A DNA stretch of 64,000 bases from a virus, in the IMG/VR virus record IMGVR_UViG_3300023196_002944, positions 8,655-72,654 of that record. One strand, given 5' to 3'. Below are positions 1 through 64,000 of this stretch, in pieces. Positions within the stretch are counted from its first letter, which is position 1. The number at the start of each line of letters is the position of its first letter. The notes beneath the pieces were generated by a model. That model saw nothing but the letters and a program-made list of their open reading frames with translations. It was not told the DNA's origin and did not search any database. A program made the translations under genes and the position numbers.

Positions 1-1278
1 TCAACCGCCGCGCTGATCAAGCGGGGCTACAAGATATTGTCGGACGCTGTTACAACGACGGCCACTACGCAGACGGCACGCACCCTGTTGTTGGCATTGT
101 CTGCTTCGGTGACGGCTGCGGCTGACCTCATTAAGCGGGTCTACAAAATCCTCACGGACACCGTCGTGACTACGGCGGATACCGCCGCCGTGAAGGCACT
201 TCTGCGGACCTTGAATGCCACGGTGACGGTCGCCACCACGCTGACCAAGAGTGTCACCAAGCTGCTGGCCTCTTCGGTAACAGCTTCGGCTTCCCTGATC
301 CGGGCTATTGGTCAGACACTCACCGCGTCGGTGACGGCCTCGGCTGCGCTGATCAAGCGAGTCTATAAGACGCTGTCAGACCTTTTGGTGGCTACGGCTG
401 CGCTCGACGCAGTTAAGGCACTCCTGAAGACCCTGACGGCCACGGTGACAGCTTCAGCCACCTTGACGCGTCTCGCTAGCTACCTACGCACCCTCAACGC
501 CTCTGTAACAGCCACAGGCACGTTATTGCGGGGACTGTTCATGTCCCTATCCGCTACGGTGACTGTGGTCGCTACCTTGGACGTAATTGAACAACTGAAG
601 CGTGTGTTGAATGCTTCTGTGGGGGTGACGGCTTCTCTGGCCAAGACTGTTTACAAAATACTAACGGGTGCCGTTACCACGGTGGCAACGACTGAGCCGA
701 TCAAGGCGTTTTTGCGGGTACTGAACACTTCGGTCACGGCAGCAGCCTCATTAACCAAGGAAATTGGTAAGGTATTAAATGCCACCACAACCGTGGCAGC
801 GTCGATCAGCAAAGATGTGTTCAAGTTGCTCACTAGCAGCGTGACAGCCACAGCGACGCTAATCCGACGCCTGTATATGGCCCTCGCTGCCAGCGTGACC
901 AGTACGGCATCGACGATCAAGCAGGTGAGCAAGTTGCTAGCAGCCACCGTGGTGACCGCCGCTACTACGGTTGCAGAGAAGTTCATTGCCGTTCTCGTCG
1001 TCTTGACAGCCACAGTCAGTACGACAGCTTCACTCGTTGTTGATCGTGCATTGTTCCTGCTGGCTCAGGTAGGCGTGGCTGGGTCCATGACCCGGCACAT
1101 CTTCAAGATTCTCACAGCGACGGTCACTTCAACGGCCACCAAGCTGGCGAAGCGAGTCAGGGATGAATTCGTGGACATGCACCATTCCATCGTCAAACGG
1201 TGCGCGGCGCTGATCACCTACGTGCGGCGTCGCCCGGATGATAGTATGACGATCATAAAGCGGCGTGGTAATGATTAA
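1..1278 (+). CDS. Thr/Ala/Val-rich repeat protein, putative virion fibre/surface protein (5' truncated by window)
   Basis: The frame is open from base 1 (STAALIKRGYKIL...), so the TTG at 37 is probably not the true start. Contains 18-20-aa repeats of type KxLTASVTAxAxLxKxVx and a basic C-terminus. Confidence 0.75.
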   Translation, partial: STAALIKRGYKILSDAVTTTATTQTARTLLLALSASVTAAADLIKRVYKILTDTVVTTADTAAVKALLRTLNATVTVATTLTKSVTKLLASSVTASASLIRAIGQTLTASVTASAALIKRVYKTLSDLLVATAALDAVKALLKTLTATVTASATLTRLASYLRTLNASVTATGTLLRGLFMSLSATVTVVATLDVIEQLKRVLNASVGVTASLAKTVYKILTGAVTTVATTEPIKAFLRVLNTSVTAAASLTKEIGKVLNATTTVAASISKDVFKLLTSSVTATATLIRRLYMALAASVTSTASTIKQVSKLLAATVVTAATTVAEKFIAVLVVLTATVSTTASLVVDRALFLLAQVGVAGSMTRHIFKILTATVTSTATKLAKRVRDEFVDMHHSIVKRCAALITYVRRRPDDSMTIIKRRGND

Positions 1279-3119
1279 TGGCTATTGAAGTTGTTCGACC
1301 GTTAGACGCCTTTGGTACCCTGACCAATAAGGCGAATGCCTACGATACCGACACCGGTACGTTTGCCGACGCCACCGACTACAACTCTACAATTTCGTTC
1401 GGCGGCGACACCATACTGGAGATCACCAACGACTGGGATACCAAGGCTCAGACTTGGGATTCTGCCGAAGTAAAGATCGACTGTTCGTGGGACGGCGCGA
1501 CCGGCAACGATGAAATGGAAATCCTGCTGGTCGATGCAGGTAACGGGTACGCCACGGTCGCCACACTTGTGGCCAATACGACGACGACATGGGGGCGCAC
1601 GACCTACTCGGGAACACTGACAACGGCAGCGTTCGGAACCAACTTCGTAGACTTCGCTGATGCCCGCCTCCGCGTCAACGGCACTAAGATAGCTGGCAAG
1701 GACGGTAAATCCCTCAAGGTCTACGATGTCTGGATCGAAGGCACGTACTCAAGTGCTACGCCTGTCACTCTGACCGCCACAGCTACGGCGGTTGCCGCCA
1801 CGCTTTCCAAGAGCGCAAGTAAGGTTCTGAATGATGCCGTCACGGCAGCGGTGACCTTGGCCAAGTCGGTCACCAAGGTTCTGAACGACTCAGCTACTGT
1901 GGCCGTGACATTAATCAAGTCGGTCACCAAAGTTCTGAACGATGCGGTTACGACCGTAGCGACCACGACACCGACCAAGCAGGTGCTTCAGGTACTGAAT
2001 GCCACGGTGTCAGGCGCTGTGAGCTTGTCCAAGAGCGTGAGTAAGGTGTTGACTGATGCTGTGACCACGACAGCCACGACGGGGTTGATTGCATCCTACC
2101 TACGCACGCTGACTGCTACAGCCACGACTGCAGCCGCTTCACTGATCAAAACTGTTGCCAAGGTGCTATCGGACAGCGCAGCGACGACGGCTACGATAGA
2201 GACACTGAAGGTTTTCGGTCAGGTGCTGAACGCTGCAGTGACTGGTACGGCAACGCTAGCCAATGCGGTGTTCAAGGTATTGACCAGCAGCGTGACGGTG
2301 GGAGTGACCCTACTCAAGTCGGTGACCAAGACGCTTACTGATGGTGTGACTACGACGGCCACACTTGATGCAATCAAGAGTGTGCTGATTCTGCTGACCG
2401 CTACAGCCACAACCGTTGCGGCCACGCTGGCCAAGTCGGTGGGCAAAGTACTGAATGGTGGGGCCACGGCAACGGCGACTCTGATCAAGTCAGTCAGCAA
2501 AGTGCTGACTGATGGCGCAACAGCAACAGCGGTGCTGATCAAGAGCGCGTGGAAGATTCTGGCTGATAGCGTAGTGACGACAGCCACGACGCAGGCGTTG
2601 AAATTTGTCATTCAGGTGCTGAACGCCACGGTGACAGCAGCCGCTACAGCTACGAAATTTATAACCAAGAGCCTTGCTGCCGCAGTGACAGCAACGGCGG
2701 TATTGCTCAAGCGCATACCGGTGGCGTTGGTGGCTACGGTAACAACGACAGCGACCACGCAGGCGCTGAAGTATGTGCTGCTGGTGCTGACAGCGACGGC
2801 TACGACAGCCACAGCGACGCTGACCAAGACGGTGAACTGGGTACTTTCGGCCACGGTGACCGGGGCAGCGACACTCACTAAATCAGTAGGCAAAGTGCTG
2901 ACGGCCGGCGTGACGTCGATAGCACAAATTATCAAAAAGCGTTTGGTGGTTCTCAATGCCGTAGTGACGACAGCCGCTACAGGTGTGGCGACTTTCCTTG
3001 GCACACTGAGTCAGTTTGTAGACCGATTCCGAACCGTGATTCCACGAATTGTAAATCGAACCATCATTAAGGATGTGACTAGCGCGATCTCCATCGTGCT
3101 GCGCAAAGGCGGTCTCTGA
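1278..3119 (+). CDS. Repeat protein with an N-terminal globular beta-rich domain (~160 aa) followed by T/A/V-rich repeats; putative virion fibre
   Basis: 613-aa ORF with TAATG coupling to the upstream gene; repeats KVLNDAVTAAVTLAKSVT / KVLNDSATVAVTLIKSVT. Confidence 0.75.
   Translation: MAIEVVRPLDAFGTLTNKANAYDTDTGTFADATDYNSTISFGGDTILEITNDWDTKAQTWDSAEVKIDCSWDGATGNDEMEILLVDAGNGYATVATLVANTTTTWGRTTYSGTLTTAAFGTNFVDFADARLRVNGTKIAGKDGKSLKVYDVWIEGTYSSATPVTLTATATAVAATLSKSASKVLNDAVTAAVTLAKSVTKVLNDSATVAVTLIKSVTKVLNDAVTTVATTTPTKQVLQVLNATVSGAVSLSKSVSKVLTDAVTTTATTGLIASYLRTLTATATTAAASLIKTVAKVLSDSAATTATIETLKVFGQVLNAAVTGTATLANAVFKVLTSSVTVGVTLLKSVTKTLTDGVTTTATLDAIKSVLILLTATATTVAATLAKSVGKVLNGGATATATLIKSVSKVLTDGATATAVLIKSAWKILADSVVTTATTQALKFVIQVLNATVTAAATATKFITKSLAAAVTATAVLLKRIPVALVATVTTTATTQALKYVLLVLTATATTATATLTKTVNWVLSATVTGAATLTKSVGKVLTAGVTSIAQIIKKRLVVLNAVVTTAATGVATFLGTLSQFVDRFRTVIPRIVNRTIIKDVTSAISIVLRKGGL
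1821..2900 (+). repeat. Degenerate 54-60-nt coding tandem repeat
   Basis: Units 1821-1874 and 1875-1928 both begin aaggttctgaa and end caagtcggtcacc; the periodicity continues at protein level. Confidence 0.8.
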
Positions 3120-3856
3120 TGGCGTTCATACATGCTGACTTTGTACTTGAAACCACGGTCACTACCGGGACGGGCACCTATGATCTTGATGGGGCCGTAA
3201 CAGGACATCGCTCATTCGTGGCAGGGATCGGTGGCGGCAACTCTTGCTACTACGCCGTTGAAGATGCCACAGATTGGGAAGTTGGTATTGGCATGGTGAC
3301 CGATGCGGCCCCCGATACAATCTCTCGTACCCAAATCATTTCTTCTAGCAATGCTGATGCGGCCGTTAACTGGGGGGCGGGTACGAAGAATATCTATTGC
3401 ACGCTGAGTGGCCACCGTTTGCTCACAGCCCCTGCGACGTACCCGGTAACTGCCGGCGGGCTCTTAGCGTTCGATGGCACGACTCCCTCTCAGGTTATCG
3501 ACTCAGGCATCACGGCGGACGCTAACGGAAACATTTCGGCGGGGATGGCCACTGTAACAATCAGCACCAGTCGCGCGTTGACACAAACAGATAATGGCAA
3601 AGTGTGCGTTTGTGACAATGGGGCGGCAATTACACTTACGTTGCCACAGCAATCTACTGAGGCTGTTAATGAAGGCTTCGCCTGCCAAATAGTTCGGGCG
3701 GGTACAGGCACAGTTACTTTTGCTACGGAGGGCACGGATGTGCTGTACATCGTATCGGGGGCTACGCAAATCGCTGCGCAGTTTGTGTCGGTTTCTGTGC
3801 ACAAGCACTTCGATGCAGCGCAGAGTACATGGGGCATTTACGGTGATCTGACATGA
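3119..3856 (+). CDS. Putative tail fibre/virion appendage protein
   Basis: N-terminus ETTVTTGTGTYDLDGAVTG...YY...DWEVGIG...SRT...SSN...VNWGAGTK matches a domain I recognise from fibre proteins of uncultured phages; beta-rich C-terminal part. Confidence 0.7.
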   Translation: MAFIHADFVLETTVTTGTGTYDLDGAVTGHRSFVAGIGGGNSCYYAVEDATDWEVGIGMVTDAAPDTISRTQIISSSNADAAVNWGAGTKNIYCTLSGHRLLTAPATYPVTAGGLLAFDGTTPSQVIDSGITADANGNISAGMATVTISTSRALTQTDNGKVCVCDNGAAITLTLPQQSTEAVNEGFACQIVRAGTGTVTFATEGTDVLYIVSGATQIAAQFVSVSVHKHFDAAQSTWGIYGDLT

Positions 3857-6800
3857 CCACTCGGCAGCAGAGTCCTCGCACCGAAAGGGATACAGCGTCT
3901 GATGACGTTGGCCTGAATGCAACAAACCACTGCACGTTTATTCGGCCGGGGGGGCCAGAAAAAGCATTCCGGCTCTACACGCTAGAGCGTGGATGTCTCA
4001 TGCATAGTTTTGGCAATTTGTCGTTGACAACCAAAGCAGCAAGCAGCGGCAGTTCAGATAGCAGCATTATACTGTACCAGAGCGCACGTTTGAGTACGGC
4101 TTCGCCAGATAAAACAGAACCAGATGACAATTACACCATATTATATATTTACAGTGATTGGAATAACCCAAATCCCTATAAACAGCCTCCATCAGAGCAA
4201 GTCCCATGGACTGAAGCTGGCATGTGGGGACGGTGGTATTACGCGAATATAGGCATACCTGAGCAGTCCACCACGCAGTACGCGGCAATGCTGATTGGTA
4301 TCCACCTGATGCAAACTGGCCCGTCAGACAATTACTACGAAGGCGCACTGACGAGCGGCCAAATATTTAGTTGGGGCGCATCGAAAAACGCAGGGCGTGA
4401 TTGTTACATCAACAATGCATTTACCGACACGCAGTTATGGGGGACAGTCAGCAGAGCGAATTACGATAGCTACGGGCCTAATTGGGCACCAGCGCAACAC
4501 AGTGTAGTCCCTGGCGGATGTCGGTACATCTACAATGCATCAACGGCGCGGGTTCTATTTGATGGATACTGGTACCCCGGCTTGACGCGTGCTGATTATT
4601 TATGGGGGTTTCAGGTCTACAACGCCAGTGGTGTGCGCTTGCTTGCGACGCTTGAAGGAGGGCCGCGACACGCTACCGATCTGACCACTAATGGCGGGTT
4701 GGTTATGGGGCTTCAGTTAAACTCCAACCAAGGCGAATCCGATTCGGGGCAATGCCACCTTGCGCGGATTGGGACTACGGACCCAACAGCGTTCAGCCAA
4801 GAATATAGGGATAACCTTTACTGCCCTCCCGGCACGGTGATCGATAACTTTAAGAACAACCGTACTGGGACGTTAGATGGGCGACACGTCGAATGGATAG
4901 ATAATCAGGCGCGACAGTATTCCAGCGGGTTATGGGAACTGAAAGGCGGTGTCTCTCCTACCTACGTGACAGACGCTACGTATGGCGTCGATATGATTCA
5001 GTTCAACAGCGACCCGGCGGTCGACTTCATCTGGCTCGATTACGATACAGACATCCACGTGGCTGTGTCCTTCGATCTTGGCGCGGCGGGAACGGGAGAG
5101 ATCACGTTTATCTTCCGCTACAAAGACAATCAGAATTACGAGTACTACTACGTCACTGCTGGTGGCTATTCGTATGGTGAGTACGTGGCGGGGGTTGGGT
5201 CTGAAATCACGGCTTCTGGATCACGCACTAATCGGTTCCAAAACACAATTAACTTTGTTATCCAAAAAACGCATGGGACGCCTGTAGCGGCGAATATCAA
5301 CTTATCTTCCGTCTTGTTTAACGGTGATCGTGTTGATCTGGATAGTGGCGGCACTCCACCGACAGGGATTACGAACGGTATAGGGTTCAGCGCTAATAAA
5401 GACGCAAGAGTGTCGTGCGTGAAGATATGCCCTGATGTGGCGCTGCCTGATGGAATCCCTAACAAGTGGGGACGTGGGTATCTTGCAGGCAAGTCTGAGT
5501 ACTCCATGATTATAGGCGGCGTTCCAAGTTATAACCCGAGACATTCTCGCTATGCGATTTTGCGCACAGCGAGTTCAACACAGCGGCATTCTCTTGTTGG
5601 CTTGGAAAGTGCACACGGCAATATGCAGTTTTGGTGCAATAACAACAGTAGTGGGTTTCCGCTTGCTCAGTACCAAGTAACGTACAAATCGGCTGGATAC
5701 ATTCAACTGGAAGGGCGGCATCATAATGGTACTGGCGGCGGCGGTACGCCGCTTTACTTAATGGGGATGTGCGCCGAAGTTGCCGCGACCCGTTTTAGTA
5801 CAGGAGCAGGCGGATACGCTATTGCCATGAATACCAATGGGTTCCCGTGGCGTGGAAAGTGGGCCTTAGAGCTTAATCAGCAAGCTGGTTATTTTGGCGA
5901 CTGGACGTTAAATGGCTACGGCATGTGCAGTTTTGAAAGGGATGAACCGTCAGTTGGCCCCCCGCATACAGGAGGGCACGCAGACCTAGATGACGGTTGG
6001 GGTACGGTGTATCTCAATTGGCAGGGGGGCAACTACCCGCTCGGAAATGTCACTATTGACCAAAAGGTCGCACTGCATCCAAACATTCCTTGCACCAAAG
6101 TTATGGTTCGTATTATGCGTACGAGGCACATGAATGATGTAATCGGTGACGAAAACAGGGTTAAATTTATTCCCGGCACAGATGCTACGTGGGACTTGAG
6201 TGGCACACAGTATTTCTTCGGTCCTAAACTTCGATTTACAGGCATCGATGCTACGTTCCTTCGGTGGAGTTCAAGCAGCCACAACACAACAGACGTCAGT
6301 AGCTCGGTAGTGCCACTGTATATAGGCAGCGGTGAGCCTGATGAGACTACGGCCTATGATAATAATTGGGCCACGAAGATTTATGGTGCGGGGGCATCAG
6401 GGGCTTTTACAAGCAGCACTTACGATCACGCTCGGTGGTACGAAACATTTTCATCTGGTACCGGTTCTATTGATGGTGTCAATTGCAATAGTGGGGAAGC
6501 AATCCCATGGACTGTGATCGGCGCACTAGGGGCTAATGCAAGCACATTGCAAACCAACGGCCAGTGGAGCTACGGCGGCGGGTCACGCAAGACCCTCGCC
6601 TATCTTGATCCCGGCACGACGGAAGTGTCTTGTTTTTTGTGGTCGCGGGCCTACGCAGCAGCCGAAGTTATGCTGGCTTTTAGAATCGTAGATGGTTCTA
6701 ATTTCTGGCTTGCTGGGTTCTGGACGGATGAAACGGCGGTTGAGGTCGTTCGTTTTGTATCTGATACAGCGACTGTTATGGCGACGCATACGCGGGCGAA

Positions 6801-7068
6801 GTTCTACGATCCATCAGAAGGGGACGTGCCATTTATTAATATCGCAGTGCGCAGTCAGGCAGAAGACATCTTGCTGCAGAACCGTTTCTATACAGATGTC
6901 GGGGCTATGACGGCTGATACTACTCACAACACGGCAACGAAGTTTGGTCTTTACAACCAAAAATCTGGTAACCCAGGCAATTCAATCGTAGAGCGTTTCG
7001 CACTTTATGATCTGAGTGACCCAAAATACCTAGAGATGTGGAAGACCATGACAGGAGCGGACAGTTGA
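3853..7068 (+). CDS. Large beta-rich putative receptor-binding/tail appendage protein
   Basis: 1071 aa, rich in G/Y/W/N/S/T, ATGA overlap with the upstream fibre gene, lectin-like segments. An alternative start is possible near 4000. Confidence 0.6.
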   Translation: MTTRQQSPRTERDTASDDVGLNATNHCTFIRPGGPEKAFRLYTLERGCLMHSFGNLSLTTKAASSGSSDSSIILYQSARLSTASPDKTEPDDNYTILYIYSDWNNPNPYKQPPSEQVPWTEAGMWGRWYYANIGIPEQSTTQYAAMLIGIHLMQTGPSDNYYEGALTSGQIFSWGASKNAGRDCYINNAFTDTQLWGTVSRANYDSYGPNWAPAQHSVVPGGCRYIYNASTARVLFDGYWYPGLTRADYLWGFQVYNASGVRLLATLEGGPRHATDLTTNGGLVMGLQLNSNQGESDSGQCHLARIGTTDPTAFSQEYRDNLYCPPGTVIDNFKNNRTGTLDGRHVEWIDNQARQYSSGLWELKGGVSPTYVTDATYGVDMIQFNSDPAVDFIWLDYDTDIHVAVSFDLGAAGTGEITFIFRYKDNQNYEYYYVTAGGYSYGEYVAGVGSEITASGSRTNRFQNTINFVIQKTHGTPVAANINLSSVLFNGDRVDLDSGGTPPTGITNGIGFSANKDARVSCVKICPDVALPDGIPNKWGRGYLAGKSEYSMIIGGVPSYNPRHSRYAILRTASSTQRHSLVGLESAHGNMQFWCNNNSSGFPLAQYQVTYKSAGYIQLEGRHHNGTGGGGTPLYLMGMCAEVAATRFSTGAGGYAIAMNTNGFPWRGKWALELNQQAGYFGDWTLNGYGMCSFERDEPSVGPPHTGGHADLDDGWGTVYLNWQGGNYPLGNVTIDQKVALHPNIPCTKVMVRIMRTRHMNDVIGDENRVKFIPGTDATWDLSGTQYFFGPKLRFTGIDATFLRWSSSSHNTTDVSSSVVPLYIGSGEPDETTAYDNNWATKIYGAGASGAFTSSTYDHARWYETFSSGTGSIDGVNCNSGEAIPWTVIGALGANASTLQTNGQWSYGGGSRKTLAYLDPGTTEVSCFLWSRAYAAAEVMLAFRIVDGSNFWLAGFWTDETAVEVVRFVSDTATVMATHTRAKFYDPSEGDVPFINIAVRSQAEDILLQNRFYTDVGAMTADTTHNTATKFGLYNQKSGNPGNSIVERFALYDLSDPKYLEMWKTMTGADS

Positions 7069-7547
7069 TTTCGCGGTACGTACTGACCAAGTGGGAAGTC
7101 GTGCTTGCAGGCTCGGATGCCATCCCCACGCGTCGGCCGGCAGTCTTCGGCCATGCTAAATTAGGCGAGGCGCACATGGATGTGTACACGCCATTTTTTG
7201 AAAAGAACATGGAGGTGGGGCACGATGCCTTATTGGTGTTTGTTCGCGCAGAACAGATTGTGATCGACGCCATTGAAGCGGATACAGCCAAGTGCCTCGT
7301 ACTGCCCATCGATCACAAGACGCAAAAGTATGACATCAATGCCTCGCAGCCTGCGAACATCAATCGGGTGAGGTCGTTCCTGAATGCGCGGGGGATTGAA
7401 AACCAGCATCTCAGTGAACTTGGCGGGCTCAAAGATGGGCTGTTCGTCCGCAAGGTGATCGACATCCTTCATGGCTTGAAGGGGGATACAAACAAGATGC
7501 CTCACATGAAGCGGTTCTTCGGGGCGTATGCAGGTGAGGATGTCTGA
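7038..7547 (+). CDS. Hypothetical protein (possible fibre chaperone)
   Basis: 169-aa ORF filling the gap after the large fibre gene; TGATG coupling downstream. Confidence 0.55.
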   Translation: MEDHDRSGQLISRYVLTKWEVVLAGSDAIPTRRPAVFGHAKLGEAHMDVYTPFFEKNMEVGHDALLVFVRAEQIVIDAIEADTAKCLVLPIDHKTQKYDINASQPANINRVRSFLNARGIENQHLSELGGLKDGLFVRKVIDILHGLKGDTNKMPHMKRFFGAYAGEDV

Positions 7548-8467
7548 TGCCTGCTCTTGGTCGGTACCCTATCGCCACGGCGCACTTTGCCAAGGAGCCT
7601 ACTCTTGGCCCCGCCCCTCCAGTGCTTCTCACGCTGAACGCTTTAATCGACGTCGGCATCGATCTGTACAAGCTGACGTGGGAGACGCTATCTGCCACGG
7701 TGACTACAGCGGCAGACGTCGTGACGTTCAAGTTTGTGTCTGTTGCGCTGACGGCTGCAGCTACGACTGTTACAGCGGCGCTCTCCCGGTCCTATCTATT
7801 GATCAAGTCTGCCGTGGTGACTACAACAGCCACCATGACCAAGATCGCAGATTTTCTACGGGTGCTTTCAGCGTCAGTCACGACGACAGCGACAGCCTTG
7901 AAGCATATTACATTCAATGCCCTCGTCGCCGCAGTGACAGCAGCGGCTTCGACGGGGGTGGCTCGGACCCTGCTGCTATCACTGACAGCAGTAGCGACAG
8001 CTACTGCTGTCCTATTCCGTATGATATCCATGACCTTGGCAGCGGCAGCAACTGTAGTGTCTACCTTGGTTAAACGCGTGGGCAAGGTTCTGATAGTTAC
8101 AGTTAGTGCAGCGGCATCTGTCTTCCGGCAGATGTACCGAATACTCACGTCTTCGGTTACTGCTACGGCGATTCAGGTGAAGATTGATCTGTTCCGCATC
8201 CTGTCAGCTACGGTGAATACCGTGGCCACGTTAGGGAAACCTCTCATCACCAAGATTTTCTATACTCCTGTACGGAAGACGGCGACGTTGACTCGCCATA
8301 TTACCCAATCGCTGTACGCTGCAGTAAGTGCTACTATAACGGGGACTTGGGAGTTTATGTCGCCTCACAACCCGAGGTACCGAACCATTGTGAAGCGTTG
8401 TGTAGTGGAGACACGTCTGGTAGCGAAGCGTCTTAGGACGATTATTCGCCCGCGTGGAAATGGGTAA
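7547..8467 (+). CDS. Third T/A/V-rich repeat protein
   Basis: Same repeat type (RVLSASVTTTATALKHI) and a basic C-terminal motif shared with 1..1278. Confidence 0.72.
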   Translation: MPALGRYPIATAHFAKEPTLGPAPPVLLTLNALIDVGIDLYKLTWETLSATVTTAADVVTFKFVSVALTAAATTVTAALSRSYLLIKSAVVTTTATMTKIADFLRVLSASVTTTATALKHITFNALVAAVTAAASTGVARTLLLSLTAVATATAVLFRMISMTLAAAATVVSTLVKRVGKVLIVTVSAAASVFRQMYRILTSSVTATAIQVKIDLFRILSATVNTVATLGKPLITKIFYTPVRKTATLTRHITQSLYAAVSATITGTWEFMSPHNPRYRTIVKRCVVETRLVAKRLRTIIRPRGNG

Positions 8468-8472
8468 ATGAT

Positions 8473-8892
8473 ATGCCTGAGAAACTTCTTGAGTTCCTGA
8501 ACATCAAAGAATGCGCTATGCCGTTCATGCTTGCAGCGAGTACCCATACCAATCGACTCAACTTTCCTCGACTCCTAGAACTGGTCATCATCGTCGCATC
8601 GTCGGCGTTTGCCTCATACCAGATCATTGAGTATCGGCTTGATAACGCAGCGGCAGACATCGTTACGTTGGAAGCGAACTTGCTAACCACCAATGCCAAC
8701 TTCATTAATCTGGAGCGTACGTTGACTTCTACGAAGCTGGCGATGTCCGACCGATGGACTGGAGCTGACGAAGCTGATTACCAGTACGCCCACCTCAAAG
8801 AACATCATGCCATGATGAAAGAGGTTACGGGAGCCATTGAAAAGATGGCTGACCGCATACGAGCGGTAGAGATTAATAACGGAGGCAGGTGA
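8473..8892 (+). CDS. Membrane-anchored coiled-coil protein, putative lysis accessory
   Basis: Hydrophobic LLELVIIVASSAFASY followed by a heptad-like region; immediately upstream of the amidase. Confidence 0.5.
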   Translation: MPEKLLEFLNIKECAMPFMLAASTHTNRLNFPRLLELVIIVASSAFASYQIIEYRLDNAAADIVTLEANLLTTNANFINLERTLTSTKLAMSDRWTGADEADYQYAHLKEHHAMMKEVTGAIEKMADRIRAVEINNGGR

Positions 8893-8893
8893 C

Positions 8894-9517
8894 ATGATCG
8901 TGCTGGTTTCTGCAGGCCATCATGGGCGGGCGAGAGGGGCAGTCTTTGAAGGCTTCTCTGAGTACCCCGAGACGTCGATCTGGGCTGATGCGCTCGTCAC
9001 AGCGATCAACGAGATGAAAGAGACTCGGCACCATCCTCTTCTTGCAGACTACCCCGCAGCCATGCGCATTCAGAGTGGGCTACTGCGCGACAAGGTGGTT
9101 GAAGTCAACGAAATTTGCAAGGCGTCGCCTGTTTTCTGCGCCATAGAAATCCACTTTAATTCAGCCGCTGCCGCGAATGTCAGAGGAAGCGAGACGCTGT
9201 ACGCTCCCGGTTCTCAGCGAGGCAGGGGCATTGCTCAGATTGTTCAGCGCTACTTGGCCAAGACGTTTCCGCCCGACCGTGGCATCAAGGAGGGCTGGTA
9301 CCGTATGGATAGGCCGGGCATCATCGATTACCAAGGCGACGTTGATGGTGATGAGAAAATTGACTTTTGGCTGCGTAAGACACAGTGCCCCGCGCTGATT
9401 GTCGAGCCTGAATTTATTCAGAACAATGGGCTGATTACTGGCAAGCGTGAAGAGGGGATAACGCAGTTGGCAGAAGGCGTACTTGACGCCTTCATGGCTC
9501 CTGCAACGAGGCAATAA
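8894..9517 (+). CDS. N-acetylmuramoyl-L-alanine amidase endolysin (Amidase_3 family)
   Basis: Zn-amidase motifs VLVSAGH, SEYPE, IEIHFNS, GSETLY, PALIVEPEFI. Confidence 0.92.
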   Translation: MIVLVSAGHHGRARGAVFEGFSEYPETSIWADALVTAINEMKETRHHPLLADYPAAMRIQSGLLRDKVVEVNEICKASPVFCAIEIHFNSAAAANVRGSETLYAPGSQRGRGIAQIVQRYLAKTFPPDRGIKEGWYRMDRPGIIDYQGDVDGDEKIDFWLRKTQCPALIVEPEFIQNNGLITGKREEGITQLAEGVLDAFMAPATRQ

Positions 9518-9520
9518 AGT

Positions 9521-9949
9521 GTGGAACAAATACAGCAGAAGGTAGAATACCTTGCTCCGACACAGCATCCGCCGCCACCTGATGGCGTATGGGAAGCGCT
9601 TTGGCCGGCGATCCACTCATTGATGACTCCAGCATTGATCGGGGCTTTCGTCCTCACGATTGCAGCAACGCATATCCTCAAACAGATTGTGCCCGTGACG
9701 TTCCCCCACGTTACAGCTAGTGAGAACATATGGCGGGCTTTCTGCGCTACAGCGTCCATGCTGATCGGCGCGATGGCGGGTACCGTTGTATGGCTTGCTT
9801 CCAATGCGGAATGGTTGGCTATCCCACTTGTGGCGTTCGGTACTGGACTTGTCTGGCGGATAATGATCGCTTTGCTTCCCGCACGAATCAGTGCAGCTTT
9901 GATGACGGATGAAGACCGTCGATGGAAGCAGGAAGAGCTAGGAGGGTGA
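9521..9949 (+). CDS. Putative holin-like membrane protein (about 3 TM)
   Basis: Three hydrophobic segments and a charged C-terminus; directly follows the endolysin. Confidence 0.6.
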   Translation: MEQIQQKVEYLAPTQHPPPPDGVWEALWPAIHSLMTPALIGAFVLTIAATHILKQIVPVTFPHVTASENIWRAFCATASMLIGAMAGTVVWLASNAEWLAIPLVAFGTGLVWRIMIALLPARISAALMTDEDRRWKQEELGG

Positions 9950-9950
9950 T

Positions 9951-10448
9951 ATGGAATGGTTAGACGGTCTATTAGGCATCGCTGCCACGGCTGGATCAGG
10001 CGGGCTATTCGGAGTAATTGGTGGGTTAGTCGGGGCCGTGGGGAAGTACTTCGGGGAGAAGCAGCGCCAAGCATGGGAAGTCCAGAAGCACGCCATGATG
10101 CTGGATACCATGAAGATGAGGCAGCAGATCGCGGCGAGTCAGGGTTCGTGGGACGGCTTAACCGCCGCCATGACCCAACAGCGCGAACCCGAAAGCAGTA
10201 ATGTCCATATGTGGGTGAATGACATCCGCAGCCTGTTTCGGCCCATGTTCACCATCATGCTCTGGGTTCTGTCAGCCTACATTTTTTACCTCCTACTTAA
10301 CGGGGTTCTCGACAGTAAATTCAAGGCAGAGGGAGGTATTGAACTAGTCAAATACATCGTCCACAGCGTGATCTTCACAGCAGCGACTGCTGGCACGTGG
10401 TGGTTCGCTGATCGGGCGCTGATGCCGCCCGGTGCGAAGAGCAGATAA
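9951..10448 (+). CDS. Putative holin-like membrane protein
   Basis: Gly-rich hydrophobic N-terminus, WVNDIRSLFRP motif, two C-terminal TM helices ending WWFADR; RBS ggaggg. Confidence 0.6.
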   Translation: MEWLDGLLGIAATAGSGGLFGVIGGLVGAVGKYFGEKQRQAWEVQKHAMMLDTMKMRQQIAASQGSWDGLTAAMTQQREPESSNVHMWVNDIRSLFRPMFTIMLWVLSAYIFYLLLNGVLDSKFKAEGGIELVKYIVHSVIFTAATAGTWWFADRALMPPGAKSR

Positions 10449-10467
10449 ATTAAGGTAGACTGCGGCT

Positions 10468-12579
10468 ATGCCAGCGAAAATGACGACGGAAAAACTTGAA
10501 GCTTTCCTGTTAGATATACGGGATGAGCCGAATTGGCGTCTTGAAGCCAACAAGGAAATGGATTACTACGATGGCAATCAACTCGACAATGACATTCTGA
10601 GACAGATGGAAGATCGGGGCATGGCCCCGCTGATTCGCAATTTGATCGGGCCGACCATCGATGTCGTCTTGGGCATGGAAGCCAAGAACAAGCGTGACTG
10701 GAAGGTCGTGGGAGACGAAGAGAGCGACACAGATTCTGCCATGGCCATGAACCAGCGCATGCGTGATGCAGAGCGCATGTCCGAGGCCGACCTTGCTTGC
10801 TCTGATGCTTACGGCTCACAGGTGAAGGTCGGTCTCGGATGGGTCGAAGTAGCCAGAGAGTCTAATCCCTTCGCTTCTCCCTATCGCGTCAGGTACGTCC
10901 ACCGACGCGAGATGTTCCCTGACTGGCGTGACATCGAACGCGATCTGTCCAATTCTCGTTTTCTCGTTCGCAAACAATGGCATGACGAAGACATTCTGCT
11001 TCTGGCCTTCCCTGACCAGAAAGACAAGATCAAGGCGGCGATCTACGGCAACAACGCCATGCCAATGTGGCAGACGATTCAGGAAGCCGCAGAGACCGAT
11101 ATCGAACTGGCGCAGAATCTTGAGACGGCGTCGCGTAGCAGCATCAACGCAGAAGAGTACCGCGACTTTGATCGCAAGCGTGGTGCCCTGTTCGAAGTCT
11201 GGTACAAGGTTTATGAGCGGGCCGTTATCATGCGCCTCCCCGGTGGGCGCGTGGTCGAGTTCGATCTGAAGAACCCGAAGCATCAAGCCATTGCCAGTTC
11301 AGGTCAGGTCATTCTTGAGACAGCTATCATCCCGCGCATCCGGTTGTCGTGGTGGATTGGCCCCTACCAACTGGCTGACATCCCGAGCCCATACCCGCAC
11401 AACCGATTCCCCTACGTCCCCTTCTGGGGCTACCGCGAAGACCGTACTGGCATTCCGTATGGCCTGATCCGCCGCATGATGTCTCCGCAGGACGAGATCA
11501 ATTCTCGCCTGTCGAAGATGATGTGGTTACTTTCAGCCAAGCGCGTAGTCATGGACTCCGACGCCACAGTGTGGACGCACGAGCGAGTCATGCAGGAAGT
11601 CGGTCGCCCTGATGCTTTCATCATCCTGAATGAGAACCGGAAAAATAAGGACAAAGACGCCTTTCAGGTCGAGAGTGATTTCAACCTGTCGCAGCAGCAG
11701 TTCATGGTTCTGCAGGATGCTTCCAAGGCCATCAATGATACGGCTGGCGTCTATCAGGCCATGCTTGGCAAACAGGATCAGGGCGGGGCCGAATCCGGTG
11801 TTGCCATCAATTCGTTGGTCGAGCAGGGGGCCACTACGCTGGCTGAGATTAATGATAACTACCGTTACTCTCGTCGGCTTGTCGGTGAACAGTTGATGTC
11901 ATTGGTCCGTGAGGATATGCGTGACGATCCGCAGACTGTTTCGGTGGACTTCAACGGGCGGCGTCGTGATATTGAATTGAACAAACCAACACAGGATGAT
12001 CATGGGTACGTTTACCGCACCAATGACATCATGCTGGCAAAGATGCATGTCGAGTTAGAAGACGTGCCGAACACGCCGGCCTACAAGTCGCAGCAGTTAA
12101 TGCAACTGACTGAAATCACGAAGTCCTTGCCCGATGAACTCAAAGCGATTATTGTCGATCTCATTATCAAGGCGACTGATCTTGAACAGCGCCATGAAAT
12201 CGCAGATCGTCTTGCCCGAGCGACTGGCCAGAAGCCAACTAATATGTCGCCCGAGGAAGAGGAAGAGTACGAAGCCGCGCAGCAGAAGCAGCAGGAGCAG
12301 GAGCAGCTTGCTTTGCGCGAACTGGCAGCGAAGGTTGAGAAACTGGAGGCCGATGCAGAACTTTCCCGCTCCAAGGCTGATAAGACTGAAGCGGAAACGG
12401 ACATCCTTGAGGATGATGCGGTGCGTAAAGTGGACGTGCACGAACAAGAGGCAGGGTCACGCCGATTGGAAGATGCGCGTACATTGAGCGAAGCCGACCG
12501 CAACGAGGCCCAAGCAACCGCTGCGTTGCAGAAGCCAAAAGAATCGTCCGCTGGAACGACATCCAGCAAAAAGAAGTGA
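10468..12579 (+). CDS. Portal protein (P22/N4-like)
   Basis: 703 aa with motifs DYYDGNQL, NLIGPTIDVVLGME, GLGWVEV, RFPYVPFW, PQDEINSRLSK, ESGVAI and a C-terminal coiled coil; upstream of scaffold and capsid. Confidence 0.92.
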   Translation: MPAKMTTEKLEAFLLDIRDEPNWRLEANKEMDYYDGNQLDNDILRQMEDRGMAPLIRNLIGPTIDVVLGMEAKNKRDWKVVGDEESDTDSAMAMNQRMRDAERMSEADLACSDAYGSQVKVGLGWVEVARESNPFASPYRVRYVHRREMFPDWRDIERDLSNSRFLVRKQWHDEDILLLAFPDQKDKIKAAIYGNNAMPMWQTIQEAAETDIELAQNLETASRSSINAEEYRDFDRKRGALFEVWYKVYERAVIMRLPGGRVVEFDLKNPKHQAIASSGQVILETAIIPRIRLSWWIGPYQLADIPSPYPHNRFPYVPFWGYREDRTGIPYGLIRRMMSPQDEINSRLSKMMWLLSAKRVVMDSDATVWTHERVMQEVGRPDAFIILNENRKNKDKDAFQVESDFNLSQQQFMVLQDASKAINDTAGVYQAMLGKQDQGGAESGVAINSLVEQGATTLAEINDNYRYSRRLVGEQLMSLVREDMRDDPQTVSVDFNGRRRDIELNKPTQDDHGYVYRTNDIMLAKMHVELEDVPNTPAYKSQQLMQLTEITKSLPDELKAIIVDLIIKATDLEQRHEIADRLARATGQKPTNMSPEEEEEYEAAQQKQQEQEQLALRELAAKVEKLEADAELSRSKADKTEAETDILEDDAVRKVDVHEQEAGSRRLEDARTLSEADRNEAQATAALQKPKESSAGTTSSKKK

Positions 12580-12615
12580 CCACTCCGCGAACCCGAGCGA
12601 AAGAGGGATAGAGAA

Positions 12616-13767
12616 ATGGCAGGCGAAAACGCAATTGATCTGGACAAACCGGAAACATGGCCGGATGACATTGGCGAGTTAGAGTCTTTGACGGGCGGTA
12701 TCCCCGACCCGGAAGACGCTCCCGGCGATAAAGGGAAGACCACTGACTCAGATGACGATGACAAGCTGACGGACGAGGAAAAAGCAGCCGCTCAAAAGGT
12801 GGAAGAGGAAGAGAAAGCCAAGGCCGATGCCGACGCTGCGAAAGTAGCAGATGAGGAAGCCGCTGCAGCGAAAGCTGCAGAGGAAGCCGAAGCTGCCGCC
12901 GCTGCTGCGAAGGAGAAGGAAGAGGAAGAACTTCCGATTGCGACACGGGACGGCAAACAAACCATACCGTTCGAAGTCCTTCAGCAAGAGCGCCAAAAGG
13001 CTCGGGATGCGATAGCTCGTAATACCGAACTTGAGGCTGAACTTGAGGCGGCTCGTAAGGTTACTCCGGTCGATAAGACTGTAGTGACAGAAGAGGAAGC
13101 CGAAGAGTTTGTTGTCACCGAGGCCATGCAGGCGAAAGCCGATCAGTTGAAAGAGGATTGGGGCGAAGACATTGCGGAGCAGCACATCAACAGTCTGCGC
13201 ATCGCGTTTGACAATGAGCAGCTTCGTAAGAAAATCGACTCCCTTGAGACGGAGACAAGTCGCACTTCGGCAGCATCGAAACAGAGAGAAGAAACCGTGG
13301 TTCAGGCCGCGATTGACAACTCTCCTGACATGCTGGCGTGGCAGAGTGGGGACGCGGCCATGTATGACCGCTCTCTCACAATGCATGACACATTGATGGG
13401 TACTGACCCAACATATGCTGCGATGACTTGGGAAGAACGGTTTCAGGCACTTCCGAGCCGCGTTCGCGCTGCCTACGGAATGCCAGAGCCGAAACCCAAG
13501 GAAGACCCTCCGAAACCCAAGGAAGACCCTCCTGCCAAGACTCCAGAGGAAATTGAGGCGGAAGCTAAAGCTGCAGCCGACAAAGCTGTTGCTGAAGGCA
13601 AGCCTCCAAATTCCATGTCGGACCTTCCAAAAGGTGACACACCGATTGAGAAGACACCGATCGAAGCGCTTGAGGGGTTGGACAGTGTTGATATCCAGAA
13701 GAAAATGCTGGAGCTATCTGAATCAGACCCGGTGGCCTACGAGCGGTACATCAACTCTCTCATGTGA
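12616..13767 (+). CDS. Putative capsid scaffolding protein
   Basis: Acidic, A/E/K-rich, DGKQTIPFEVLQQER motif followed by a coiled coil; between portal and major capsid. Confidence 0.78.
   Translation: MAGENAIDLDKPETWPDDIGELESLTGGIPDPEDAPGDKGKTTDSDDDDKLTDEEKAAAQKVEEEEKAKADADAAKVADEEAAAAKAAEEAEAAAAAAKEKEEEELPIATRDGKQTIPFEVLQQERQKARDAIARNTELEAELEAARKVTPVDKTVVTEEEAEEFVVTEAMQAKADQLKEDWGEDIAEQHINSLRIAFDNEQLRKKIDSLETETSRTSAASKQREETVVQAAIDNSPDMLAWQSGDAAMYDRSLTMHDTLMGTDPTYAAMTWEERFQALPSRVRAAYGMPEPKPKEDPPKPKEDPPAKTPEEIEAEAKAAADKAVAEGKPPNSMSDLPKGDTPIEKTPIEALEGLDSVDIQKKMLELSESDPVAYERYINSLM
13489..13530 (+). repeat. Perfect 21-bp tandem duplication (PKPKEDP x2)
   Basis: ccgaaacccaaggaagaccct twice. Confidence 0.9.
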
Positions 13768-13811
13768 GCCTGATGGAAGGGGAAACAACGGTCTAAAATG
13801 AGGAACCTCTA

Positions 13812-15050
13812 ATGGCTCAGACCAATATCCCCTTTGGGCATCCCCTTGCCCGTAAGGTTTTCGGTGCGGCTGTCTTCGCAGAAGTGGTACGTGCCCCAAG
13901 CCTTACAAATCGCCTCGTCGGCCCGGCTCCCAAGCTGGGTCAGGCGACCGCAAAGCTGGAGAAGATGCAGACTTCAGCCGATTACCCAATTATTCGGGTC
14001 ACTGATCTGAATAAGGGTGCTGGTGATACCGTCAGTGTTGACCTGTTCAACATCCTTGAAGGTAAGCCGGTGATGGGTGATACCAAGCTGTCAGGCAAGA
14101 TGATGAAACTGACCTCGTCCAGCATGGACGTCCAGTTGAATCAGTGCCGTGGCGGCGTCGACACCGGTGGTCGGATGACGCAGCAGCGTACTATCCATGA
14201 CCTCCGTCGTGTCGGTCTTGCCGGCCTCGCCGGTTGGTACGCTCGGTTGGCTGAACAGCGTCGGTTCGTCCATCTGGCTGGTGCCCGTGGATCGCAGAAT
14301 ACTGCGGACTGGGTTATCCCGCTGGCTGCGGACGGTGACTTCAGCACCATCATGGTCAACTCGGTAGCTCCACCGACCTATGACCGTCACTTGTACTCGG
14401 GTGCAGCCAATGCGGCCCCTGCGGATATCGCAGCGGCGGATATGCTCGTACTGGATGACATCGACCGTATGCGGGCGCTCATTGATGAGCAGAACTTCCC
14501 GTTGCAGCCGGTGAAGTTCCCCGACGATCCGGCGGCGGAAGACGAGCCACTGTTCGTGTTGCTGGTTAGCTCACGTGTGTGGCATCACCTCCAGACGGAA
14601 ACCGGTTCTACGGCGTGGCGTACCTTCTTGATGAACGCTCGTGAGCGTTCTAGCAAGAACCCGCTGTTTACCGGAATGCCGGGGATGTGGAACGGAATCC
14701 TTGTTCGTAAGATGCCGCGTGCCATTCGGTTCAATCCGGGTGACGTCGTGACCATCGCCACGAACGCGGATACGCCGGGTACCACGACCAGTACGGTCGC
14801 TGCTGGCGTTACGGTTGATCGCTCAGTCTTGCTCGGTGCACAGGCACTGTGCGAGGTCTACGGTCGCCACACGTCGTCTGGTACTCACTTCAATTGGCAC
14901 GAAGAGAAGACCGACCATGAAAACACGCTGGAAGCGTCGATTGCGTCCATCACTGGCTGTTCGAAGCTTCGCTTCGCTGACAAAGCCGGTCGGACCAATG
15001 ACCATGGCGTCATGGTCATCGATTCTTCTTCGCCCACCATCGTCGCGTAA
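13812..15050 (+). CDS. Major capsid protein, N4-gp56/DUF4043 type
   Basis: 412 aa with motifs TDLNKGAGDTVSVDL, GGRMTQQRTIHDLR, NPLFTG, WNGILV, LLGAQAL, DHGVMVID; RBS gagga. Confidence 0.9.
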   Translation: MAQTNIPFGHPLARKVFGAAVFAEVVRAPSLTNRLVGPAPKLGQATAKLEKMQTSADYPIIRVTDLNKGAGDTVSVDLFNILEGKPVMGDTKLSGKMMKLTSSSMDVQLNQCRGGVDTGGRMTQQRTIHDLRRVGLAGLAGWYARLAEQRRFVHLAGARGSQNTADWVIPLAADGDFSTIMVNSVAPPTYDRHLYSGAANAAPADIAAADMLVLDDIDRMRALIDEQNFPLQPVKFPDDPAAEDEPLFVLLVSSRVWHHLQTETGSTAWRTFLMNARERSSKNPLFTGMPGMWNGILVRKMPRAIRFNPGDVVTIATNADTPGTTTSTVAAGVTVDRSVLLGAQALCEVYGRHTSSGTHFNWHEEKTDHENTLEASIASITGCSKLRFADKAGRTNDHGVMVIDSSSPTIVA

Positions 15051-15064
15051 GGGAGGGTTAGTAA

Positions 15065-15478
15065 ATGGCTGACTTCAACTTCACTGAACTGCGCCGTGAC
15101 CTCATCCCTGCGGGGACTTGGGGTAACGTCAACGTGGTTCTTGGCGCTTACACTGCTGATACGAATGAGAACACGACTGACCGTATCGCGCTGTGTAAGG
15201 TTCCGGGCAACGCCTTGATTCTTGGCTTTGCCTACACCATCGGTGACATGGGTACCGCTCAGACGTTCGACCTCGGTGTCGAGGCTGAAGACGGGCTACC
15301 TACTGCCCCGACGTCACTGGCGACTGCAATTGCAGAAGCCACCGCTGCGGTTGTCTGGATTCCCGGTGGTCTGGCCACGGTCGAGGATTCGTATATCTTT
15401 GCCACTCTTGGCGGTGCTGACATCACCGTTGCGGGCGACATCGATATCACGGTGTTCTACCGTTACGACAACGCCTGA
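15065..15478 (+). CDS. Putative capsid decoration/cement protein
   Basis: 137-aa beta-rich protein directly after the capsid gene and before a terminator-like hairpin. Confidence 0.6.
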   Translation: MADFNFTELRRDLIPAGTWGNVNVVLGAYTADTNENTTDRIALCKVPGNALILGFAYTIGDMGTAQTFDLGVEAEDGLPTAPTSLATAIAEATAAVVWIPGGLATVEDSYIFATLGGADITVAGDIDITVFYRYDNA

Positions 15479-15486
15479 TCGGCGTA

Positions 15487-15517
15487 GCCCCCGGCCAAAG
15501 TGGCCGGGGGCACTTTC
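15487..15517 (+). terminator. Probable intrinsic terminator after the capsid genes
   Basis: gcccccggcca-aag-tggccgggggc (11-bp stem) followed by a weak T-tract actttc; may be leaky. Confidence 0.7.
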
Positions 15518-15529
15518 AAGGGAGTAGGC

Positions 15530-15880
15530 ATGGAAACTGTCCGCTTAAAGTACGTAGGCGCAGAGCCTCGACTGGACCGAACACTGGATATCCCCATTGT
15601 GTGGATGCCCGGTGATGTCCGTATCTACCCCCGCCGCCTTCGGCCGAATAGTAAATTCTACAAGGCCATGAAGGGGCAAATCGGGAATGACGATATCGGT
15701 CTTCCCATCCCTGTTTTCCCAGAACGTATTTCCCCGCGAGACATCGAACGATCTATTAAATGGTATTCGCTGATGGAACTCGTTGAAATGCGCGAGGTGT
15801 ATCAGGCTGCAAAGATGCGCCAGCACCGCGACGTAGTCGACGAGGAAATCATCCGCCGGGAGGGTGAAGGTGAAACTTGA
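15530..15880 (+). CDS. Hypothetical protein
   Basis: ATG at 15530 with RBS gggag; the ORF-track start at 15500 lies inside the hairpin. Confidence 0.6.
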   Translation: METVRLKYVGAEPRLDRTLDIPIVWMPGDVRIYPRRLRPNSKFYKAMKGQIGNDDIGLPIPVFPERISPRDIERSIKWYSLMELVEMREVYQAAKMRQHRDVVDEEIIRREGEGET

Positions 15881-16586
15881 ACCTTTAGTTCGCCATCTAC
15901 GGTCCAAGTTATTGGACTTTGGCACCTACGTCGCCACGGACGAAGAGTGGATCGATGACGATGCCGACATGCTCTGGAAGAATGAGGAACTGGTCCTCTA
16001 CCTCCAGAGAGCGGAGGAAGAATTCTGCCGGCGCTATCCGATCATGGATCGCACTACGGCAGCGGTGTGTCAGGCTACAGTGACGCTGGCTGATCCCATC
16101 GTTGTTCTCGATCCCCGCGTCTTGCAGGTAGATCGCATCAAGCTGTCTACGGGCACGCAGTTTCTGAAGCAAATTTTCCTCACTGAACTGGAGGAAGTAA
16201 TACCAGATACGTGGGAAGCTGAGACGGGTGAGCCTACGCATTTCATCGAAGACTGGGAGCGCAATAAGCTACGGCTCTATCCGATCCCGATCACGACGGG
16301 CACAGCAGACATGCACGTTGGCCGCAACCCGCTGCGTGCACTCAAATGGGATTTTAATAATCGCTCCCCAGAGATTCCTGAAGTGTCGCATGCCCATCTT
16401 CTGGACTGGGCCTTGTATCTGGCCTACCTCAAGGATGACACCGAAGAAACGGCCGATGTGAAGCGGGCCATGACGTTCCGCGATCTGTTTAATGACAACG
16501 TCGGTGGTGATATCTCCGTGAAGGCCATGGAGGCTCGTAGGCACCACGCGGCGCGCCCTCCACGCACTCGGGCTTATGACCGATGA
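15864..16586 (+). CDS. Putative head-tail adaptor protein
   Basis: LWKNEELVLYLQRAEEEFCR, GEPTHF, LRLYPIP, PEIPEVSHAHLLDWALYLAYLKDD; typical podovirus adaptor pattern and position. Confidence 0.75.
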   Translation: MKVKLEPLVRHLRSKLLDFGTYVATDEEWIDDDADMLWKNEELVLYLQRAEEEFCRRYPIMDRTTAAVCQATVTLADPIVVLDPRVLQVDRIKLSTGTQFLKQIFLTELEEVIPDTWEAETGEPTHFIEDWERNKLRLYPIPITTGTADMHVGRNPLRALKWDFNNRSPEIPEVSHAHLLDWALYLAYLKDDTEETADVKRAMTFRDLFNDNVGGDISVKAMEARRHHAARPPRTRAYDR

Positions 16587-17767
16587 GTCAGTCAGTCAAC
16601 ATTGACCGGTTCTTGGGTCTGCGCAACAAGGTCGATGAGTTGCGTACGGTCACCGATGGCGGCATCGGTCTGACGCGGGCCGACAACATCTACATCGATG
16701 ATGAATTCAAGATGCAGTTTGCCGAGGGCACCACACGCGTGACCACGGAGATTTCACGCGAGTTGATTATCAGCCATGATGAACAACGGGCGTTGGTTAT
16801 CACAGGGACCACTTTACGAAAACTAAATGATGATCTGACGACCACGATGATCATGGATGGGCTGGACCCTACAGCCACGTATGACTACTGTGAGGTCAAC
16901 GAATTCATCTATCTGTCCTCGTCCAAGGGGGACTCATGGATCATCGCTCCTGACTTCACTGTGCGTGCGTGGGGGCTTCCATTGCCAGCACAGGTGGACC
17001 TGTTCTTCGTCGATGGCTATCTGGCTGCAGGTCGATACCAAGTCGCCTGCACATTCGTAGCGCCTGACGGCCGTGAATCCGGTGCGCCGCTGTCGACCGT
17101 ACTTGAGGTCGTGGACAGCAGTGCCTTGGTGATCAGCGATATCCCACAACTCGCTGGCCACCTGACGCGGGTGTACATTTCCTCCACAAACGGAACTGTG
17201 CTGTACCGCGCTTTCGAGACGACGCAGATTGTCGTGACGTGGAATGGTCCGGTCGACGAACTCGTTGAGCCGCTACGCACGCAGTTCCTGCGTCCACCTC
17301 CCGCTGCTGATCGCGTGGCCTACTACCGTGGACAGTTGATCCTCAGTTACTGGGATGCGCACCGGAACATTTCCATCCTCTATGGCAGTCAACCGTTGGG
17401 GTTTGAACTCTTTGATACCCTGAAGAATGCCAACGTCCTGTCTGGGCGAGTGCATGTGCTGCGGGGCATGAAGGAATATCTCGTTATTGGCACTGACAGT
17501 GAAATCTACATCTACGCCGATGATGACCTTACAAGGGTGGCCAAATATGGGGTGCCTTTTGGTAAATCGGATGTAGAATACGAGAAGAAGGTCTACTTCT
17601 GGTCAAACCGAGGCGTCTGTCGTGCTGCGCCTTTTGAGAACATGACCGAAGAAGATGTGAGTTTGCCTCCGGGTACGGATACCTACGGGGCAATCGTGGA
17701 GAGCGGCGGTGTTGAGAAATACGTCGTAATGCTCAATGATAGTGGCACAGCACGTAATGCTTACTGA
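16583..17767 (+). CDS. Putative tail nozzle/stabilisation protein (beta-propeller-like)
   Basis: N-terminal FLGLRN...ADNI motif, internal LAAGRYQVACTFV...GRES; follows the adaptor. Confidence 0.6.
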   Translation: MSQSVNIDRFLGLRNKVDELRTVTDGGIGLTRADNIYIDDEFKMQFAEGTTRVTTEISRELIISHDEQRALVITGTTLRKLNDDLTTTMIMDGLDPTATYDYCEVNEFIYLSSSKGDSWIIAPDFTVRAWGLPLPAQVDLFFVDGYLAAGRYQVACTFVAPDGRESGAPLSTVLEVVDSSALVISDIPQLAGHLTRVYISSTNGTVLYRAFETTQIVVTWNGPVDELVEPLRTQFLRPPPAADRVAYYRGQLILSYWDAHRNISILYGSQPLGFELFDTLKNANVLSGRVHVLRGMKEYLVIGTDSEIYIYADDDLTRVAKYGVPFGKSDVEYEKKVYFWSNRGVCRAAPFENMTEEDVSLPPGTDTYGAIVESGGVEKYVVMLNDSGTARNAY

Positions 17768-17779
17768 GAGGTAATTGAC

Positions 17780-18244
17780 ATGGCTATCCGCTTCAGCACC
17801 GGTCTTCGGGATAACATTCTGGACACCGCCAATTTTGGTGCCATCTTCAACGATGGTGTCATCTACATTTACTCCGGCTCCCAACCTGCTTCTGCTGACA
17901 ACGCTGTCAGCGGCACGCTGCTGGCTAAGGTCACTGTTGACGCAGGTGCCTTCGCATTTGGCTCCCCGACCAACGGGTTGTCGTTCGCAGCGGCGGCTGT
18001 CGCAGGCCAGCTACTCAAGAACGCCGCCGAAACGTGGCAGTGGCTCGGTGAAGCTGCTGGCGTCGCCGGCTGGTTCCGCCTGATGGCCAACCCTGTCGAT
18101 AACCTCGGGGCTAGCACTACGCTGCCTCGCATGGATGGCACCATCGGTACGTTCGGGGCTGACCTGAACTTGTCGAATGTGAACATCGCTGTCAGTCAGG
18201 TGGGTACCATCGACACGTTCACGGCCACCATCAACGCCAACTAA
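17780..18244 (+). CDS. Virion structural protein, paralog A
   Basis: MAIRFSTGLRD...IYSGSQPASAD...SGTLL...GWFRL...PRMDG; RBS gagagg. Confidence 0.7.
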   Translation: MAIRFSTGLRDNILDTANFGAIFNDGVIYIYSGSQPASADNAVSGTLLAKVTVDAGAFAFGSPTNGLSFAAAAVAGQLLKNAAETWQWLGEAAGVAGWFRLMANPVDNLGASTTLPRMDGTIGTFGADLNLSNVNIAVSQVGTIDTFTATINAN

Positions 18245-18254
18245 GGGGTGAGCC

Positions 18255-18737
18255 ATGGCTGTTCAACTTAGCCGACGCGCTCGGAATTACCTTCTGGCTG
18301 AAGGTAATCTCAAGACGCTGATGGAAACAGCGGACATTGGTGCAGGAGCCGAGGGCTTCGTCCTCGACATCTTCTCCGGTGCCGCTCCGACCAACCCTGA
18401 AGATGTAGCATCCGGTACACTGATCGTCACGGTCAGCGAAGCCGGTGGAGGGACGACCCTTGGATTTGAAGCCTCCCCCGTTACGGGCAACGGCGCAATC
18501 GCAAAAGCGTCCGCAGGTGATTGGCGCGGTACAGCAATCGGTGCTGGCGGTACCATGGGGTATTTCCGGTTCAGGAAGATCAGTGATGCACAAGCAGCGG
18601 ATGGAGCGTTCACGTACCCACGCATCCAAGGAAACGTCGCGCTTGCAGCGTCGGACCTCAATCTTTCCAGCACTTCCCTGACGACCGCGCAGATTCAGAT
18701 TATCCTTTCGTTTACGATGAATCTGCCCGTGATGTAA
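18255..18737 (+). CDS. Virion structural protein, paralog B
   Basis: MAVQLSRRARN...IFSGAAPTNPE...SGTLI...GYFRF...PRIQG; aligns with 17780..18244. Confidence 0.7.
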   Translation: MAVQLSRRARNYLLAEGNLKTLMETADIGAGAEGFVLDIFSGAAPTNPEDVASGTLIVTVSEAGGGTTLGFEASPVTGNGAIAKASAGDWRGTAIGAGGTMGYFRFRKISDAQAADGAFTYPRIQGNVALAASDLNLSSTSLTTAQIQIILSFTMNLPVM

Positions 18738-19895
18738 ATGGGCCGTCGCAAGTATATCCTGCTAGGAGATCAGAAAAGGGCAGCAGGTATGCTGCCCTTT
18801 GCGTATCGATTGGCAGATTCTCTGGCTGCACAAGACAGACGGCATGCTCGTCGGGAAATGCTTGACGGCACGTGGGTCGAAGTCACGCGCTACTCTGCCA
18901 GTGGACTGGAAGACATCCGCATCTTCGGCGGTTCGGGCTACGGTGCTGGATCGTACATCGTCGTTGAAGCGGATTATGTCCGCGACGGTGTAGATACGAT
19001 TTGGGGTTCCCCTCTCGGCACCCAACCGGGCTACCGAAATTACTTCGTCTATGCTGTGGATGGGTACACTGCCAAGACGAATCTACTGTTCTGGTTCTAT
19101 GGCGGCGATTCGCCTATGAGCAGCGCCATCGGCTCACGTGGGGCCAGCACACCTCCGCCAATTATTTATCCCTACTTTTTCAACAACGCGTTTGAAGGCA
19201 ACGGGGGGTTACTGCATTTGCATGTAGATAACCACTACAGCAACACGACTGGAGGCATGTACGCCGAGTATCTATTCGTGTCGGACACGCGGGACTTCGG
19301 CTCTTATACAGCAACCGTGGAAGGCTGGCAGATTTGGGTTGGTTTTGGTGAAGCCACATGGCCAGTAACCGTCTATGACGGTACGCTGCTAGGGCACATC
19401 TTCCTCCCCCCTGCACAGCGGATGGCAGCGAACCAAATTCGTGGCGATGAAACGTGGACATGGTCCTACAACATCAAGACGCAGGAGAGTGACACACCCG
19501 ATTGGACTCCCCTGATTGGGTACAAAATCGCCAACACCAACTACTATGGCTATACCTCAAATTTCTGGAATACGTGGGTCGATTTCAATAACGGTTCGCA
19601 CTTCCCTTATGCGATCTACAACCCTGACGGCGCGGGCACGGATGGCTACGACATTTACGGGCGAAGTGATGATTCAATCATTCGCGCTTTGAACGACATT
19701 GCCTACGACATGATCAGTTTCTTTAACTGGCGCGAAGTAAAATTATTCTGCGCTCTCGACTACCGTATTGGCGCGACAGAAGCCTATGGGGACATCGGTT
19801 TGTTCTCGGTCGACATCGTCGACTCCATTGGTGACGTTGGAGCGCACCTTGCTGGCTTCTGTGTATGCCCCCGGTGCCATTTCATTTATATGTGA
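18738..19895 (+). CDS. Putative tail/adsorption protein, N-terminal part
   Basis: 385 aa rich in Y/G/W/N; may continue into 19768..20583 through a frameshift. Confidence 0.6.
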   Translation: MGRRKYILLGDQKRAAGMLPFAYRLADSLAAQDRRHARREMLDGTWVEVTRYSASGLEDIRIFGGSGYGAGSYIVVEADYVRDGVDTIWGSPLGTQPGYRNYFVYAVDGYTAKTNLLFWFYGGDSPMSSAIGSRGASTPPPIIYPYFFNNAFEGNGGLLHLHVDNHYSNTTGGMYAEYLFVSDTRDFGSYTATVEGWQIWVGFGEATWPVTVYDGTLLGHIFLPPAQRMAANQIRGDETWTWSYNIKTQESDTPDWTPLIGYKIANTNYYGYTSNFWNTWVDFNNGSHFPYAIYNPDGAGTDGYDIYGRSDDSIIRALNDIAYDMISFFNWREVKLFCALDYRIGATEAYGDIGLFSVDIVDSIGDVGAHLAGFCVCPRCHFIYM

Positions 19896-20583
19896 AACAT
19901 TCCTTGAGTCCGATGAATCAAATGTCGTCGGGTTTGTTCTCAGCTTCAACGATGAGTTCGCCAAAGCGGGATGGCGGGCTGACTTCTACGTAGGCACGAC
20001 CTTGAGCGCGGCCACGAAGCTGTTCAGCATCAACGCCAAGACCGACCTGATCAATGGATACGATCCTGATGACCCTGACCTTCAGGCTGAACACTCAGGC
20101 TTTTTGACTTTTTTCTGGAGCTGCAAGTGGTTCGTCCTGCTGGATGCTACTCCCGGCGCACGTATTTTTGGTTTCGCTATGACGAACACCAACTCATATC
20201 TTGGGTACCCCAACATCATCGCTCGTTACCACGAAGCCACAGATGACATTCAGATTCTGTACAAGAGCAACAAGCCCTACACGTCTAACTCACATTGGTG
20301 GCATACCCGTGAATACGACGCGCAGGCCGGAGATGCAGGTACTGGGTACACCAACAGCATGATGTATCTGGAGTGGTCCTATGACACCTACGGTTCGGGG
20401 AAGTACATGCTGCCACCGAAGATTGTTAATATGGATAGTGGAGAAATAGCTGACCTTGGCACTCGTCCGGTTTATTACCCAGCAAGTATTTCGTCGAGTC
20501 CGGGGTCGTGGCGTCTAGGCTACAAGTGGCCGGGCATATGCTGTATACAATCAGATAGTCATTCGCTGCCGCTGACACCCTAA
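19768..20583 (+). CDS. Putative tail/adsorption protein, C-terminal part (start uncertain)
   Basis: Same composition as the upstream ORF, 128-nt overlap, only TTG/GTG starts with no obvious RBS. Confidence 0.5.
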   Translation: MARQKPMGTSVCSRSTSSTPLVTLERTLLASVYAPGAISFICETFLESDESNVVGFVLSFNDEFAKAGWRADFYVGTTLSAATKLFSINAKTDLINGYDPDDPDLQAEHSGFLTFFWSCKWFVLLDATPGARIFGFAMTNTNSYLGYPNIIARYHEATDDIQILYKSNKPYTSNSHWWHTREYDAQAGDAGTGYTNSMMYLEWSYDTYGSGKYMLPPKIVNMDSGEIADLGTRPVYYPASISSSPGSWRLGYKWPGICCIQSDSHSLPLTP

Positions 20584-20597
20584 TGAGGGCATGAATT

Positions 20598-21281
20598 ATG
20601 GCATTTGAAGTAACTGGCACTGGTAGCCCTGACCTAAAAGCACTAGAGGGCTGGGGCTGGGGTCAGCAATCGACTGACACCTACAACAACGCAGGTTGGG
20701 CGGATGCTGATATAGCGTCGCTCACAGCCTTCGGCCACAACTCGCCGGTCGCAGGCTTTCCTGCCTTTGGCCTGATCGCTTCAGGTTCGGTCGTTACGCA
20801 GGGGGGAGAATTCGTCTTCCCAGCCGTGACTCTGATTGGAGAGAGCGGTGGCACGCAGGACAATGCTGTCATCGGCTGGTCGGTGTCGGTTACGGGCACC
20901 TCTCTTGCACTAGGCCGCGCCCCCGACCTTCGCTTCCCAGCTTTCACGCTAGAAGGTAACGGGCTGACAGGTGCCCGTGGCACAGCAGAATTCTCCGTGC
21001 CTGACTTCCTGCTGGCAGGTTACGGTGCCGGTAATGCCATACTAAGTTGGCCGCTGTTCACTCTGAATGGCAACGGCGTTGCGATGGAAACGGGCGTCCT
21101 GCAGGACGAGTTTGAATGTGACTTCATCAATCTGTTTCCCATCACGTGGACCGTCACAGGCAGTGGCACCGTCGTGCCTTCCGGTAATGCCGTTGCTCCG
21201 TTCCCCAGTTTCACCGTTTCGACGACCCCACTACAAAGCATTACGTTCCCTGCGTTCTGGATTGATGGGAGAGCCGCATGA
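20598..21281 (+). CDS. Putative virion protein with FPAFTLxG repeats
   Basis: Recurrent FPAFGL, FPAVTL, FPAFTL, WPLFTL, FPSFTV, FPAFWI motifs. Confidence 0.6.
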   Translation: MAFEVTGTGSPDLKALEGWGWGQQSTDTYNNAGWADADIASLTAFGHNSPVAGFPAFGLIASGSVVTQGGEFVFPAVTLIGESGGTQDNAVIGWSVSVTGTSLALGRAPDLRFPAFTLEGNGLTGARGTAEFSVPDFLLAGYGAGNAILSWPLFTLNGNGVAMETGVLQDEFECDFINLFPITWTVTGSGTVVPSGNAVAPFPSFTVSTTPLQSITFPAFWIDGRAA

Positions 21282-21769
21282 CTGACACCATCTACACCAT
21301 GAATCTTCGTCACAAGGGAATGACGAAGTACACGCACATGCCGTTCACGCGAATCGTGCGGTTCAAGGACAAGATTGTTGGCATCGCCCCGGATGGCATC
21401 TACACCATTAGCAAGGATGTGACAGCAGCCAACGGCGTGAATATCGACAGCTTTGTGGCCACCGGCCAGATGGATTTCAACTCTAAGACCATCATCGGGA
21501 CCAGACAAAAGCGCGTGCCGGCGGTATACGTTGGGTACCGCTCCACAGGTGATATACTGATTTCATTGCAGGATGATGCGAAGACGGCACTGGCCTACAC
21601 GCTGCGTAAGAACCGCACGGACAAGCTGGTGCAACGCCGCATCATCGCGGCACGTAATCGTCGCGGCCGTTATTGGAAGGTGACATGGCAAAATGTCGAT
21701 GGGTGCACCTTCGACATTGACAACACCGAGTTGATTGTTGAGGTTCTGAAACGGAGGCTGAGTACATGA
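21278..21769 (+). CDS. Putative tail protein (resembles the C-terminal domain of nozzle proteins)
   Basis: IDSFVATGQMDF...QKRV..VYVGY...GRYWKV...FDIDNTEL; ATGA coupling on both sides. Confidence 0.5.
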   Translation: MTDTIYTMNLRHKGMTKYTHMPFTRIVRFKDKIVGIAPDGIYTISKDVTAANGVNIDSFVATGQMDFNSKTIIGTRQKRVPAVYVGYRSTGDILISLQDDAKTALAYTLRKNRTDKLVQRRIIAARNRRGRYWKVTWQNVDGCTFDIDNTELIVEVLKRRLST

Positions 21770-23667
21770 CTGCTGAAGCCACAGTTAATAACATCATTGA
21801 AGATGCACGGACTTACGCGGAAGAGAGCTACGATAATGGCGTCGGTCTGATCTCCGCCGCTATCAATGCTGCGCGTGGGTATACCTACATCACACTGGAG
21901 GCAAATCTTCCACAAATCGATGAAGTTGAGATTGCTACGATCCCCGATCCGGGCGACTTTACCGGGGTACTGGAAGCGCCGGGCACAGCACCTGTCCTCG
22001 GGGCATTCGGCCCAGTTCATATCCCGGTCTTCAGCGACCTCCGCGATGCGCCAGAGGCAATCGACACGTCGGGCCTTTTTCAGCATCCGTTACCTGACGG
22101 CTCGTTACCAACTCTCGAAGCGCAGGAACCGACGCTCACGGACCCGAATCTTCCTGTTACGCCCGTTCTGCAGGACATCACGTTCCCTACGCTTCGCCCC
22201 ATTGACTCGCCAGATGCGCCCAGCATCTCGTTGCCTGTCTTTGATGGCGTCCGTCCGCAGAACCCCCCAACGGCACCAAATGACTTGAAGTGTATGTTTG
22301 AAGATGCCTACAACTCTATGTTGCCGGAGATGCAGTCATACATCGACAATCAGGTGCTGTCTTTCATCGAACGGTATTACCCAGACTACAGCGCCAACAT
22401 GAGCAAGGCACAACTGCGGCTGGAGGAAATGCTAGATGGCAAGGCACTACCTGAAGAAATTGAGCAGGCAATCTTCGACCGGGCACGGGGGCGGGTTAAC
22501 CGGGAAGTTGTCCAGTCGGAAAGTACTGCGTTTGACATCTTTGCCAAGCGCGGTTTCTCCATGCCCCAAGGCATGTTGGCCGAAGAACTCTCACGGGGAC
22601 ATCAAACGGCTGCGGACCGAAACGCTGCTGCTGCTACGGAAATTGCCATAAAGCAGGCTGAACTTGCTCAGAGCAATTTGCAGTTTGCTATCTCGTCTGT
22701 GCTGAGTCTGCAGGAAGGTGTCCGCAGTGCAGCAATCCAGTATGCCTCGACCCTCGTCTCCACGAACGGAGCGGCGCTGCAGTATGCGCAGGGTCTGGTG
22801 GGCTCGGCTATCGAGTTGTACAACGTGCAGGTAAAGCAGTTTCAGGTCGAGGTCGACCTGTATCGGGCGTACGCCAGCGTCTATGAATTGGAGATCAAGT
22901 CGGAATTGGCGAAGATTCAAATCTTCGAATCCGAGGTTCGGCTGGCTGAGTTGCAGGGCACGCTGAACAAACTCGACGTGGAACTCGTCGCCCAGCAGGT
23001 AGCCGTATCCAAGAGTCGGATTGAACTCTACGCTGAAGAGATCAATGGTGTGAAACTCACGCTCGACGTGCAGGAACAGCAACTTGATTTGTACAAGGCA
23101 CAAGTGGATGCCTACTTGGCCAAAGTGAAGGTCAAAGAGTCGGAGTTCCGTATCTATGAAGCGGCGATGAATGGCGACACGATGAAGGTCCGCGCCAACA
23201 TCGCTGAGTTCGATGGGTTCCGCTCCGAGGCCGCAGCTTTGACGGCTGGTGGCCAGCTTGAGGTTGCCCATATGAGTGGTGACATCACACGTAACACGAA
23301 CATCGTTGACGTCTACAAGGCCGAAATTGCGCAGTATGCTGCGAACCTCGACTTCAACAAGACGACCTTCGAAGCTGACCTCAAAGCTTACCTGTCCTAT
23401 CTGGACCGGTACCGAATCCGCATCGACAGCGAAATCGCAGAGGCAAAGTTGATTCTTGATCAGCGGCTTGGAAACGCCGATATAGCTCACAAGGAAGCAC
23501 GGCATGACCTCGACCGGGCCATCACGAACAGCTCAAACTTCGTGAAGCTGACTGACATCGAAGCCACTACGACAATGCAGGGTGCCAAGGTGTATGCTGC
23601 TATTGCAGAGGCTGCAATTTCTGCACAGCACACCATGGTGCAACTGGTGAACCAGACGGTTCAGTGA
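21766..23667 (+). CDS. Putative virion/ejection protein with a Pro-rich segment and long coiled coil
   Basis: 633 aa; Pro-rich at about aa 50-175, then extended helical heptads. Confidence 0.6.
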   Translation: MTAEATVNNIIEDARTYAEESYDNGVGLISAAINAARGYTYITLEANLPQIDEVEIATIPDPGDFTGVLEAPGTAPVLGAFGPVHIPVFSDLRDAPEAIDTSGLFQHPLPDGSLPTLEAQEPTLTDPNLPVTPVLQDITFPTLRPIDSPDAPSISLPVFDGVRPQNPPTAPNDLKCMFEDAYNSMLPEMQSYIDNQVLSFIERYYPDYSANMSKAQLRLEEMLDGKALPEEIEQAIFDRARGRVNREVVQSESTAFDIFAKRGFSMPQGMLAEELSRGHQTAADRNAAAATEIAIKQAELAQSNLQFAISSVLSLQEGVRSAAIQYASTLVSTNGAALQYAQGLVGSAIELYNVQVKQFQVEVDLYRAYASVYELEIKSELAKIQIFESEVRLAELQGTLNKLDVELVAQQVAVSKSRIELYAEEINGVKLTLDVQEQQLDLYKAQVDAYLAKVKVKESEFRIYEAAMNGDTMKVRANIAEFDGFRSEAAALTAGGQLEVAHMSGDITRNTNIVDVYKAEIAQYAANLDFNKTTFEADLKAYLSYLDRYRIRIDSEIAEAKLILDQRLGNADIAHKEARHDLDRAITNSSNFVKLTDIEATTTMQGAKVYAAIAEAAISAQHTMVQLVNQTVQ

Positions 23668-23683
23668 GCGTTGGAGAATTGAT

Positions 23684-25195
23684 ATGCCGCATACGCCAAA
23701 TCATTTTGTGAACACACCTGTAGGCCCGACGCCAGCCCCTCGGTCACGTCGGCCAGCGCCTTCATTCACTACAGGAATCAATGAACTGGTTTCGGGGGTC
23801 ACGAATCTCCGAAAAGGGTTTCGAGCCGACGTGGAAAGCAGGGCGGGACAGCCACCGATAGGTGCCATGGAATCTATCCTCTCGGGACGTGGACTTACAG
23901 GCACAGTCAAACAGCCAACTATACCCCCAGAAGCGCAATTCCGTGGGGAGTCAGGCAGCAACGTCCAGACTGGCGCTGCGCCGCTCACTGGCTCTGCCCG
24001 TTTCTCGTCGGCTGGAGCGACCAATCCTGAGCAGCCAATGAACGTGGCTGGCAACAAACCTACATCAGCCTACCTTCTATCTGAAGAGGCTGCGCGAGAC
24101 GCTGTTGTCGAGGCCAAAACAAATCAGCGATTTGGAGAAGACAAATACCCAACCCATCCCGCTTCCACGTCGCCCCATGGGTTCATGCGCAGAGGGGGAG
24201 ATCAGCCGTTTCGATTTGACCCTGACCCCAACCGGGCGGATGAAATGAATCGGCTGCAGTCGCCGGAGTATCTTCGCTACCTGAAACAGCAAGGCGCAGA
24301 ACGGTTGCCGGAAGGCGTCAACTTCAGTGCCGAAACTGGATTTACCAGTGGCGGCGGATACGGTTCAGGCAAGACTCCACAATCAGCGCAGTATGACCGC
24401 GCTGGCGAAGCTGAATTGATTAGAGGGCGGCGTGCTGACACCGCTGCTTTCATCGAAAGTCGAGGCGGCGGGGCAGAAGGGCGGCGCGAAACCAATCTGC
24501 GCCGCAAGGCTAATGCTCGTCTGTCAGGCAACATGGGCATCGTAAGCTTCGTGACGGCCGCAGCCAACCGCAAAAATGCTCGTGATGAACTGACGCAGTT
24601 GACTACCGAAAAAGGCCGTGATCGTCGCGCCTTCCTCGCTGCTGATACCAGTCGCGCAAACGTAAGAGATCAGCAGAGCGGTGCGCTTGATCGGACGCTG
24701 ATCGGTGAGCGGGGAGACACGAATCGTGCTGTGTACAAGGCAGAACAGACCGAACGGTTGGAATCGTTCAAGCAAGGTAAACTCGACGCCCGTAATCTGT
24801 TCTCCGAAGCGGCCAAGACCAACCGCGAACTGCTGAAGCAAGAGTTTACTGCGCTGAAAGAAGTGGCTGGTAGTCGCCGTAAATTGATCACTCGTGTAGC
24901 AGAACAGCATGACTCCAACGAAGCTGATTTGATAAGTTACATTGTCGATGGTGTGCGACCGGGCATAAACCAGCAGCGCGCCGAACAGAATAAAGCCCCG
25001 CTAGGCACTGATCCCGGCTTGTGGAATGATGGTGATCTGGCACTGGCACTCAGTTCTGCGGGGCCATTCCTCGCACGGCAGGCTTCCAGCAGAACTTTCT
25101 TTGGCGATCCTGCTATCGATGCTGTTGACGCACGCCGTGAAGCGGGCTCAAATTACTTCTCTTCGCGTCGCCGGAACGACAACTCCAAAGACTGA
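23684..25195 (+). CDS. Putative internal virion (ejection) protein
   Basis: 503 aa, low-complexity and hydrophilic; RBS ggag; precedes the giant protein. Confidence 0.55.
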   Translation: MPHTPNHFVNTPVGPTPAPRSRRPAPSFTTGINELVSGVTNLRKGFRADVESRAGQPPIGAMESILSGRGLTGTVKQPTIPPEAQFRGESGSNVQTGAAPLTGSARFSSAGATNPEQPMNVAGNKPTSAYLLSEEAARDAVVEAKTNQRFGEDKYPTHPASTSPHGFMRRGGDQPFRFDPDPNRADEMNRLQSPEYLRYLKQQGAERLPEGVNFSAETGFTSGGGYGSGKTPQSAQYDRAGEAELIRGRRADTAAFIESRGGGAEGRRETNLRRKANARLSGNMGIVSFVTAAANRKNARDELTQLTTEKGRDRRAFLAADTSRANVRDQQSGALDRTLIGERGDTNRAVYKAEQTERLESFKQGKLDARNLFSEAAKTNRELLKQEFTALKEVAGSRRKLITRVAEQHDSNEADLISYIVDGVRPGINQQRAEQNKAPLGTDPGLWNDGDLALALSSAGPFLARQASSRTFFGDPAIDAVDARREAGSNYFSSRRRNDNSKD

Positions 25196-25206
25196 GGTAA
25201 CGCCCC

Positions 25207-28200
25207 ATGGCGAACGACCGTAGATTCTCAGCGACTAATGCGCTGACGCCTCGTACCATAGACGCCGACACCATCGATCTGAGGGGTCGGCGTCATCGTC
25301 TCTTCGGTGTCGGTGCCTCGGAGATGAGTACGGCTTCCGGCCGCGAGGCCACACGTCGCGCCAGTGAGTTCCTATCTCGCCCCGGCGTCACAACGCGAAC
25401 TCATGGGACGGGGTACTTCGGCCGAGCGCTATCAGAGGCTATCGGTCCTGATGGCGAGAATCTGAATGCCCGTCTTATCGAAGAAGGGCTGGCAATCTCT
25501 AGAGATTATACGGGCGTTGGAAACATCTACCCCGATGCCACGGCGAAGAGCAGACGCGAAGGCGAAGTTCCCAGTCGTGCTGCGCAGTTCCTTGAAGCCC
25601 GTGCTGCGCAGCGTGGGGACGTAGCTACTAAGTTCGACGAGAAATACGTTCCCCCAGAAGCCACGGTCACGCAGGCTCTGGGAGTCGGTGTCCGCTCTGG
25701 CGTCGACAGCCTGCAAGCTGGTGCCTACGGTATGGCCTCGGCGCTGGCCAGTATCATTTCCCCGCCTGCTGACCAGCAACCCAGTGATGACAGCGCGATT
25801 GAACGATTCGGTCGTCGCAAGCGGAATGACTTTGAGAATGGGTTCATTCGTAACAGCATCGAAGCTTCGCAGGTGCATGTAGCGCAGTCGCTCAAAGAAC
25901 TGACGGAAGGTGAAGACACCACGTTTGGTGACTGGGCACGGTGGGCCGCATTCAACGTCGGTGTTGGCGCTCCCTCGCTTGTAGCCATGGCAGCTACTAG
26001 TGGCACTGGTTTCGCCGCAGGAGCAGGCTTACGTGCTCTCAGCCTCGGTGTGGCCCGATCCCTCACCAAGAAAGGCATGAGTCGCGCTACGGCGAAACAG
26101 ATGTCAAAAGGCATCATGACCAATCTGCCGAAATACGGTGCCCGCATGGGAGCCATGATGGGGTCTGGCGTACCGCAGGGCGGTCAGATTTACGAGACGG
26201 TCAAGAATGATTACGGCGTTGATTCTGTAGGCACCGCCCTGACGACAGCCGTCATCACAGGTGGGCTGGATGTGGTTGGGCTGGAGTATGTCCTAAGAGG
26301 GCTGTTACCTGACCCGAAGAAGTACCTGTCAGAATCCATCGCTGTGAACCTCGCCAAGATGATGGCAGGCAGTTCCGCCCGAGGCATTCTTGCAGAAGCC
26401 CCGGTCGAAGCACTGCAGGAAGTCACGGCGTTGGTAGCCGAAGGCATCCATGATCCTGATGAACTGATCATGGAGAAACTGACTTCGGAAGAAGGTCGGT
26501 GGCGCATCCTTGAAGCGGCTGCGGCCGGCGCTGTGTTCGGTGGCGTGTTCGGCGGCTCTGGTGGGGTCATGTCCTACGGCCTGCAGGGTCTGCCGACGAA
26601 GCAGAAGAAAGCTAAGACCCCAGCACCAGATGCCCCGCCGCCTGATGCCCCGCCGCCTGCTATTGAGCCGCCTGATGCCCCGCCGCCTGCTGGTGCGCCG
26701 CCTGCTGGTGCGCCGCCTGCTGGTGCGCCGCCGATTGGTATTGTCTCGCCGGGCGAAGGTCCACCCCCTGATGATGGCGTACCACCAATCGGTGTCGATC
26801 CACGCAATCCGACAGCGCCACCGATCGGCCTGACGCCAACCGAAGAAGGTCGACCTGCGCCTGAGACTGTGGAGGTTTCAGAAAGAGCAACCGACGTCGA
26901 GGGCAAGCACACCTTCAGCAAGCCGCGTGAGGCGATGGAGTTCGCCAAGAACGTAAAGAAACTGTACCCCGCAGCACAGGTCAAACAGACTCGTCTTGAA
27001 GTCGAAGTGAAATTCCCAATTGATGAGGCTCCGACTGATACCGGAGTAGACCCGCGTGCTGCAAAGCCGACTGAGGCTCCAACCACTACGTCCCCAGTCG
27101 CTGAGACGCCAGCACCCGAGGCTCCCAAGACTGAGGCTCCAGTTGCTGCGCCTGTCGAGTTCAATGAAGGTGATAAAAAGCGTGGGCACAAAACAAAGCA
27201 GGAAGATCACGAAGTTGCGCTTGCCGACGGTTCTAGGCATGTCGTTAAAGGTCGCACTGTTGTGCCGCCAGAAGGTTTTGAAGACGTTCGGCTCATCGTC
27301 CACAAGATTGTAGGCGGAAAAGAATGGAAAGTTACAGAACTCGAAACTGGATACGGTATTGGTGGCACCTCCGCAACCATGAAAGAAGCCGTCGCAAACG
27401 CAAAGAAAAAGCTAAAAGATGTTGGGCGTACAGAATTCGATCTCGCTTTTGCAAGAACGCAGGAAAAAATTGCTGGTAAGGAAGCTCCGAAGACCGAAGC
27501 TCCGAAGACCGAAGCTCCGAAAGTTCCAAGGACTCCTGAAGAGTTCAAAGCGCAGCAGGAACAACGTCGTGTTGAATCTCAGGAGCGCGCTGAAAAAGAA
27601 ATCGCTGAAGTCGAAGCAGCGGGCGGTAAGGCCCGCAAGTCCAAGGGCGGCGACAAACGCGGCATCATGGAGTTTGCTGATCGTGACAAGTTCGTTGCTT
27701 ATCTGAAAGGAAAAGGCCGCGAAGATTTTATCATTGAAAATATCCTGCGTGGGCAGAGTGGCCCGTTTACTCACTTGATGGAGTATGCGCAGACTGAACA
27801 CTTCACTGCGAAGCCTGCTGCGAAGCCTGCTGCGAAGCCTGCTGCGAAGCCTGCTGCGAAGCCTGCTGCGAAGTCCGAAGTTAAATTTCTATCTAACGAA
27901 GACAAAGATGCGCTGATCGCTGTCGAAGGTGTCGTCAGCAAACTGCCGCAGGTTTTGCGCTCTCGTATAGTCAATGTAGTAGCGAAGTCCCTCGGCATAG
28001 GTGCTATCAATGAAGGACAAGTCATTGAGTGGGCAAACCGCACTTACGGAACAAACTTCAACATAGAAGCCAAGCCTTCAGATGTAAAGAAACCTGCTGC
28101 CAAGTCTGAACCGCACGAAGCTGATCCCGGTGTAAACCCACGTGCGCGTCCAGCGAAGGCTCCTGTTACTACAGCCCCGCGCCGTGCACCTAGTAACCAA

Positions 28201-31200
28201 GGTGCCAAGGGCCGGGCAGCGCGGAAACGGAGAAACGAGGCAGCGAGGCAGACTGCGCCTGCTACATCGCAGGAAGCGGCTCCGCTGCATAAGGTCGCGC
28301 CTGCAAGTGTCGCCGCCGGCACGCCGGGGATTGCCTATTCAGGTGGTGCCATAGGTTCTGACTCTGTGTGGTCTGCTGCGCTGGCTGACAAAGACGTGCC
28401 GACTGTACACATGTCGTTCGCTGGCCACAGCATAAATAAGAATGCACGCGGCCAACGTGTAGAGTTGACTCCTGAACAACTGACTGAGGCCGATGCAGCG
28501 TACAGACGTGCACGTGGTCGCCTTAATAGAAGCGGCAAACCCAGTACTGACTTTGCTACCAATCTGCAGCGCCGCAACTATTTCCAAGTGCGCGATGCCG
28601 ATGCGGTCTACGCCGTAGGTGAACTCATCATCGACAAGCGAGGGGCTGTGTCTGGTGGGACAGGGTATGCCGTTGAGTACGCCGTGCAGATGGACAAGCC
28701 TGTATTCCTGTTTGATCAGAAGCAGAACCGGTGGTTCAGCATCACCAAGGGAGCGCAGAACAACGTCGTCAAGCCTGCGGAAGTCACTCGACTGGAAGGC
28801 GACACTGTTGCGCTGATTGGCACGCGGAAGATCAGTAAGCAGGCCAAGGAAGTCATCTACACGCTGGTAGATAACACCTACAGTGTCGACCGAGGCAATG
28901 CCCCCGGTCCCACAGATGCCATGGCTGATGGTGTAGCACCAGAAGATGCAGGTGTAGGCCCGATCCAAAAAGATACGCCCGCTGTAATTGCGGTCATGAA
29001 CAGACTCAATTCACTCTTTGGCAAAGTCGAACTCAGCGACGGAGCCTATGGCAAAGGGTTAATAGCCGCAGTCAGTAAACATCTGCTGACTGACGCTGCA
29101 AATGCCAAGGGAATCCTCACGGTCGTCGAAGAGTACACGCAGAACTTTGTTACGGACCACATCTTCGATAGCCCGAAGGCGTTAATCGGCGTGCCTCTTA
29201 TTGGCCTCGACGCCCAGTTCTTCAGTTCTCAATTTGCAACTTGGAACCGCAGTAATACTTTTGAGAAACTGAATAAGGCGTTTCCGATGAATCGGAACCG
29301 CATGGTGTCAATCAACACACGCCCAGAATACAGCCTCCACGAATCGTCTGACCTCAGATACCGCGATACTTATGTGTTTGAACTTAGAAAGCCTGATGCG
29401 CGGGAATTCCGATTGACGAAACTGGCACGAAGCTGGGCAAACATGCTTGGCCTGAAACGATATGCAAAGCAGATAACAGTTACGCTTCGTGACCCAGAAG
29501 ATAGCCGCGATGACGCGTATCTTTGGGGCATATATGGCATGGCCTACACCAATGAGGCCATCATTTACATCAATCCCACACTGCTCGACCCAGCAGTGTT
29601 AAAAGACAATGCTGCGCTGAAAGGTGTTCTCGCTCATGAATTCGGGCATCTCGTTCATCGCGCAGTGATCGATGGGATGCTAGAGACGGCAGAAGGGGAC
29701 TACTTCACTCTGCTAAAAGAAATGCGGCAGTCCTACCGTACGTTTGCAGGGTTGAAACGTGGCAGCGGCGTTGTGACTGACGGCCTGACAGATCGTGCCA
29801 ATAAACTGATGGATGAGTTTAATGGCCTGCAGTCAGCACTCGTAGCTGGCACTTTGAATGATGCCGAATTCGCAGCCGCTCTCAAACAGCTTACGCCATT
29901 CATAGATACCGTCTCACAGCAGCGTGGCTTCGTTGCATCACAAGAAGTTGTAGATACGTTGCGCGTTGAGCGAGGCCAAACGCTGGCCCGCACTCCTGCC
30001 ATGACTAGTTTCATACTGGCTGTGCAGAATGGTGATCCCATCACGGATGCAATGCGAGAAAGCGCATTGAGTGATGCGCAGGATACGGTAAAGAATTTCA
30101 TCTCTAGTTATATAATTAGCCAGCCCGAGTGGTATGCCGATCAAATTGGGGCGTGGCTAAACACTAAGGAAGAGCCGAAGACAGTACTGGAGCGTTTCTT
30201 TGCCGGCCTCGCGGCGGCGATCAAGAAACTGTTTGGTCAGGCACCGCAGACGTCAGCCGACTTTGCTGGTAAGCCACCAGTCAATTCTGTCCAGAAGTTC
30301 ATGGACAGTCTGCTGGCTACATCCCGACCAATTAAGTCCAAGCCTAAGAAGCATGTGTTCAATCAGCAAGCCGAAGCGGTGCTGGATGCCATCATTGAAG
30401 AGATTGAACGCGACCCTGTAGCCAAGATCGCTGTGACTACCGTCCTAGAAGGTGATGTCACGCGCATTGGGCCGAAGCGTTCTATTGAATGGCTGCGTAA
30501 TCGGCTGAAGTTAATCTTTGATGGTACGAACGCCGAGATCGAAAATGCAATCTGGGGTGCGTTCTATATCGTATCGATGGGGGACATGTACAACGAACTG
30601 ACCCGCAACGATCCGCAGACAGACTGGGTGCCGGGCGAAGACTTGATTGTGGCCGATGATGATGGTGGCAAGGGGTCACCGTGGCGCACCGGGTTTGTGA
30701 GTGTCATCAATAACATTCGTGGCAAGCACGGTCAGGTTGCCGGCATCGACGTAGGATTCTCACTGAAGAGCATCTTCCCAAGCGGCTATGACAATAAAGG
30801 TATGGGAGCGCTGGTCAATAACCCGCGTCGTTTGCGCTCTGTCGTGGGCGGCATGCTGCCAACGGGTTACTACAACGCCCTGTCCGTAGCCTTGGAGCAG
30901 GCACGTCTGAAAATTCAGGCGGCTCCTGAGTACAACGCACAGGCCGAACGCATATATAAGAGTTTCCTAATAAACAAACGCGGCCTGCAGCGTGACTCCG
31001 AGAACCCGAATATCATTCATGTTCCAGTATCTCCGATGTTGTTTGATGCACTGGACACCAAGCACAAGGCCAAGATCGATCAGTTCATTGCTGAACAGCA
31101 GCAGTGGGCCAAGGACAATAATGTCGAGACGGCCATGACGCGGGAATCATTGATGGACCCACAGGGTCTGAACCAACTCTTCCTGACGTACAACCCCGAC

Positions 31201-34200
31201 ATGCAGCAGAAGCGTCAGGACGGCACGATGGAAGACCGTGCGTGGACGTTCTCTCTCCGCACTCATCAGGGCACCGAACTGGCGTGGGTCTGGCATGAGA
31301 ATCGGCATCGCCTGTTCCAGCAGGTTTTCGATTCCATGATCGATCAGGCCAAGAGCTACGCCAAGAATAAACTCGACACGGCTGATGAAGCCCACTACCT
31401 GCAGACCACATTGCAGTTCTTGGCTCCTGCGAAGACCACGCTCAACTCCAAGGGCGAAGAGGTGCACACGCCCCCGCAGCCCATCGATCTGGGCGTTCGT
31501 GTGCTGGCTCAATACGGTCGTAGCTTTGATGGCGGTCAGCGACGTGGGATTGAATCGCCACAGCGTCATGTACTCAACCAAGAACGCTACCTTGCCAACG
31601 GCATCACCGCCCTACTGGATAACGGCTATGTGCTACTGAATGATCGCACGATGCCTGATGGCAAGGGCACAAAGCTTGTGCCACAAGTAGTAACCGACAA
31701 GATGGGCACGCGCTTCAGGGCTGACCTCATCGTTGGTTATGGCACTGGAATTCGTACCGCTCGTCGTCTGTCTGATGCGCTCAAGGCTGTGCAGAGAGAA
31801 TCCAAACTGCACGATGAAGCTGCGTGGATCGAACGCAGCATCGAACGCAGCATGGAACGTGTCGCCGGCCTGAAGGGCAAAGTTGCTCAGTACAAACGCA
31901 TCAAGGCGCGGGCAAAATCCATTGCGTCAGCCAAGCCAAAGCTGAAAACCGCTATGGATCGTCAGTTACGCAAGGCTGAGACGGCGATTACCAATGAGAT
32001 GGAAGCCGTGTTCACCATCCTTCACGACGAAGAGACGCCGTACAGTGCGGCACTCAAGGAAGGCATGGACAAGGTGACCATGGAGTTCCTTGAAACGGAT
32101 GACATGATCGCTCTGCGCAACGAAGCGATGCAACGATTGCAGGCGGCTCAGGCAGAGAACAAACGCGTCGATATTGGTGCCCAGCTAATTGAGAATCGTG
32201 TTGGGCAGGCGGAACTGCATTCAATCTATGAAGGCATCAAGACCAAACTAGAGACCTTAGCAGGAATCGTCGACGTCACAACGGATGAAGTGGCCAAGGC
32301 CACGCACGCTTACAACGAGTCGAACACCAAGGCGAATCTCGACAAGCTGATGAAGGCACGTGCCCATCAGGGGCTGGCCATCTTGCGGCAGATGCAGCAA
32401 GTGGACCCGGATACGATCACAGATGAGTTCATCGAACAGACTATCCAATCCGACGCGTTTCTTGGTACTACGCGGCTGTACGAATTCAAGCCAGAGACGA
32501 AGCGCCAGAAAGCAGAAGTGAAAGAACGCGTCATCGATATGCAACGTACGCGTTCTGCGGCCACACTCGCGCTGCATAAGTTCAGGGATGATGTTGGCAA
32601 TGCTCTGAAGAAGCGACTGATTGAACTCGACCATAAACTGGCTACGATGACTGGTGTTGCTAACGGCCTCGTCCAGTGGGCTTCGCAGAACGGTATCCTG
32701 ATCGAAGATTTGGAGGCCGAAGGGCAGATCACAGTTGACGATGACAAGAAGGTCAGTGCGGCATTCAAAGAACTTCAGAAACATGAAGCGCGAGTGCAGT
32801 CCCTGCAGGCTAAAGTCGATGGGATGAATGCCGTGGTTACCCCGCCTGCCAAACTCGCAGAAGCGAGTGCCCAGTTACGTGAGGCTCAGGAACATCGGGA
32901 AGCCGCCTTTGCAGACGCTACGGTGCAGCGCCGAGGCAAACGCGTTCTGGATATGCGTGCATTGGAGACAGCGTATGGCAAAGCAGCCGGTGCCTACACC
33001 ATAGCCAAGCGCAAGGCGTTATCTGAACTGCAGGTATATCTGGTAGAGAACGATATCGACACGGGCGTAGATGCTGAATCTACACTGATCAGCCAAATGT
33101 CGATTCCATATGAAATACAGCGCCTGCAGCGGATGCGGCGTGAGTACATACGCGTCACGCAGATAGATGCTTTCCGTCATGCAAGCATCCCCTTGCTGGA
33201 CCAAAAGATTGCTGGCATCACGACTCAACTTGAGTCCCTGTATCTATTGAACTCTATGCGAGTTTCGGAGATTCGCAATCTGATGCCCTTAAATCGGGTA
33301 CTGCGTTCCCGGTTGGCTTCGTTAAAGCGTGAAGGGGCTCCGTTCTGGAATGGGCAGATGGCTATCGACGAAGAAGCCGAAGCTGTCGCCGCGCTGCATG
33401 AAGAAGTTGCTGAACATGAGCAGTACGGCATGGATGTCGTCGATCATAATTTGGCGCAGACAGAAACCGAAGCGGGCATGACCTTCAGCACAGATGTCGC
33501 GCTCGACCCTGACACCGGGAACCCTCTGGCGATTCAGCGATTCCGTGAGCCACGCCAGCTAGGTTCCTTGGCTTTCGAGAATGGGTTCCTGCCTGAGAAC
33601 ACCACGAAGGGTAAGGGGGCACGGAAGACAGTCACGAATCCCATGCTGGAAACAATCCAAGCCATCTATCGCGTGAGTGGTCTGGACCGGTTCGGCATCG
33701 ACTTCAACTTTGGGTTCAATGAGAAGGAAGGCATGCCCAGTCAGGTTACGATCTGGACAGAGCCGGGAATGCGAGAGCATAAGCGCAAGATCGAAGTCAC
33801 GATCAGAATCGACCCGGCGCTGAAAGATAACCCCGAGGCGATGATCCGTGATATCGCCCATGAAATGGCCCACGTCACCAAGGACGCGCTACTGGGAGTC
33901 GAGGAATCGAAGAACTCCGTAGTGTGGAAGAAGTTGATGAAGGGCTACAAGCAGTACGCGGCTGACTGGAAGGGAGAGGGTCCAGCCCCAATCTTTGAAG
34001 AGTGGTTTGCTGATCGCTTTGCTGCATGGCTGGTGGATTCGACGATGCGGGGACGTAAGTCCACCATCAAGAATGATCCGAAGACCGTTGTTGGCAAGTT
34101 CATGCGGCGGCTGGGTGACACGATCAAATCCATACTCAAGATATCCAACCCGAAGAAATCCGAAGAGGATGTGGTCTACGAATTTCTCGACATGCTGGCC

Positions 34201-36537
34201 GTGATCACGACCCGCGACACCATGCCTGACAAAATCTATGACGAATTCCGCAACCAGAACGAAATGTTCGATGAGGTATACAACCGACTGCGTGGACGGA
34301 TGGGCCAATTCCAAGAGGGGCAGGTGTCTTACTTTGCAGATGGCGGGCGTAGCGGCCCAGTCGTAGGTCGCGTGGACGAAGTGACGGCGCGGAGTCGTGT
34401 CTTCGCCATGGCATTCAGTGGAGCCAAGAACGTATGGAAGGATACGCGAGGATTCATTGCTGAGATTTATGACCGCTACATTCGGTGGGCGAACCGCTCA
34501 CTGTGGTTGCAGAAGAACTCAGATGGCAAGATCATCAAGGCCATTCGCGCTTTCGGGTTGCAGTGGTCTGATATGCCCGGCCACGCCCGTGGTGATCGTC
34601 ACCCAGTGACGGGGGAGTGGCATGACAACGTAGTCTTCATCACCCGTGCTGATGGCCGAGTGGAGACAGTCAAGATCGGTGATGAAACAATCAAGCATTC
34701 CATTGACCGGGAACGCGGCCAGTGGGTCGAGCTTAAACTGACAAAGTTGTTAGAAGAGCATGGCAATACCGAACAGCACGATCAGGTGCTGAAGTATCTG
34801 CAGTCTGAGACGCCACTAAGCAGCATTCGCAATGCTGAAGTACGTGCACATGTCTCAGCGTTCCGTGATTATCTGGATTCCTTTTACGACGACTACATCG
34901 GTGCGATGTACGAAAGCCGTCAGGGCAGCGGTGCCCCGGTGGAGTATGGCATCAAACGGTGGAATGCGAATTACTTCCCTCGCGTCCTCGACCCCCAGAT
35001 TCTGATGGAGAACAGGGATGAATTCATCACCGACGTAGTGACAAAACTCGGGTTCACACGTCAGGGAGCCGAGGAATTGTGGCAGTCGTACATGGGCAAC
35101 GACAATGTTGACGCGTGGTTCGATCCTGACCGCACCTTTGCTCCGGGCAACCCCCAAGGCAAGAGTCGTCAGCAGCAGTTGGCCGACGCCGCACCGGTGC
35201 TGGAGAAGTACATGGCGAAGAGCATGACCCACGTCATGCAGAGCTACATGCACGCCATGATCAAACGGGTTGAGTACGAGCGCCGGTATGGTGGCGTGGC
35301 CATGACTGAAGCAGGCACGCCGTACTGGGATCACGATGTAGGGTTCCAACGCTTGATGCGGCTGGCGAATGAAGAGGGCGCGTCGGCCGCGCAGTTAAAA
35401 TGGTGGTCTGAAGTGAAGGAAGGTTACCTTGGCCGTTTGGGTCAGGATATCCCGCCTGCGCTGCGCCGGTTCTACTCCCTGACGCAGACGTTTCTGAACT
35501 TCCTGTTGCTGCCGTTCGCCACGCTGTCATCGTTCGTCGATCTTGCCAATGTGATCGTGCGGTCCAACGGTTCGGTGACCTTCAGCCTTACTCACCTTCG
35601 TGATGCTTTCAAGGCCGTGCGTGAGAAAGGCGACAACGAGCTATGGAAGCTGGCCCAGACTCATGGTTTGGTGGTCGACAATGTCATGCATTCAGTGCTG
35701 GCTGAACGATTTGATACGGGGTATATGACCCCTATCTACCAGAAAATGAACGAGAAATTCTTCCGCTGGATCGGATTGCACCAGTGGACGGCCGCGATGC
35801 GCATGTATTCGTGGCAGATGGGCAAGGATTTTCTCCATAAACACGCTACAAACCGTACGGAGTATGGCGATAGCTACCTTACAGAACTGAATCTCAAGGC
35901 CGAGGATGTCCTGAACTGGTTCCATGAAGGCCAGAAGACGTGGCAGGTGACTCCGGGGGCTGAGAACGATGCTCTGGCCCGCAAAGTGACTATTGCCCTG
36001 AATCGGTTCGTCTCGGAGTCCATATTTCGCCCTGACGCCTCTCAGCGGCCGAAGTGGGCCTCTGACCCACACTGGATGCTTGTATGGCACCTGAAGCAGT
36101 TTGGCTACTCATTCTGGGCCAATCTGGTGCATCGGTTGATCGATGTAGCCAAGACGAGGCCCGGAACGCTGGCTAAAATGGCCGCATTCCTACCTTTGCT
36201 GGCCGTTCTGCCGTTTGCCATGGTAGGCATGGAGTTGCGGAATATAATCCAGTACGGAGCATCTGACGAGACCCCTTACAACCATCAGAGGGGAGCGGCT
36301 GGGTACATGGCCGAGCTAGTAGAGCGGTCAGGCGCTCTGGGGCCAATGCAGTTCCTCTGGGATGCCATGGAGTCACAGGAGCGAGGTAAGCTCTTCATCC
36401 TGTCTTTGCTTGGGCCTGCCGCGACAATGACAGAAACAGCACTCACCAAGGAACTCAGCACGGTTATCCCTCGCTTCACACCGGGGATTTCGGTGATGCC
36501 TCCCTTGCGGCACTGGCTGACAGAGCAGGTGCAATAA
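25207..36537 (+). CDS. Giant (3776 aa) putative ejection/polyvalent protein with SNase-like, SLOG-like and two HExxH metallopeptidase-like domains
   Basis: Last gene of the virion module, RBS gagg. Motifs: IDADTI...RLFGVGASE...GR...NLNARLIEEGLA; SGGAIGSD...RRN...GGTG...KPV; AHEFGH...EWYAD; AHEMAH...EEWFAD; Gly/Ala hydrophobic helices at about aa 150-460. Confidence 0.8.
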   Translation: MANDRRFSATNALTPRTIDADTIDLRGRRHRLFGVGASEMSTASGREATRRASEFLSRPGVTTRTHGTGYFGRALSEAIGPDGENLNARLIEEGLAISRDYTGVGNIYPDATAKSRREGEVPSRAAQFLEARAAQRGDVATKFDEKYVPPEATVTQALGVGVRSGVDSLQAGAYGMASALASIISPPADQQPSDDSAIERFGRRKRNDFENGFIRNSIEASQVHVAQSLKELTEGEDTTFGDWARWAAFNVGVGAPSLVAMAATSGTGFAAGAGLRALSLGVARSLTKKGMSRATAKQMSKGIMTNLPKYGARMGAMMGSGVPQGGQIYETVKNDYGVDSVGTALTTAVITGGLDVVGLEYVLRGLLPDPKKYLSESIAVNLAKMMAGSSARGILAEAPVEALQEVTALVAEGIHDPDELIMEKLTSEEGRWRILEAAAAGAVFGGVFGGSGGVMSYGLQGLPTKQKKAKTPAPDAPPPDAPPPAIEPPDAPPPAGAPPAGAPPAGAPPIGIVSPGEGPPPDDGVPPIGVDPRNPTAPPIGLTPTEEGRPAPETVEVSERATDVEGKHTFSKPREAMEFAKNVKKLYPAAQVKQTRLEVEVKFPIDEAPTDTGVDPRAAKPTEAPTTTSPVAETPAPEAPKTEAPVAAPVEFNEGDKKRGHKTKQEDHEVALADGSRHVVKGRTVVPPEGFEDVRLIVHKIVGGKEWKVTELETGYGIGGTSATMKEAVANAKKKLKDVGRTEFDLAFARTQEKIAGKEAPKTEAPKTEAPKVPRTPEEFKAQQEQRRVESQERAEKEIAEVEAAGGKARKSKGGDKRGIMEFADRDKFVAYLKGKGREDFIIENILRGQSGPFTHLMEYAQTEHFTAKPAAKPAAKPAAKPAAKPAAKSEVKFLSNEDKDALIAVEGVVSKLPQVLRSRIVNVVAKSLGIGAINEGQVIEWANRTYGTNFNIEAKPSDVKKPAAKSEPHEADPGVNPRARPAKAPVTTAPRRAPSNQGAKGRAARKRRNEAARQTAPATSQEAAPLHKVAPASVAAGTPGIAYSGGAIGSDSVWSAALADKDVPTVHMSFAGHSINKNARGQRVELTPEQLTEADAAYRRARGRLNRSGKPSTDFATNLQRRNYFQVRDADAVYAVGELIIDKRGAVSGGTGYAVEYAVQMDKPVFLFDQKQNRWFSITKGAQNNVVKPAEVTRLEGDTVALIGTRKISKQAKEVIYTLVDNTYSVDRGNAPGPTDAMADGVAPEDAGVGPIQKDTPAVIAVMNRLNSLFGKVELSDGAYGKGLIAAVSKHLLTDAANAKGILTVVEEYTQNFVTDHIFDSPKALIGVPLIGLDAQFFSSQFATWNRSNTFEKLNKAFPMNRNRMVSINTRPEYSLHESSDLRYRDTYVFELRKPDAREFRLTKLARSWANMLGLKRYAKQITVTLRDPEDSRDDAYLWGIYGMAYTNEAIIYINPTLLDPAVLKDNAALKGVLAHEFGHLVHRAVIDGMLETAEGDYFTLLKEMRQSYRTFAGLKRGSGVVTDGLTDRANKLMDEFNGLQSALVAGTLNDAEFAAALKQLTPFIDTVSQQRGFVASQEVVDTLRVERGQTLARTPAMTSFILAVQNGDPITDAMRESALSDAQDTVKNFISSYIISQPEWYADQIGAWLNTKEEPKTVLERFFAGLAAAIKKLFGQAPQTSADFAGKPPVNSVQKFMDSLLATSRPIKSKPKKHVFNQQAEAVLDAIIEEIERDPVAKIAVTTVLEGDVTRIGPKRSIEWLRNRLKLIFDGTNAEIENAIWGAFYIVSMGDMYNELTRNDPQTDWVPGEDLIVADDDGGKGSPWRTGFVSVINNIRGKHGQVAGIDVGFSLKSIFPSGYDNKGMGALVNNPRRLRSVVGGMLPTGYYNALSVALEQARLKIQAAPEYNAQAERIYKSFLINKRGLQRDSENPNIIHVPVSPMLFDALDTKHKAKIDQFIAEQQQWAKDNNVETAMTRESLMDPQGLNQLFLTYNPDMQQKRQDGTMEDRAWTFSLRTHQGTELAWVWHENRHRLFQQVFDSMIDQAKSYAKNKLDTADEAHYLQTTLQFLAPAKTTLNSKGEEVHTPPQPIDLGVRVLAQYGRSFDGGQRRGIESPQRHVLNQERYLANGITALLDNGYVLLNDRTMPDGKGTKLVPQVVTDKMGTRFRADLIVGYGTGIRTARRLSDALKAVQRESKLHDEAAWIERSIERSMERVAGLKGKVAQYKRIKARAKSIASAKPKLKTAMDRQLRKAETAITNEMEAVFTILHDEETPYSAALKEGMDKVTMEFLETDDMIALRNEAMQRLQAAQAENKRVDIGAQLIENRVGQAELHSIYEGIKTKLETLAGIVDVTTDEVAKATHAYNESNTKANLDKLMKARAHQGLAILRQMQQVDPDTITDEFIEQTIQSDAFLGTTRLYEFKPETKRQKAEVKERVIDMQRTRSAATLALHKFRDDVGNALKKRLIELDHKLATMTGVANGLVQWASQNGILIEDLEAEGQITVDDDKKVSAAFKELQKHEARVQSLQAKVDGMNAVVTPPAKLAEASAQLREAQEHREAAFADATVQRRGKRVLDMRALETAYGKAAGAYTIAKRKALSELQVYLVENDIDTGVDAESTLISQMSIPYEIQRLQRMRREYIRVTQIDAFRHASIPLLDQKIAGITTQLESLYLLNSMRVSEIRNLMPLNRVLRSRLASLKREGAPFWNGQMAIDEEAEAVAALHEEVAEHEQYGMDVVDHNLAQTETEAGMTFSTDVALDPDTGNPLAIQRFREPRQLGSLAFENGFLPENTTKGKGARKTVTNPMLETIQAIYRVSGLDRFGIDFNFGFNEKEGMPSQVTIWTEPGMREHKRKIEVTIRIDPALKDNPEAMIRDIAHEMAHVTKDALLGVEESKNSVVWKKLMKGYKQYAADWKGEGPAPIFEEWFADRFAAWLVDSTMRGRKSTIKNDPKTVVGKFMRRLGDTIKSILKISNPKKSEEDVVYEFLDMLAVITTRDTMPDKIYDEFRNQNEMFDEVYNRLRGRMGQFQEGQVSYFADGGRSGPVVGRVDEVTARSRVFAMAFSGAKNVWKDTRGFIAEIYDRYIRWANRSLWLQKNSDGKIIKAIRAFGLQWSDMPGHARGDRHPVTGEWHDNVVFITRADGRVETVKIGDETIKHSIDRERGQWVELKLTKLLEEHGNTEQHDQVLKYLQSETPLSSIRNAEVRAHVSAFRDYLDSFYDDYIGAMYESRQGSGAPVEYGIKRWNANYFPRVLDPQILMENRDEFITDVVTKLGFTRQGAEELWQSYMGNDNVDAWFDPDRTFAPGNPQGKSRQQQLADAAPVLEKYMAKSMTHVMQSYMHAMIKRVEYERRYGGVAMTEAGTPYWDHDVGFQRLMRLANEEGASAAQLKWWSEVKEGYLGRLGQDIPPALRRFYSLTQTFLNFLLLPFATLSSFVDLANVIVRSNGSVTFSLTHLRDAFKAVREKGDNELWKLAQTHGLVVDNVMHSVLAERFDTGYMTPIYQKMNEKFFRWIGLHQWTAAMRMYSWQMGKDFLHKHATNRTEYGDSYLTELNLKAEDVLNWFHEGQKTWQVTPGAENDALARKVTIALNRFVSESIFRPDASQRPKWASDPHWMLVWHLKQFGYSFWANLVHRLIDVAKTRPGTLAKMAAFLPLLAVLPFAMVGMELRNIIQYGASDETPYNHQRGAAGYMAELVERSGALGPMQFLWDAMESQERGKLFILSLLGPAATMTETALTKELSTVIPRFTPGISVMPPLRHWLTEQVQ
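26629..26733 (+). repeat. Pro-rich coding repeats (DAPPP / AGAPP, 15-nt units)
   Basis: gatgccccgccgcct three times and gctggtgcgccgcc three times. Confidence 0.85.
27481..27522 (+). repeat. 15-bp tandem repeat (EAPKT)
   Basis: gaagctccgaagacc twice plus a partial third copy. Confidence 0.85.
27808..27873 (+). repeat. Perfect 12-bp tandem repeat (AKPA x5.5)
   Basis: gcgaagcctgct five times plus gcgaag. Confidence 0.92.
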
Positions 36538-36568
36538 AAAACGGGCTAGTGCGGTAGCACCAGCCCGT
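36535..36568 (-). terminator. Intrinsic terminator at the convergence of the structural and replication modules
   Basis: Minus strand reads acgggctggtgc-tacc-gcactagcccgt followed by a T-run; the single non-WC pair is G-U on the minus strand. Confidence 0.8.
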
Positions 36569-36602
36569 CAAAACCACCGAAGAGGACACCCACCCATAGA
36601 TG

Positions 36603-37115
36603 TCAGCGTTTATGGTACCAGTGCTTCCCGCGAATTCCAAGTAAGGACTCCAGCACCCTTCGAACGGACATGGCCAGCATGGTGTAGCCCATCATTTCGA
36701 TGAGTGAAATCACAAAGACGATGCTGCGGCGCACCAGTTCATCTTCGTCACCGCTGTTCTCTCGTATGATGTCGGCATATTGCCGATGCATTTTGAGCGG
36801 GGAACGGTAGTGGTCCCGCCAGTCATCTCCGAAGATTCTGGCCCATTCAGTCTCTACCAGATCAGCCGCGCCGACATTCAGCATCTTCATTAGTGAACTG
36901 AACGGTATTTCCGTTAAGGGGACGATGGGTGTGTTATCACAGGTCAAGGCTCCCAGCCGCATGATCGGTTCGGATTTAGGCCTGAAATCGCAGGTAATGC
37001 TCACGAAGGGCATACCCCCCGTGGTATCTACAGCCCGAGGGTCGCCCCATTTTCCATCAAAGAGTATCAGTTGCCGAATCTTCGGCCCCGGCTTTCTTCG
37101 GCTGCTGTTTTTCAT
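36603..37115 (-). CDS. Hypothetical protein
   Basis: 170-aa ORF, last gene of the leftward block. Confidence 0.6.
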   Translation of the reverse strand: MKNSSRRKPGPKIRQLILFDGKWGDPRAVDTTGGMPFVSITCDFRPKSEPIMRLGALTCDNTPIVPLTEIPFSSLMKMLNVGAADLVETEWARIFGDDWRDHYRSPLKMHRQYADIIRENSGDEDELVRRSIVFVISLIEMMGYTMLAMSVRRVLESLLGIRGKHWYHKR

Positions 37116-37272
37116 TAGTTTTCCCTAATGACAGGACGGTGTAGTCAGATTCCGAGAGCCCTCGGTGCATGGTGTTGATCACGCCTTTGATTAGTGCAGC
37201 AGCGTGCTTCATGTCCCGTGCCGGAAAAGAAATTCTCCGCTTGAGGGTGTATGTCAGTTCAAATTCAGCCAT
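37057..37272 (-). CDS. Hypothetical protein
   Basis: 71 aa, RBS gggag. Confidence 0.55.
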   Translation of the reverse strand: MAEFELTYTLKRRISFPARDMKHAAALIKGVINTMHRGLSESDYTVLSLGKTNEKQQPKKAGAEDSATDTL

Positions 37273-37329
37273 GGCTTGTACTCCCCGAGCCCCACTTAGG
37301 TTTTAGCCTCAAATAAAAAAATAATCAAC

Positions 37330-37587
37330 TCAGATAGAAACCATAAGTTCGATAGAGTCTCCTTTTTCTACAGGTGTAACAATGCCATTACCATTTTGGA
37401 TGGTAGCGGGGTTGCCGTTGTGTAGGTTAACAGCGCAGTAGATATCAGTAGCGCTAGCGGTTCTTGAAGGCGTACGAATATAAAAAAATCCTTCGTAGAT
37501 GAAGATGTCACCAACTGGAAGGGCACCGGCGGGTTTACCGATAATACTTGGATGGGGGTTTAGTGTGACTCGGTTGTTGTTGCTCAT
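37330..37587 (-). CDS. Hypothetical protein
   Basis: 85 aa, TAATG coupling. Confidence 0.6.
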   Translation of the reverse strand: MSNNNRVTLNPHPSIIGKPAGALPVGDIFIYEGFFYIRTPSRTASATDIYCAVNLHNGNPATIQNGNGIVTPVEKGDSIELMVSI

Positions 37588-37883
37588 TATGAATCCTTTA
37601 TCTTGTAGTTGCCGTCTCCTACAGTTTGGTTAAGTAGGAATACCCAGCGTTGGCGGATAGGGTCGAGTTCATTGTGCAATGCTTCGCTGTACATTTTGGC
37701 AGCGAGGTCTTGTCGTTGAAGGATTTGTCGGCCAGTGCGCATTTGGTCGATGGTGATGGTTTGCTCATAGTATGATAAGAAAGTGTCTTTGAGCGGTGCA
37801 GGTACCATGAGTGAGCCGTAACGGACGAAGGCTGGAGCCGTAGCAGCGGCAATCATACCTTTGAGGAAGTTACGGCGTTTCAT
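37587..37883 (-). CDS. Small protein with a twin-arginine (Tat-like) N-terminus
   Basis: MKRRNFLKGMIAAATAPAFVR matches the RRxFLK consensus. Confidence 0.65.
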   Translation of the reverse strand: MKRRNFLKGMIAAATAPAFVRYGSLMVPAPLKDTFLSYYEQTITIDQMRTGRQILQRQDLAAKMYSEALHNELDPIRQRWVFLLNQTVGDGNYKIKDS

Positions 37884-38160
37884 GATGTTTTATCCATGCT
37901 TTGTAGGCTTCGGGTGATCCGTGACTGCCGGGCGGGGCGCAGTTGTAAATGTATTTGATGTATTCCAATAGACAGTATTGGTTGGTGCTGTCAGCGTGGC
38001 TGGCAGCATCGTAGTAGTTGTTGCTAATTATCAAACGTAAGAAATCTCCCGCTTCAGCGTGGTTGATGAAGTAGTTAGTCATACCTTCCCACATGTGAAG
38101 AGGGATATGATATTTCAGGCATGCGTCACGACATTCTTGGGTGGTGGTTGGGCAAGGCAT
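37870..38160 (-). CDS. Conserved phage hypothetical protein
   Basis: IPLHM...GDFL...N...AD..N...P.GSHGS pattern recognised from phage early genes. Confidence 0.65.
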   Translation of the reverse strand: MPCPTTTQECRDACLKYHIPLHMWEGMTNYFINHAEAGDFLRLIISNNYYDAASHADSTNQYCLLEYIKYIYNCAPPGSHGSPEAYKAWIKHHETP

Positions 38161-38408
38161 TATTTTTTCTCCTTGTCTGCGAAGTATAGGTCCATCTGAC
38201 GATCTTTCTCTGCTTCGTAGAGATAGTCGCCATATCCGTCGTCACCTTCGTCTGGGTCAGGTGCGTATTCATCGCATTCTTGGCATTGCCAGCCGCCGGG
38301 CTCTTCGGGGGTTTCACGAGTCTGTGGGTAAGGGGAGTCATAGTAAAATTCTGTGGTCTTACCACAGTGTTCACAATGAATTTGTCTGAGGTCACCGGTT
38401 TTTGGCAT
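38160..38408 (-). CDS. Small zinc-ribbon-like acidic protein
   Basis: CEHC...CQEC; start MPKTGDL with RBS ggag. Confidence 0.6.
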   Translation of the reverse strand: MPKTGDLRQIHCEHCGKTTEFYYDSPYPQTRETPEEPGGWQCQECDEYAPDPDEGDDGYGDYLYEAEKDRQMDLYFADKEKK

Positions 38409-38577
38409 CAGATTTGTCTCCGAAGAATTGTGCATGGCGGGTGCGAATGGCGTTACCAAGGATTGAGTAGTAACTGTCAGTCAGGTACTCGGGCATTTCC
38501 ATGATGTAGTCGAGAAGTTCAGATGCTGGCATTCTCATGATCCGTTCGACTTCAAGGTCGTTGGGTGATTTGGCCAT
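38392..38577 (-). CDS. Hypothetical protein
   Basis: 61 aa, in the operon. Confidence 0.55.
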   Translation of the reverse strand: MAKSPNDLEVERIMRMPASELLDYIMEMPEYLTDSYYSILGNAIRTRHAQFFGDKSDAKNR

Positions 38578-38578
38578 G

Positions 38579-39484
38579 TCAGGTTCCTGTCATCGGTAAA
38601 GGATCAACTACACGGTAGATTTTACCGCGATAGTCTTTCTCTAGTGCGCCGATCCATGTGGGTTTGATCCAGATGCGCTGGCCATATTTTGGATGGTTGC
38701 GGAAACGTGGGTGGTCGAGACGACGCCAGTGTCCGCGTCGATCATGGCCGCGAGGGGAGGCGTGGTGTCCACCTTGAGATTCATGGGGTTTACTGGGCAT
38801 GCGATTCAACGCGAGGATGACGGTGTAGTCATCATCTTTCCACGGTTTGTGTTTGATTTCTTTTGCAGTATGAAGATGACGGGGTTTATTTTTTGCTTCT
38901 ATGAAGTAATGATCGCTTGTTTGGACCCATTGGTTCCATAAATAAATAGTATTAAACAAAGAGACGATGACTCCGGTCATATAGGGCTGGCGTTCTTCAG
39001 GGCATAAAGAGTAGACTATATAAGGTTGAGGATCGGTATAGCCTGATTGTTCTTCACGCCCGAGATTAAAGAAAGTAGTTTCGCGTATAGTATTATCTAC
39101 TTCAGTGATAAGAGCAGCACGTGTAATTATTTCTTCACCGTTAGGGTCCATAAGATGACTAGGTTCAACAGATAAAAATAAAGCGGCGTGGTTGTGAACA
39201 CCTTTTAGGTTTTTGGCGAAGTTAGAATCAGCAGAGTATTTTTTAGAAATTCTTTCGAGTTGGTTGAGGCTTAACTGAATAGTATAAATAGCGCGCCGAA
39301 AAGGTAGCCATTCTAGGTTCCAAAAAGCGCAGCTAATTTTTTCTTCAATAGATACGGGTCGAGGACTTGCTATGTCATTATATTGGTCAGGGGGGATTAA
39401 TACGAGCGGACGTTGTCTCCAGTCATCTGCCAGTTCTGGTGACATAGCGTGTAGGTGTCGGATGATGTGCTTATCAATGCGCAT
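38579..39484 (-). CDS. Phage protein with a C-terminal HASPRxHxRRGHWR motif
   Basis: GGHHASPRGHDRRGHWRRL...IWIKPTWIG, a recurrent phage domain of unknown function. Confidence 0.65.
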   Translation of the reverse strand: MRIDKHIIRHLHAMSPELADDWRQRPLVLIPPDQYNDIASPRPVSIEEKISCAFWNLEWLPFRRAIYTIQLSLNQLERISKKYSADSNFAKNLKGVHNHAALFLSVEPSHLMDPNGEEIITRAALITEVDNTIRETTFFNLGREEQSGYTDPQPYIVYSLCPEERQPYMTGVIVSLFNTIYLWNQWVQTSDHYFIEAKNKPRHLHTAKEIKHKPWKDDDYTVILALNRMPSKPHESQGGHHASPRGHDRRGHWRRLDHPRFRNHPKYGQRIWIKPTWIGALEKDYRGKIYRVVDPLPMTGT

Positions 39485-39487
39485 GGG

Positions 39488-39556
39488 CTATCCTATTTTT
39501 CTGGCTATGAGGGCGAGGATAATAATAATGACAAGGATGAAAAATATGTTATCCAT
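39488..39556 (-). CDS. 22-aa single-TM micropeptide (not in the ORF track)
   Basis: MDNIFFILVIIIILALIARKIG*; TAATG-coupled to the upstream stop and fills the gap exactly. Confidence 0.6.
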   Translation of the reverse strand: MDNIFFILVIIIILALIARKIG

Positions 39557-39975
39557 TAGTCAGGTACCGTTGTTTCAACATAGAGACTGCCGTCAGTGAT
39601 GTTTTCTATGTTGTGACCTGAAGTAAACATGTGTTCGTGATCTTCAATGGCTTGTAAAATATCTGGTATTTTTACTTTAAGGGCACGAGAAACACGACGT
39701 ACAGTTGGAAATTCTGTTTTGTCTTTTTTCTGAAAGAATTTTTCTGTGTAGTTGTAAACTAACTTGGGCAGATTATTCATTCTTTCTAATCTGCGTTGAT
39801 TTGCTTTTATCTTAATTTTGTCTTTTGCACGTTCTCTAATTGAAAAGGAGTCATATTGCATACAGGCACGTAAAAGATTGGCACGAATAGAATTGAACCC
39901 GCTTTTGATGATGTCGTCAGCAATCCAGCGGGTGTTTTCTTCTAAGAGTTTATTGAGTTCTATCGGTATGCCCAT
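39556..39975 (-). CDS. Hypothetical protein with a possible C-terminal winged HTH
   Basis: FPTVRRVSRALKVKIPDIL segment. Confidence 0.55.
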   Translation of the reverse strand: MGIPIELNKLLEENTRWIADDIIKSGFNSIRANLLRACMQYDSFSIRERAKDKIKIKANQRRLERMNNLPKLVYNYTEKFFQKKDKTEFPTVRRVSRALKVKIPDILQAIEDHEHMFTSGHNIENITDGSLYVETTVPD

Positions 39976-40460
39976 CAGAAGTTTCCTTTCTCCACTTGCA
40001 GAGTCTTGATGCCGAGGTCACGCCACATCTCCACGACTTGGGTACGGTCGTCGACAGCAAAGAGAATTTCACGATCTATGAAGTAAGCATCGTGAATTTC
40101 TTTTTTGATGACATAGTCGGCGCGGTAGTCTTTATTTTTACGCATATGCAGGAAGTGAAAAAATACGCCGTGATCTTCAAGCCAGTTAATAGTTTTCTCA
40201 CGACTGCTTTCCATGCGACCAGAAGTTAAATGAATTTCGTAGCCGGCAAAATAAATCATTTGGTTTAAGCGGTAGATAGGATCGATCAACGTGTCCTTGG
40301 CGATCTCGGAGTCGGAGTGAAATTTCTTCCAGTCAGGCTTGAAGTTGACTTGGACATCGACGAGCGAGGGTTTGATAAGGTGTAGACGGTGAGTGATGTC
40401 AGCGAGTGTGCCATCGATATCCATGATGACTATTGAAGGGGGTGTATTGTAATTACCCAT
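39975..40460 (-). CDS. HAD-family phosphatase (T4 PseT/PNKP phosphatase-domain-like)
   Basis: DIDGTLA, TSGR, DYVIKKEI, VDDRTQVVEMWRDLGI. Confidence 0.88.
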   Translation of the reverse strand: MGNYNTPPSIVIMDIDGTLADITHRLHLIKPSLVDVQVNFKPDWKKFHSDSEIAKDTLIDPIYRLNQMIYFAGYEIHLTSGRMESSREKTINWLEDHGVFFHFLHMRKNKDYRADYVIKKEIHDAYFIDREILFAVDDRTQVVEMWRDLGIKTLQVEKGNF

Positions 40461-40785
40461 TTTTTTCTGCCTTTTTTAGTTCTTCTATTGCATGGAAGGA
40501 TTCTGCAGATAATGAGTCGAGTTCGATTTTCATATACATTTGAATTGAATGTAGATCGGAGATTGACGGTTGGCGTACACGGAAATTTAGATACGCGCAT
40601 AACAATAAATTGGCTGATGTGTATTCAGCAAGGGCAGCTATAGTAAGTTTAGAAGGTTGAACCTGCATACGTTTGGGAGCGCCACGAAGAAATTTGTAGA
40701 ATTCTTTTGTGTCTTCGCATTCATCGATAACTTTGGTCAGAGTGTCGGTGAGTGCCTGAATGAATTTGCCGCTGTCGAGTTCCAT
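40453..40785 (-). CDS. Hypothetical protein
   Basis: Likely start MELDSG; ORF in the operon. Confidence 0.55.
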   Translation of the reverse strand: MELDSGKFIQALTDTLTKVIDECEDTKEFYKFLRGAPKRMQVQPSKLTIAALAEYTSANLLLCAYLNFRVRQPSISDLHSIQMYMKIELDSLSAESFHAIEELKKAEKNG

Positions 40786-41186
40786 AGTATTTTGCTCTCG
40801 GTTGCTTGGTGGGTGATCCATGCAATGACATCTTGACGTGTCAGTGGCATGGTGGTGGTGTCGATAGTGTTGTACCAGTCACGGTTCAAAAGAATGATGC
40901 TTCGTTTCATATCAGAAAGGATGACACCGACATTGCGCCCTTCGGCATAACGTCCATCAATCCAACGAAGTTGTTTGCCAGATAGGCAGGGAACGTGAGT
41001 GCGAGTAACTAGGTTAATGGACTTGGGTAGTTTTTCTGCAAATTTGAATTCAATCCAGAAGTCACGTGCTGTACCGGAGAAGTAAGCATCAAGTATGCCC
41101 GATGTGATGTTGTCGTGGATTTTCCACGCATACACCACACCGGGCAACTTTCCGGTTATGGTCCTCGTATGTGAGGACTCGTTCAT
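40737..41186 (-). CDS. VRR-NUC-like PD-(D/E)xK nuclease / possible resolvase
   Basis: MNE...GILDAYF...WIEFK...LSGKQLRW. Confidence 0.7.
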   Translation of the reverse strand: MNESSHTRTITGKLPGVVYAWKIHDNITSGILDAYFSGTARDFWIEFKFAEKLPKSINLVTRTHVPCLSGKQLRWIDGRYAEGRNVGVILSDMKRSIILLNRDWYNTIDTTTMPLTRQDVIAWITHQATESKILWNSTAANSFRHSPTL

Positions 41187-41189
41187 GGT

Positions 41190-41864
41190 TTAGTCGGATT
41201 CAGGCTCTGGTTCCGACCACAGTAACGGTTGCGCTTCCGCATGTAGCGGGTAGCACGCGTCCAGATTCTCGTTTTTGCCGATGTCATTGAAGAGAAGGTT
41301 TGGATAAACCTCATTCTTGTTGAAGCTGATTTCAGTGACTACAGCAATCGGAGTTGAATTGGTCGCTATGTTGATACGCTCGACATAAGCTGCCCAACCT
41401 GTAAGTCCCTTGGGGGCGACTTTCAGGATCATCACATCATTACCGTGTTTCGGGTTGGCGGGAACCACGGCAAGACGTGCGTAGTTGGTACAAGCTTTAC
41501 CTCGCTTGTTGGCAGCAGACTTATACTGATTCATTGGACAGTTAAAGCAGAGGTCATTCTGCTTGTTCTTTTTCTCGACATTCTCGCTTGGTGCGAGTTC
41601 TTTGACTTTACGAGCAAGTGCCCAACAGACAGGCGGGGAGTATACTCCCGGTACCCAGTCGTCGATGTAATACGCGTAGAAGTTTACAAAGTCGAGAATG
41701 ACGACGTTCAGCGGGCCGGGTTCAGATCGGCCGTTGGGTAGAGTGAACATCTTGCCCTCAGTTGAGATGTTAAACCCGGCAGGTTGCGGAAGAGAGTCCG
41801 CGAGATTTTCAGACTGTTCTGCGATTTGTTTCTGAATTTGAGTTGCAATATCGGTTCCACTCAT
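41190..41864 (-). CDS. Putative ssDNA-binding/annealing protein (Zn-binding)
   Basis: PVCW, CFNCPMNQYKS, GKAC and an acidic tail; located in the helicase/nuclease cluster. Confidence 0.6.
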   Translation of the reverse strand: MSGTDIATQIQKQIAEQSENLADSLPQPAGFNISTEGKMFTLPNGRSEPGPLNVVILDFVNFYAYYIDDWVPGVYSPPVCWALARKVKELAPSENVEKKNKQNDLCFNCPMNQYKSAANKRGKACTNYARLAVVPANPKHGNDVMILKVAPKGLTGWAAYVERINIATNSTPIAVVTEISFNKNEVYPNLLFNDIGKNENLDACYPLHAEAQPLLWSEPEPESD

Positions 41865-42247
41865 TGCTTTCCACCTCGGTTATATGACAGTTTTCGCGTT
41901 GTGATGGGCTTTACACCCGGAATTACCGAACCTAACTTGATCATTTCCAGTACAGCTTTGGGAGCTAATCTGGCTTGGTACAAGAAAGGTTGGTTCGTTT
42001 CGACGACGTAATCACCAAAAGCTTGTGGGTCTTCCAGTGCCACAGTTTCATTTTCAGAAAAGAAGGCAGAGCCTAGATTCCCACGTGCAAGGTCGAGGCC
42101 AATAGCATCGAGATTGCTGGCAATAGACTCTTGGATTAGTTCAGCCTCCTTCTTTTTGTCACGAAGAGCGGCTTCAATGTCTGATTTTTCAGACAGAAGA
42201 GTCATCCACTGATCGATGAGGTTACCAAGGTTAACGGGGTCAGACAT
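41861..42247 (-). CDS. Conserved phage protein (N-terminal coiled coil, C-terminal IPGV)
   Basis: Typical partner gene upstream of the putative SSB. Confidence 0.6.
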   Translation of the reverse strand: MSDPVNLGNLIDQWMTLLSEKSDIEAALRDKKKEAELIQESIASNLDAIGLDLARGNLGSAFFSENETVALEDPQAFGDYVVETNQPFLYQARLAPKAVLEMIKLGSVIPGVKPITTRKLSYNRGGKQ

Positions 42248-42252
42248 TGGAC

Positions 42253-42492
42253 TTATGCCTTCTTTTTGGCCGCTTTCTTAACGGCTTTTCTGGGTGTGGC
42301 ACCGGCTTTGATCTTGGCTTCCAATTTGCCAAGGGTAACCGTTACATCGGCATTCTGAAGGGCGAGGGCTTCGACCTCCTTCATATCGCCAGCGGCGGCG
42401 GCGATGCCCATGTCAGTGCGGTTGGCGTCCTGTGCCAGCTTGAGTGCATCATGCATCATGCGAAACTCATCGGTGCTGAAACGTACATTCAT
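42253..42492 (-). CDS. Hypothetical protein with a basic tail
   Basis: 79 aa ending KAVKKAAKKKA. Confidence 0.6.
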   Translation of the reverse strand: MNVRFSTDEFRMMHDALKLAQDANRTDMGIAAAAGDMKEVEALALQNADVTVTLGKLEAKIKAGATPRKAVKKAAKKKA

Positions 42493-42667
42493 TTGTTGTC
42501 TTCCTTCATGTTGATTGTGAAATTCAGGTCACGTCGTTTTCCATATCCGTGAGTTTCACGAAAACGGAGCAGGGCTATCCGCTCGACCTGAGTGATGGTG
42601 TAGCCCTGTGTATCAAACTTAACTTCGTCAGATGTTTTCACGCAGAATGCTCTAACATTCCAATATA

Positions 42668-44035
42668 TTAATATTGCTGACTTACTAACATTAGAAGGTC
42701 GTCGAGGGTTCCTTGCTTTTCTTGTAACCGATTGTACACTTCGGTTTCTATCGTGTCCAATGCGCATATGTGTATGGTCTCCGTTTTGCGGGTTTGGCCG
42801 GCGCGATAGATGCGCTTGTTAAACTGTAGATAGTGTTCAAGGTTATAAGTTGGGCTGGTCCAGATAGTAGTTGTTCCCCGCGTTAGAGTGAGGCCGTGGG
42901 CACCAGTTTGTGGGTGAGCAAAGATGATTCTAAGCTCCCCTCGTTGAAACGCTTCTACGGCTTCTAAACGAGTGTCATCACTGGTGTCTCCGTCGATAAC
43001 AGCAAATGTGAATCCTCTTTTGGCAGCTAGCTCAGTCAGCTTGTCACGTTGGTGTTTCCATAAGAAAGCAATGACGCATTGTTGACGTTCTTCTACAAGG
43101 TCCATGATCAATTCATAGCGATCTTCAAACATGCAGTGCATACCACCTGTCTGGTCGTAGACAGTTCCGGCTGTGATCTGCAGAAGTTTATTCATAAAAT
43201 CTGCTGCATGGACTGGATCGATAGAACCGGGAACTGGGTTGCCAAAATCCATAAATTTTTTGGCGATAAATTCTTGGTACTCCATTAAGACATGAGCTGG
43301 AATTTCGGTTTCGATGTTGTGAACGGAGTGTGGAGGAATGTCGATACATTCTTCAAAGATATGACGAATGGTGCAGTCAGATATCATTCCGCTAACGGCA
43401 TCTACAGCACCGGGTTTGTCAATCCAGCGAACCATTTTAGCGTCGCGTCCTACTTGCTGGGGTGCGCAGGTTGCCATACGAAAACCGTAGAAACTTTTGC
43501 CTAGACGTTCTCCTTCATCAAGGATGAACATTTGTGCCCATATATCAAGTACGGTATTAGGAATGGCTGTACCTGACATTAGGTAAATGTGTTTGAAATA
43601 TTGCCGCATGTTGAATACAGCTTTGGTGCGTTTAGACCCTGGATTTTTGAACGCCGTAGATTCATCTATGACCAAGATGCCGAAGTACCCATCGATCCAT
43701 TTAGGGTCAATGTAGCGGACGGCATCATGATTAGTGATGACAATGTCTGCTAGTTTATTTTTGAGGGCTTCTTCTCGGTTTTTATTTGTAGCAATGCAGA
43801 AGGTCATATGGGGGGCGTAGGTGCGAATGTCTTTGCCCCATGCCGCCCGTGTAATGGACTTTGGGCAAAGGACAAGAGCGCGACCACTGCCCTGTTTTTG
43901 CAGTGTGTCGATGGTATCGATTAATGAACGGGTTTTGCCAGTGCCCGGATCGGACATATCAAATCCGTAGGGCAAAGGAGATAAGTAATTAGTTGTTTTT
44001 ACTTGGTGGTCAAACTGGGGTGGGATCGCTAGCAT
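42668..44035 (-). CDS. SNF2-like (SF2) DNA helicase
   Basis: DPGTGKT, VIDES, MSGT, GAHGLTL, QFNKRIYRAGQ. Confidence 0.92.
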   Translation of the reverse strand: MLAIPPQFDHQVKTTNYLSPLPYGFDMSDPGTGKTRSLIDTIDTLQKQGSGRALVLCPKSITRAAWGKDIRTYAPHMTFCIATNKNREEALKNKLADIVITNHDAVRYIDPKWIDGYFGILVIDESTAFKNPGSKRTKAVFNMRQYFKHIYLMSGTAIPNTVLDIWAQMFILDEGERLGKSFYGFRMATCAPQQVGRDAKMVRWIDKPGAVDAVSGMISDCTIRHIFEECIDIPPHSVHNIETEIPAHVLMEYQEFIAKKFMDFGNPVPGSIDPVHAADFMNKLLQITAGTVYDQTGGMHCMFEDRYELIMDLVEERQQCVIAFLWKHQRDKLTELAAKRGFTFAVIDGDTSDDTRLEAVEAFQRGELRIIFAHPQTGAHGLTLTRGTTTIWTSPTYNLEHYLQFNKRIYRAGQTRKTETIHICALDTIETEVYNRLQEKQGTLDDLLMLVSQQY

Positions 44036-44044
44036 TTTATTACC

Positions 44045-44761
44045 TCACATGAAATCTGGGCTATGTGGGCACTCATTGGAGTTGTTGGATGAGAATGGGC
44101 AATATCTGCAGTTCCATGCGTTGGGTTTTGCAGGAAACTCAGTAGCTGTAGTCATACATAAACCACGGTGCCAGAGTTTTTGTTCCATGTTTGTGATGGC
44201 TTCTTTATTGAAGCGTCTGTGAAACGGTTTGGTATTGGTTGAATCGAAGTACACAGCATAAAGGTCATAAGCTTCGATAGGAAATGGAAAGATGTGTTTA
44301 GCCGCGCAGCCATAAGCGATTAGTTGCTGCAAATGAACGACTTCTTTTCCTGTGCGTTTACCGGTTTTGTAATCGGTGATACTCAGGATGGCAAGTTCGG
44401 GGTTGTAGTGGCAGTAATCAGCACCGAAACGTGCCCACGCGTCGTCATCATAATAGCCTGTAGATTTTAGATCATTGTCGAGGCACCATTTAGTTTCTAC
44501 CCAAGTGTGTTTTGGGTACATCTCTATAGTGTCACGATATTCACTGAGTAAGTTTTTGTATGGCAAAAGACCTTCGGGAAGAGCAATTTTACCAAGAACA
44601 AAGTTCTCTGCCCATCCATGCCATTCGGTTCCACGAGCTAGTATCTCGTCTCGTTCTTGACTGGATTGGACGGGCAGTTTGTTTGGGCCATAAAGAAGAA
44701 GCGCTCGGTAAGGGCATTCTTCGAATTCTTTTAGACGACTCATTGACCAGCTTTTGATCAT
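44045..44761 (-). CDS. Cas4/RecB-like PD-(D/E)xK exonuclease
   Basis: WSMSRL...CP, RGTEWH, D...DYKTGK, QL..Y and terminal CRYCPF...C (Fe-S staple pattern). Confidence 0.85.
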   Translation of the reverse strand: MIKSWSMSRLKEFEECPYRALLLYGPNKLPVQSSQERDEILARGTEWHGWAENFVLGKIALPEGLLPYKNLLSEYRDTIEMYPKHTWVETKWCLDNDLKSTGYYDDDAWARFGADYCHYNPELAILSITDYKTGKRTGKEVVHLQQLIAYGCAAKHIFPFPIEAYDLYAVYFDSTNTKPFHRRFNKEAITNMEQKLWHRGLCMTTATEFPAKPNAWNCRYCPFSSNNSNECPHSPDFM

Positions 44762-45810
44762 ATGTTGCCTCCGGTGTTTTGGTTAAACCCCCATTCGTAT
44801 TGCATTACGCATTTCTCTTCAAGATCACTTAGAAAATCGTCATAGTCAAATCCAAGTGTAGAATAGATGTATTCAGCAGCGGCATCTGATTCATACTTGA
44901 GAAGTTCAGCAATGAGTTCTAGGTGTTCAACACGAGTTCGATCACGAATGGGTTTTGGTAGTGATTTAGTAGTTGCTGTTTTTGGTAACTGGCTTTCATA
45001 GCCAAAACCGTCGCGTGCACTGCCATAACTGTAAGTATAACGGTAGTTGTCTTCGGATGGATTACGTTTGACAGGAAGTTCATGCCATTTTATATCGATC
45101 AGTTTGTCGGTGAGTTGCACAAGGTATTCTACATTAAGGTGTTCGAATTTGCTGTGTTCCTCGTAGTATCCAATACTGATGTTGCTGCATTCGGGGACTA
45201 AGTGAACGTAGTTGGCGGTGTCAGTGAATGAACCAGTAGCAGGAGAGTGGCCCATATCTAGCTGTTTTGCCAAGGCATAGGCCCATTCTTGTGAACAGCA
45301 GACACCTGTCATTTGGCTGGTAATGATGTCTTTGGTGCCTTTGCGGTCGAATGCCAGAATCATATCAATGTCTTCTAACAGTTCGGGATTGAATTCAGCG
45401 ATTGCATCGCTGCCAATACCTCCCATTTCTTCTCCGACGTGGAATATGTATTGTCCCGGTACGTTGTACTTGATCAGCATTAACATGATCCATACACCTG
45501 CGCCGTCATCAGCACCTAAAACTCCCCCGTCGTGGTTAAAGATGGTGCAGGTGTCTTTGACTACAGCCAGTTGGTGACGAGTGTCTTTGTTGTGAACGGT
45601 ATCAAGATGGCAGGAAAAAGCATTGCGGTAATTTTCACCAATGCTGATTAGACGGTTGCCTGTACTATCAACAATGCATCCGGGGATTGGATCAATCCAG
45701 TCTTCTGCAAGTTGTGACTCATGTCTGCCGTTGTAAGGGCGTCCTGTGGAAAGAATGTTAAACAACGCAGGAACATTCAGTTCATATTTGGTGGGGGATA
45801 GTATTCTCAT
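44758..45810 (-). CDS. M28/M20-like Zn metallopeptidase/hydrolase
   Basis: CHLDTVH, LGADDGAG, GEEMGGIGS, FDRKG, FTD, NISIGYYEEH. Confidence 0.85.
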   Translation of the reverse strand: MRILSPTKYELNVPALFNILSTGRPYNGRHESQLAEDWIDPIPGCIVDSTGNRLISIGENYRNAFSCHLDTVHNKDTRHQLAVVKDTCTIFNHDGGVLGADDGAGVWIMLMLIKYNVPGQYIFHVGEEMGGIGSDAIAEFNPELLEDIDMILAFDRKGTKDIITSQMTGVCCSQEWAYALAKQLDMGHSPATGSFTDTANYVHLVPECSNISIGYYEEHSKFEHLNVEYLVQLTDKLIDIKWHELPVKRNPSEDNYRYTYSYGSARDGFGYESQLPKTATTKSLPKPIRDRTRVEHLELIAELLKYESDAAAEYIYSTLGFDYDDFLSDLEEKCVMQYEWGFNQNTGGNI

Positions 45811-48029
45811 CAGGCAACAACCTCTTCTGCTGTGGGTTCAATGGGCTCTGCATTGTCTTCCATGGCTTCATCGATTAGAGATTGAAGGCGCTTAAATTTA
45901 TCGAGAGTGAGATAGAATTCAATAGCATGAATAGACGTGATAACAGAATCACAGGTGTAAGGTAAGTTTTCTGGCTTACAAGGTTCAGTTCGATTTTCTT
46001 TACATGCTTTGAGGTATGAATAGACGATGTACTTATGTAGGGACTGGGTGATTTCAAGGGCGGGACAATTACATGAATCAAGAATATCAGCACCCATTAA
46101 AGAATTCGACAAGAATGAAGAGAAGTAAGTGTCGAGGGGAGTAATTGCCAGAGGTTGCGTACGATAGATGTCTTCGCTCACGTTGAAGTAGTGAGCAGAA
46201 TCAGTTTTGATGCATTTTACATCTTCTCCGTTAAATAGAAGGTCTGCGCAGAAGTGAAGGAGTGGTTCTGGGCGATCTGTGAATTCGGCTTCTTCTATAA
46301 AATCCATATCGCAGACAGCGAGTTTGCCGCCATCAACAGGGCCGATGATCATATCTTCATTTATAATATCACTGGTAAGCATGAATGTGACATCACCAGA
46401 ATCATTAAGAACAGGAAAGGCTTCATCATTCGGGATGTATTCACCGGAGATATCTTCAAGGAGATCATCTGCTCTCATGTAGTCGTCGTTATATTCACAG
46501 TACAGAAACCCGTTGTTTATGGCGGCTTCGTAGTTAACAAAGAATTGGTCTTGGCATTCTGATTTGACAAGGTCTTCATTGTTAATTTCGACCCAAGAAG
46601 TCCAGCCGTGTAAGTTGTGGGCCTCTACGAAGTAATTATCTATACATGACTGACATACATCTGTTCCGGTATGAATCGTAGTAAACTCGATATCACGGCG
46701 TTCTTCACACCATTCACAATACCGCCCTTGGTCAAAATGTGCATAGCCTTGTGTGGCGTCTGCATCAATTGTTTGCATATCTTCCATACTATCGTTAGAA
46801 GGTATAAACCATTCACCATCTGAGTCTTCTACTATGCCAAAAGCGTAGCAGAAGCCGTCAATATAAGGGAATACATAGGAGCCGCTACAGTAGTCGCCGT
46901 TATCAATGGCAGCAAGGCGACAACCATTTAAAGCTCTTTCGTTGTATCTGTAACCTAAGTCTTTTAGTAAACGACTGAGTACGCCTTCATCGCCATAAAC
47001 GCGGCCAAATACTTTATCATTTTTGTTAACTACAGCGCGTGCTGAATATCCCCTACTTCCGTTTTGGCGGCGTAAAGCAACAACGGTAGTATCAGGTGAG
47101 AAGTAGACGCGAGAGGGGTGGCAAACAGTTTCGAAGGTATGTGATCCATCCATGCAAGAACTGGGGCCGTCTTGGTAGATTTCTTCTGCGTCATCAGAAC
47201 TTTCTGCGAAGAAAAGACGTTGCATTGCTATGTCGGCTGTGAATGAAGCAACGGCGTCTTTGATTTGCTCATTATCCATAAATGGGAATTCACGTGAAAG
47301 ATACCGTCCCGGTCGTATGCTCAGTTGGCGATCTCCAATAAGATATTGGAGGTTGGGAGTATAGGCGATATTCTCCGGTTTGTTGCGTGCACGATGAACG
47401 AAGTGAGACGGCATTGTAGGAAAACAGGAAGGTGGCACCATGTCGATTAAACCAAGTGCTGACCGAAGATTTTCTCGGTGCATGGGCCAGTGATTACTCA
47501 TCTGGTTTTTTCCGATTATTCTACGGATGTAATAACCGATGTTGTGTGGGCGAGTAAAGGTGTCACTGGGGAAAAAGGCTGCAACGTATGGCAAAATGCT
47601 TCCTGTATTATTTAATACTGGAATAATTGATTTTAACATGTCAGGAGCCGTTTCCATGTTTGTTTCTTTCATAACTTTGATAGCACATTGTTCAAATTGA
47701 TCCATCATGGAATTTATATCTGAAGCAAGAGGGGATTCAAGTGCACTTAGAAGGGCGTACAGAGTATTTTCCCATGTGTGTTGATGAGCAAGAGCTACTA
47801 AAAGAGCGTGGTGATAGTTTCGATTGCGATCTGATTGGTCGCGGGGAGGCTCTCCATTGAATGAATCTAGTTCAATGACAGAAGAATCGTAGTCGGGAAG
47901 ATAAGGAACGAGACCGGATCGGATTATCGAATGTTCTTTGGGTATGAATCTGAGTGTTAGGTGCGAGAAAACTGGGCCGAGGAAGCCAACTGTCCAGAGA
48001 AGAAAGCGATGTTTACTATTGATTTTCAT
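45810..48029 (-). CDS. Large phage hypothetical protein with an SCM/ARA/RVYG/PYID core and a Cys-rich acidic region
   Basis: 739 aa with GPSSCM, YSARAVV, FGRVYGD, FPYIDG, CEWC, CQSC; translationally coupled to the peptidase. Confidence 0.7.
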   Translation of the reverse strand: MKINSKHRFLLWTVGFLGPVFSHLTLRFIPKEHSIIRSGLVPYLPDYDSSVIELDSFNGEPPRDQSDRNRNYHHALLVALAHQHTWENTLYALLSALESPLASDINSMMDQFEQCAIKVMKETNMETAPDMLKSIIPVLNNTGSILPYVAAFFPSDTFTRPHNIGYYIRRIIGKNQMSNHWPMHRENLRSALGLIDMVPPSCFPTMPSHFVHRARNKPENIAYTPNLQYLIGDRQLSIRPGRYLSREFPFMDNEQIKDAVASFTADIAMQRLFFAESSDDAEEIYQDGPSSCMDGSHTFETVCHPSRVYFSPDTTVVALRRQNGSRGYSARAVVNKNDKVFGRVYGDEGVLSRLLKDLGYRYNERALNGCRLAAIDNGDYCSGSYVFPYIDGFCYAFGIVEDSDGEWFIPSNDSMEDMQTIDADATQGYAHFDQGRYCEWCEERRDIEFTTIHTGTDVCQSCIDNYFVEAHNLHGWTSWVEINNEDLVKSECQDQFFVNYEAAINNGFLYCEYNDDYMRADDLLEDISGEYIPNDEAFPVLNDSGDVTFMLTSDIINEDMIIGPVDGGKLAVCDMDFIEEAEFTDRPEPLLHFCADLLFNGEDVKCIKTDSAHYFNVSEDIYRTQPLAITPLDTYFSSFLSNSLMGADILDSCNCPALEITQSLHKYIVYSYLKACKENRTEPCKPENLPYTCDSVITSIHAIEFYLTLDKFKRLQSLIDEAMEDNAEPIEPTAEEVVA

Positions 48030-48031
48030 GT

Positions 48032-48190
48032 TTAGTGTTCTCGTTTGATGGGTATATCTTTGTCATCAATGTTTTTGCTGATAGTATCTGCAATGTCGTG
48101 CAGTTTGTCTGCCAAGTCCTCCTTATCATCAGCATGTACAGTAATATCCAGTTTTAGTCGTCGTCGTTTTTGCTTTTTCTCGTCAGTCAT
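48032..48190 (-). CDS. 52-aa hypothetical protein (not in the ORF track)
   Basis: MTDEKKQKRRRLKLDITVHADDKEDLADKLHDIADTISKNIDDKDIPIKREH*; fills the gap between neighbours. Confidence 0.6.
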   Translation of the reverse strand: MTDEKKQKRRRLKLDITVHADDKEDLADKLHDIADTISKNIDDKDIPIKREH

Positions 48191-49028
48191 GTGTGTGTCT
48201 TCCGGCAAGCCCGTAGGGTGTGGTTATACCTGCTGCTTTCAGGCACGTGGTTGTGGGTTCGTGGAAATGTGGGCATTTCCATTGGCTGTAAATATTACGA
48301 CAAGTAAGTGGGAACGAAACATTTTTGTAGATGTTGTTGGTGTGACGATAGTGGTGGCCGAGACTGAGAAATTCGGGGGTCGCATCGGCTGCTAGATAGG
48401 CATTAGATGCGTAAGCACGAGCAGTTGCGTAACGATTTTCCCAGTCTGGATCATTGCGTTTGTTTTGGAACCAGCGAATGAAATCGCATCGCATTAATTC
48501 GTCTTGATGTATGGTCATAGGTTCAAATGGTGCTACAGGGATGACTGAAGCTGAAGGGGATGGAAGTGATTTCATAAACTCACGTATCCAGTAAGGTTCT
48601 GAATACACAACTGGTTGGGCGTAAAGCATTACAATATGCGGGATGTCGATGCGAGGGTAGACATTTAGCCCGCGCCGATGTCCTTCTTCCCATTTGAAGT
48701 AGTAGTGACGCCCGCCACTGGGGGTTTTTGTGTACTTGAACCAGAGCCACGGGATGCGGGAGATTGGCCTGAAGTCTTTGTTGACGGGAGTGTCAAAGTC
48801 GATGACGGTGATGCCGCTGGCTTTGCCGGTGAGGACGCAGTAGTGGCCTGTGTCGAATTTGGTGATGCTGCTCCAGAGTTCTTCTGGACTTGGTGGCTCC
48901 TGCTGATAGTGTTTCCAGCGGATTGCTGGCCTTTTTTCTTGTCTGATCGCTGGGAGAATGATCCATTTTTCCCTGAAGATTTTACGCCGGATGTACTCGC
49001 CATCGATGGGTGTGAGGTGGTCTGCCAT
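48183..49028 (-). CDS. Bifunctional primase-polymerase (Prim-Pol) with a Cys-rich C-terminal domain
   Basis: KRPAIRWK, TGKASGITVIDFD, TPSGGRHYYF; C-terminal C...PLTC...C...C; RBS ggagag. Confidence 0.82.
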   Translation of the reverse strand: MADHLTPIDGEYIRRKIFREKWIILPAIRQEKRPAIRWKHYQQEPPSPEELWSSITKFDTGHYCVLTGKASGITVIDFDTPVNKDFRPISRIPWLWFKYTKTPSGGRHYYFKWEEGHRRGLNVYPRIDIPHIVMLYAQPVVYSEPYWIREFMKSLPSPSASVIPVAPFEPMTIHQDELMRCDFIRWFQNKRNDPDWENRYATARAYASNAYLAADATPEFLSLGHHYRHTNNIYKNVSFPLTCRNIYSQWKCPHFHEPTTTCLKAAGITTPYGLAGRHTHD

Positions 49029-49600
49029 GATTTTCTCTCCGGCAAGGCTTCAGCTACGACCAAGGAGTCGAAGGGATTAGTTGCTGCGGGTTTGCTTGTG
49101 ATAACCAATTCATCATCCTCTGCTGAGAGGAATCCCAGCGGTTCGTTGGTTTTGGTGTCGAAGAGGGCACCGCAGTCGATGCAGATGGACACATCTTTTA
49201 GGAACTCGGGTGGGTTGGGGGGAATCATGAGATTGTGGGGACAAGGAGGTGTCTCTGGTTCTACTGCAGGTTCGAAGACAATTTCCACCTCTTCCTCATC
49301 GTTGTCATCATCAACGAGTGCGATAGGAGGGGGAAAATCGATAGACTCTCCTGCGAGTCCGAAAAGAGCAGCACCGTCGACGTAATGGTCAATGTTGGTT
49401 TTCTCCCCTCGGGAACGTGCCATTTTTACGCAGACCATGAACATCCAGCCTTCTTCTTCAGTGAGTTTGTGTTCACTGTAAGCATTGAAGATGGCAACAG
49501 TGCGTTTCATGCTGCGTTCAGCGTGGATGTCGCGCTCGGCAGCGCGGTCTTCAATTTGATCGCCTGCAATTTCGAGGATGGTAAAGGCTGATGTCTTCAT
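48665..49600 (-). CDS. DUF6378-like protein with a long C-terminal extension overlapping Prim-Pol
   Basis: DRAAERD...ERSM...GWMFMVCVKMAR...DHYVDGAALFGLAGE; the last ~120 aa overlap Prim-Pol in another frame. Confidence 0.7.
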   Translation of the reverse strand: MKTSAFTILEIAGDQIEDRAAERDIHAERSMKRTVAIFNAYSEHKLTEEEGWMFMVCVKMARSRGEKTNIDHYVDGAALFGLAGESIDFPPPIALVDDDNDEEEVEIVFEPAVEPETPPCPHNLMIPPNPPEFLKDVSICIDCGALFDTKTNEPLGFLSAEDDELVITSKPAATNPFDSLVVAEALPERKSWQTTSHPSMASTSGVKSSGKNGSFSQRSDKKKGQQSAGNTISRSHQVQKNSGAASPNSTQATTASSPAKPAASPSSTLTLPSTKTSGQSPASRGSGSSTQKPPVAGVTTTSNGKKDIGAG

Positions 49601-49611
49601 GTTTGCTCCGT

Positions 49612-49830
49612 TTATGGTTTATGCTTCTGCAAGGCTTCTTCGATCTTTTCGTGAAATTCCGGGGTATCAAAATTTTCGGTGATTATACGGCAGGTGCTAA
49701 GTAATCCCATTAAAGACTTGAGTTCATATTCACCAAAATCGCAGACTTCTTGTTCATTTAACATGTCAAGACATTGTTCAAGATCAGGAGCGGTATTTTC
49801 GATGGCGCAGTAGCTCATGTTAGCCATCAT
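49612..49830 (-). CDS. Conserved phage hypothetical protein
   Basis: MANMSYC.IENT..DLEQC pattern; RBS aaggag. Confidence 0.65.
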   Translation of the reverse strand: MMANMSYCAIENTAPDLEQCLDMLNEQEVCDFGEYELKSLMGLLSTCRIITENFDTPEFHEKIEEALQKHKP

Positions 49831-50164
49831 CTTTCTCCTTGAAGTCGCAGTGGCCAGAAGGATTATCGCTCCCACAATGTAGACAGCAATACTTGCTGTG
49901 AACGAGACGGTTACCTACGCAGCGTTTTGGGTCGATGTAGGTGTGACAGAGAGCAAGTCTGTCTTTTTGATCTTGAGTAAGAACAATTTTTTCAGGTTCG
50001 ATTTCAATTTCGGTGTGATGGAAATCGTAGATGTTGGTCCATTCAAGGCCACAGTCACGGCATATGACTTCGATATATTTTTCATCACTTCTGACACGAT
50101 TGATTGAATTAGATCGGCAACTGGGGCATAGGTTGGGCGGAGAGTCGAGGCATATGGTAGTCAT
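49820..50164 (-). CDS. Cys-rich zinc-finger-like protein
   Basis: CPSC, CRDC, CLHC. Confidence 0.6.
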   Translation of the reverse strand: MTTICLDSPPNLCPSCRSNSINRVRSDEKYIEVICRDCGLEWTNIYDFHHTEIEIEPEKIVLTQDQKDRLALCHTYIDPKRCVGNRLVHSKYCCLHCGSDNPSGHCDFKEKDDG

Positions 50165-50469
50165 GCGGCTTTTCTCATTGCCATCAGTTCGTGTAGACCA
50201 GTGTTGGTAGCACGGTCGGCATAGTAGACATCAAGGCCAAGACCATTGGCAACTTTGGCGATAGTTTTGAAGTGTGGAAACATGACGCGGCAGTCGATCC
50301 AGTTGTAGAGAGTCTGGACGCTGACTTCTGCGTCCAGTGCAAGTTTGGAAAGAGCGAGACCTTCGTTTCGGTTCATGTAGATGATGTATTCAACGAGTTC
50401 ATCGAAGGCTTTGTAGTGGGCTTCTTGGGACATGGCTTTGTGCCACATTTTTAAGCTCATTTTCTTCAT
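50161..50469 (-). CDS. XRE/Cro-like HTH transcriptional regulator
   Basis: LSKLALDAEVSVQTLYNW...P...TIAKVANGLG. Confidence 0.78.
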   Translation of the reverse strand: MKKMSLKMWHKAMSQEAHYKAFDELVEYIIYMNRNEGLALSKLALDAEVSVQTLYNWIDCRVMFPHFKTIAKVANGLGLDVYYADRATNTGLHELMAMRKAA

Positions 50470-50474
50470 CGGTT

Positions 50475-50885
50475 TTATTCTCCAGTCTCTGGGGGCGTGT
50501 GCAAATCGGCATACCTGTGGATGTGTTTCAGGTCTGTGAGTACGGTATCCAGACGTTGAGCGAGTTCATCGATTTCGGGGTGACTGCGGTCGACGTAACG
50601 AAGTAATTCGATATGAGTAAAGCCGTGAAGGTTGATATTAGACATGGGTTCTAACATGTCGAGTTCAGAATCCACGAACTGGTAGATGATTTCAGATTCG
50701 TCTGGCGAGGTGACGAGGCAAACTTGGTAGGCAGTGTTGAAAGGGTTGGGGTGTGGGTATTCCAAGAACATGAGCGGTGTGCGGTCGCGTTGCATACCTA
50801 GCATGTGGTCGGTAGTTCCAAAGGCGAAGTCGTGCACACCTCGGGTGATGACAATTTTGTCACCGCGTTGAAATTTGTTTGGCAT
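50475..50885 (-). CDS. Hypothetical protein
   Basis: Start MPNKFQRGDK with RBS ggag. Confidence 0.6.
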   Translation of the reverse strand: MPNKFQRGDKIVITRGVHDFAFGTTDHMLGMQRDRTPLMFLEYPHPNPFNTAYQVCLVTSPDESEIIYQFVDSELDMLEPMSNINLHGFTHIELLRYVDRSHPEIDELAQRLDTVLTDLKHIHRYADLHTPPETGE

Positions 50886-51147
50886 GCTGTTTTGCTCCAA
50901 CTTTTATGAGGAAGGGTTTGTGGGCTTGCGATACGATCAATTGGTAATGCCCTTTGGGTAAGTCGTCAGGCATGACGTTGAATATGGCTTCCCACATGAT
51001 GTAGCGTGCTTCTGCGTGCCCATAGCCTCGGTTTGAAGCTTTAGATAACAAGTCGTAGAGACGTAGAATGTCGATTATGTGTTCCTTGGGGATCATATAG
51101 TGGGTTTCGGTTTTGGGTTCGAAAAAGGCTTTTATTGCTTTCCACAT
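50860..51147 (-). CDS. Hypothetical protein
   Basis: Start MWKAIK with RBS aaggag. Confidence 0.6.
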   Translation of the reverse strand: MWKAIKAFFEPKTETHYMIPKEHIIDILRLYDLLSKASNRGYGHAEARYIMWEAIFNVMPDDLPKGHYQLIVSQAHKPFLIKVGAKQHAKQISTR

Positions 51148-51157
51148 AGGGGCTCCT

Positions 51158-51679
51158 TTAAGGCTGCGCTTGCATCCACTCAATGGCTTCTTCAAAATAG
51201 TTGGAACCAATAGAACGTCGTATTATTTTGTCGACGTAGAGAGTTTCAGTCATGTCGCAGGTTACAGAAGTGAGTATTTCTGTGCCTTCTGGGATGATAC
51301 AAAGTGCCAGTCCTACATCATGACCCCAGAAGCAATACTCTTTTGCTTTGGCTAAACTTAAGAAGCCAAAAAATCCGAAAGTTGAATCAAATGGAGATGA
51401 GTATTCAAAGCCGGGGGCGTAGTGCACATCTTCTCCCGTAGGGTGGTTTACTATTTTGCCCATCATGCGCTGATTCCTTTTGGCATTGCACCATTTGAGG
51501 ATGGAGTCAATAACAGCGAATCTGCCTGACAGGAAGAAGGAGTCGAGGTCATTTGAAAAGGTGAACCCTCCGCGTTGCGAGGGAGAGTAGTAAGACCAGT
51601 ATTTAGACCTTCTTCCTTTGGTTCTTCGAATTTCAACCCATTTGTAGAAGGGGGTGGGGCAGTTAGTTATGCGCGGCAT
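51158..51679 (-). CDS. Hypothetical protein
   Basis: Likely start MPRITNC; C-terminal GF...CIIPEGT motif. Confidence 0.55.
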   Translation of the reverse strand: MPRITNCPTPFYKWVEIRRTKGRRSKYWSYYSPSQRGGFTFSNDLDSFFLSGRFAVIDSILKWCNAKRNQRMMGKIVNHPTGEDVHYAPGFEYSSPFDSTFGFFGFLSLAKAKEYCFWGHDVGLALCIIPEGTEILTSVTCDMTETLYVDKIIRRSIGSNYFEEAIEWMQAQP

Positions 51680-53969
51680 ACTCGTCTTCAGCATTAAGCT
51701 CATGGGTGGTGTCCTCTGTCTTCCAGTCAATTATCATTCCGCGATGGGTTTCGTCATCGACACGCAAGACTCTTATTTTTACGAAGTGGTGTTTCAGCAT
51801 GCGTGAGAAGTTGGACGGTGAGAGGTCTTTGCCTCCCTGAATGTAGTGATAGACCTTGTAGAGTTCGTCGCGTTTTACTTTGGATGGCCGTGAATCGGCG
51901 GCATCAGCTATCCACTGATCGATGATCTTCTTGCTCTGTTCAAACTCAAGCATCTTGTTGAACGGGGGTTCTGCCATGCCAAGGTCAGTGAAGTAATCCA
52001 AATCGCATGCGTGCAGGGCATTGAAGAAATGATCGACTGAGTTCTGGGCAGCGAGGCGCATGTCCACCTTGGCTGAGTTGTCTGTGGCCATCATGACGCG
52101 CTGTTCATCGATCTCCAGATGCATGATGAAGCCCATGAAGTGGGCTAGCTCATGTTCGATCTGTTGAATCTCTTTTGTGGTAATGAGTAACCGGGCTTCT
52201 TGGCGTGCCGCAACGTGATGCCGGCGGTCAGATTCGGGGATAGCGATGGCGTCGTGGTCGTTAGATGCGAAGATGATGCCGAAGTAAACAGGGACTTGGT
52301 ATGGGTTGGTGCGCATGGGCCGAATTCGCCCCGTTGGCTCCGTGATCATGTTTCTTATCTGATTAATAGTTTTTCGGTCGGAAATTCCGTCCAACTTAAC
52401 TTCATCCACAAAGAGCAAGAGACAATACTCCATCCATTCATTAAAGGAATCTTTGAAATCTTGAACTGTGATAATACGGCAGTAGTCAGGGCCGAGGGTC
52501 GGAGCAATGATATTGTGGAATAGTAAACCCTTGCCTGTTCCTTCCACTCCATGCAAAACAATGGCGGTGCCGGGCTTGGTTCGCCTTTGATATATCCACG
52601 CAAGCCAGTGCAATAGGGTTGTATAAGATTCCTCGTCAGCGGTGACATGGTGCATGATCCTTTCTATGGTAGCGGGCAGGTGATCTTGTTTCGGGGGCAC
52701 GTTGCGCATGTACACAGTCGGGACGTAACGGTTGGCACGCTGTTTCTTCATGTCGAGTAGCTTGGAGTCGTGCGGATCGAAGCAATACTCCCAATCAGGT
52801 ATGGGATCGGGTAGCTGGCTCCCGTGTTGCACCATGAAGTCGTTTAAACGGTCTCTGGCCCCGGTTCTGGCAAGCAGGAGACTGGGCACGTCGGGGTCAT
52901 AGATGCCGTTCCAGTAGCTGTCTGATTTGAAATCACGAAACACGATGGGCATGCGGCCGGTGGGTTCTTGGTGTCGTTGTATCTGTTCCCAGTAATCCGG
53001 CAGGAAGGTCTCGGTCAGGTAGATGGGCTCTCCCTTGAAGTTCAAAATAAATCGCGGGTTCTCTTTCGGGTGCCAGTAACCGTAGCTGTCACCACCGTTG
53101 ATATTGAGGTACACAAATCCGCGCTCTGAGCGTATGGGTCCGGTGATGTGCGCACGAGACGGGTTGGTCATGACCCGGTGCCCCATCATTGATTTGAAAC
53201 GGCAGGTTTTGGGTTTCAGACCGGCCCGCTTGCGCACCTTGTTGACCGTCGCCTGCACGCGTTCCTCGGTTTCACTCATGGAGCGCGGATCAATATCGAT
53301 CGATGCGCGTCTCTGGCCCTGATTCACCTGCACAATCCGATCCGCAATGTCGATGTTGGGGTCGATGCCCACGATCACCGGCGGTGCGATGTAGAGCAGC
53401 TTGTCGTTCTGGCAGGTGGTGGTGTCGACGGGGTATTTGAGCGTGGTGCCATTCACCGAGAGGGCCAGTTGCGATTCCAGCCCTTCGTCGAGGTTGATGC
53501 GCTGCAGCCACGATTTGAGCATCGGGGCCGGGATTGGCGCGTCGAGCAGGAAGAATACGTGGGCAGATAGGCCGCGTGAGAAGCCGTGAGAGGCGCTGTA
53601 TTGGATGATGTGGTCTACGTCATGGAGTTCAGAGGGCAGGGCGCGCTTGATGAAGTCTGGTACGTCTGTGAAGCCTCTGGCCCGGTCAATGTCGATACAC
53701 AGCCATTCAGTGTCGTCTTCGGTGCGTGTCGCGCCGGCCCGAGACTCATTGGCAAGGCTCCGATGGAGGGTGCCTTTGAGTAAGCAGTGGCCCATATCGG
53801 CGTGTGCCCTGATTGCCGCTTCGAAGGTGTCGAGGTCGTCAACTTCGTGATGGAAGGAGTTGAAGTCGCGGATGTGTGGGTAAGGGTTCTTGGTGACGTG
53901 GCCGTTTTCGACGGTGATGGTTTTTGTCAGCGGGGTTTTGTCCGCTGCCTGAAGAAAAAAGAGCTTCAT
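51663..53969 (-). CDS. Primase-helicase (AEP-like N-terminus plus SF3/DUF5906-type P-loop helicase)
   Basis: WLCIDID and SAHVFF primase motifs; Walker A GVEGTGKG, Walker B LFVDE, FASN, DRR; RBS ggag before ATG 53969. Confidence 0.88.
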   Translation of the reverse strand: MKLFFLQAADKTPLTKTITVENGHVTKNPYPHIRDFNSFHHEVDDLDTFEAAIRAHADMGHCLLKGTLHRSLANESRAGATRTEDDTEWLCIDIDRARGFTDVPDFIKRALPSELHDVDHIIQYSASHGFSRGLSAHVFFLLDAPIPAPMLKSWLQRINLDEGLESQLALSVNGTTLKYPVDTTTCQNDKLLYIAPPVIVGIDPNIDIADRIVQVNQGQRRASIDIDPRSMSETEERVQATVNKVRKRAGLKPKTCRFKSMMGHRVMTNPSRAHITGPIRSERGFVYLNINGGDSYGYWHPKENPRFILNFKGEPIYLTETFLPDYWEQIQRHQEPTGRMPIVFRDFKSDSYWNGIYDPDVPSLLLARTGARDRLNDFMVQHGSQLPDPIPDWEYCFDPHDSKLLDMKKQRANRYVPTVYMRNVPPKQDHLPATIERIMHHVTADEESYTTLLHWLAWIYQRRTKPGTAIVLHGVEGTGKGLLFHNIIAPTLGPDYCRIITVQDFKDSFNEWMEYCLLLFVDEVKLDGISDRKTINQIRNMITEPTGRIRPMRTNPYQVPVYFGIIFASNDHDAIAIPESDRRHHVAARQEARLLITTKEIQQIEHELAHFMGFIMHLEIDEQRVMMATDNSAKVDMRLAAQNSVDHFFNALHACDLDYFTDLGMAEPPFNKMLEFEQSKKIIDQWIADAADSRPSKVKRDELYKVYHYIQGGKDLSPSNFSRMLKHHFVKIRVLRVDDETHRGMIIDWKTEDTTHELNAEDEYAAHN

Positions 53970-54000
53970 GGCGCAGTCTCCAAGGGGGTGGGCAGCTAGT

Positions 54001-54029
54001 GTGATACCACGTGGTTCATAAGGGCACAA
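54001..54029 (-). promoter_or_regulatory. Possible sigma70-type promoter for the primase operon
   Basis: Minus strand TTGTGC-N17-TATCAC with an extended -10 TG; overlaps the palindrome accacgtggt. Confidence 0.4.
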
Positions 54030-54049
54030 GTGAGCAATCACTAACTTGG

Positions 54050-54540
54050 GTTTATTATATTCGAATATTAAGAGGTGCTTTTATAGGTGGGGCGGTTCAG
54101 CCTGCGAGGAAAAACGGTTACGGTGGTACAGTGCTTCGCTAAGTGCTTGATCGATCAACAATGTTACAGGGAAACAGGGAGACTAGGCTTAAGTTACACT
54201 TATGTTACACTTTTTATTCTTATAAGTATATGAATTATATACTATGTTACACTTATATAGTTATATTGTAAGTTAATTAGTATTAACCGGGGAATACATA
54301 AAAACTGTAATGTAAGGGTCTAGTGTGTGCTACGTCCCCACCGGGGGGAAATCGCAGATTCACTACCTTTTTAACTACGTATGTGTAACTTACCTTTGGA
54401 ATCAAAGGCTTAGAAGAGAAATAAGTGTAACAAAAGGGCTAAAAAAGTGTAACATGTTACACTTTTTTGTGTAACATGCTAAATGTCATCTCCGTGGAGA
54501 CGGATTTCGGGCTGGTAGGTGCGCGCCAATGTTACACATC
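54050..54540. other. Putative replication origin: AT-rich region with TGTTACAC/GTGTAACA iterons and a 28-bp palindrome
   Basis: Repeats at about 54162, 54193, 54203, 54245, 54383, 54425, 54447, 54455, 54469, 54530; perfect palindrome aaaaaagtgtaacatgttacactttttt at 54441-54468; directly upstream of the primase-helicase. Confidence 0.78.
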
Positions 54541-54949
54541 TGTCGATGGTCTTCCAACTGATCTGGTAGCGTTTGTACATTACGCTCAGAGGGATGCCGG
54601 CGTCGAAATCGGTGGCTATTCTGACGGCGCGCTTCAATCTCACCTCCCTGCGCGCGTCCCTGCACATGAGGAATACTGTGTTGCGTCCCAGTTGCACAAG
54701 CGAGGCGATTTGGTTGTAGGTGAACCGCCATTTCCAACCGATGGTGGGGGGCTCGGTTTTGATCGATAAAGCGATGACCCGTTCTTTATAGAGGGGGTTG
54801 ACTTGGCCGTAATGCTCTTTGTCACCGATGCGTTTAGGTACGACTTTTGGCCCCCAGTTGGTGTCTCTAGTCAGCCGCTGCCAGCGTGGTTTCGGTGGGC
54901 TTTTGCTGAGACGCGAGGGTTTGATAGAGGTGGGCTTGTGCGCGGACAC
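54479..54949 (-). CDS. Basic protein with two HTH-like segments (start uncertain)
   Basis: FTYNQIASLVQLGRNTV and GIPLSVMYKRYQISWKTIDR. Confidence 0.55.
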   Translation of the reverse strand: MSAHKPTSIKPSRLSKSPPKPRWQRLTRDTNWGPKVVPKRIGDKEHYGQVNPLYKERVIALSIKTEPPTIGWKWRFTYNQIASLVQLGRNTVFLMCRDARREVRLKRAVRIATDFDAGIPLSVMYKRYQISWKTIDRCVTLARTYQPEIRLHGDDI

Positions 54950-55490
54950 GGATGAGTTCCTTTTGTGAGAGTTGCACGATCTTGGCCTGTCGGATGGTGT
55001 CGGTCAGAGCGTGGTGTTTTGGCCCCTCTACTTGGGGGTTTGGACCGCCACCGTTGGGCCATGCTGCATCCTTGAGAGTGCGAAGGCTGCGGGGCTGATA
55101 GAACCTGAAGGGCCAGCGGGCTTTAACGGCGTGCATGTTGCAGCGAATGATGGCGACATCGAAGTCAGGATCGTTTGCCCAGACATGCAGTACCTTGAAT
55201 GGGAGGTTCGATAACCACATGGCGAAATTGTGCATGGCTACAGCGAGACTGGGTCCACCTTTTTCAATTTCAGCGCGTGCTTCGGTTGACTGTTCTTTCC
55301 ACCACTTGATGGTGGACTCAGTTACACGCATGCCTTTGTCGATTCCTGAGTTGAGGTCGATGCGGGTGTAGAAGGTTTCAAGAATCTCATCACTGAGGGG
55401 ATCGAAGAGGCAGGCACCAAGAGAGACCATAGCTACGTTGGCATCTGGCTCGGGAGTGCCCATGGTTTCGATGTCAGTCATTAAGTCCAT
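54867..55490 (-). CDS. DEDD 3'-5' exonuclease (DUF5051/Rv2179c-like)
   Basis: DLMTDIETMG, STIKWWKEQS, WANDPDFD, HHALTD. Confidence 0.85.
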   Translation of the reverse strand: MDLMTDIETMGTPEPDANVAMVSLGACLFDPLSDEILETFYTRIDLNSGIDKGMRVTESTIKWWKEQSTEARAEIEKGGPSLAVAMHNFAMWLSNLPFKVLHVWANDPDFDVAIIRCNMHAVKARWPFRFYQPRSLRTLKDAAWPNGGGPNPQVEGPKHHALTDTIRQAKIVQLSQKELIRVRAQAHLYQTLASQQKPTETTLAAAD

Positions 55491-55536
55491 TGGATATGAC
55501 CTGTTGTGGTTGGGATAAGCCATATTGTAGCTCGGG

Positions 55537-55773
55537 TTAATGGTGTGTGTCATTAGAGATAACTATTTTGACTGGTGGGGTGGTATTTTGCCCTTCAATC
55601 CCGCGCATGATTTCATCCGTGTCTTGCTGCGGGATTTTGTTGTAGGGCTCGGTGAAGTCGTGGTTGCGTTCTTCTTCGTCGTAGTCACGGGTCATCCAGA
55701 TGAAGAACCATGTGCATACCACGCCGAAGATGGCGACTCCGCAGATGATGAATGTGATGAGGTAAGGGTTCAT
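55537..55773 (-). CDS. Small single-TM protein
   Basis: Hydrophobic N-terminal helix and acidic tail. Confidence 0.6.
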   Translation of the reverse strand: MNPYLITFIICGVAIFGVVCTWFFIWMTRDYDEEERNHDFTEPYNKIPQQDTDEIMRGIEGQNTTPPVKIVISNDTHH

Positions 55774-56042
55774 TTATCTTCCTTGAAGCGCTCGGGATAG
55801 TATTTCTTTTCGAGTTCGTCGAGTTCGTCGAGCGCTTTGTTGGCTTCTGCAATCAGACCATCAAGACTTCTGTCTCGGAACATAGCATGTCCGATGGCAT
55901 AGAGGGCGTAGAAAGGAGCGAAGGGGAGGTAGTTGATGAACTGCCAGAAACTACGGCGTTCAATGTTGCAGACAACATCCATGATGAGAAAGATGATGGC
56001 ACAGACAAGAAGGTAGCTTGTGAGCATGGGGATGATGTTCAT
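55770..56042 (-). CDS. Small membrane protein
   Basis: Two hydrophobic segments; ATGA coupling. Confidence 0.6.
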   Translation of the reverse strand: MNIIPMLTSYLLVCAIIFLIMDVVCNIERRSFWQFINYLPFAPFYALYAIGHAMFRDRSLDGLIAEANKALDELDELEKKYYPERFKEDK

Positions 56043-56257
56043 GTCGGTGCCTTGGTGTGAAATTTACGGGTCTTGAGAACCTCAAGTAGATCGACGCCGT
56101 AGCTTTCGGTGGCATCGAAGAAGTCGGTCCCCATATTTTGTGCCATGTTGCATATGGCTTCTGGGGTATCTCGGGTTGCCATGCCTACAATGGCAATGAG
56201 AGCATTCAGAGCCATTTCGAGATTTTCAATGCGTTCTTTCATTTCTTGTTGGTTCAT
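56039..56257 (-). CDS. Hypothetical protein
   Basis: Start MNQQEMK with RBS gggag. Confidence 0.55.
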   Translation of the reverse strand: MNQQEMKERIENLEMALNALIAIVGMATRDTPEAICNMAQNMGTDFFDATESYGVDLLEVLKTRKFHTKAPT

Positions 56258-56472
56258 GATGCTCCCCAGTTGTAGTGGATGTCGCGGATGTCCACGTCGA
56301 TGGCCATGCATTTGCTAGCGTCACAGGGAGTGAACACAAGGCGGATTAGTGGATCAGTTGTGATGTCCTCCCCAGTGTCTATGGCTATGATTTGTTCAAT
56401 GTTACCGTAGCGGATGGAGGCGGTGAGCATTTCAGCTAGTATGCGAGTGCGTTGTTTGGCGTCATCTATCAT
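56254..56472 (-). CDS. Hypothetical protein
   Basis: 72 aa, ATGA coupling. Confidence 0.55.
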   Translation of the reverse strand: MIDDAKQRTRILAEMLTASIRYGNIEQIIAIDTGEDITTDPLIRLVFTPCDASKCMAIDVDIRDIHYNWGAS

Positions 56473-56687
56473 GATTTCACCGCAGGTAGGAGGTCTTCAG
56501 GTAATACGCCGTTGGTGCGTAGTACGGCATGAGCAAACATGTCGGTGGGGGTGAACTCATAGATGCCAGCGTGCCGCGCCATTATCATTTTGCGCAGGTG
56601 ATCGATGGTGAGATCGACATATTCTTTGTTCATAAACACGGGAGCGTTCATCGATATGACGGGCGTTTTATTTGCAGTATCTGTCAT
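56469..56687 (-). CDS. Hypothetical protein
   Basis: 72 aa, directly downstream of the polymerase. Confidence 0.55.
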   Translation of the reverse strand: MTDTANKTPVISMNAPVFMNKEYVDLTIDHLRKMIMARHAGIYEFTPTDMFAHAVLRTNGVLPEDLLPAVKS

Positions 56688-58521
56688 CGTATTCAGCCTC
56701 GGCGTCGAGTGGGAGATCAGGGCACCAATTGGGTGGTGTTCTCATGACTTCTAGTTTGAACTCTTTTGCTTCTTCAACGTATTCTTCACGCACCAGTGAA
56801 CTCACTTCATCATGTGTGTTCATGACGATCTTGAGTTCCCATTCTGGTTTGGCTTCAACCTCAATGATGGCGGTGTGCCATTTTACGACGATGAATGCTA
56901 GTGCTTGGATGATGTTCTCAATTAGTTTGGCACCATAGATGTCAATCTCTGCACCGTTGTATTTATATTTGTAGACGCCTTCAGGTGTGATTTCAGGGTA
57001 AGACAGGCACAAACCGTTTGGGAGAATGATCTTGTCTTTGGTGATGGTGTAGCACTTGTATTGGATGTAGTGGGCTCTGGTGGCGCTAAGGATGCCACGG
57101 ATATAACCATCAGCCATTCGCCAACTTCCGACGATGGCACGACGTAGCTGACGATATAAGTGGACAACATTCTGCCCAAATACCTCATCGATGTGGATGT
57201 GAGGCATGCCAAACTTAATGGCGTTGTAGTTCACGGTGTGGGTGAATTTGACGTAGCCAACACCATAACCAAGCGAGAGTTCTGCTTGCTTGCCTATGAA
57301 TCGCTCATCTGGATTGCCCTTCTTAGTGAGTGACATGTCATCGAAGATGCGTTTGGCTAACTCTAGGTATGGGTCACCACCACGACGGAAGATGTCAAGT
57401 AGAGGCAGTTCGCCCGCATGCCATGCATTGAGGCGACATTCAATCTGGCTTTCATCAGCCGTGAGGAACTTGAATCCGGGCGGGGCTGTGAGTGTGTGAC
57501 GCAGTCCACTGTTGTTGTCGAGGTTTTGTGGGTTTGATTTGTTACCACCTCCCAGCCTTCCAGTACGAGCATTGTTATGATTGTACCCAATAGGAAGGCG
57601 ACCAGTAGGCCCAGAAGCGTCGAAAATGAAACGAGCGGTTCTAGTTCTTGTTTGTGTTGATTTGCTTTCAATGCGGGCCTCCATGATGTCAGCGATTTCA
57701 GGCATCTCTTGTAGTTCTTGAAACCCAACATCAGATTTAGCAAAGGCCGGAACCATCTTTTCTTGTTTGTCACTCCATTTGAGTGGTACTTCAACACCAA
57801 TGGATTCAAGTAGGGTAGCGAACTTGATGTTGCTCGACAGTATTTTCTCATCGATGTTTAGTTCTTTGAACATCGCTTGCTTACGTGTTTCATCGGTTGA
57901 ACGTATTTGTTCAGCGAGTTCTTTGTTCAGTACGATGGCTGGATCAGTGAAGCAGCGCAGGATGATGTCGATGAATACCTTATCTTCATCTGGGATGAGG
58001 TCAATCATGTCATCGTAGGCTGTACCACAACCAAACGTGTCAGATATGCAGTAGAGGCCGAGCATTTTGCGTTGTTGAGGCGTGGGGTTGTGCACACCTC
58101 GCAAGCTGGTGAGTGCGGCGCGGTGTTCTTTGCCTTTGTGGCCCAGTCTCTTGAGTAGACTGTCGAGGTCATTGCGTTGGTGAAAGTATAGTGATCTGGC
58201 CATACCAAGTGTGCAGTGGTATGCCTTGGCGATGATGTTCAGCAGTTCAGTGAGTATTAGTCCGTCAAAGAGGTTGTTGTGGGCGACCATCAGTGTGTCG
58301 TCCCAATCAGTGAGGGGCAGTAGTTGTTCGCGTAACTCCCCCGGCGTTCCTTCGTACCATACTGGCATTCCATGGTTGATGGCCACGCCAACACCGAAGA
58401 TTTCAAACTCAGGGTGTCTTATGTACTCGGTATAGCTAAGGGTGGACAGAGTGCAGCCGGGGCCGTAGTACGATTCAAAGTCAACGATTGCTAGGTTGGT
58501 TGGTGGTGTCCATAGGTCCAT
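56668..58521 (-). CDS. Family A DNA polymerase with 3'-5' exonuclease domain
   Basis: VDFES, AHNNLFD, YCISD (Exo I-III); RTGR, NPQNL; motif A ADESQIECR; motif B RFIGKQAELSLGYG; motif C THDE. Confidence 0.93.
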   Translation of the reverse strand: MDLWTPPTNLAIVDFESYYGPGCTLSTLSYTEYIRHPEFEIFGVGVAINHGMPVWYEGTPGELREQLLPLTDWDDTLMVAHNNLFDGLILTELLNIIAKAYHCTLGMARSLYFHQRNDLDSLLKRLGHKGKEHRAALTSLRGVHNPTPQQRKMLGLYCISDTFGCGTAYDDMIDLIPDEDKVFIDIILRCFTDPAIVLNKELAEQIRSTDETRKQAMFKELNIDEKILSSNIKFATLLESIGVEVPLKWSDKQEKMVPAFAKSDVGFQELQEMPEIADIMEARIESKSTQTRTRTARFIFDASGPTGRLPIGYNHNNARTGRLGGGNKSNPQNLDNNSGLRHTLTAPPGFKFLTADESQIECRLNAWHAGELPLLDIFRRGGDPYLELAKRIFDDMSLTKKGNPDERFIGKQAELSLGYGVGYVKFTHTVNYNAIKFGMPHIHIDEVFGQNVVHLYRQLRRAIVGSWRMADGYIRGILSATRAHYIQYKCYTITKDKIILPNGLCLSYPEITPEGVYKYKYNGAEIDIYGAKLIENIIQALAFIVVKWHTAIIEVEAKPEWELKIVMNTHDEVSSLVREEYVEEAKEFKLEVMRTPPNWCPDLPLDAEAEYDDRYCK

Positions 58522-58534
58522 TGTTCATCCCCTT

Positions 58535-58585
58535 TACGCCCACGAGATATCATCCGGCCCCGCCCGGCCGCAGGCCGGGCGGGGC
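58535..58585 (-). promoter_or_regulatory. Conserved hairpin element copy A (upstream of the DNA polymerase)
   Basis: Plus strand tacgcccacgagatatcatccg + gccccgcccggcc-gca-ggccgggcggggc (perfect 13-bp stem). Confidence 0.7.
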
Positions 58586-58637
58586 ATAACTATAGACTGT
58601 GTCGTCCTCTAGCCCCATGCAGTGAGCCCCCCGACAC

Positions 58638-58692
58638 AAAAAAAGCCCGATCCCGCCACCTTGTTGCGAACATGGCAGCGTTGGGATCGGGT
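58638..58692 (-). terminator. Intrinsic terminator after 58708..58941
   Basis: cccgatccc...gggatcggg outer stem with A7 on the plus-strand 5' side (U-tract on the minus strand). Confidence 0.7.
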
Positions 58693-58707
58693 GGGGCCAA
58701 ATTGGGG

Positions 58708-58941
58708 TCAGCGAAGGTAACTGATTAGAACAGACTCTTCAATCTGGAGACGGCAGATGTCGAGGTAGACGACAGACATGCGCTCTTTAACGACGGTAAC
58801 TTCGTTGTGATCTTTACCATAAGCAGCGATGTTCATAGCCTTTTCACATTCTAGAAGTTCGAATTCACCCAGCTTGGTGAGTAGTTGTGTGCGTACTTGG
58901 GCCAGTTCTTCCGATGTGGTTGTGATGGGGTCAGGGGACAT
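58708..58941 (-). CDS. Hypothetical protein
   Basis: 77 aa, RBS gaggt. Confidence 0.6.
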   Translation of the reverse strand: MSPDPITTTSEELAQVRTQLLTKLGEFELLECEKAMNIAAYGKDHNEVTVVKERMSVVYLDICRLQIEESVLISYLR

Positions 58942-58950
58942 GATTACCTC

Positions 58951-59160
58951 TTAGAGCCGAATGCACTTCAGCTTGATGGTAACTTCGCGGCTGACGGTTA
59001 CGGCAGTGAAGTCGTCAGTCCAGATGAGCCGACCTTGCCCATTGGCAAGCAGCCAGCGTGATATCTCAGTGTGCGTTGCCGCCAAAGAGATGAATATCCC
59101 AGTGCCACCGTGAACGCGGGGGTTGTGGGATGTGATGATCAGTTCGATGGCAGGTGTCAT
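58951..59160 (-). CDS. Hypothetical protein
   Basis: 69 aa, RBS ggag, ATGA coupling. Confidence 0.55.
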   Translation of the reverse strand: MTPAIELIITSHNPRVHGGTGIFISLAATHTEISRWLLANGQGRLIWTDDFTAVTVSREVTIKLKCIRL

Positions 59161-59366
59161 GCTTTTATCTCCCCAACTCGGCGCGGTTGTTCTCCACGCT
59201 CGTGTCGAATGATTACAACTTTGACGCAGTGAGGTTGAGTCACCAGTGTGAAAGCAGCCGTGGATGCTGCACCTACTAGTGATGGATGCTGCGTGAGGTA
59301 GGTGACTTGTGTGCCATCAGCCATGTATTCACGTAAGCGCCAATGAATCTTCGCTTTAAGTGCCAT
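59157..59366 (-). CDS. Hypothetical protein
   Basis: Start MALKAKIHW with RBS ggagg. Confidence 0.55.
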   Translation of the reverse strand: MALKAKIHWRLREYMADGTQVTYLTQHPSLVGAASTAAFTLVTQPHCVKVVIIRHERGEQPRRVGEIKA

Positions 59367-59569
59367 TGAAGCCTCCAAGGGAGCAAGGTGCCTCGTCACA
59401 TCGTCCCCCTGTCTCGGAGTACGACGTTGAAGAATGCAAGGAAACAAAGGGTTGTGGGGTAAGTAAGCAGTCACTAACCAAACTAGGCAACGCCGTACTG
59501 GGCGACTGAGCCAAAGACAGCCCAATCAAACACTGAAACCCTCATCCCCATGCAGTGACCCAGGGGCGT

Positions 59570-59607
59570 AAAAAAGGGGAGGATGGACCGTTAGGTCCAT
59601 CCTCCCC
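59570..59607 (-). terminator. Strong intrinsic terminator after 59624..60064
   Basis: ggggaggatggacc-gtta-ggtccatcctcccc (14-bp stem) with A6 on the plus-strand 5' side. Confidence 0.85.
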
Positions 59608-59623
59608 GGTGCCCGAGCGAAAG

Positions 59624-60064
59624 CTACTTGCTTACGCCGACCTCGGCCTCGCGGCGTGGGTTGATGTAGGCACCGCGCATGAGGCGGAGGTTGATCACCT
59701 GAAGGTCGTTGATCTTGCCCTCACGCTTGGCACGCTGGCTGGTGCCGGTGTTGTCCCACCCGTTGAACGAGTAGGTCTCGTGCCGGCGATAGCCCTCGAC
59801 GTTGGCGCTGAACTTCAGCGACAACGTGTGGTCGATGTCCTTGTCGCCTTCGTAGGCGACGAGGGCACCTTCGGCCACGATGGCACCATCGGGGGTGGAC
59901 ACGATCACGGTGGCGTCGTCGTAGTACCACGCACGCAGTTCCTCGTCGTTGGACTGCATCGAACGCATCGGCCCGGTGGCCACTGTGCCCGCTGCGAGGT
60001 CATCGCGGTGGAAGAGGGCGATTGAACCAGAGTTGTCGTAAACGGTGGGTGTGGACTCGCTCAT
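59624..60064 (-). CDS. First gene of the leftward block; hypothetical beta-rich protein (possibly nucleic-acid binding)
   Basis: 146 aa, RBS ggag, GC3-rich codons, own terminator; YDNSGSIALF N-terminus. Confidence 0.7.
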   Translation of the reverse strand: MSESTPTVYDNSGSIALFHRDDLAAGTVATGPMRSMQSNDEELRAWYYDDATVIVSTPDGAIVAEGALVAYEGDKDIDHTLSLKFSANVEGYRRHETYSFNGWDNTGTSQRAKREGKINDLQVINLRLMRGAYINPRREAEVGVSK

Positions 60065-60110
60065 GAGTGTATCTCCATAGAGTGGTCAATGGCGTAGACG
60101 GCCAACCCGC

Positions 60111-60161
60111 TACGCTCACGACACCTCATCCGGCCTCCCGCGACCGCAGGGCGCGGGAGGC
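60111..60161 (-). promoter_or_regulatory. Conserved hairpin element copy B (upstream of the first leftward gene)
   Basis: Plus strand tacgctcacgacacctcatccg + gcctcccgcgacc-gca-gggcgcgggaggc (12 of 13 bp paired). Confidence 0.7.
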
Positions 60162-60318
60162 AGGGACTAGGACACTGGGCAGTGCCTCTCTACGGTAGCT
60201 CGGTGATCGAAGGCAGGGGGGTAGGGGGGTACCCCCGCGCGTGAGGATGGAATCTTTAGGGAGGTATGGTACCCAGAAATATGCCGCCCTCCTTTTTGAA
60301 TCTCCTATAGAGAAACCA

Positions 60319-60347
60319 TTGACAGGCTCTGTCTCCCAGTCCATAAT
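60319..60347 (+). promoter_or_regulatory. sigma70-type promoter for the rightward block
   Basis: TTGACA (60319-60324), 17-nt spacer, CATAAT (60342-60347). Confidence 0.8.
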
Positions 60348-60524
60348 CTCTCTATGGTTACTTCCGCCGCTTCCCAGTCTCCCTGTCTCCACGCGCCTCG
60401 TCTCCACGTCCAGCGTTTCACCGTTCCGATGCATCCATGCCGGCGTAAATCCGACGTGCCTGCGCCCAAAATTTTCCGGGTATTTTCAAACCCATGAGCA
60501 TCCACGTAAATTGAGGATTAAAAG

Positions 60525-60947
60525 ATGAGCGATACCAAACCCGACCCCGACCCTGACATGGTTCAGGAAGGCCACATGCCTCCGGTAGAAATCGTCGACG
60601 CGGCCATCATGCTGGCGGCGTACTTCAAGGAGAAGGATGTTGAGCATTGGCGGCTCTGCGGGTGCCGGTCAGACAACGACGACAGCACGGACCCGAGCCT
60701 AGAACGCGCCGTGCAGGTGGTAAGGAACTACCTCGCGGAGAATGAAGACGAGGATGAAGAGTTCTACCGGAAGTTGGGTGTCGTCAGCAGTGAGATGCAC
60801 GACAGCTACAAGGAATGGATGGAAAAAGCCTTCGGTGAGCAGCGTTTTGACAACGATATCCTGCGGCTCAGGATCAACAAGTCAGCCGCTGCGGCGGCGC
60901 TGGACGTGTTCGACAAGCTGCGGGCCAAAGATGCGGCGGGACGATGA
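60525..60947 (+). CDS. Hypothetical protein (shares an N-terminal domain with 61726..62100)
   Basis: RBS gagga; PPVEIVDAAIMLAAYFKEKDVEHWRLCGCRS. Confidence 0.7.
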   Translation: MSDTKPDPDPDMVQEGHMPPVEIVDAAIMLAAYFKEKDVEHWRLCGCRSDNDDSTDPSLERAVQVVRNYLAENEDEDEEFYRKLGVVSSEMHDSYKEWMEKAFGEQRFDNDILRLRINKSAAAAALDVFDKLRAKDAAGR

Positions 60948-61210
60948 ACAGACGTGATTTTCTACGCAGTGGAGCCGCAGCGGCCGTCGTCGCCATGGTT
61001 CCCAGTGCCGTGATCGCCGCCTTGGCTCCCAGTACTGAGGTCGTCGCTACGACGCCGCTGATCACGTCACTGCTGGATTACGTCGAGGGCTGGGTCACCT
61101 GCTCTTCGCGTCCCGGCCAGATCGGGCAATACACACAGATTGGGCACATCATGCGGGTGGTCTGGCCTGACGGCACGATCACTACAAAAGATGCGAGGGA
61201 TTATCACTGA
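60944..61210 (+). CDS. Small protein with a twin-arginine (Tat-like) signal
   Basis: MNRRDFLRSGAAAAVVAMVPSAVIAA. Confidence 0.65.
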   Translation: MNRRDFLRSGAAAAVVAMVPSAVIAALAPSTEVVATTPLITSLLDYVEGWVTCSSRPGQIGQYTQIGHIMRVVWPDGTITTKDARDYH

Positions 61211-61356
61211 TGCAGACGCAAGAATCATTGGCGACCCAGTACCTGAAGATTCACAGGCTCTGTGGCAAGAATGCCAAAATCATGCCGGAATTGAAGAAGT
61301 TTCGGGACCGACTCAGAAAGCGGCTGCGCCGCAGAGAAAGAAATGCGCTGCGGTAG
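61210..61356 (+). CDS. 48-aa Arg-rich peptide (not in the ORF track)
   Basis: TGATG coupling; MQTQESLATQYLKIHRLCGKNAKIMPELKKFRDRLRKRLRRRERNALR*. Confidence 0.5.
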   Translation: MQTQESLATQYLKIHRLCGKNAKIMPELKKFRDRLRKRLRRRERNALR

Positions 61357-61474
61357 CCCAGTAACACACAGCACGAGCGTGCTTCGACATGGGTTTTGTC
61401 AGGATTGTACAAACATCGCACTCAGCACCTTTGCCGCCGTGATCCCCATGGGGAAACCGGTATGGAGACCTAAA

Positions 61475-61726
61475 ATGAAAACCGAAGAATTCACTTATCA
61501 CGAAGTAACTATTGAATCCGAGCATTATCGGGCCGCACGGAGACGCACGTCCCGAGGCCACTGCTCCATCATGGTGTTCTGCAAAGATGACCACGTGAAG
61601 ATGTTCTCTGCGACCAGTGAGGGCACCGATCCGTCATCGGACTACGAGGTGCGGGCGCGGGAATTTGTGGCCTTGCTGGACAAGATTACGGATAACCCAT
61701 GCAAAATTCCAGTTGGGAAAGCGTGA
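61475..61726 (+). CDS. Hypothetical protein
   Basis: RBS ggag before ATG 61475; the frame is open from 61343. Confidence 0.55.
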   Translation: MKTEEFTYHEVTIESEHYRAARRRTSRGHCSIMVFCKDDHVKMFSATSEGTDPSSDYEVRAREFVALLDKITDNPCKIPVGKA

Positions 61727-62100
61727 TGAACGGGAAAAACTTCCGAATCGGGATCGACAACCCCCCGGCAGAGATCATCGACGCCGCCGTTCTGCTGGAT
61801 ACCTTCTTTAAGGAACTAAATGTTCAGAACTGGCGCGTGGGTGGGTGTGCCTCGCGGGCGGAACTGGAAAGTGTAGAGGCCAAGGCCCAGAAGCAGGCGG
61901 GCGTGCTTCTTCATGTGGAGCCCGCACCGTATATCCGGTTGGAACGCGGCGAAGAGGATGGATTCAGGGTGACGTCGAACCTGTTTACCGAAACACTGGA
62001 TTTCAAGCTGCCGGTGTCGGCGCATGTGACCATCCCGGCGGGCAAACCGGAACGGCCTGCGTTTTACGTACGTGATCACGTCACCAACGCGCCAGTCTGA
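61726..62100 (+). CDS. Hypothetical protein, paralog of 60525..60947
   Basis: PPAEIIDAAVLLDTFFKELNVQNWRVGGCAS; TGATG coupling. Confidence 0.68.
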   Translation: MNGKNFRIGIDNPPAEIIDAAVLLDTFFKELNVQNWRVGGCASRAELESVEAKAQKQAGVLLHVEPAPYIRLERGEEDGFRVTSNLFTETLDFKLPVSAHVTIPAGKPERPAFYVRDHVTNAPV

Positions 62101-62384
62101 TGAAGATTTTATCTATCAGACGGGAATCGATCGATAACATGAGCCGTTCAGACTGCGTGTTTCAGGTCATGATCGATGAGCATAGCGGGTGGCGCTTCAT
62201 ATTCATCGTGCCAATACCGTGGAGCCGGAAGAATCGGTACTTGCTCAGTGATCAACGTCATGTGCCCACGACACTGCACTGGTACTTCGCCCTGTCCCGG
62301 TTTGTCTGGCCGGAATTTGAGAAGAATTTCGTGAAGTGGCGTAGCGTGTGCGGGTTTCAAGCAGAGAAGATCGAAGATGCTTAA
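62100..62384 (+). CDS. Hypothetical protein
   Basis: 94 aa, TGATG coupling. Confidence 0.55.
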   Translation: MKILSIRRESIDNMSRSDCVFQVMIDEHSGWRFIFIVPIPWSRKNRYLLSDQRHVPTTLHWYFALSRFVWPEFEKNFVKWRSVCGFQAEKIEDA

Positions 62385-62646
62385 TCGTCTACAAGTTCAT
62401 GTCAGGCGTCCATGTCCCAAGTGCAAGGGTACTGGGTCGAATGAACTCACACGTGAGCAAGCGCAGCGCGAGGTGGATCGGTACCCGGCCGGCGGGATTG
62501 TGCTGCTCGGTGACGCCCCGGTGATGAACAATGCGCAGCGGGTGGCGCTGGCCATGCAGTGCGTGGACTGCCACGGCAGCAAGTGGCGCGAATTCTGGAC
62601 CGACCTAGACATCCAGATTACAGATCAGGAGAGAGATGATGGCTAG
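62377..62646 (+). CDS. Small DnaJ-type zinc-finger protein
   Basis: CPKCKGTG...CVDCHGS. Confidence 0.62.
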   Translation: MLNRLQVHVRRPCPKCKGTGSNELTREQAQREVDRYPAGGIVLLGDAPVMNNAQRVALAMQCVDCHGSKWREFWTDLDIQITDQERDDG

Positions 62647-62917
62647 ATTCAGAAAACGCCCTGTTGAAATTGAGGCGATTCCGGTTCAGGCGCTGCTGTA
62701 CGCGGCGGCGAATGATTGGGACCAGTTGCCGGGTTGGATAATGGAAGCCTACGAGTTGGGAGAAATCGTGTTCCTCGTAAACAGCATGGTGATTACTACG
62801 CTGGAAGGGGAAATGATTGGCAAATTCGATGACTGGATCATCCGGGGGGTGAAAGGTGAAGTGTACCCCTGCAACGCTGATGTCTTCGCCGCCACATACG
62901 ACATAGTAGGTGCGTAA
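62636..62917 (+). CDS. Conserved phage protein (PGDYG-like)
   Basis: RKRPVEIEA...TLEGEM...DWIIRGVKGEVYPC...F.ATY. Confidence 0.78.
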   Translation: MMARFRKRPVEIEAIPVQALLYAAANDWDQLPGWIMEAYELGEIVFLVNSMVITTLEGEMIGKFDDWIIRGVKGEVYPCNADVFAATYDIVGA

Positions 62918-63210
62918 TGAATGATCTGATGGTACATGGTGCCGAAGCCAAGACCACGGCACGTGACACCCAGATCGGTGATCTGGTACTCGCGGAATGT
63001 GGCTCTCACGGGACATGCACTGTGCGCATGCGCGTGGTCACTACAGACCGACATCCAGCGGAGCCCGCTGTGTTTGTATTCGTCGATCTGACGGATGGAA
63101 AATACCACACATACGGCGGGGCGGAAGTCGTCGGCAACATCCTGAAGCCGGGGCAGCAGGTGACCATGACTGTGCGCAGTATGGGAGAGGTTCATGAGCA
63201 ACATCTTTGA
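62917..63210 (+). CDS. Hypothetical protein
   Basis: 97 aa, TAATG coupling. Confidence 0.55.
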   Translation: MNDLMVHGAEAKTTARDTQIGDLVLAECGSHGTCTVRMRVVTTDRHPAEPAVFVFVDLTDGKYHTYGGAEVVGNILKPGQQVTMTVRSMGEVHEQHL

Positions 63211-63385
63211 TGATATGCGTGCCGCCATGCGCGATGCGCGGACCACATTAGCCGCAGCGGACTCCGTTGCCGAAGAGTTGGGGCGGATGCTGGTTGGCCG
63301 ATTGAATAGATGCAACACATGGACGCTGCGCCGGCTGAAACGGGAACTTCGGAACTTTAATATCACGACAGGAAGGTGGAACTAA
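63194..63385 (+). CDS. Hypothetical protein
   Basis: 63 aa, RBS ggagagg. Confidence 0.6.
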   Translation: MSNIFDDMRAAMRDARTTLAAADSVAEELGRMLVGRLNRCNTWTLRRLKRELRNFNITTGRWN

Positions 63386-63849
63386 TGGATAACCCTTATT
63401 TGTTGGATGCGGCGTACGAGTCGTGCGGCATGTACCCCAAGAGCATTAATGGAGTAGATCGAACCGAGTGGCAGACTGGCTGGAACGACGCCATCATGGC
63501 CATTTGTACGCGGCGGGGGGCGCTGGAGAAGTGGTTCAAAGACCTTGGGCCGATTCACAAGAAGGCCGTGATGGTGCTGCTGAAGGCCGGTGCCCTGCAC
63601 TTCTCGGATCGGGACGGCGTTGGTGAAATGTGGTTGGTCATGAACGACACCTTCGCCTACGCCTGTGCGGACGGTGAGACGGTGCCTGATAAAGACTTGG
63701 AAGAGGTGATGAACGCCTACAACAAGTTCAGCCATCACGGCCTGACGGCGTGGGCGGCACGACGTCGTGGGATTCAGCCGTTGGTGGAACTGCAGAGCGA
63801 TGAGTACCACAAGGCCATGAAGTGGCTGGCACGGTTCGATGAGTTTTAA
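63385..63849 (+). CDS. Hypothetical protein
   Basis: TAATG coupling; MNDTFAYACADGE motif. Confidence 0.62.
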   Translation: MDNPYLLDAAYESCGMYPKSINGVDRTEWQTGWNDAIMAICTRRGALEKWFKDLGPIHKKAVMVLLKAGALHFSDRDGVGEMWLVMNDTFAYACADGETVPDKDLEEVMNAYNKFSHHGLTAWAARRRGIQPLVELQSDEYHKAMKWLARFDEF

Positions 63850-63940
63850 GGATAATGCGCCGCCTCTGCTCCTAGTTATCCTGATCGTCGCTGTTGCGGT
63901 AGGATTGTTTGTCCTAGATCGCATGAGGTGGTGCTTCTGA
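63839..63940 (+). CDS. 33-aa single-TM peptide (not in the ORF track)
   Basis: MSFKDNAPPLLLVILIVAVAVGLFVLDRMRWCF*; TGATG-coupled to a further ORF that starts at 63940 and runs off the window. Confidence 0.5.
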   Translation: MSFKDNAPPLLLVILIVAVAVGLFVLDRMRWCF

Positions 63941-64000
63941 TGACTGATACGAAAGGTGGCGAAGTCGAAGTTGAAGATATCGTCGCGGCGTCAACTCCGC

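What the first reader, a model, noticed from the sequence alone, without database searches (positions are those of the whole stretch)
25207..36537. 3776-aa virion-module protein with an unusual effector cargo: SNase-like + SLOG-like + two metallopeptidase-like domains
Seen, in order: an SNase-like N-terminus (~25252-25500), Gly/Ala hydrophobic helices, Pro/Ala/Lys repeat linkers, a SLOG-like domain (~28321-28875), HEFGH...EWYAD (His at aa 1477), about 1000 aa unassigned or coiled-coil, HEMAH...EEWFAD (aa 2885) and a helical C-terminal region like those of ejection proteins. Established: phage polyvalent proteins carry zincin-like MPTase and other conflict domains and are thought to be delivered with the DNA. 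Inference: an injected, possibly self-processing polyprotein that releases counter-defence modules at entry.
Basis: partly seen in the sequence, partly recalled or inferred. Interest (0 to 1): 0.75.

Follow-up and report, generated by a model that had tools for sequence, protein, structure and literature searches.

The report
Giant phage ejection protein with enzyme cargo
This 3,776-residue phage gene encodes an oversized relative of the T7 gp16 DNA-ejection protein carrying nuclease-like, nucleotide-binding-like and two protease-like domains: a known kind of injected multi-domain phage protein with an unusual load.

Summary
ORF 25207-36537 (+) is a single 3,776-aa gene closing the structural module of a 72.6-kb phage, and every motif sits where stated. 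The SNase-like, SLOG-like and both zincin-like assignments survive testing at sequence level; fold support is weak to moderate.

New here: the C-terminal ~700 aa resemble the T7 gp16 class of internal core/ejection proteins. Its last ~525 aa mark a family of at least 2,261 50%-identity clusters. Typical members are 1.6-2.4 kaa, with a conserved hydrophobic N-module, one invariant HExxH zincin and the gp16-like C-module. About a quarter start with an SNase domain.

The family almost completely avoids cysteine: 13 in 289,940 residues. The injected N4 proteins gp50, gp51 and gp52 have none either.

This protein is an expanded member with a second zincin, a rare circularly permuted SLOG domain and about 1,000 unassigned residues.

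Ejection is inferred from homology. Self-processing and counter-defence remain untested. It is a new variant of a known kind (polyvalent/ejection proteins).

The parts
25207..36537 (+). Whole gene, 3776 aa (P0001). It is the last gene of the + strand structural module.
   Evidence: collinear 3,600-aa homologue P0002
25243..25515 (+). SNase-like (OB-fold thermonuclease) domain, aa 13-103. Equivalents of D21, R35, E43 and R87 are kept. D40 is G, T41 is A and Y85 is F.
   Evidence: As a fragment, Pfam SNase scores 21.7 bits against a cut-off of 21. All 4 PDB phmmer hits are thermonuclease, E 0.33-1.1, aligned over 13-103. The family profile hits thermonuclease at E 2.6e-11.
25654..26646 (+). Conserved N-terminal Gly/Ala-rich hydrophobic module, aa 150-480, with hydrophobic peaks at aa 341-367 and 437-455. 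It is positionally comparable to T7 gp16 TMH I.
   Evidence: Shared with about 60 of 152 family proteins. Hydropathy. Atlas gives viral clusters at 0.96, one with LPD22 in 29% of members. The T7 topology comes from PMC8954989.
26629..26732 (+). Pro-rich tandem-repeat linker (PPDAPPP / AGAPP)
27160..27417 (+). Small domain, aa 652-737. It is the only part of the variable region also present in P0002 (43% identity).
27481..27521 (+). EAPKT repeat linker
27806..27873 (+). AKPA repeat linker (5.7 copies)
28321..28884 (+). SLOG-superfamily domain, aa 1039-1226, cpYpsA/DprA-like. Motifs are SGGAIGSD, GGTGY and a C-terminal IGTRK. It appears circularly permuted relative to DprA.
29392..30345 (+). Zincin-like domain 1, aa 1396-1713: HEFGH at 1477, a ~155-aa helical insert, then the EWYAD helix at 1641.
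30364..31806 (+). Unassigned region, aa 1720-2200, shared only with P0002. It contains a third conserved HExxH (HENRH, aa 2030, nt 31294-31308).
31804..33306 (+). Pro-poor, charge-rich region that is probably long helices or coiled coil, aa 2200-2700. It is not modelled.
   Evidence: Composition only: 0-2 Pro and 35-38 charged/Gln residues per 100.
33619..34086 (+). Zincin-like domain 2, aa 2805-2960: HEMAH at 2885 and EEWFAD at 2931. This is the family's conserved zincin.
34441..36534 (+). gp16-like internal core/ejection module, aa 3079-3776. The most conserved part is aa ~3250-3775. Hydrophobic segments lie at aa 3429-3451 and 3655-3673.
36540..36569 (.). 13-bp-stem hairpin directly after the stop codon. 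The T-run is on the - strand, so it terminates the convergent - strand gene 36603-37115.
23684..25195 (+). Upstream 503-aa protein. It is Cys-free, Arg-rich, has no hydrophobic segment and matches no family. It is a candidate co-ejected partner in the gp15 / N4 gp51 position (inference).
21766..23667 (+). Upstream 633-aa protein (1 Cys), conserved two genes before the giant gene in related loci.
   Evidence: phrog_10969. 32% identity, E 5e-93, to L007:38-1942.

Best explanation
The gene encodes an enlarged member of the T7 gp16 class of podovirus internal core/ejection proteins that also serves as a carrier for enzyme cargo, that is, a 'polyvalent protein'.

Proposed mechanism, with the basis of each step marked:
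1. A few copies are packed in the capsid core on the portal. Inferred from the gp16-like fold and the gene's position.
2. On adsorption the protein is expelled through the tail in a largely unfolded state. Inferred; the complete lack of cysteine fits passage through a narrow channel and the oxidising periplasm.
3. The conserved hydrophobic N-module (aa 150-480) and the C-terminal hydrophobic segments insert in the inner membrane, like gp16 TMH I and TMH II. The gp16-C-like module forms the cytoplasmic hub that handles the incoming DNA. Inferred by analogy with T7.
4. In that topology the N-terminal SNase-like domain takes the place of the gp16 transglycosylase on the periplasmic side.
5. Everything between the two membrane modules faces the cytoplasm before any phage gene is expressed. 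That includes the permuted SLOG domain, zincin 1, about 1,000 unassigned residues and zincin 2.
6. The invariant zincin next to the C-module most likely cuts the polypeptide itself, and zincin 1 frees the lineage-specific cargo. This is the least certain step, about 40%.
7. The SLOG domain most likely binds a nucleotide-derived ligand or ssDNA. Inferred from the superfamily.

Shown here: gene integrity, domain identities at sequence level, the gp16-like fold match, the family architecture, cargo variability and cysteine avoidance.
For: Position. The gene is last in the + strand module after the portal, major head and head-closure genes. It is the same slot as N4 gp50 after gp52 and gp51.

C-module.
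- phrog_30152 'virion structural protein', E 5e-43.
- KPP25 ORF088 is annotated as a virion structural protein.
- The AF2 model has pLDDT 80-97 over aa 3079-3776.
- The single Foldseek PDB hit at E<=1e-3 is the PhiM1 C4 ejectosome, E 1.2e-4.
- BFVD gives 127 hits at E<=1e-3. They include KPP25 (5.1e-22), LPD-containing proteins and internal virion proteins of LKA1, Cota, LIMElight, VP2, RSB3 and BB8.

Family.
- 2,261 representatives at E<=1e-3 and 633 at E<=1e-30. In nearly all of the 150 listed the module runs to within about 45 residues of the C-terminus of a mostly 1.6-3.6-kaa protein; two exceptions were seen (P0102, P0061).
- The N-module is shared with about 60 of 152, and 14 share the N-terminal start.
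- An HExxH motif occurs in 121 of 124 members of 1,500 aa or more.
- In the 14 largest members the motif Glu, second His and downstream Glu are invariant and the first His is in 90% or more.

Cargo varies.
- P0002 lacks aa 470-1262 except for aa 652-737.
- Among the 14 largest members, single proteins carry NADAR (3.6e-29), cpYpsA (5.8e-23) or DUF7831.
- SLOG cargo occurs in 3 of 153.

Cysteine.
- 0 of 3,776 here, against 120 of 11,355 (1.06%) in 29 other ORFs of the window.
- 13 of 289,940 in 152 family proteins, of which 141 have none.
- N4 gp50, gp51 and gp52 have 0 Cys in 3,500, 644 and 150 aa.
- The giants of L004 and L007 and their upstream neighbours have 0 Cys.

Precedents.
- N4-like vRNAP with its two neighbours is proposed as the gp14/15/16 equivalent (PMC11445570, passages).
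- phi24B gp47, 2,811 aa with LPD domains and a metallopeptidase, was found in virions by proteomics and proposed as an ejection protein (preprint 10.64898/2026.04.10.717836, passages).
- gp16 topology comes from PMC8954989 (passages).
Against: - There are no virion data for this phage.
- gp14-like and gp15-like neighbours could not be recognised by sequence.
- No hydrophobic segment reaches a strong transmembrane score in the N-module (maximum 1.49).
- Self-processing has counter-examples. N4 vRNAP carries an MPTase yet is packaged unprocessed, according to Iyer et al..
- The SNase site lacks the Asp40 Ca2+ ligand, which most relatives keep as D or N. Nuclease activity here is therefore doubtful.
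- The periplasmic placement of the N-terminus is pure analogy.
Confidence: 0.7

Rival explanations
1. It is the same ejected gp16-class protein, but it is never cut. The cargo stays tethered to the channel at the entry site, as with N4 vRNAP. The zincins act on host targets such as envelope or cytoplasmic proteins, replacing the wall-opening enzyme of T7 gp16.
For: Iyer et al. report that N4 vRNAP has an MPTase but is packaged unprocessed, and list host-directed proteolysis as an option. No SLT or lysozyme domain was found in this protein. The phi24B preprint proposes an envelope role for the gp47 metallopeptidase.
Against: HExxH gluzincins are not the usual peptidoglycan peptidases (my own knowledge). 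Having two paralogous zincins flanking separate cargo blocks, joined by long flexible repeat linkers, fits release of pieces. Neither argument is a test.
Confidence: 0.35
2. The SNase-like and SLOG-like domains are not counter-defence effectors. They handle the phage's own DNA at entry by end binding or protection, or by ssDNA binding like DprA. The SNase fold would then be a catalytically weakened OB-fold binder.
For: The D40 Ca2+ ligand is lost in P0001 and P0002, while D21, R35, E43 and R87 are kept. The SLOG domain's best named sequence matches are DprA-like (phrog_768; DNA_processg_A in 6 of 12 family members). gp16-C itself binds DNA (PMC8954989).
Confidence: 0.3
3. It is an external or non-ejected structural protein, such as a tail, fibre or decoration component.
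For: Records of relatives annotate it only as 'virion structural protein'.
Against: It is largely helical, with no fibre-like beta repeats in the two modelled parts. Its fold neighbours are internal core proteins. It shares the cysteine-free signature with the injected N4 proteins. The cryo-EM paper on the KPP25 relative A1002 gave no passage placing it in the tail; only a 'find' search of that paper was read, and the paper mentions internal core proteins only in passing.
Confidence: 0.07
4. It is an N4-like virion RNA polymerase, with a diverged polymerase hidden in the unassigned middle (aa 1720-2800).
For: It has the same genome size class, the same gene slot, a similar length, an MPTase-containing C-terminal part and no cysteine.
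Against: BLASTP against N4 gp50 finds nothing below E 0.09. The portal and capsid are not N4-like. There is no PHROG or Pfam polymerase hit and no PF00940 match in the genome, although that search also rang in no control genome. Atlas gives only unnamed viral clusters.
Confidence: 0.03

Closest known systems
T7 gp16 (internal virion protein D) and its homologues in PhiM1, E1004 and phiKMV-like phages
   Same: The fold of the C-terminal module matches gp16 residues about 515-1267. The layout is also the same: N-terminal enzyme domain, hydrophobic region, large soluble part, C-terminal hydrophobic region. Both are the last, largest gene of the internal-protein set.
   Different: It is three times longer. 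It has no transglycosylase; the N-terminal enzyme is SNase-like. About 2,600 aa of cargo, including two zincins, are inserted. No sequence-level similarity is detectable. gp16-like sizes listed in the review are 609-1337 aa.
N4 gp50 / DEV gp71 virion RNA polymerase
   Same: Both are ~3,500-aa proteins in the same gene slot. Both carry an MPTase plus a C-terminal encapsidation region, according to Iyer et al.. Both are cysteine-free. DEV gp71 is proposed as the gp16 equivalent.
   Different: No polymerase domain and no sequence similarity were found. The rest of the virion module is not N4-like.
Polyvalent proteins (Iyer, Burroughs, Anand, de Souza & Aravind 2017, PMC5512222)
   Same: It is a large multi-domain protein in a phage late-gene context, with a zincin-like MPTase as hub domain. 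BFVD relatives are named 'Large polyvalent protein associated domain-containing protein'. The family profile's second-best PDB class is lethal factor (E 0.11-0.18), the same template that paper used for the MPTase.
   Different: The words SNase, SLOG, YpsA and NADAR occur 0 times in that paper's main text. [quoted passage not shown] Its supplementary domain tables could not be seen. No Pfam LPD model matches this protein at E<=1.
Pseudomonas phage KPP25 ORF088 (~2,009 aa) and Aeromonas phage phiA008 2,050-aa protein
   Same: They are sequence homologues of the C-module at 27-32% identity. phiA008 also has an SNase-like N-terminus, one HELGH and no cysteine.
   Different: They are about half the size, with a single zincin and no SLOG domain detected among the sampled relatives of that size.
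phi24B gp47 (2,811 aa)
   Same: It is a giant LPD and metallopeptidase protein found in podovirus virions by proteomics. It is invisible in cryo-EM and proposed as an ejection protein.
   Different: It has different domains (LPD5, LPD1, LPD38, MuF-C). Homology to this protein was not tested.

Membership tests
T7 gp16-class internal core / ejection protein | Fold of the gp16 core (gp16-C plus C-terminal membrane region) | tested here: met
T7 gp16-class internal core / ejection protein | Hydrophobic, membrane-inserting regions, including one near the C-terminus | tested here: met
   Kyte-Doolittle 19-residue peaks: 2.04 at aa 3655-3673, 1.81 at aa 3433-3451, and 1.49 and 1.34 in the N-module.
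T7 gp16-class internal core / ejection protein | Encoded after gp14-like and gp15-like genes | tested here: inconclusive
   A Cys-free 480-680-aa gene directly precedes the giant gene here and in L004, L007 and phiA008. No sequence similarity to N4 gp51 or gp52 or to the phiA008 neighbour was found, and no fold was made.
T7 gp16-class internal core / ejection protein | N-terminal lytic transglycosylase (T7-specific; absent from P22-like gp16 according to PMC8954989) | tested here: not met
   No SLT or lysozyme hit. The N-terminal domain is SNase-like instead.
T7 gp16-class internal core / ejection protein | Present inside virions and expelled at infection | not testable with these tools
   Needs proteomics, cryo-EM or ejection assays.
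Polyvalent proteins (Iyer et al. 2017) | Large polypeptide combining several unrelated domains, encoded with phage late or packaging genes | tested here: met
   At least five distinct domain types in 3,776 aa. The context is portal, capsid and head closure genes.
Polyvalent proteins (Iyer et al. 2017) | Zincin-like MPTase with HExxH plus a downstream Glu on the next conserved helix | tested here: met
   There are two copies. In the 14 largest members the motif Glu, second His and downstream Glu are invariant and the first His is in 90% or more. hhalign gives Prob 98.2 for both copies against the family zincin.
Polyvalent proteins (Iyer et al. 2017) | Match to a named LPD Pfam model | tested here: not met
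   No LPD family at E<=1. The only lead is an Atlas cluster with LPD22 in 29% of its members.
SNase (PF00565) | Sequence match over the whole OB-fold domain | tested here: met
   As a fragment it scores 21.7 bits against a cut-off of 21; in the whole protein it scores 16 bits. The family profile hits thermonuclease at E 2.6e-11. 7 of 11 members tested pass Pfam at E<=1e-3.
SNase (PF00565) | Complete catalytic and Ca2+ site (D21, D40, T41, E43, R35, R87; residue roles recalled from the literature) | tested here: not met
   D21, R35, E43 and R87 align, but D40 is G and T41 is A. Relatives mostly have D or N at that position.
SLOG superfamily (cpYpsA / DprA-like) | Rossmannoid fold with an N-terminal Gly-rich loop and a GGT-type loop | tested here: met
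SLOG superfamily (cpYpsA / DprA-like) | Pfam family score above the curated cut-off | tested here: not met
   DNA_processg_A scores 16.7 against 29.6, and cpYpsA 16.2 against 26.2. phrog_768 gives E 3.7e-11.
Gluzincin metallopeptidase | Zincin fold (mixed sheet, HExxH helix, Glu helix) | tested here: inconclusive
N4-like vRNAP | T7-like single-subunit RNA polymerase domain | tested here: not met
   No similarity to gp50. No PF00940 match, though that control search was uninformative.

The most novel reading that the evidence does not exclude
The cysteine-free gp16-like scaffold is a general delivery chassis of podoviruses, represented by at least 2,261 sequence clusters. It places pre-made effectors in the cell before any phage gene is read. 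In this phage, two zincins cut out a circularly permuted SLOG domain that soaks up or degrades a nucleotide immune signal (Thoeris-, CBASS- or type III CRISPR-type). That would be a virion-delivered sponge rather than an early-gene sponge. The N-terminal SNase-family domain works on the periplasmic side of the channel, a place where no phage nuclease is known to act.
Probability: 0.12. Interest if true: 0.8.

Novelty: new variant of a known kind. Interest (0 to 1): 0.5.

Why it matters
Injected virion proteins act before transcription, so they are the phage's first answer to host defence. Few are characterised beyond N4 vRNAP, the T7 and P22 ejection proteins and P1 Dar.

This case links two literatures. 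One is the structural 'ejectosome' class (gp16). The other is the comparative-genomic 'polyvalent protein' class. The case shows a very large, almost cysteine-free family whose conserved ends look like the ejection machine and whose middle is swappable cargo.

It offers concrete, cheap tests:
- virion proteomics and N-terminomics;
- HExxH mutants;
- a nuclease assay;
- SLOG ligand screens.

The SNase-type N-terminus, present in about a quarter of sampled members, adds a DNase class that the founding survey's main text says is absent from polyvalent proteins.

Tried and rejected
- Whole-protein phmmer against PDB found only a low-complexity AKPA match.
- NCBIfam gave only SprT at 16 bits against a cut-off of 175. 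PADLOC gave only ShosA at E 0.0088.
- DNA-level search of the portal-capsid region found one 461-bp match at 65% identity, in Achromobacter phage CF418P1.
- N4 comparisons of the giant protein, portal and capsid showed no significant similarity.
- Atlas on aa 1700-2300 returned only unnamed viral clusters at 0.90-0.91, with recognition below the useful mark.
- A search for free-standing homologues of aa 1720-2250 found none among 8,000 scored candidates of 292-930 aa.
- Foldseek PDB on the aa 1030-1720 model gave 0 hits at E<=1e-3. The SLOG match 3imk ranked 7th at E 0.13, prob 0.99.
- The third HExxH (aa 2030), compared by hhalign with the family zincin, zincin 1 and zincin 2, gave Prob 0.2, 4.1 and 0.1. 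It is not supported as a zincin, and not excluded.
- The upstream proteins showed no BLASTP similarity at E<0.05 to N4 gp51-54 or the phiA008 neighbours.
- Complex prediction of the 503-aa upstream protein with aa 3290-3776 returned the verdict 'no answer' (score 0.00). It is not evidence either way.
- Notes from earlier scans, searched by place and by sequence, were empty.
- The search for related loci in viral contigs returned only 4 loci, one of which is KPP25 itself.
- Literature searches:
  - 'internal virion protein' + 'staphylococcal nuclease' + 'phage': 0 papers.
  - 'ejection proteins' + cysteine + podovir + unfolded: 0 papers.
  - 'cysteine' occurs 0 times in the ejection-protein review PMC8954989.
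  These searches cover only the held open-access library.
- The KPP25 description (Miyata et al. 2014, Virus Res) is not in the library. Its virion-protein data were not seen.
Full report
OBSERVATION

The window is bases 8655-72654 of a single 72,654-bp virus record, which CheckV estimates as 92% complete. ORF 25207-36537 (+) is 3,776 aa. A GAGG Shine-Dalgarno sequence overlaps the stop of the preceding gene. A 13-bp-stem hairpin lies directly after the stop codon, and its T-run serves the convergent minus-strand gene.

All stated motifs are at the stated residues. The Pro/Ala/Lys linkers are true tandem DNA repeats. A 3,600-aa protein from a 72,237-bp contig is collinear with it, at 60% identity over aa 1-467 and 43% over aa 1262-3775, so the frame is one real gene.

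CONTEXT

Upstream on the same strand lie the portal (phrog_156, E 2.4e-162), the major head protein (phrog_334, E 2.2e-112), a head-closure protein and several proteins without named function. Of 10 neighbours scanned, 6 had PHROG hits.

The minus-strand module downstream encodes helicase, primase and DNA polymerase homologues. It has a lower G+C content, 0.44-0.47 against about 0.55.

The giant gene is therefore the last gene of the virion module. This is the slot occupied by gp50 in N4, where the order runs portal, capsid, gp52, gp51, gp50. The phage is not N4-like by sequence, however.

THE C-TERMINAL MODULE IS THE KEY

Residues 3320-3724 match phrog_30152 'virion structural protein' at E 5e-43. 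By tblastn the last 1,178 aa hit only 9 of 50,697 phage records, all below 60% identity. They include the ~2,009-aa virion structural protein of Pseudomonas phage KPP25 and a 2,050-aa protein of Aeromonas phage phiA008.

An exhaustive phmmer search with aa 2780-3776 found 2,261 cluster representatives at E<=1e-3, 1,744 at E<=1e-10 and 633 at E<=1e-30. In nearly all of the 150 listed the match (query positions about 470-995, aa about 3250-3775) runs to within about 45 residues of the C-terminus. I saw two exceptions (P0102 ends 127 and P0061 ends 99 residues short). Most of these proteins are 1.6-3.6 kaa, with some short ones that may be fragments.

An AlphaFold2 model of aa 2780-3776 was built with a 31-row alignment. 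It has mean pLDDT 72 and pTM 0.68, with pLDDT mostly 80-97 from aa 3079 onward. Fold searches gave:
- Foldseek against PDB: a single hit at E<=1e-3, the C4 pre-infection ejectosome of phage PhiM1 (8vb2_A, E 1.2e-4, prob 0.98). Core proteins of phage E1004 follow at E 0.035 and 0.085.
- Foldseek against BFVD: 127 hits at E<=1e-3. KPP25 structural protein is at 5.1e-22 with TM 0.50. Several are 'Large polyvalent protein associated domain-containing' proteins. Others are internal virion proteins of LKA1, Xylella phage Cota, LIMElight, VP2, RSB3 and BB8, at 1.5e-9 to 3.9e-7.

FAMILY ARCHITECTURE

Local phmmer of the whole protein against the 152 retrieved relatives showed the following:
- The hydrophobic Gly/Ala N-module (aa 150-480) is shared by about 60.
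- The extreme N-terminus (query start 14-18) is shared by 14.
- The EWYAD helix region is shared by 26.
- The zincin-2 region is shared by 8.
- aa 700-1590 and aa 1720-2800 are shared by nobody except P0002, and by P0002 only from aa 1262.

A typical member is thus SNase-like domain (optional), then hydrophobic module, variable middle, one zincin, and the gp16-like module. An HExxH motif is present in 121 of 124 members of 1,500 aa or more, and 22 have two or more. In an alignment of the 14 largest members, the motif Glu, the second His and the downstream Glu of the zincin next to the C-module are invariant. The first His is present in 90% or more.

Cargo differs between members. Among those 14, single proteins carry NADAR (E 3.6e-29), cpYpsA (5.8e-23), DUF7831 (4.7e-25), SNase or NNH2.

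SNase. In the whole protein the Pfam score is below the cut-off (16 bits). As a 150-aa fragment it just passes, at 21.7 against 21. All 4 PDB phmmer hits are S. aureus thermonuclease, aligned over aa 13-103, though only at E 0.33-1.1. A profile of 10 relatives plus this N-terminus hits thermonuclease at E 2.6e-11, and 7 of the 11 sequences pass Pfam SNase.

An HMM of the family N-terminus finds the domain in 31 of 124 full-length members, 11 of which were training rows. It is always at the N-terminus. Equivalents of D21, R35, E43 and R87 are kept. The position of the Ca2+ ligand D40 is G here and A in P0002, whereas relatives mostly show GID/GIN-x-PE. The residue roles are recalled from the SNase literature. 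The fold is therefore well supported, and catalysis in this copy is doubtful.

SLOG. phrog_768 'DprA-like' matches aa 1040-1175 at E 3.7e-11. The Pfam hits (DNA_processg_A, cpYpsA, Nuc_deoxyrib_tr) are all below their cut-offs. Eleven free-standing homologues of 180-276 aa exist, at E 9.4e-22 to 5.1e-5. SGGAxGxD, GGTGY and a C-terminal IGTR motif are invariant or nearly so.

In DprA, and in the SLOG cargo of two other family members (P0067, P0128), the IGTR strand precedes the SGGA loop. Here it follows, so the domain looks circularly permuted. The alignment evidence for this is weak.

The model of aa 1030-1720 has pLDDT 72-94 over the SLOG part. Foldseek gave no hit at E<=1e-3. The top 8 rows of the unbiased VIA search are all SLOG-superfamily proteins: 3imk at 7.6, 1rcu at 7.0, YpsA at 6.9, DprA at 6.6 and 6.1, ShosA at 6.5, MCP at 6.3 and 1weh at 6.2. 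None reaches 8. Only 3 of 153 sampled family members carry such a domain.

Domain 2 reaches only SprT-like at E 0.032. It is nevertheless paralogous to domain 1 (BLASTP E 2e-5 and 5e-6; hhalign Prob 82.5). Both domains match the zincin of 10 independent relatives at Prob 98.2, with E 2.7e-14 and 4.4e-14.

CYSTEINE AVOIDANCE

The protein has no cysteine in 3,776 residues, while 29 other ORFs of the window have 120 in 11,355 (1.06%). The 152 relatives have 13 in 289,940, and 141 of them have none.

The same holds for known injected proteins and for relatives:
- N4 gp50, gp51 and gp52 have 0 in 3,500, 644 and 150 aa.
- The phiA008 giant and its upstream neighbour have none.
- The giants of loci L004 and L007 and the genes just before them have none.
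- Here the 503-aa upstream protein has none, and the 633-aa protein has one.

I read this as a signature of proteins that must leave the capsid unfolded and cross the periplasm. I found no statement of it in the two searches made ('cysteine' occurs 0 times in PMC8954989).

MECHANISM

The review of ejection proteins (PMC8954989, passages read) describes T7 gp16 as follows:
- an N-terminal enzyme domain (transglycosylase) in the periplasm;
- a first membrane region;
- a cytoplasmic DNA-binding gp16-C;
- a C-terminal membrane region conserved in all gp16-like proteins.

There are four copies in the core stack and six after ejection. The present protein repeats that order: SNase-like domain, hydrophobic N-module, a very long middle, gp16-C-like module, and a C-terminal hydrophobic segment.

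By analogy, which is inference, the SNase-like domain would sit on the periplasmic side. The SLOG domain, both zincins and the unassigned ~1,000 aa would face the cytoplasm from the first moments of infection.

Iyer et al. propose that MPTases of polyvalent proteins autoprocess them, but they note that N4 vRNAP is packaged uncut. I therefore give self-processing about 40%. The DEV study and the phi24B preprint show that the idea of a giant, cargo-bearing ejection protein in podoviruses is already in print.

WHAT REMAINS UNKNOWN

- aa 1720-2800 has no relatives other than P0002, no family match and no model.
- A third conserved HExxH at aa 2030 follows a strand-like segment, but shows no profile similarity to the zincins.
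- The small domains between the linkers (aa 560-1030) are unassigned.
- gp14-like and gp15-like partners are not identified.

NOVELTY

The protein is a member of a large family already annotated as virion structural or LPD-containing proteins, and of the known concept of polyvalent and ejection proteins. Four things appear new against what I could read:
- the explicit fold link of this family's C-module to gp16;
- the family-wide absence of cysteine;
- the SNase-type N-terminal domain, since Iyer et al. state that no DNase other than ParB-like occurs in polyvalent proteins, although their supplements were not visible;
- this lineage's combination of a permuted SLOG domain and a duplicated zincin.

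The verdict is a new variant of a known kind, of moderate interest.

Noticed in passing
window 25207-36537 and family proteins P0002-P0153; L003 (N4 gp50, gp51, gp52): Cysteine is almost completely absent. There are 0 in 3,776 aa here and 13 in 289,940 aa across 152 relatives, against 1.06% in the phage's other proteins. N4 gp50, gp51 and gp52 also have none.
   Followed up: partly
window 31294-31308 (aa 2030-2034): A third HExxH motif (HENRH) lies after a strand-like segment in the unassigned region and is conserved as HENQH in P0002. Profile comparison with the two zincins shows no significant similarity.
   Followed up: partly
window 23684-25195 (+): A 503-aa protein that is Arg-rich and apparently disordered, with no cysteine, no hydrophobic segment and no PHROG hit. 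A Cys-free 478-681-aa gene occupies the same place before the giant gene in L004, L007 and phiA008.
   Followed up: partly
window 38001-52000: The minus-strand replication module has G+C of 0.44-0.47, against about 0.55 in the structural module. This suggests a mosaic origin.
   Followed up: no
window 12001-14000: An AT skew of 0.27, far above the rest of the window, covers the 383-aa gene between the portal and major head genes.
   Followed up: no
P0155 (free-standing SLOG homologue): One of the 11 free-standing homologues of the SLOG domain is fused to DUF4326 (E 6.3e-22).
   Followed up: no
Family members in alignment A5: Other giant members carry NADAR (3.6e-29), a canonical cpYpsA (5.8e-23), DUF7831 (4.7e-25) or an NNH2 domain as cargo, in one protein each of 14.
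   Followed up: no
window 3853-7068 (+), 1278-3119 (+), 45810-48029 (-): The first two of these large ORFs (1,071 and 613 aa) have no PHROG match. The third (739 aa) has only a weak one. The 739-aa protein is unusually Cys-rich, with 21 Cys.
   Followed up: no

Follow-up and report, generated by a model that had tools for sequence, protein, structure and literature searches.

To our knowledge, initiation that depends on a DNA hairpin is represented by very few systems, namely the virion RNA polymerase (vRNAP) of coliphage N4, the priming signals of RSF1010 and G4, and the single-strand promoters of conjugative plasmids. At the RNA level, the nut sites of phage lambda comprise a boxA lying 5' of a boxB hairpin, which has a 5-bp stem and a 5-nt loop. 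[quoted passage not shown] The N4 promoter hairpins combine a 5–7-bp stem with a 3-nt loop (PMC4496689, PMC13037366), W129 of the vRNAP stacks on the G at -11 (PMC4496689), and the loops are either GGA or GAA (NC_008720; PMC13037366). As read from NC_008720, the N4 P2 promoter has the sequence GAAGC TCC GCTTC TTTT GGATGAAG, in which the -11 rule places +1 at the first G of GGATGA. The RSF1010 signals ssiA and ssiB belong to a class of 40-nt single-stranded DNA signals, occur as two copies and form hairpins capped by CCGNAGG; RepB' is reported to contact the tail and the first base pair of ssiA rather than its apex (PMC13037366). Such apices fall in the d(C-GNA-G) mini-hairpin class, in which d(GCGNAGC) with N = C melts at 71 °C (PMC13037366).

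The 72,654-bp virus record considered here, of which we analyzed a window of 64,000 nt (all coordinates refer to it), is classed as linear and lacks end repeats. It contains exactly two members of a 57-nt element, A (58530–58586) and B (60106–60162). On the + strand of copy A, TACGCCCACGAGATATCATCCG (58535–58556) is followed by GCCCCGCCCGGCC GCA GGCCGGGCGGGGC (58557–58585), which folds into a hairpin with arms at 58557–58569 and 58573–58585, the loop at 58570–58572 and the apex CCGCAGG at 58568–58574; all 13 stem pairs are Watson-Crick and the stem is 100% G+C. Copy B is built in the same way, with TACGCTCACGACACCTCATCCG (60111–60132) preceding GCCTCCCGCGACC GCA GGGCGCGGGAGGC (60133–60161), the arms at 60133–60145 and 60149–60161, the loop at 60146–60148 and the apex, again CCGCAGG, at 60144–60150; 12 of its 13 pairs form, the single mismatch being 60143/60151. 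The loop of both is thus GCA on the + strand and UGC in a leftward RNA. A conserved tail of 27 nt abuts the gene side of either hairpin, at 58530–58556 in A (leftward sense CGGATGATATCTCGTGGGCGTAAAGGG) and at 60106–60132 in B (leftward sense CGGATGAGGTGTCGTGAGCGTAGCGGG), with 21 of the 27 positions identical; the tail of A extends into the DNA polymerase gene's Shine-Dalgarno region, the ATG of that gene lying at 58521. The coordinates and geometry given for both copies in the preliminary description agree with the + strand sequence, whereas the flank that it counted as 23 nt with 19 identities is in fact 22 nt with 18, rising to 21/27 only once extended to CCCnnTACGC. Its further statements, that each copy sits just upstream of a leftward gene (34 nt from the ATG for A and 67 nt for B) and that neither has a U-tract, hold as well: there is no T-run after A or B on either strand, the bases beyond the stems being CGGATGA leftward and ATAACTA or AGGGACT rightward. 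We accordingly rejected A and B as intrinsic terminators, both for want of a U-tract and as a terminator scan of 58300–60700, which lists one canonical terminator (T1, below) and one weak site, omits them. A repeat search pairs A with B over 57 nt at 75% identity (family D16), and among all stems of at least 10 bp in the entire record only these two combine a 13-bp stem, at least 85% G+C and a GCA loop.

The distribution of differences between the copies is informative. All seven apex positions are invariant, as is the stem base together with the start of the tail (GGC CGGATGA), and the variable pairs are confined to the middle of the stem. Comparing A with B, which are two sequences from a single genome, nine of the 13 stem pairs are unchanged, three have changed on both sides so as to restore pairing, and one is broken in B, giving A.G on the + strand and C.U in the leftward RNA. 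If eight substitutions were distributed at random over the stem, the probability that 12 or more of the 13 pairs survive would be about 4e-5. The observation made at the outset, that pairing is kept (13/13 and 12/13) despite divergent stem interiors, is therefore sound, and maintenance of pairing through compensatory change is, as far as these two sequences speak to it, what selection on a hairpin yields. With the apex, base and tail start fixed and the middle co-varying, the conservation resembles that of a recognized hairpin and its adjoining single strand. None of the 25 formed pairs is a G.U pair. The folding energies of A and B as DNA are -22.0 and -19.3 kcal/mol (z -4.8 and -4.55; none of 200 shuffles does as well), and those of the isolated hairpins as RNA are -32.7 and -24.4 kcal/mol.

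Both copies lie in the leftward arm that carries the replication genes. B heads this arm inside a divergent control region, upstream of its first gene (59624–60064, leftward), which encodes a 146-aa protein with neither a family nor a homolog found and is about 63% G+C. After this gene comes terminator T1 (59570–59607, leftward; a 14-bp stem, a UAAC loop and six U), and after the fourth small gene comes T2 (58638–58691, leftward; by folding, a long stem and seven U). B is thus upstream of both of these canonical intrinsic terminators, which interrupt the arm ahead of the replication genes. Hairpin A lies 52 nt beyond the end of T2, and the first gene after it encodes the family A DNA polymerase (56668–58521, leftward; phrog_17, E 1.1e-57; PF00476 in relatives). 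The sole further noteworthy terminator-like site in the arm is an A+T-rich hairpin at 54450–54481. On the opposite strand, a near-consensus sigma-70-type promoter (60319–60347, rightward; TTGACA-17-CATAAT, 11/12 matches), 157 nt from hairpin B, serves the rightward small genes. No leftward sigma-70 promoter with at least 8/12 matches occurs upstream of A or B: the best promoter-like match upstream of B reaches 7/12, and upstream of A there is a TATAGT three bases from the stem with a poor -35. We also considered a rightward arrangement in which the flank is a promoter and the hairpin forms the 5' end of a + strand RNA; by eye, A offers TTCATC-18-TATCAT (8/12) and B a poor match, and we set it aside since antisense RNA from A would then traverse four genes. 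The best explanation of these positions is that A and B are one strand-specific cis-element marking the start of two leftward replication-arm expression units, and in this regard the element looks like a start-of-operon control signal.

No member of the family beyond A and B came out of searches of several kinds. With up to 3 mismatches, the flank pattern matches the record twice against 0.00 expected (100 shuffles), and the flank-plus-apex pattern gives two exact matches and one chance match with 3 mismatches, against 0.15 expected. The covariance model proposed in the preliminary description was built from the two copies (R1) and run over the whole record with filters off: A scores 87 bits, B 84 bits and the next-best leftward (gene-sense) match 14.6 bits, which leaves A and B as the sole members in the record; on the + strand their palindromic stems also match, at about 21 bits. 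Over 160 relative loci (1.78 Mb, default filters), R1 produced one row at E 0.22 and otherwise nothing at E <= 1. Among viral contigs, the flank pattern retrieved no stretch, the flank-plus-apex pattern three stretches, none with a hairpin, and the apex-plus-CGGATGA pattern at least 119 stretches, the best of the matches listed having 6/11 stem pairs and no hairpin; among genome contigs, the flank pattern occurs in 11 stretches from unrelated taxa, none adjoining a hairpin. A blastn search of 58400–60400 found no match in cultured phages. Protein search brings up DNA polymerases that are 66% identical (from a 72,237-bp contig) and 63% identical (from a 4,078-bp contig); a related-locus search with a single-protein query recovered no loci, and one with a three-sequence alignment recovered only loci whose best segments are at most 38% identical. 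Rfam 15 gave no match in the window at gathering thresholds and, in 58400–60400 at E <= 5, eight weak rows of 15–20 bits against thresholds of 35–70, and a tRNA and tmRNA search was empty.

Our leading interpretation, held tentatively and at somewhat less than even odds, is that the element belongs to the 5' leader RNA of the two leftward units and acts in antitermination or leader control. Here we infer three things together: function of the element at the RNA level, a leftward functional strand, and a role in antitermination or control of the leader. Host RNA polymerase would transcribe the element into the leader, whereupon a factor, or the polymerase itself, would bind the stable hairpin and the invariant tail starting with CGGAUGA. 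The outcome could be read-through of T1/T2-type terminators, as at nut and put sites, and/or protection of the 5' end along with controlled access to the start region. As T1 and T2 interrupt the arm downstream of B, either a read-through device or extra promoters would be needed, and both copies are oriented with the genes that they precede. The host enzyme is the likely transcriber, given a near-consensus host-type promoter on the rightward side and no detectable phage RNA polymerase.

HK022 putL and putR furnish a precedent for this leader function: like the lambda nutL/nutR pair, they come as a pair of similar copies per genome, close to where early operons with internal terminators begin, their structure is kept by covariation and they have no U-tract, all of which is shared by A and B. 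The likeness has limits. The element here is one perfect hairpin rather than two bulged stem-loops, and the second stems predicted downstream of A and B differ between the copies, leaving only one hairpin in common. Unlike nut, it has a 13-bp stem with a 3-nt loop and its conserved linear part lies 3' of the hairpin in the leftward RNA; unlike the arrangement of either put or nut, its two copies stand in tandem on the same arm. It falls outside the nut and put families and has no Rfam match. Further points against the leader interpretation are that no credible leftward sigma-70 promoter precedes either copy; that the C-GNA-G triloop is a special DNA motif, UGC not being notable as an RNA loop; and that G.U pairs are missing altogether from the formed pairs, although this count, like everything else here, derives from two sequences of one genome. 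Since A is downstream of T2, with one further terminator-like site beyond it, the logic of antitermination suits B better than A.

A rather unlikely alternative is that the element is a single-stranded DNA hairpin signal on the template strand at which an enzyme invisible to sequence searches initiates. One candidate would be an RNA polymerase concealed within the 3776-aa protein or an orphan ORF; another would be the phage Prim-Pol, serving as a site-specific starter. The transcriptional form of this idea, the headline of the preliminary description, is a promoter of the N4 kind: the + strand hairpin would be extruded or exposed, a phage RNA polymerase that has escaped recognition would bind the apex and the junction of stem and tail, and RNA synthesis would start at GGATGA. 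Part of the comparison is striking. Both copies present on the template strand of the leftward genes a C-GCA-G apex, a member of the d(C-GNA-G) mini-hairpin class, and N4 P1–P3 (Schitoviridae) are likewise few in number, with template-strand hairpins and 3-nt C-GNA-G loops. As in N4, a G+C heptamer at the loop does not vary while the inverted repeats on its two sides co-vary, and GGA follows the stem, the full GGATGA being identical to the start of P2 in NC_008720, in line with the GGAUG start given for N4 transcripts in the preliminary description. Further, no host-type promoter is present upstream of A or B, both occupy promoter-like positions (A directly after a terminator and B at the head of the arm), and the phage encodes a 3776-aa virion ORF and several large ORFs without known function.

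Other features depart from N4, and the caveats entered at the time (a stem longer than in N4, a loop centered at -16, no RNAP motif) have proved apt. The stem is 13 bp rather than 5–7 bp, and the loop, while it has the G and the A for the sheared pair, is centered on a pyrimidine (C) where N4 requires a purine. In N4 the 4 nt between stem and start act as a single-stranded ruler that sets the loop center at -11; here, were GGATGA the start, the gap would be only 1 nt and the loop center would fall at -16. Extrusion of the N4 hairpins depends on gyrase and SSB and takes place at the genome end that is first to enter. Unlike in N4, a conserved stretch of 27 nt lies downstream and would be transcribed in its entirety, and the genes served are replication genes rather than the early genes of the left end. 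N4 has its vRNAP, whereas no homolog was detected here, this phage is not N4-like, and no RNAP is annotated in KPP25 and phiR18, the cultured phages most closely related to it. Thus, the template-strand C-GNA-G apex and the GGATGA match uphold the promoter claim while stem length, loop center, spacing and the cognate polymerase do not; we regard it as unlikely, and the alternatives that were listed beside it at first (a leader RNA, a processing site or a primase site) are jointly more likely.

The search for an RNAP, which had also been proposed, combined profile, BLASTP, motif and, for one ORF, fold comparisons, and found none; sequence profiles in particular detect no vRNAP or T7-type RNAP in the record. 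The vRNAP profile phrog_2206, which N4 gp50 matches over residues 25–3499, found no candidate with E <= 10 in the six-frame record, and under the same conditions phrog_414, the PHROG RNAP profile, had no match; PF00940 was equally empty, although this profile is also silent in its 14 control genomes and hence uninformative. The 3776-aa ORF shows nothing significant against N4 gp50 by BLASTP (best E 0.09), lacks a D.D.D or DFDGD motif and has no match among PDB sequences. In Pfam it matches Peptidase_M48 only; its central 1801 aa match nothing in cultured phages, its central 1821 aa resemble LPD39 polyvalent-protein clusters (score 0.93), and by these sequence comparisons it looks like a polyvalent virion protein. 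A 739-aa ORF (45810–48029) belongs to an orphan family with 2465 relatives in the representative library, and the 50 members scanned have no Pfam family. Its AlphaFold model has a mean pLDDT of 69.7, with most of the core (residues 181–550) above 85. Foldseek against the PDB returned no row at E <= 0.001 for it, and the wide VIA-align search gave its best Z, 6.6, for residues 270–364 with GNAT-like domains, no polymerase being among the best 50 matches listed.

It is improbable that the element serves purely as an RNA processing or translation mark, such as an RNase III or RNase E site, a 5' stabilizer or a control through an upstream frame, with transcription unaffected. In both copies the AUG of CGGAUGA follows the hairpin by 3 nt, and the 3' arm contains a G-rich run resembling a Shine-Dalgarno sequence. 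By eye, the 22-codon frame that results in B terminates within an AUGA shared with the gene start, and the 20-codon frame of A overlaps the polymerase start; yet the two frames, again by eye, differ mostly at second codon positions and the peptide is not conserved. When either leader is folded as RNA, the bases immediately preceding the hairpin can pair with CUAUGGA at the start region, but this long-range pairing is not robust and is lost for B in 3 of 8 window choices. A perfect stem of 13 bp sits at the lower bound for RNase III, and this explanation too requires an upstream promoter, of which none was found.

Quite improbable, in our estimate, is an ssi-type priming signal, modeled on RepB' at RSF1010 ssiA, in which the exposed + strand hairpin and its 5' tail would be recognized by a phage primase, the primer starting there. 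The candidate enzymes are the product of ORF 48183–49028, in which a Prim-Pol N-terminal domain scores 33.2 bits (E 8.7e-8; cut-off 22.8), and a 792-aa protein with a primase-like segment. The geometry matches that of ssiA, with a conserved 5' tail abutting the hairpin base on the same DNA strand (+ strand ...TCATCCG, then the stem), a mini-hairpin apex that is CCGAAGG in ssiA and CCGCAGG here, and two copies of a signal of this class. About 4 kb to the left is a candidate origin, A+T-rich and with GTGTAACA repeats, from which a rightward fork would expose the + strand as lagging-strand template. However, A and B are on the same strand 1.6 kb apart, while in RSF1010 the two oriV sites occupy opposite strands; here the stem is longer and the element is outside the candidate origin, directly before genes. 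The tight placement before start codons and the orientation with the genes favor gene expression over replication, no RepB'-type primase was identified, and we know of no dsDNA podovirus for which a requirement for ssi sites is described.

A double-stranded palindromic operator for a dimeric phage protein, or a functionless duplicate, is very improbable: lineage-specific perfect palindromes are indeed numerous before genes of this module in distant relatives, and this phage has its own palindrome, GTGTAACATGTTACAC, clustered at 54042–54478, but three of the four variable stem positions have changed on both arms with pairing kept (the P of about 4e-5 for random change), which argues for selection on a hairpin rather than for a protein reading the sequence or neutral drift after duplication, and the asymmetric 27-nt tail lies outside any palindrome.

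If initiation on single-stranded DNA were the true function, A and B would represent a second, independent lineage of hairpin-dependent initiation beyond the N4-like phages, and a clear case in an unrelated phage devoid of a recognizable polymerase would suggest that an enzyme awaits discovery or that a primase is used in a new way. Should the more ordinary leader-RNA function apply, they would be a compact antitermination or leader-control device, founding a new sequence family within the environmental podovirus-like phages, a large group that has hardly been studied. Either way, two short and well-defined sequences are amenable to reporter and oligonucleotide assays.

The distant relatives are uncultured podovirus-like contigs with 30–37% DNA polymerase identity, many of which have a lineage-specific palindrome of their own before most genes of the same module. 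These resemble A and B in being hairpin-capable inverted repeats right upstream of ribosome-binding sites in the DNA polymerase module, with conserved sequence on the gene side. They differ in that their stem is invariant and their center free, whereas here the stem co-varies and the loop is invariant; in their 3 to 10 copies per locus with 7–10-bp, A+T-richer arms, against two copies here; and in that some copies come just before a terminator. R1 matches none of them. That many relatives have palindromes of their own suggests that punctuation by hairpins or palindromes is a general and hitherto undescribed feature of gene control in this phage group. The arm studied here also has a second two-copy motif, TCACTGCATGGGG in the leftward sense, which occurs directly after T2 (58613–58625, leftward) and directly after T1 (59546–59558).

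The two hairpins reported in the preliminary description lie in the window where it had placed them, copy A (58530-58586) before the DNA polymerase gene and copy B (60106-60162) before the first leftward ORF, each within a 57-nt cassette made up of a 13-bp stem, a GCA loop (+ strand) and a conserved tail on the gene side. Aligned over their 57 nt, the two cassettes are 75% identical and need no gap. The conserved flank is present but had been put at 19 of 23 identical bases; it comprises 22 nt, 18 of them identical, or 21 of 27 when extended, and its pattern has two matches against 0.00 expected. The stem is indeed 13 bp long in each copy, fully paired in A and with one mismatch in B: nine pairs are invariant, three have changed on both sides yet remain paired, and one is broken in B. 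By direct calculation, the chance that at least 12 of 13 pairs survive eight random substitutions is ~4e-5; a pairing shuffle control (52/500) is weak, since there are just two sequences. All the variable pairs are mid-stem. A and B share without change the apex heptamer CCGCAGG (+ strand), the outermost three pairs of the stem and the seven bases with which the tail begins (CGGATGA, leftward sense). A hairpin recognized at its loop and at a single-strand junction shows just this combination of an invariant apex, an invariant stem base and tail, and a co-varying middle. As had been noted, no T-run follows A or B on either strand. With filters off, a covariance model of A and B run over the record gave 87 and 84 bits for the copies themselves; the next-best match in the leftward orientation scored 14.6 bits, and the palindromic stems themselves match on the + strand at ~21 bits. 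Scanning all of the record for stems of at least 10 bp revealed no other hairpins of this kind. The structure of the element is real and unusually clean, as seen in two sequences from a single uncultured genome. Apart from A and B, the record has just one very G+C-rich hairpin, at 15487-15511; it has 11 bp, 91% G+C and an AAG loop, lacks a T-run, follows an ORF ending at 15478 and matches the model marginally (14.6 bits, E 0.069).

The first leftward ORF (59624-60064, - strand; 146 aa, ~63% G+C against 52.6% for the record) starts 67 nt downstream of copy B; it has no family and, in a word-based search of 5.8 billion proteins, no homologue but itself. Downstream of it come a textbook intrinsic terminator, T1 (59570-59607), three ORFs of ~70 aa and a second terminator, T2 (58638-58691). 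Copy A lies 52 nt past the U-tract of T2 and is separated by 34 nt from the DNA polymerase start that follows it. The first ORF is flanked by hairpin B and T1 like a self-contained cassette. The best leftward-strand sigma-70 promoter upstream of A or B fits 7/12 positions, and that of the rightward arm is near-consensus (11/12); A has TATAGT three bases from the stem, without a -35. An exact 13-nt repeat (TCACTGCATGGGG in the leftward sense, CCCCATGCAGTGA on the + strand) occurs at 58613-58625 and 59546-59558, in leftward sense 12-13 nt past the U-tracts of T2 and T1, respectively, and could serve the units lacking a hairpin as a promoter element; a partial match to it (CACTGC) stands upstream of hairpin B. 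Short leftward frames begin 3 nt past each hairpin, at the ATG of CGGATGA (58550-58552 and 60126-60128). That of B runs for 22 codons to an ATGA at which it overlaps the gene 1 start, and that of A, of 20 codons, extends over the polymerase start in a different frame; their peptides show no conservation between them. A 102-aa ORF (60126-60434, - strand), running through hairpin B to the TGA of CGGATGA, is probably spurious.

Leader hairpins are common, and the host polymerase is the sole polymerase in evidence. Moreover, between B and the replication genes stand two strong terminators that transcription has to get past, and in phage HK022 two short structured RNAs suffice, alone, for terminator passage (PMC9378689). 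On these grounds we tentatively place first the reading that A and B would act as RNA in the leader of the leftward units, though at somewhat under an even chance.

Less probable, taking its two versions together, is that A and B constitute a single-stranded-DNA initiation signal. This is favored by the presence on the template strand of a loop belonging to a special DNA motif, with the conserved tail on its 5' side, a geometry shared with the promoters of coliphage N4 and with ssiA, the single-strand priming signal of RSF1010, a hairpin with a conserved tail on the 5' side (PMC13037366). It is also favored by the lack of a host-type promoter upstream of A or B, by the absence of G.U pairs from the stems, and by the position of A after a terminator, where a promoter is expected. 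In the version proposed in the preliminary description, the hairpins would be N4-like promoters for an unseen RNA polymerase (RNAP), which we consider unlikely. Read from the N4 genome sequence, promoter P1 is GTTGC TTC GCAAC (90-102) and P2 is GAAGC TCC GCTTC (559-571), followed by TTTT and GGATGAAG. As the loop centre of N4 promoters is at -11 (PMC4496689), the P2 start is the first G of GGATGA, so that the GGAUG start given for N4 early transcripts in the preliminary description holds for P2. The template-strand loops of N4, GAA and GGA, are both in the d(C-GNA-G) mini-hairpin class, as is the GCA loop of A and B; for d(GCGNAGC), the Tm with N = C is 71 C (PMC13037366). A and B also fit the description of N4 promoters, in PMC4496689, as a G+C-rich heptamer at the loop with flanking inverted repeats whose variable bases need only pair. 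The likeness therefore stands for the loop class, the heptamer and GGATGA, but not for the rest: the stem is 13 bp as against 5-7; the loop centre is a pyrimidine, whereas in N4 W129 stacks on a purine; initiation at GGATGA would put the loop centre at -16 with one unpaired base, as opposed to -11 and a four-base ruler; and 27 conserved bases beyond the stem have no such counterpart in N4.

The weightiest point against an N4-type promoter is that no polymerase was found. The PHROG profiles for N4-like virion RNAP and for RNAP have no match in the six-frame translation of the record at E <= 10; PF00940 has none either, but carries little weight because the control genomes also lack a match. The 3776-aa ORF (25207-36537, + strand) gives no alignment with gp50, the N4 virion RNAP, and contains no D.D.D or DFDGD motif. 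This ORF has a DprA-like segment (1040-1175), an M48-type HEFGH (1477), HExxH at 2030 and 2885, Pro/Ala-rich repeats, a long helical region and, at its C terminus, a segment matching a virion structural PHROG. Its central 1821 aa resemble clusters that contain LPD39, a domain found in large polyvalent proteins. By sequence, it looks like a large polyvalent virion protein and not an N4 virion RNAP. An ORF of 739 aa (45810-48029, - strand), the longest orphan in the replication arm, is a member of a large viral family. Of this family, 2465 representatives match at E <= 0.001, most of them 400-580 aa long, and none of the 50 members scanned has a Pfam domain. The conserved core spans residues 180-560, with invariant G288, S291, C292, Y309, R331, Y345 and D391, and there is a Cys4 cluster (438, 441, 459, 462). 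Its AlphaFold core is confident; the predicted structure has no polymerase-like fold among the matches listed, and shows weak GNAT-like similarity at residues 270-365. A phage RNAP is thus undetected in these searches, which is a failure to detect and not proof of absence. The headline claim of hairpin promoters is without its enzyme, and the evidence consists of these two sequences of one uncultured genome.

A role confined to RNA processing or translation is slightly less probable than the promoter. The other version of the DNA signal, in which the phage Prim-Pol or primase would use A and B as ssi-type priming sites, is less probable again. A double-stranded operator or a functionless duplication is very improbable.

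The element has no match among the curated RNA families or the sequences of the collections searched. Two close relatives appeared in the protein search, with DNA polymerases 66% and 63% identical; the 160 relative loci compared have best polymerase segments at most 38% identical, and the covariance model found the element in none of them. Flank and apex patterns gave chance matches only, among the matches listed, in viral and bacterial collections. The element is specific to a lineage represented here by one genome. Only if it turns out to act as a DNA hairpin would it be categorically new, and it poses a sharp question answerable with short synthetic constructs. Of the 160 distant loci, 16 have one lineage-specific perfect palindrome recurring 3-10 times per locus: AACCTACA-N3-TGTAGGTT (L003, L005, L006, L008, L019, L087, L088, L094), TAATCCCATGGGATTA (L034, L037, L038, L040, L041, L066), TGTTAGGGA-N2/3-TCCCTAACA (L162), AGGGTTAC-N5-GTAACCCT (L117), GCTGAGA-N2-TCTCAGC (L105), GTTATGCC-N2-GGCATAAC (L111) and one in L012. 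Their usual place is 0-20 nt ahead of a ribosome-binding site, in genes encoded on the same strand as the DNA polymerase, and sometimes they directly precede a terminator. The arms do not change, either within a locus or from one related locus to the next, and the 2-5 central bases vary freely, in both orientations. The palindromes resemble sites at which a co-evolving phage protein would act, as operators or punctuation.

The window covers bases 8655-72654 of an IMG/VR virus record. This record (72,654 bp, 52.6% G+C, 92% complete by CheckV) has no terminal repeats that we could find, and is probably close to whole, since a related contig of 72,237 bp exists. Its nearest cultured phages are the Pseudomonas phages KPP25 and phiR18 (DNA polymerase identity 34-35%). 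Two gene arms diverge at 60065-60524. Small ORFs come first in the rightward arm, which continues across the record ends to the small terminase, large terminase and structural genes, the 3776-aa ORF being its last (end at 36537). The leftward arm, from 60064 down to 36603, codes for four small ORFs, a family A DNA polymerase, an exonuclease, a primase-like 792-aa protein and then a Prim-Pol domain ORF, as well as a helicase and a PD-(D/E)XK nuclease. Between the exonuclease block and the 792-aa gene is an A+T-rich 430-bp intergenic gap (54042-54478), a candidate replication origin or operator cluster. Six of the eight GTGTAACA sites of the window (1.6 expected) fall within it, including the palindrome GTGTAACATGTTACAC, with a seventh just outside at 54530-54537, and a hairpin with a T-run lies at 54450-54481. 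At 48183-49600 (- strand), two ORFs with family matches, one to DUF6378 (48665-49600) and the other to the Prim-Pol N-terminal domain (48183-49028), overlap by ~360 nt in different frames, and a frameshift between them is possible. Two or three adjacent structural ORFs (1-3119 and 7547-8467, + strand) contain many in-frame repeats of ~54 nt (18 aa), of the kind typically seen in fibre or decoration proteins.
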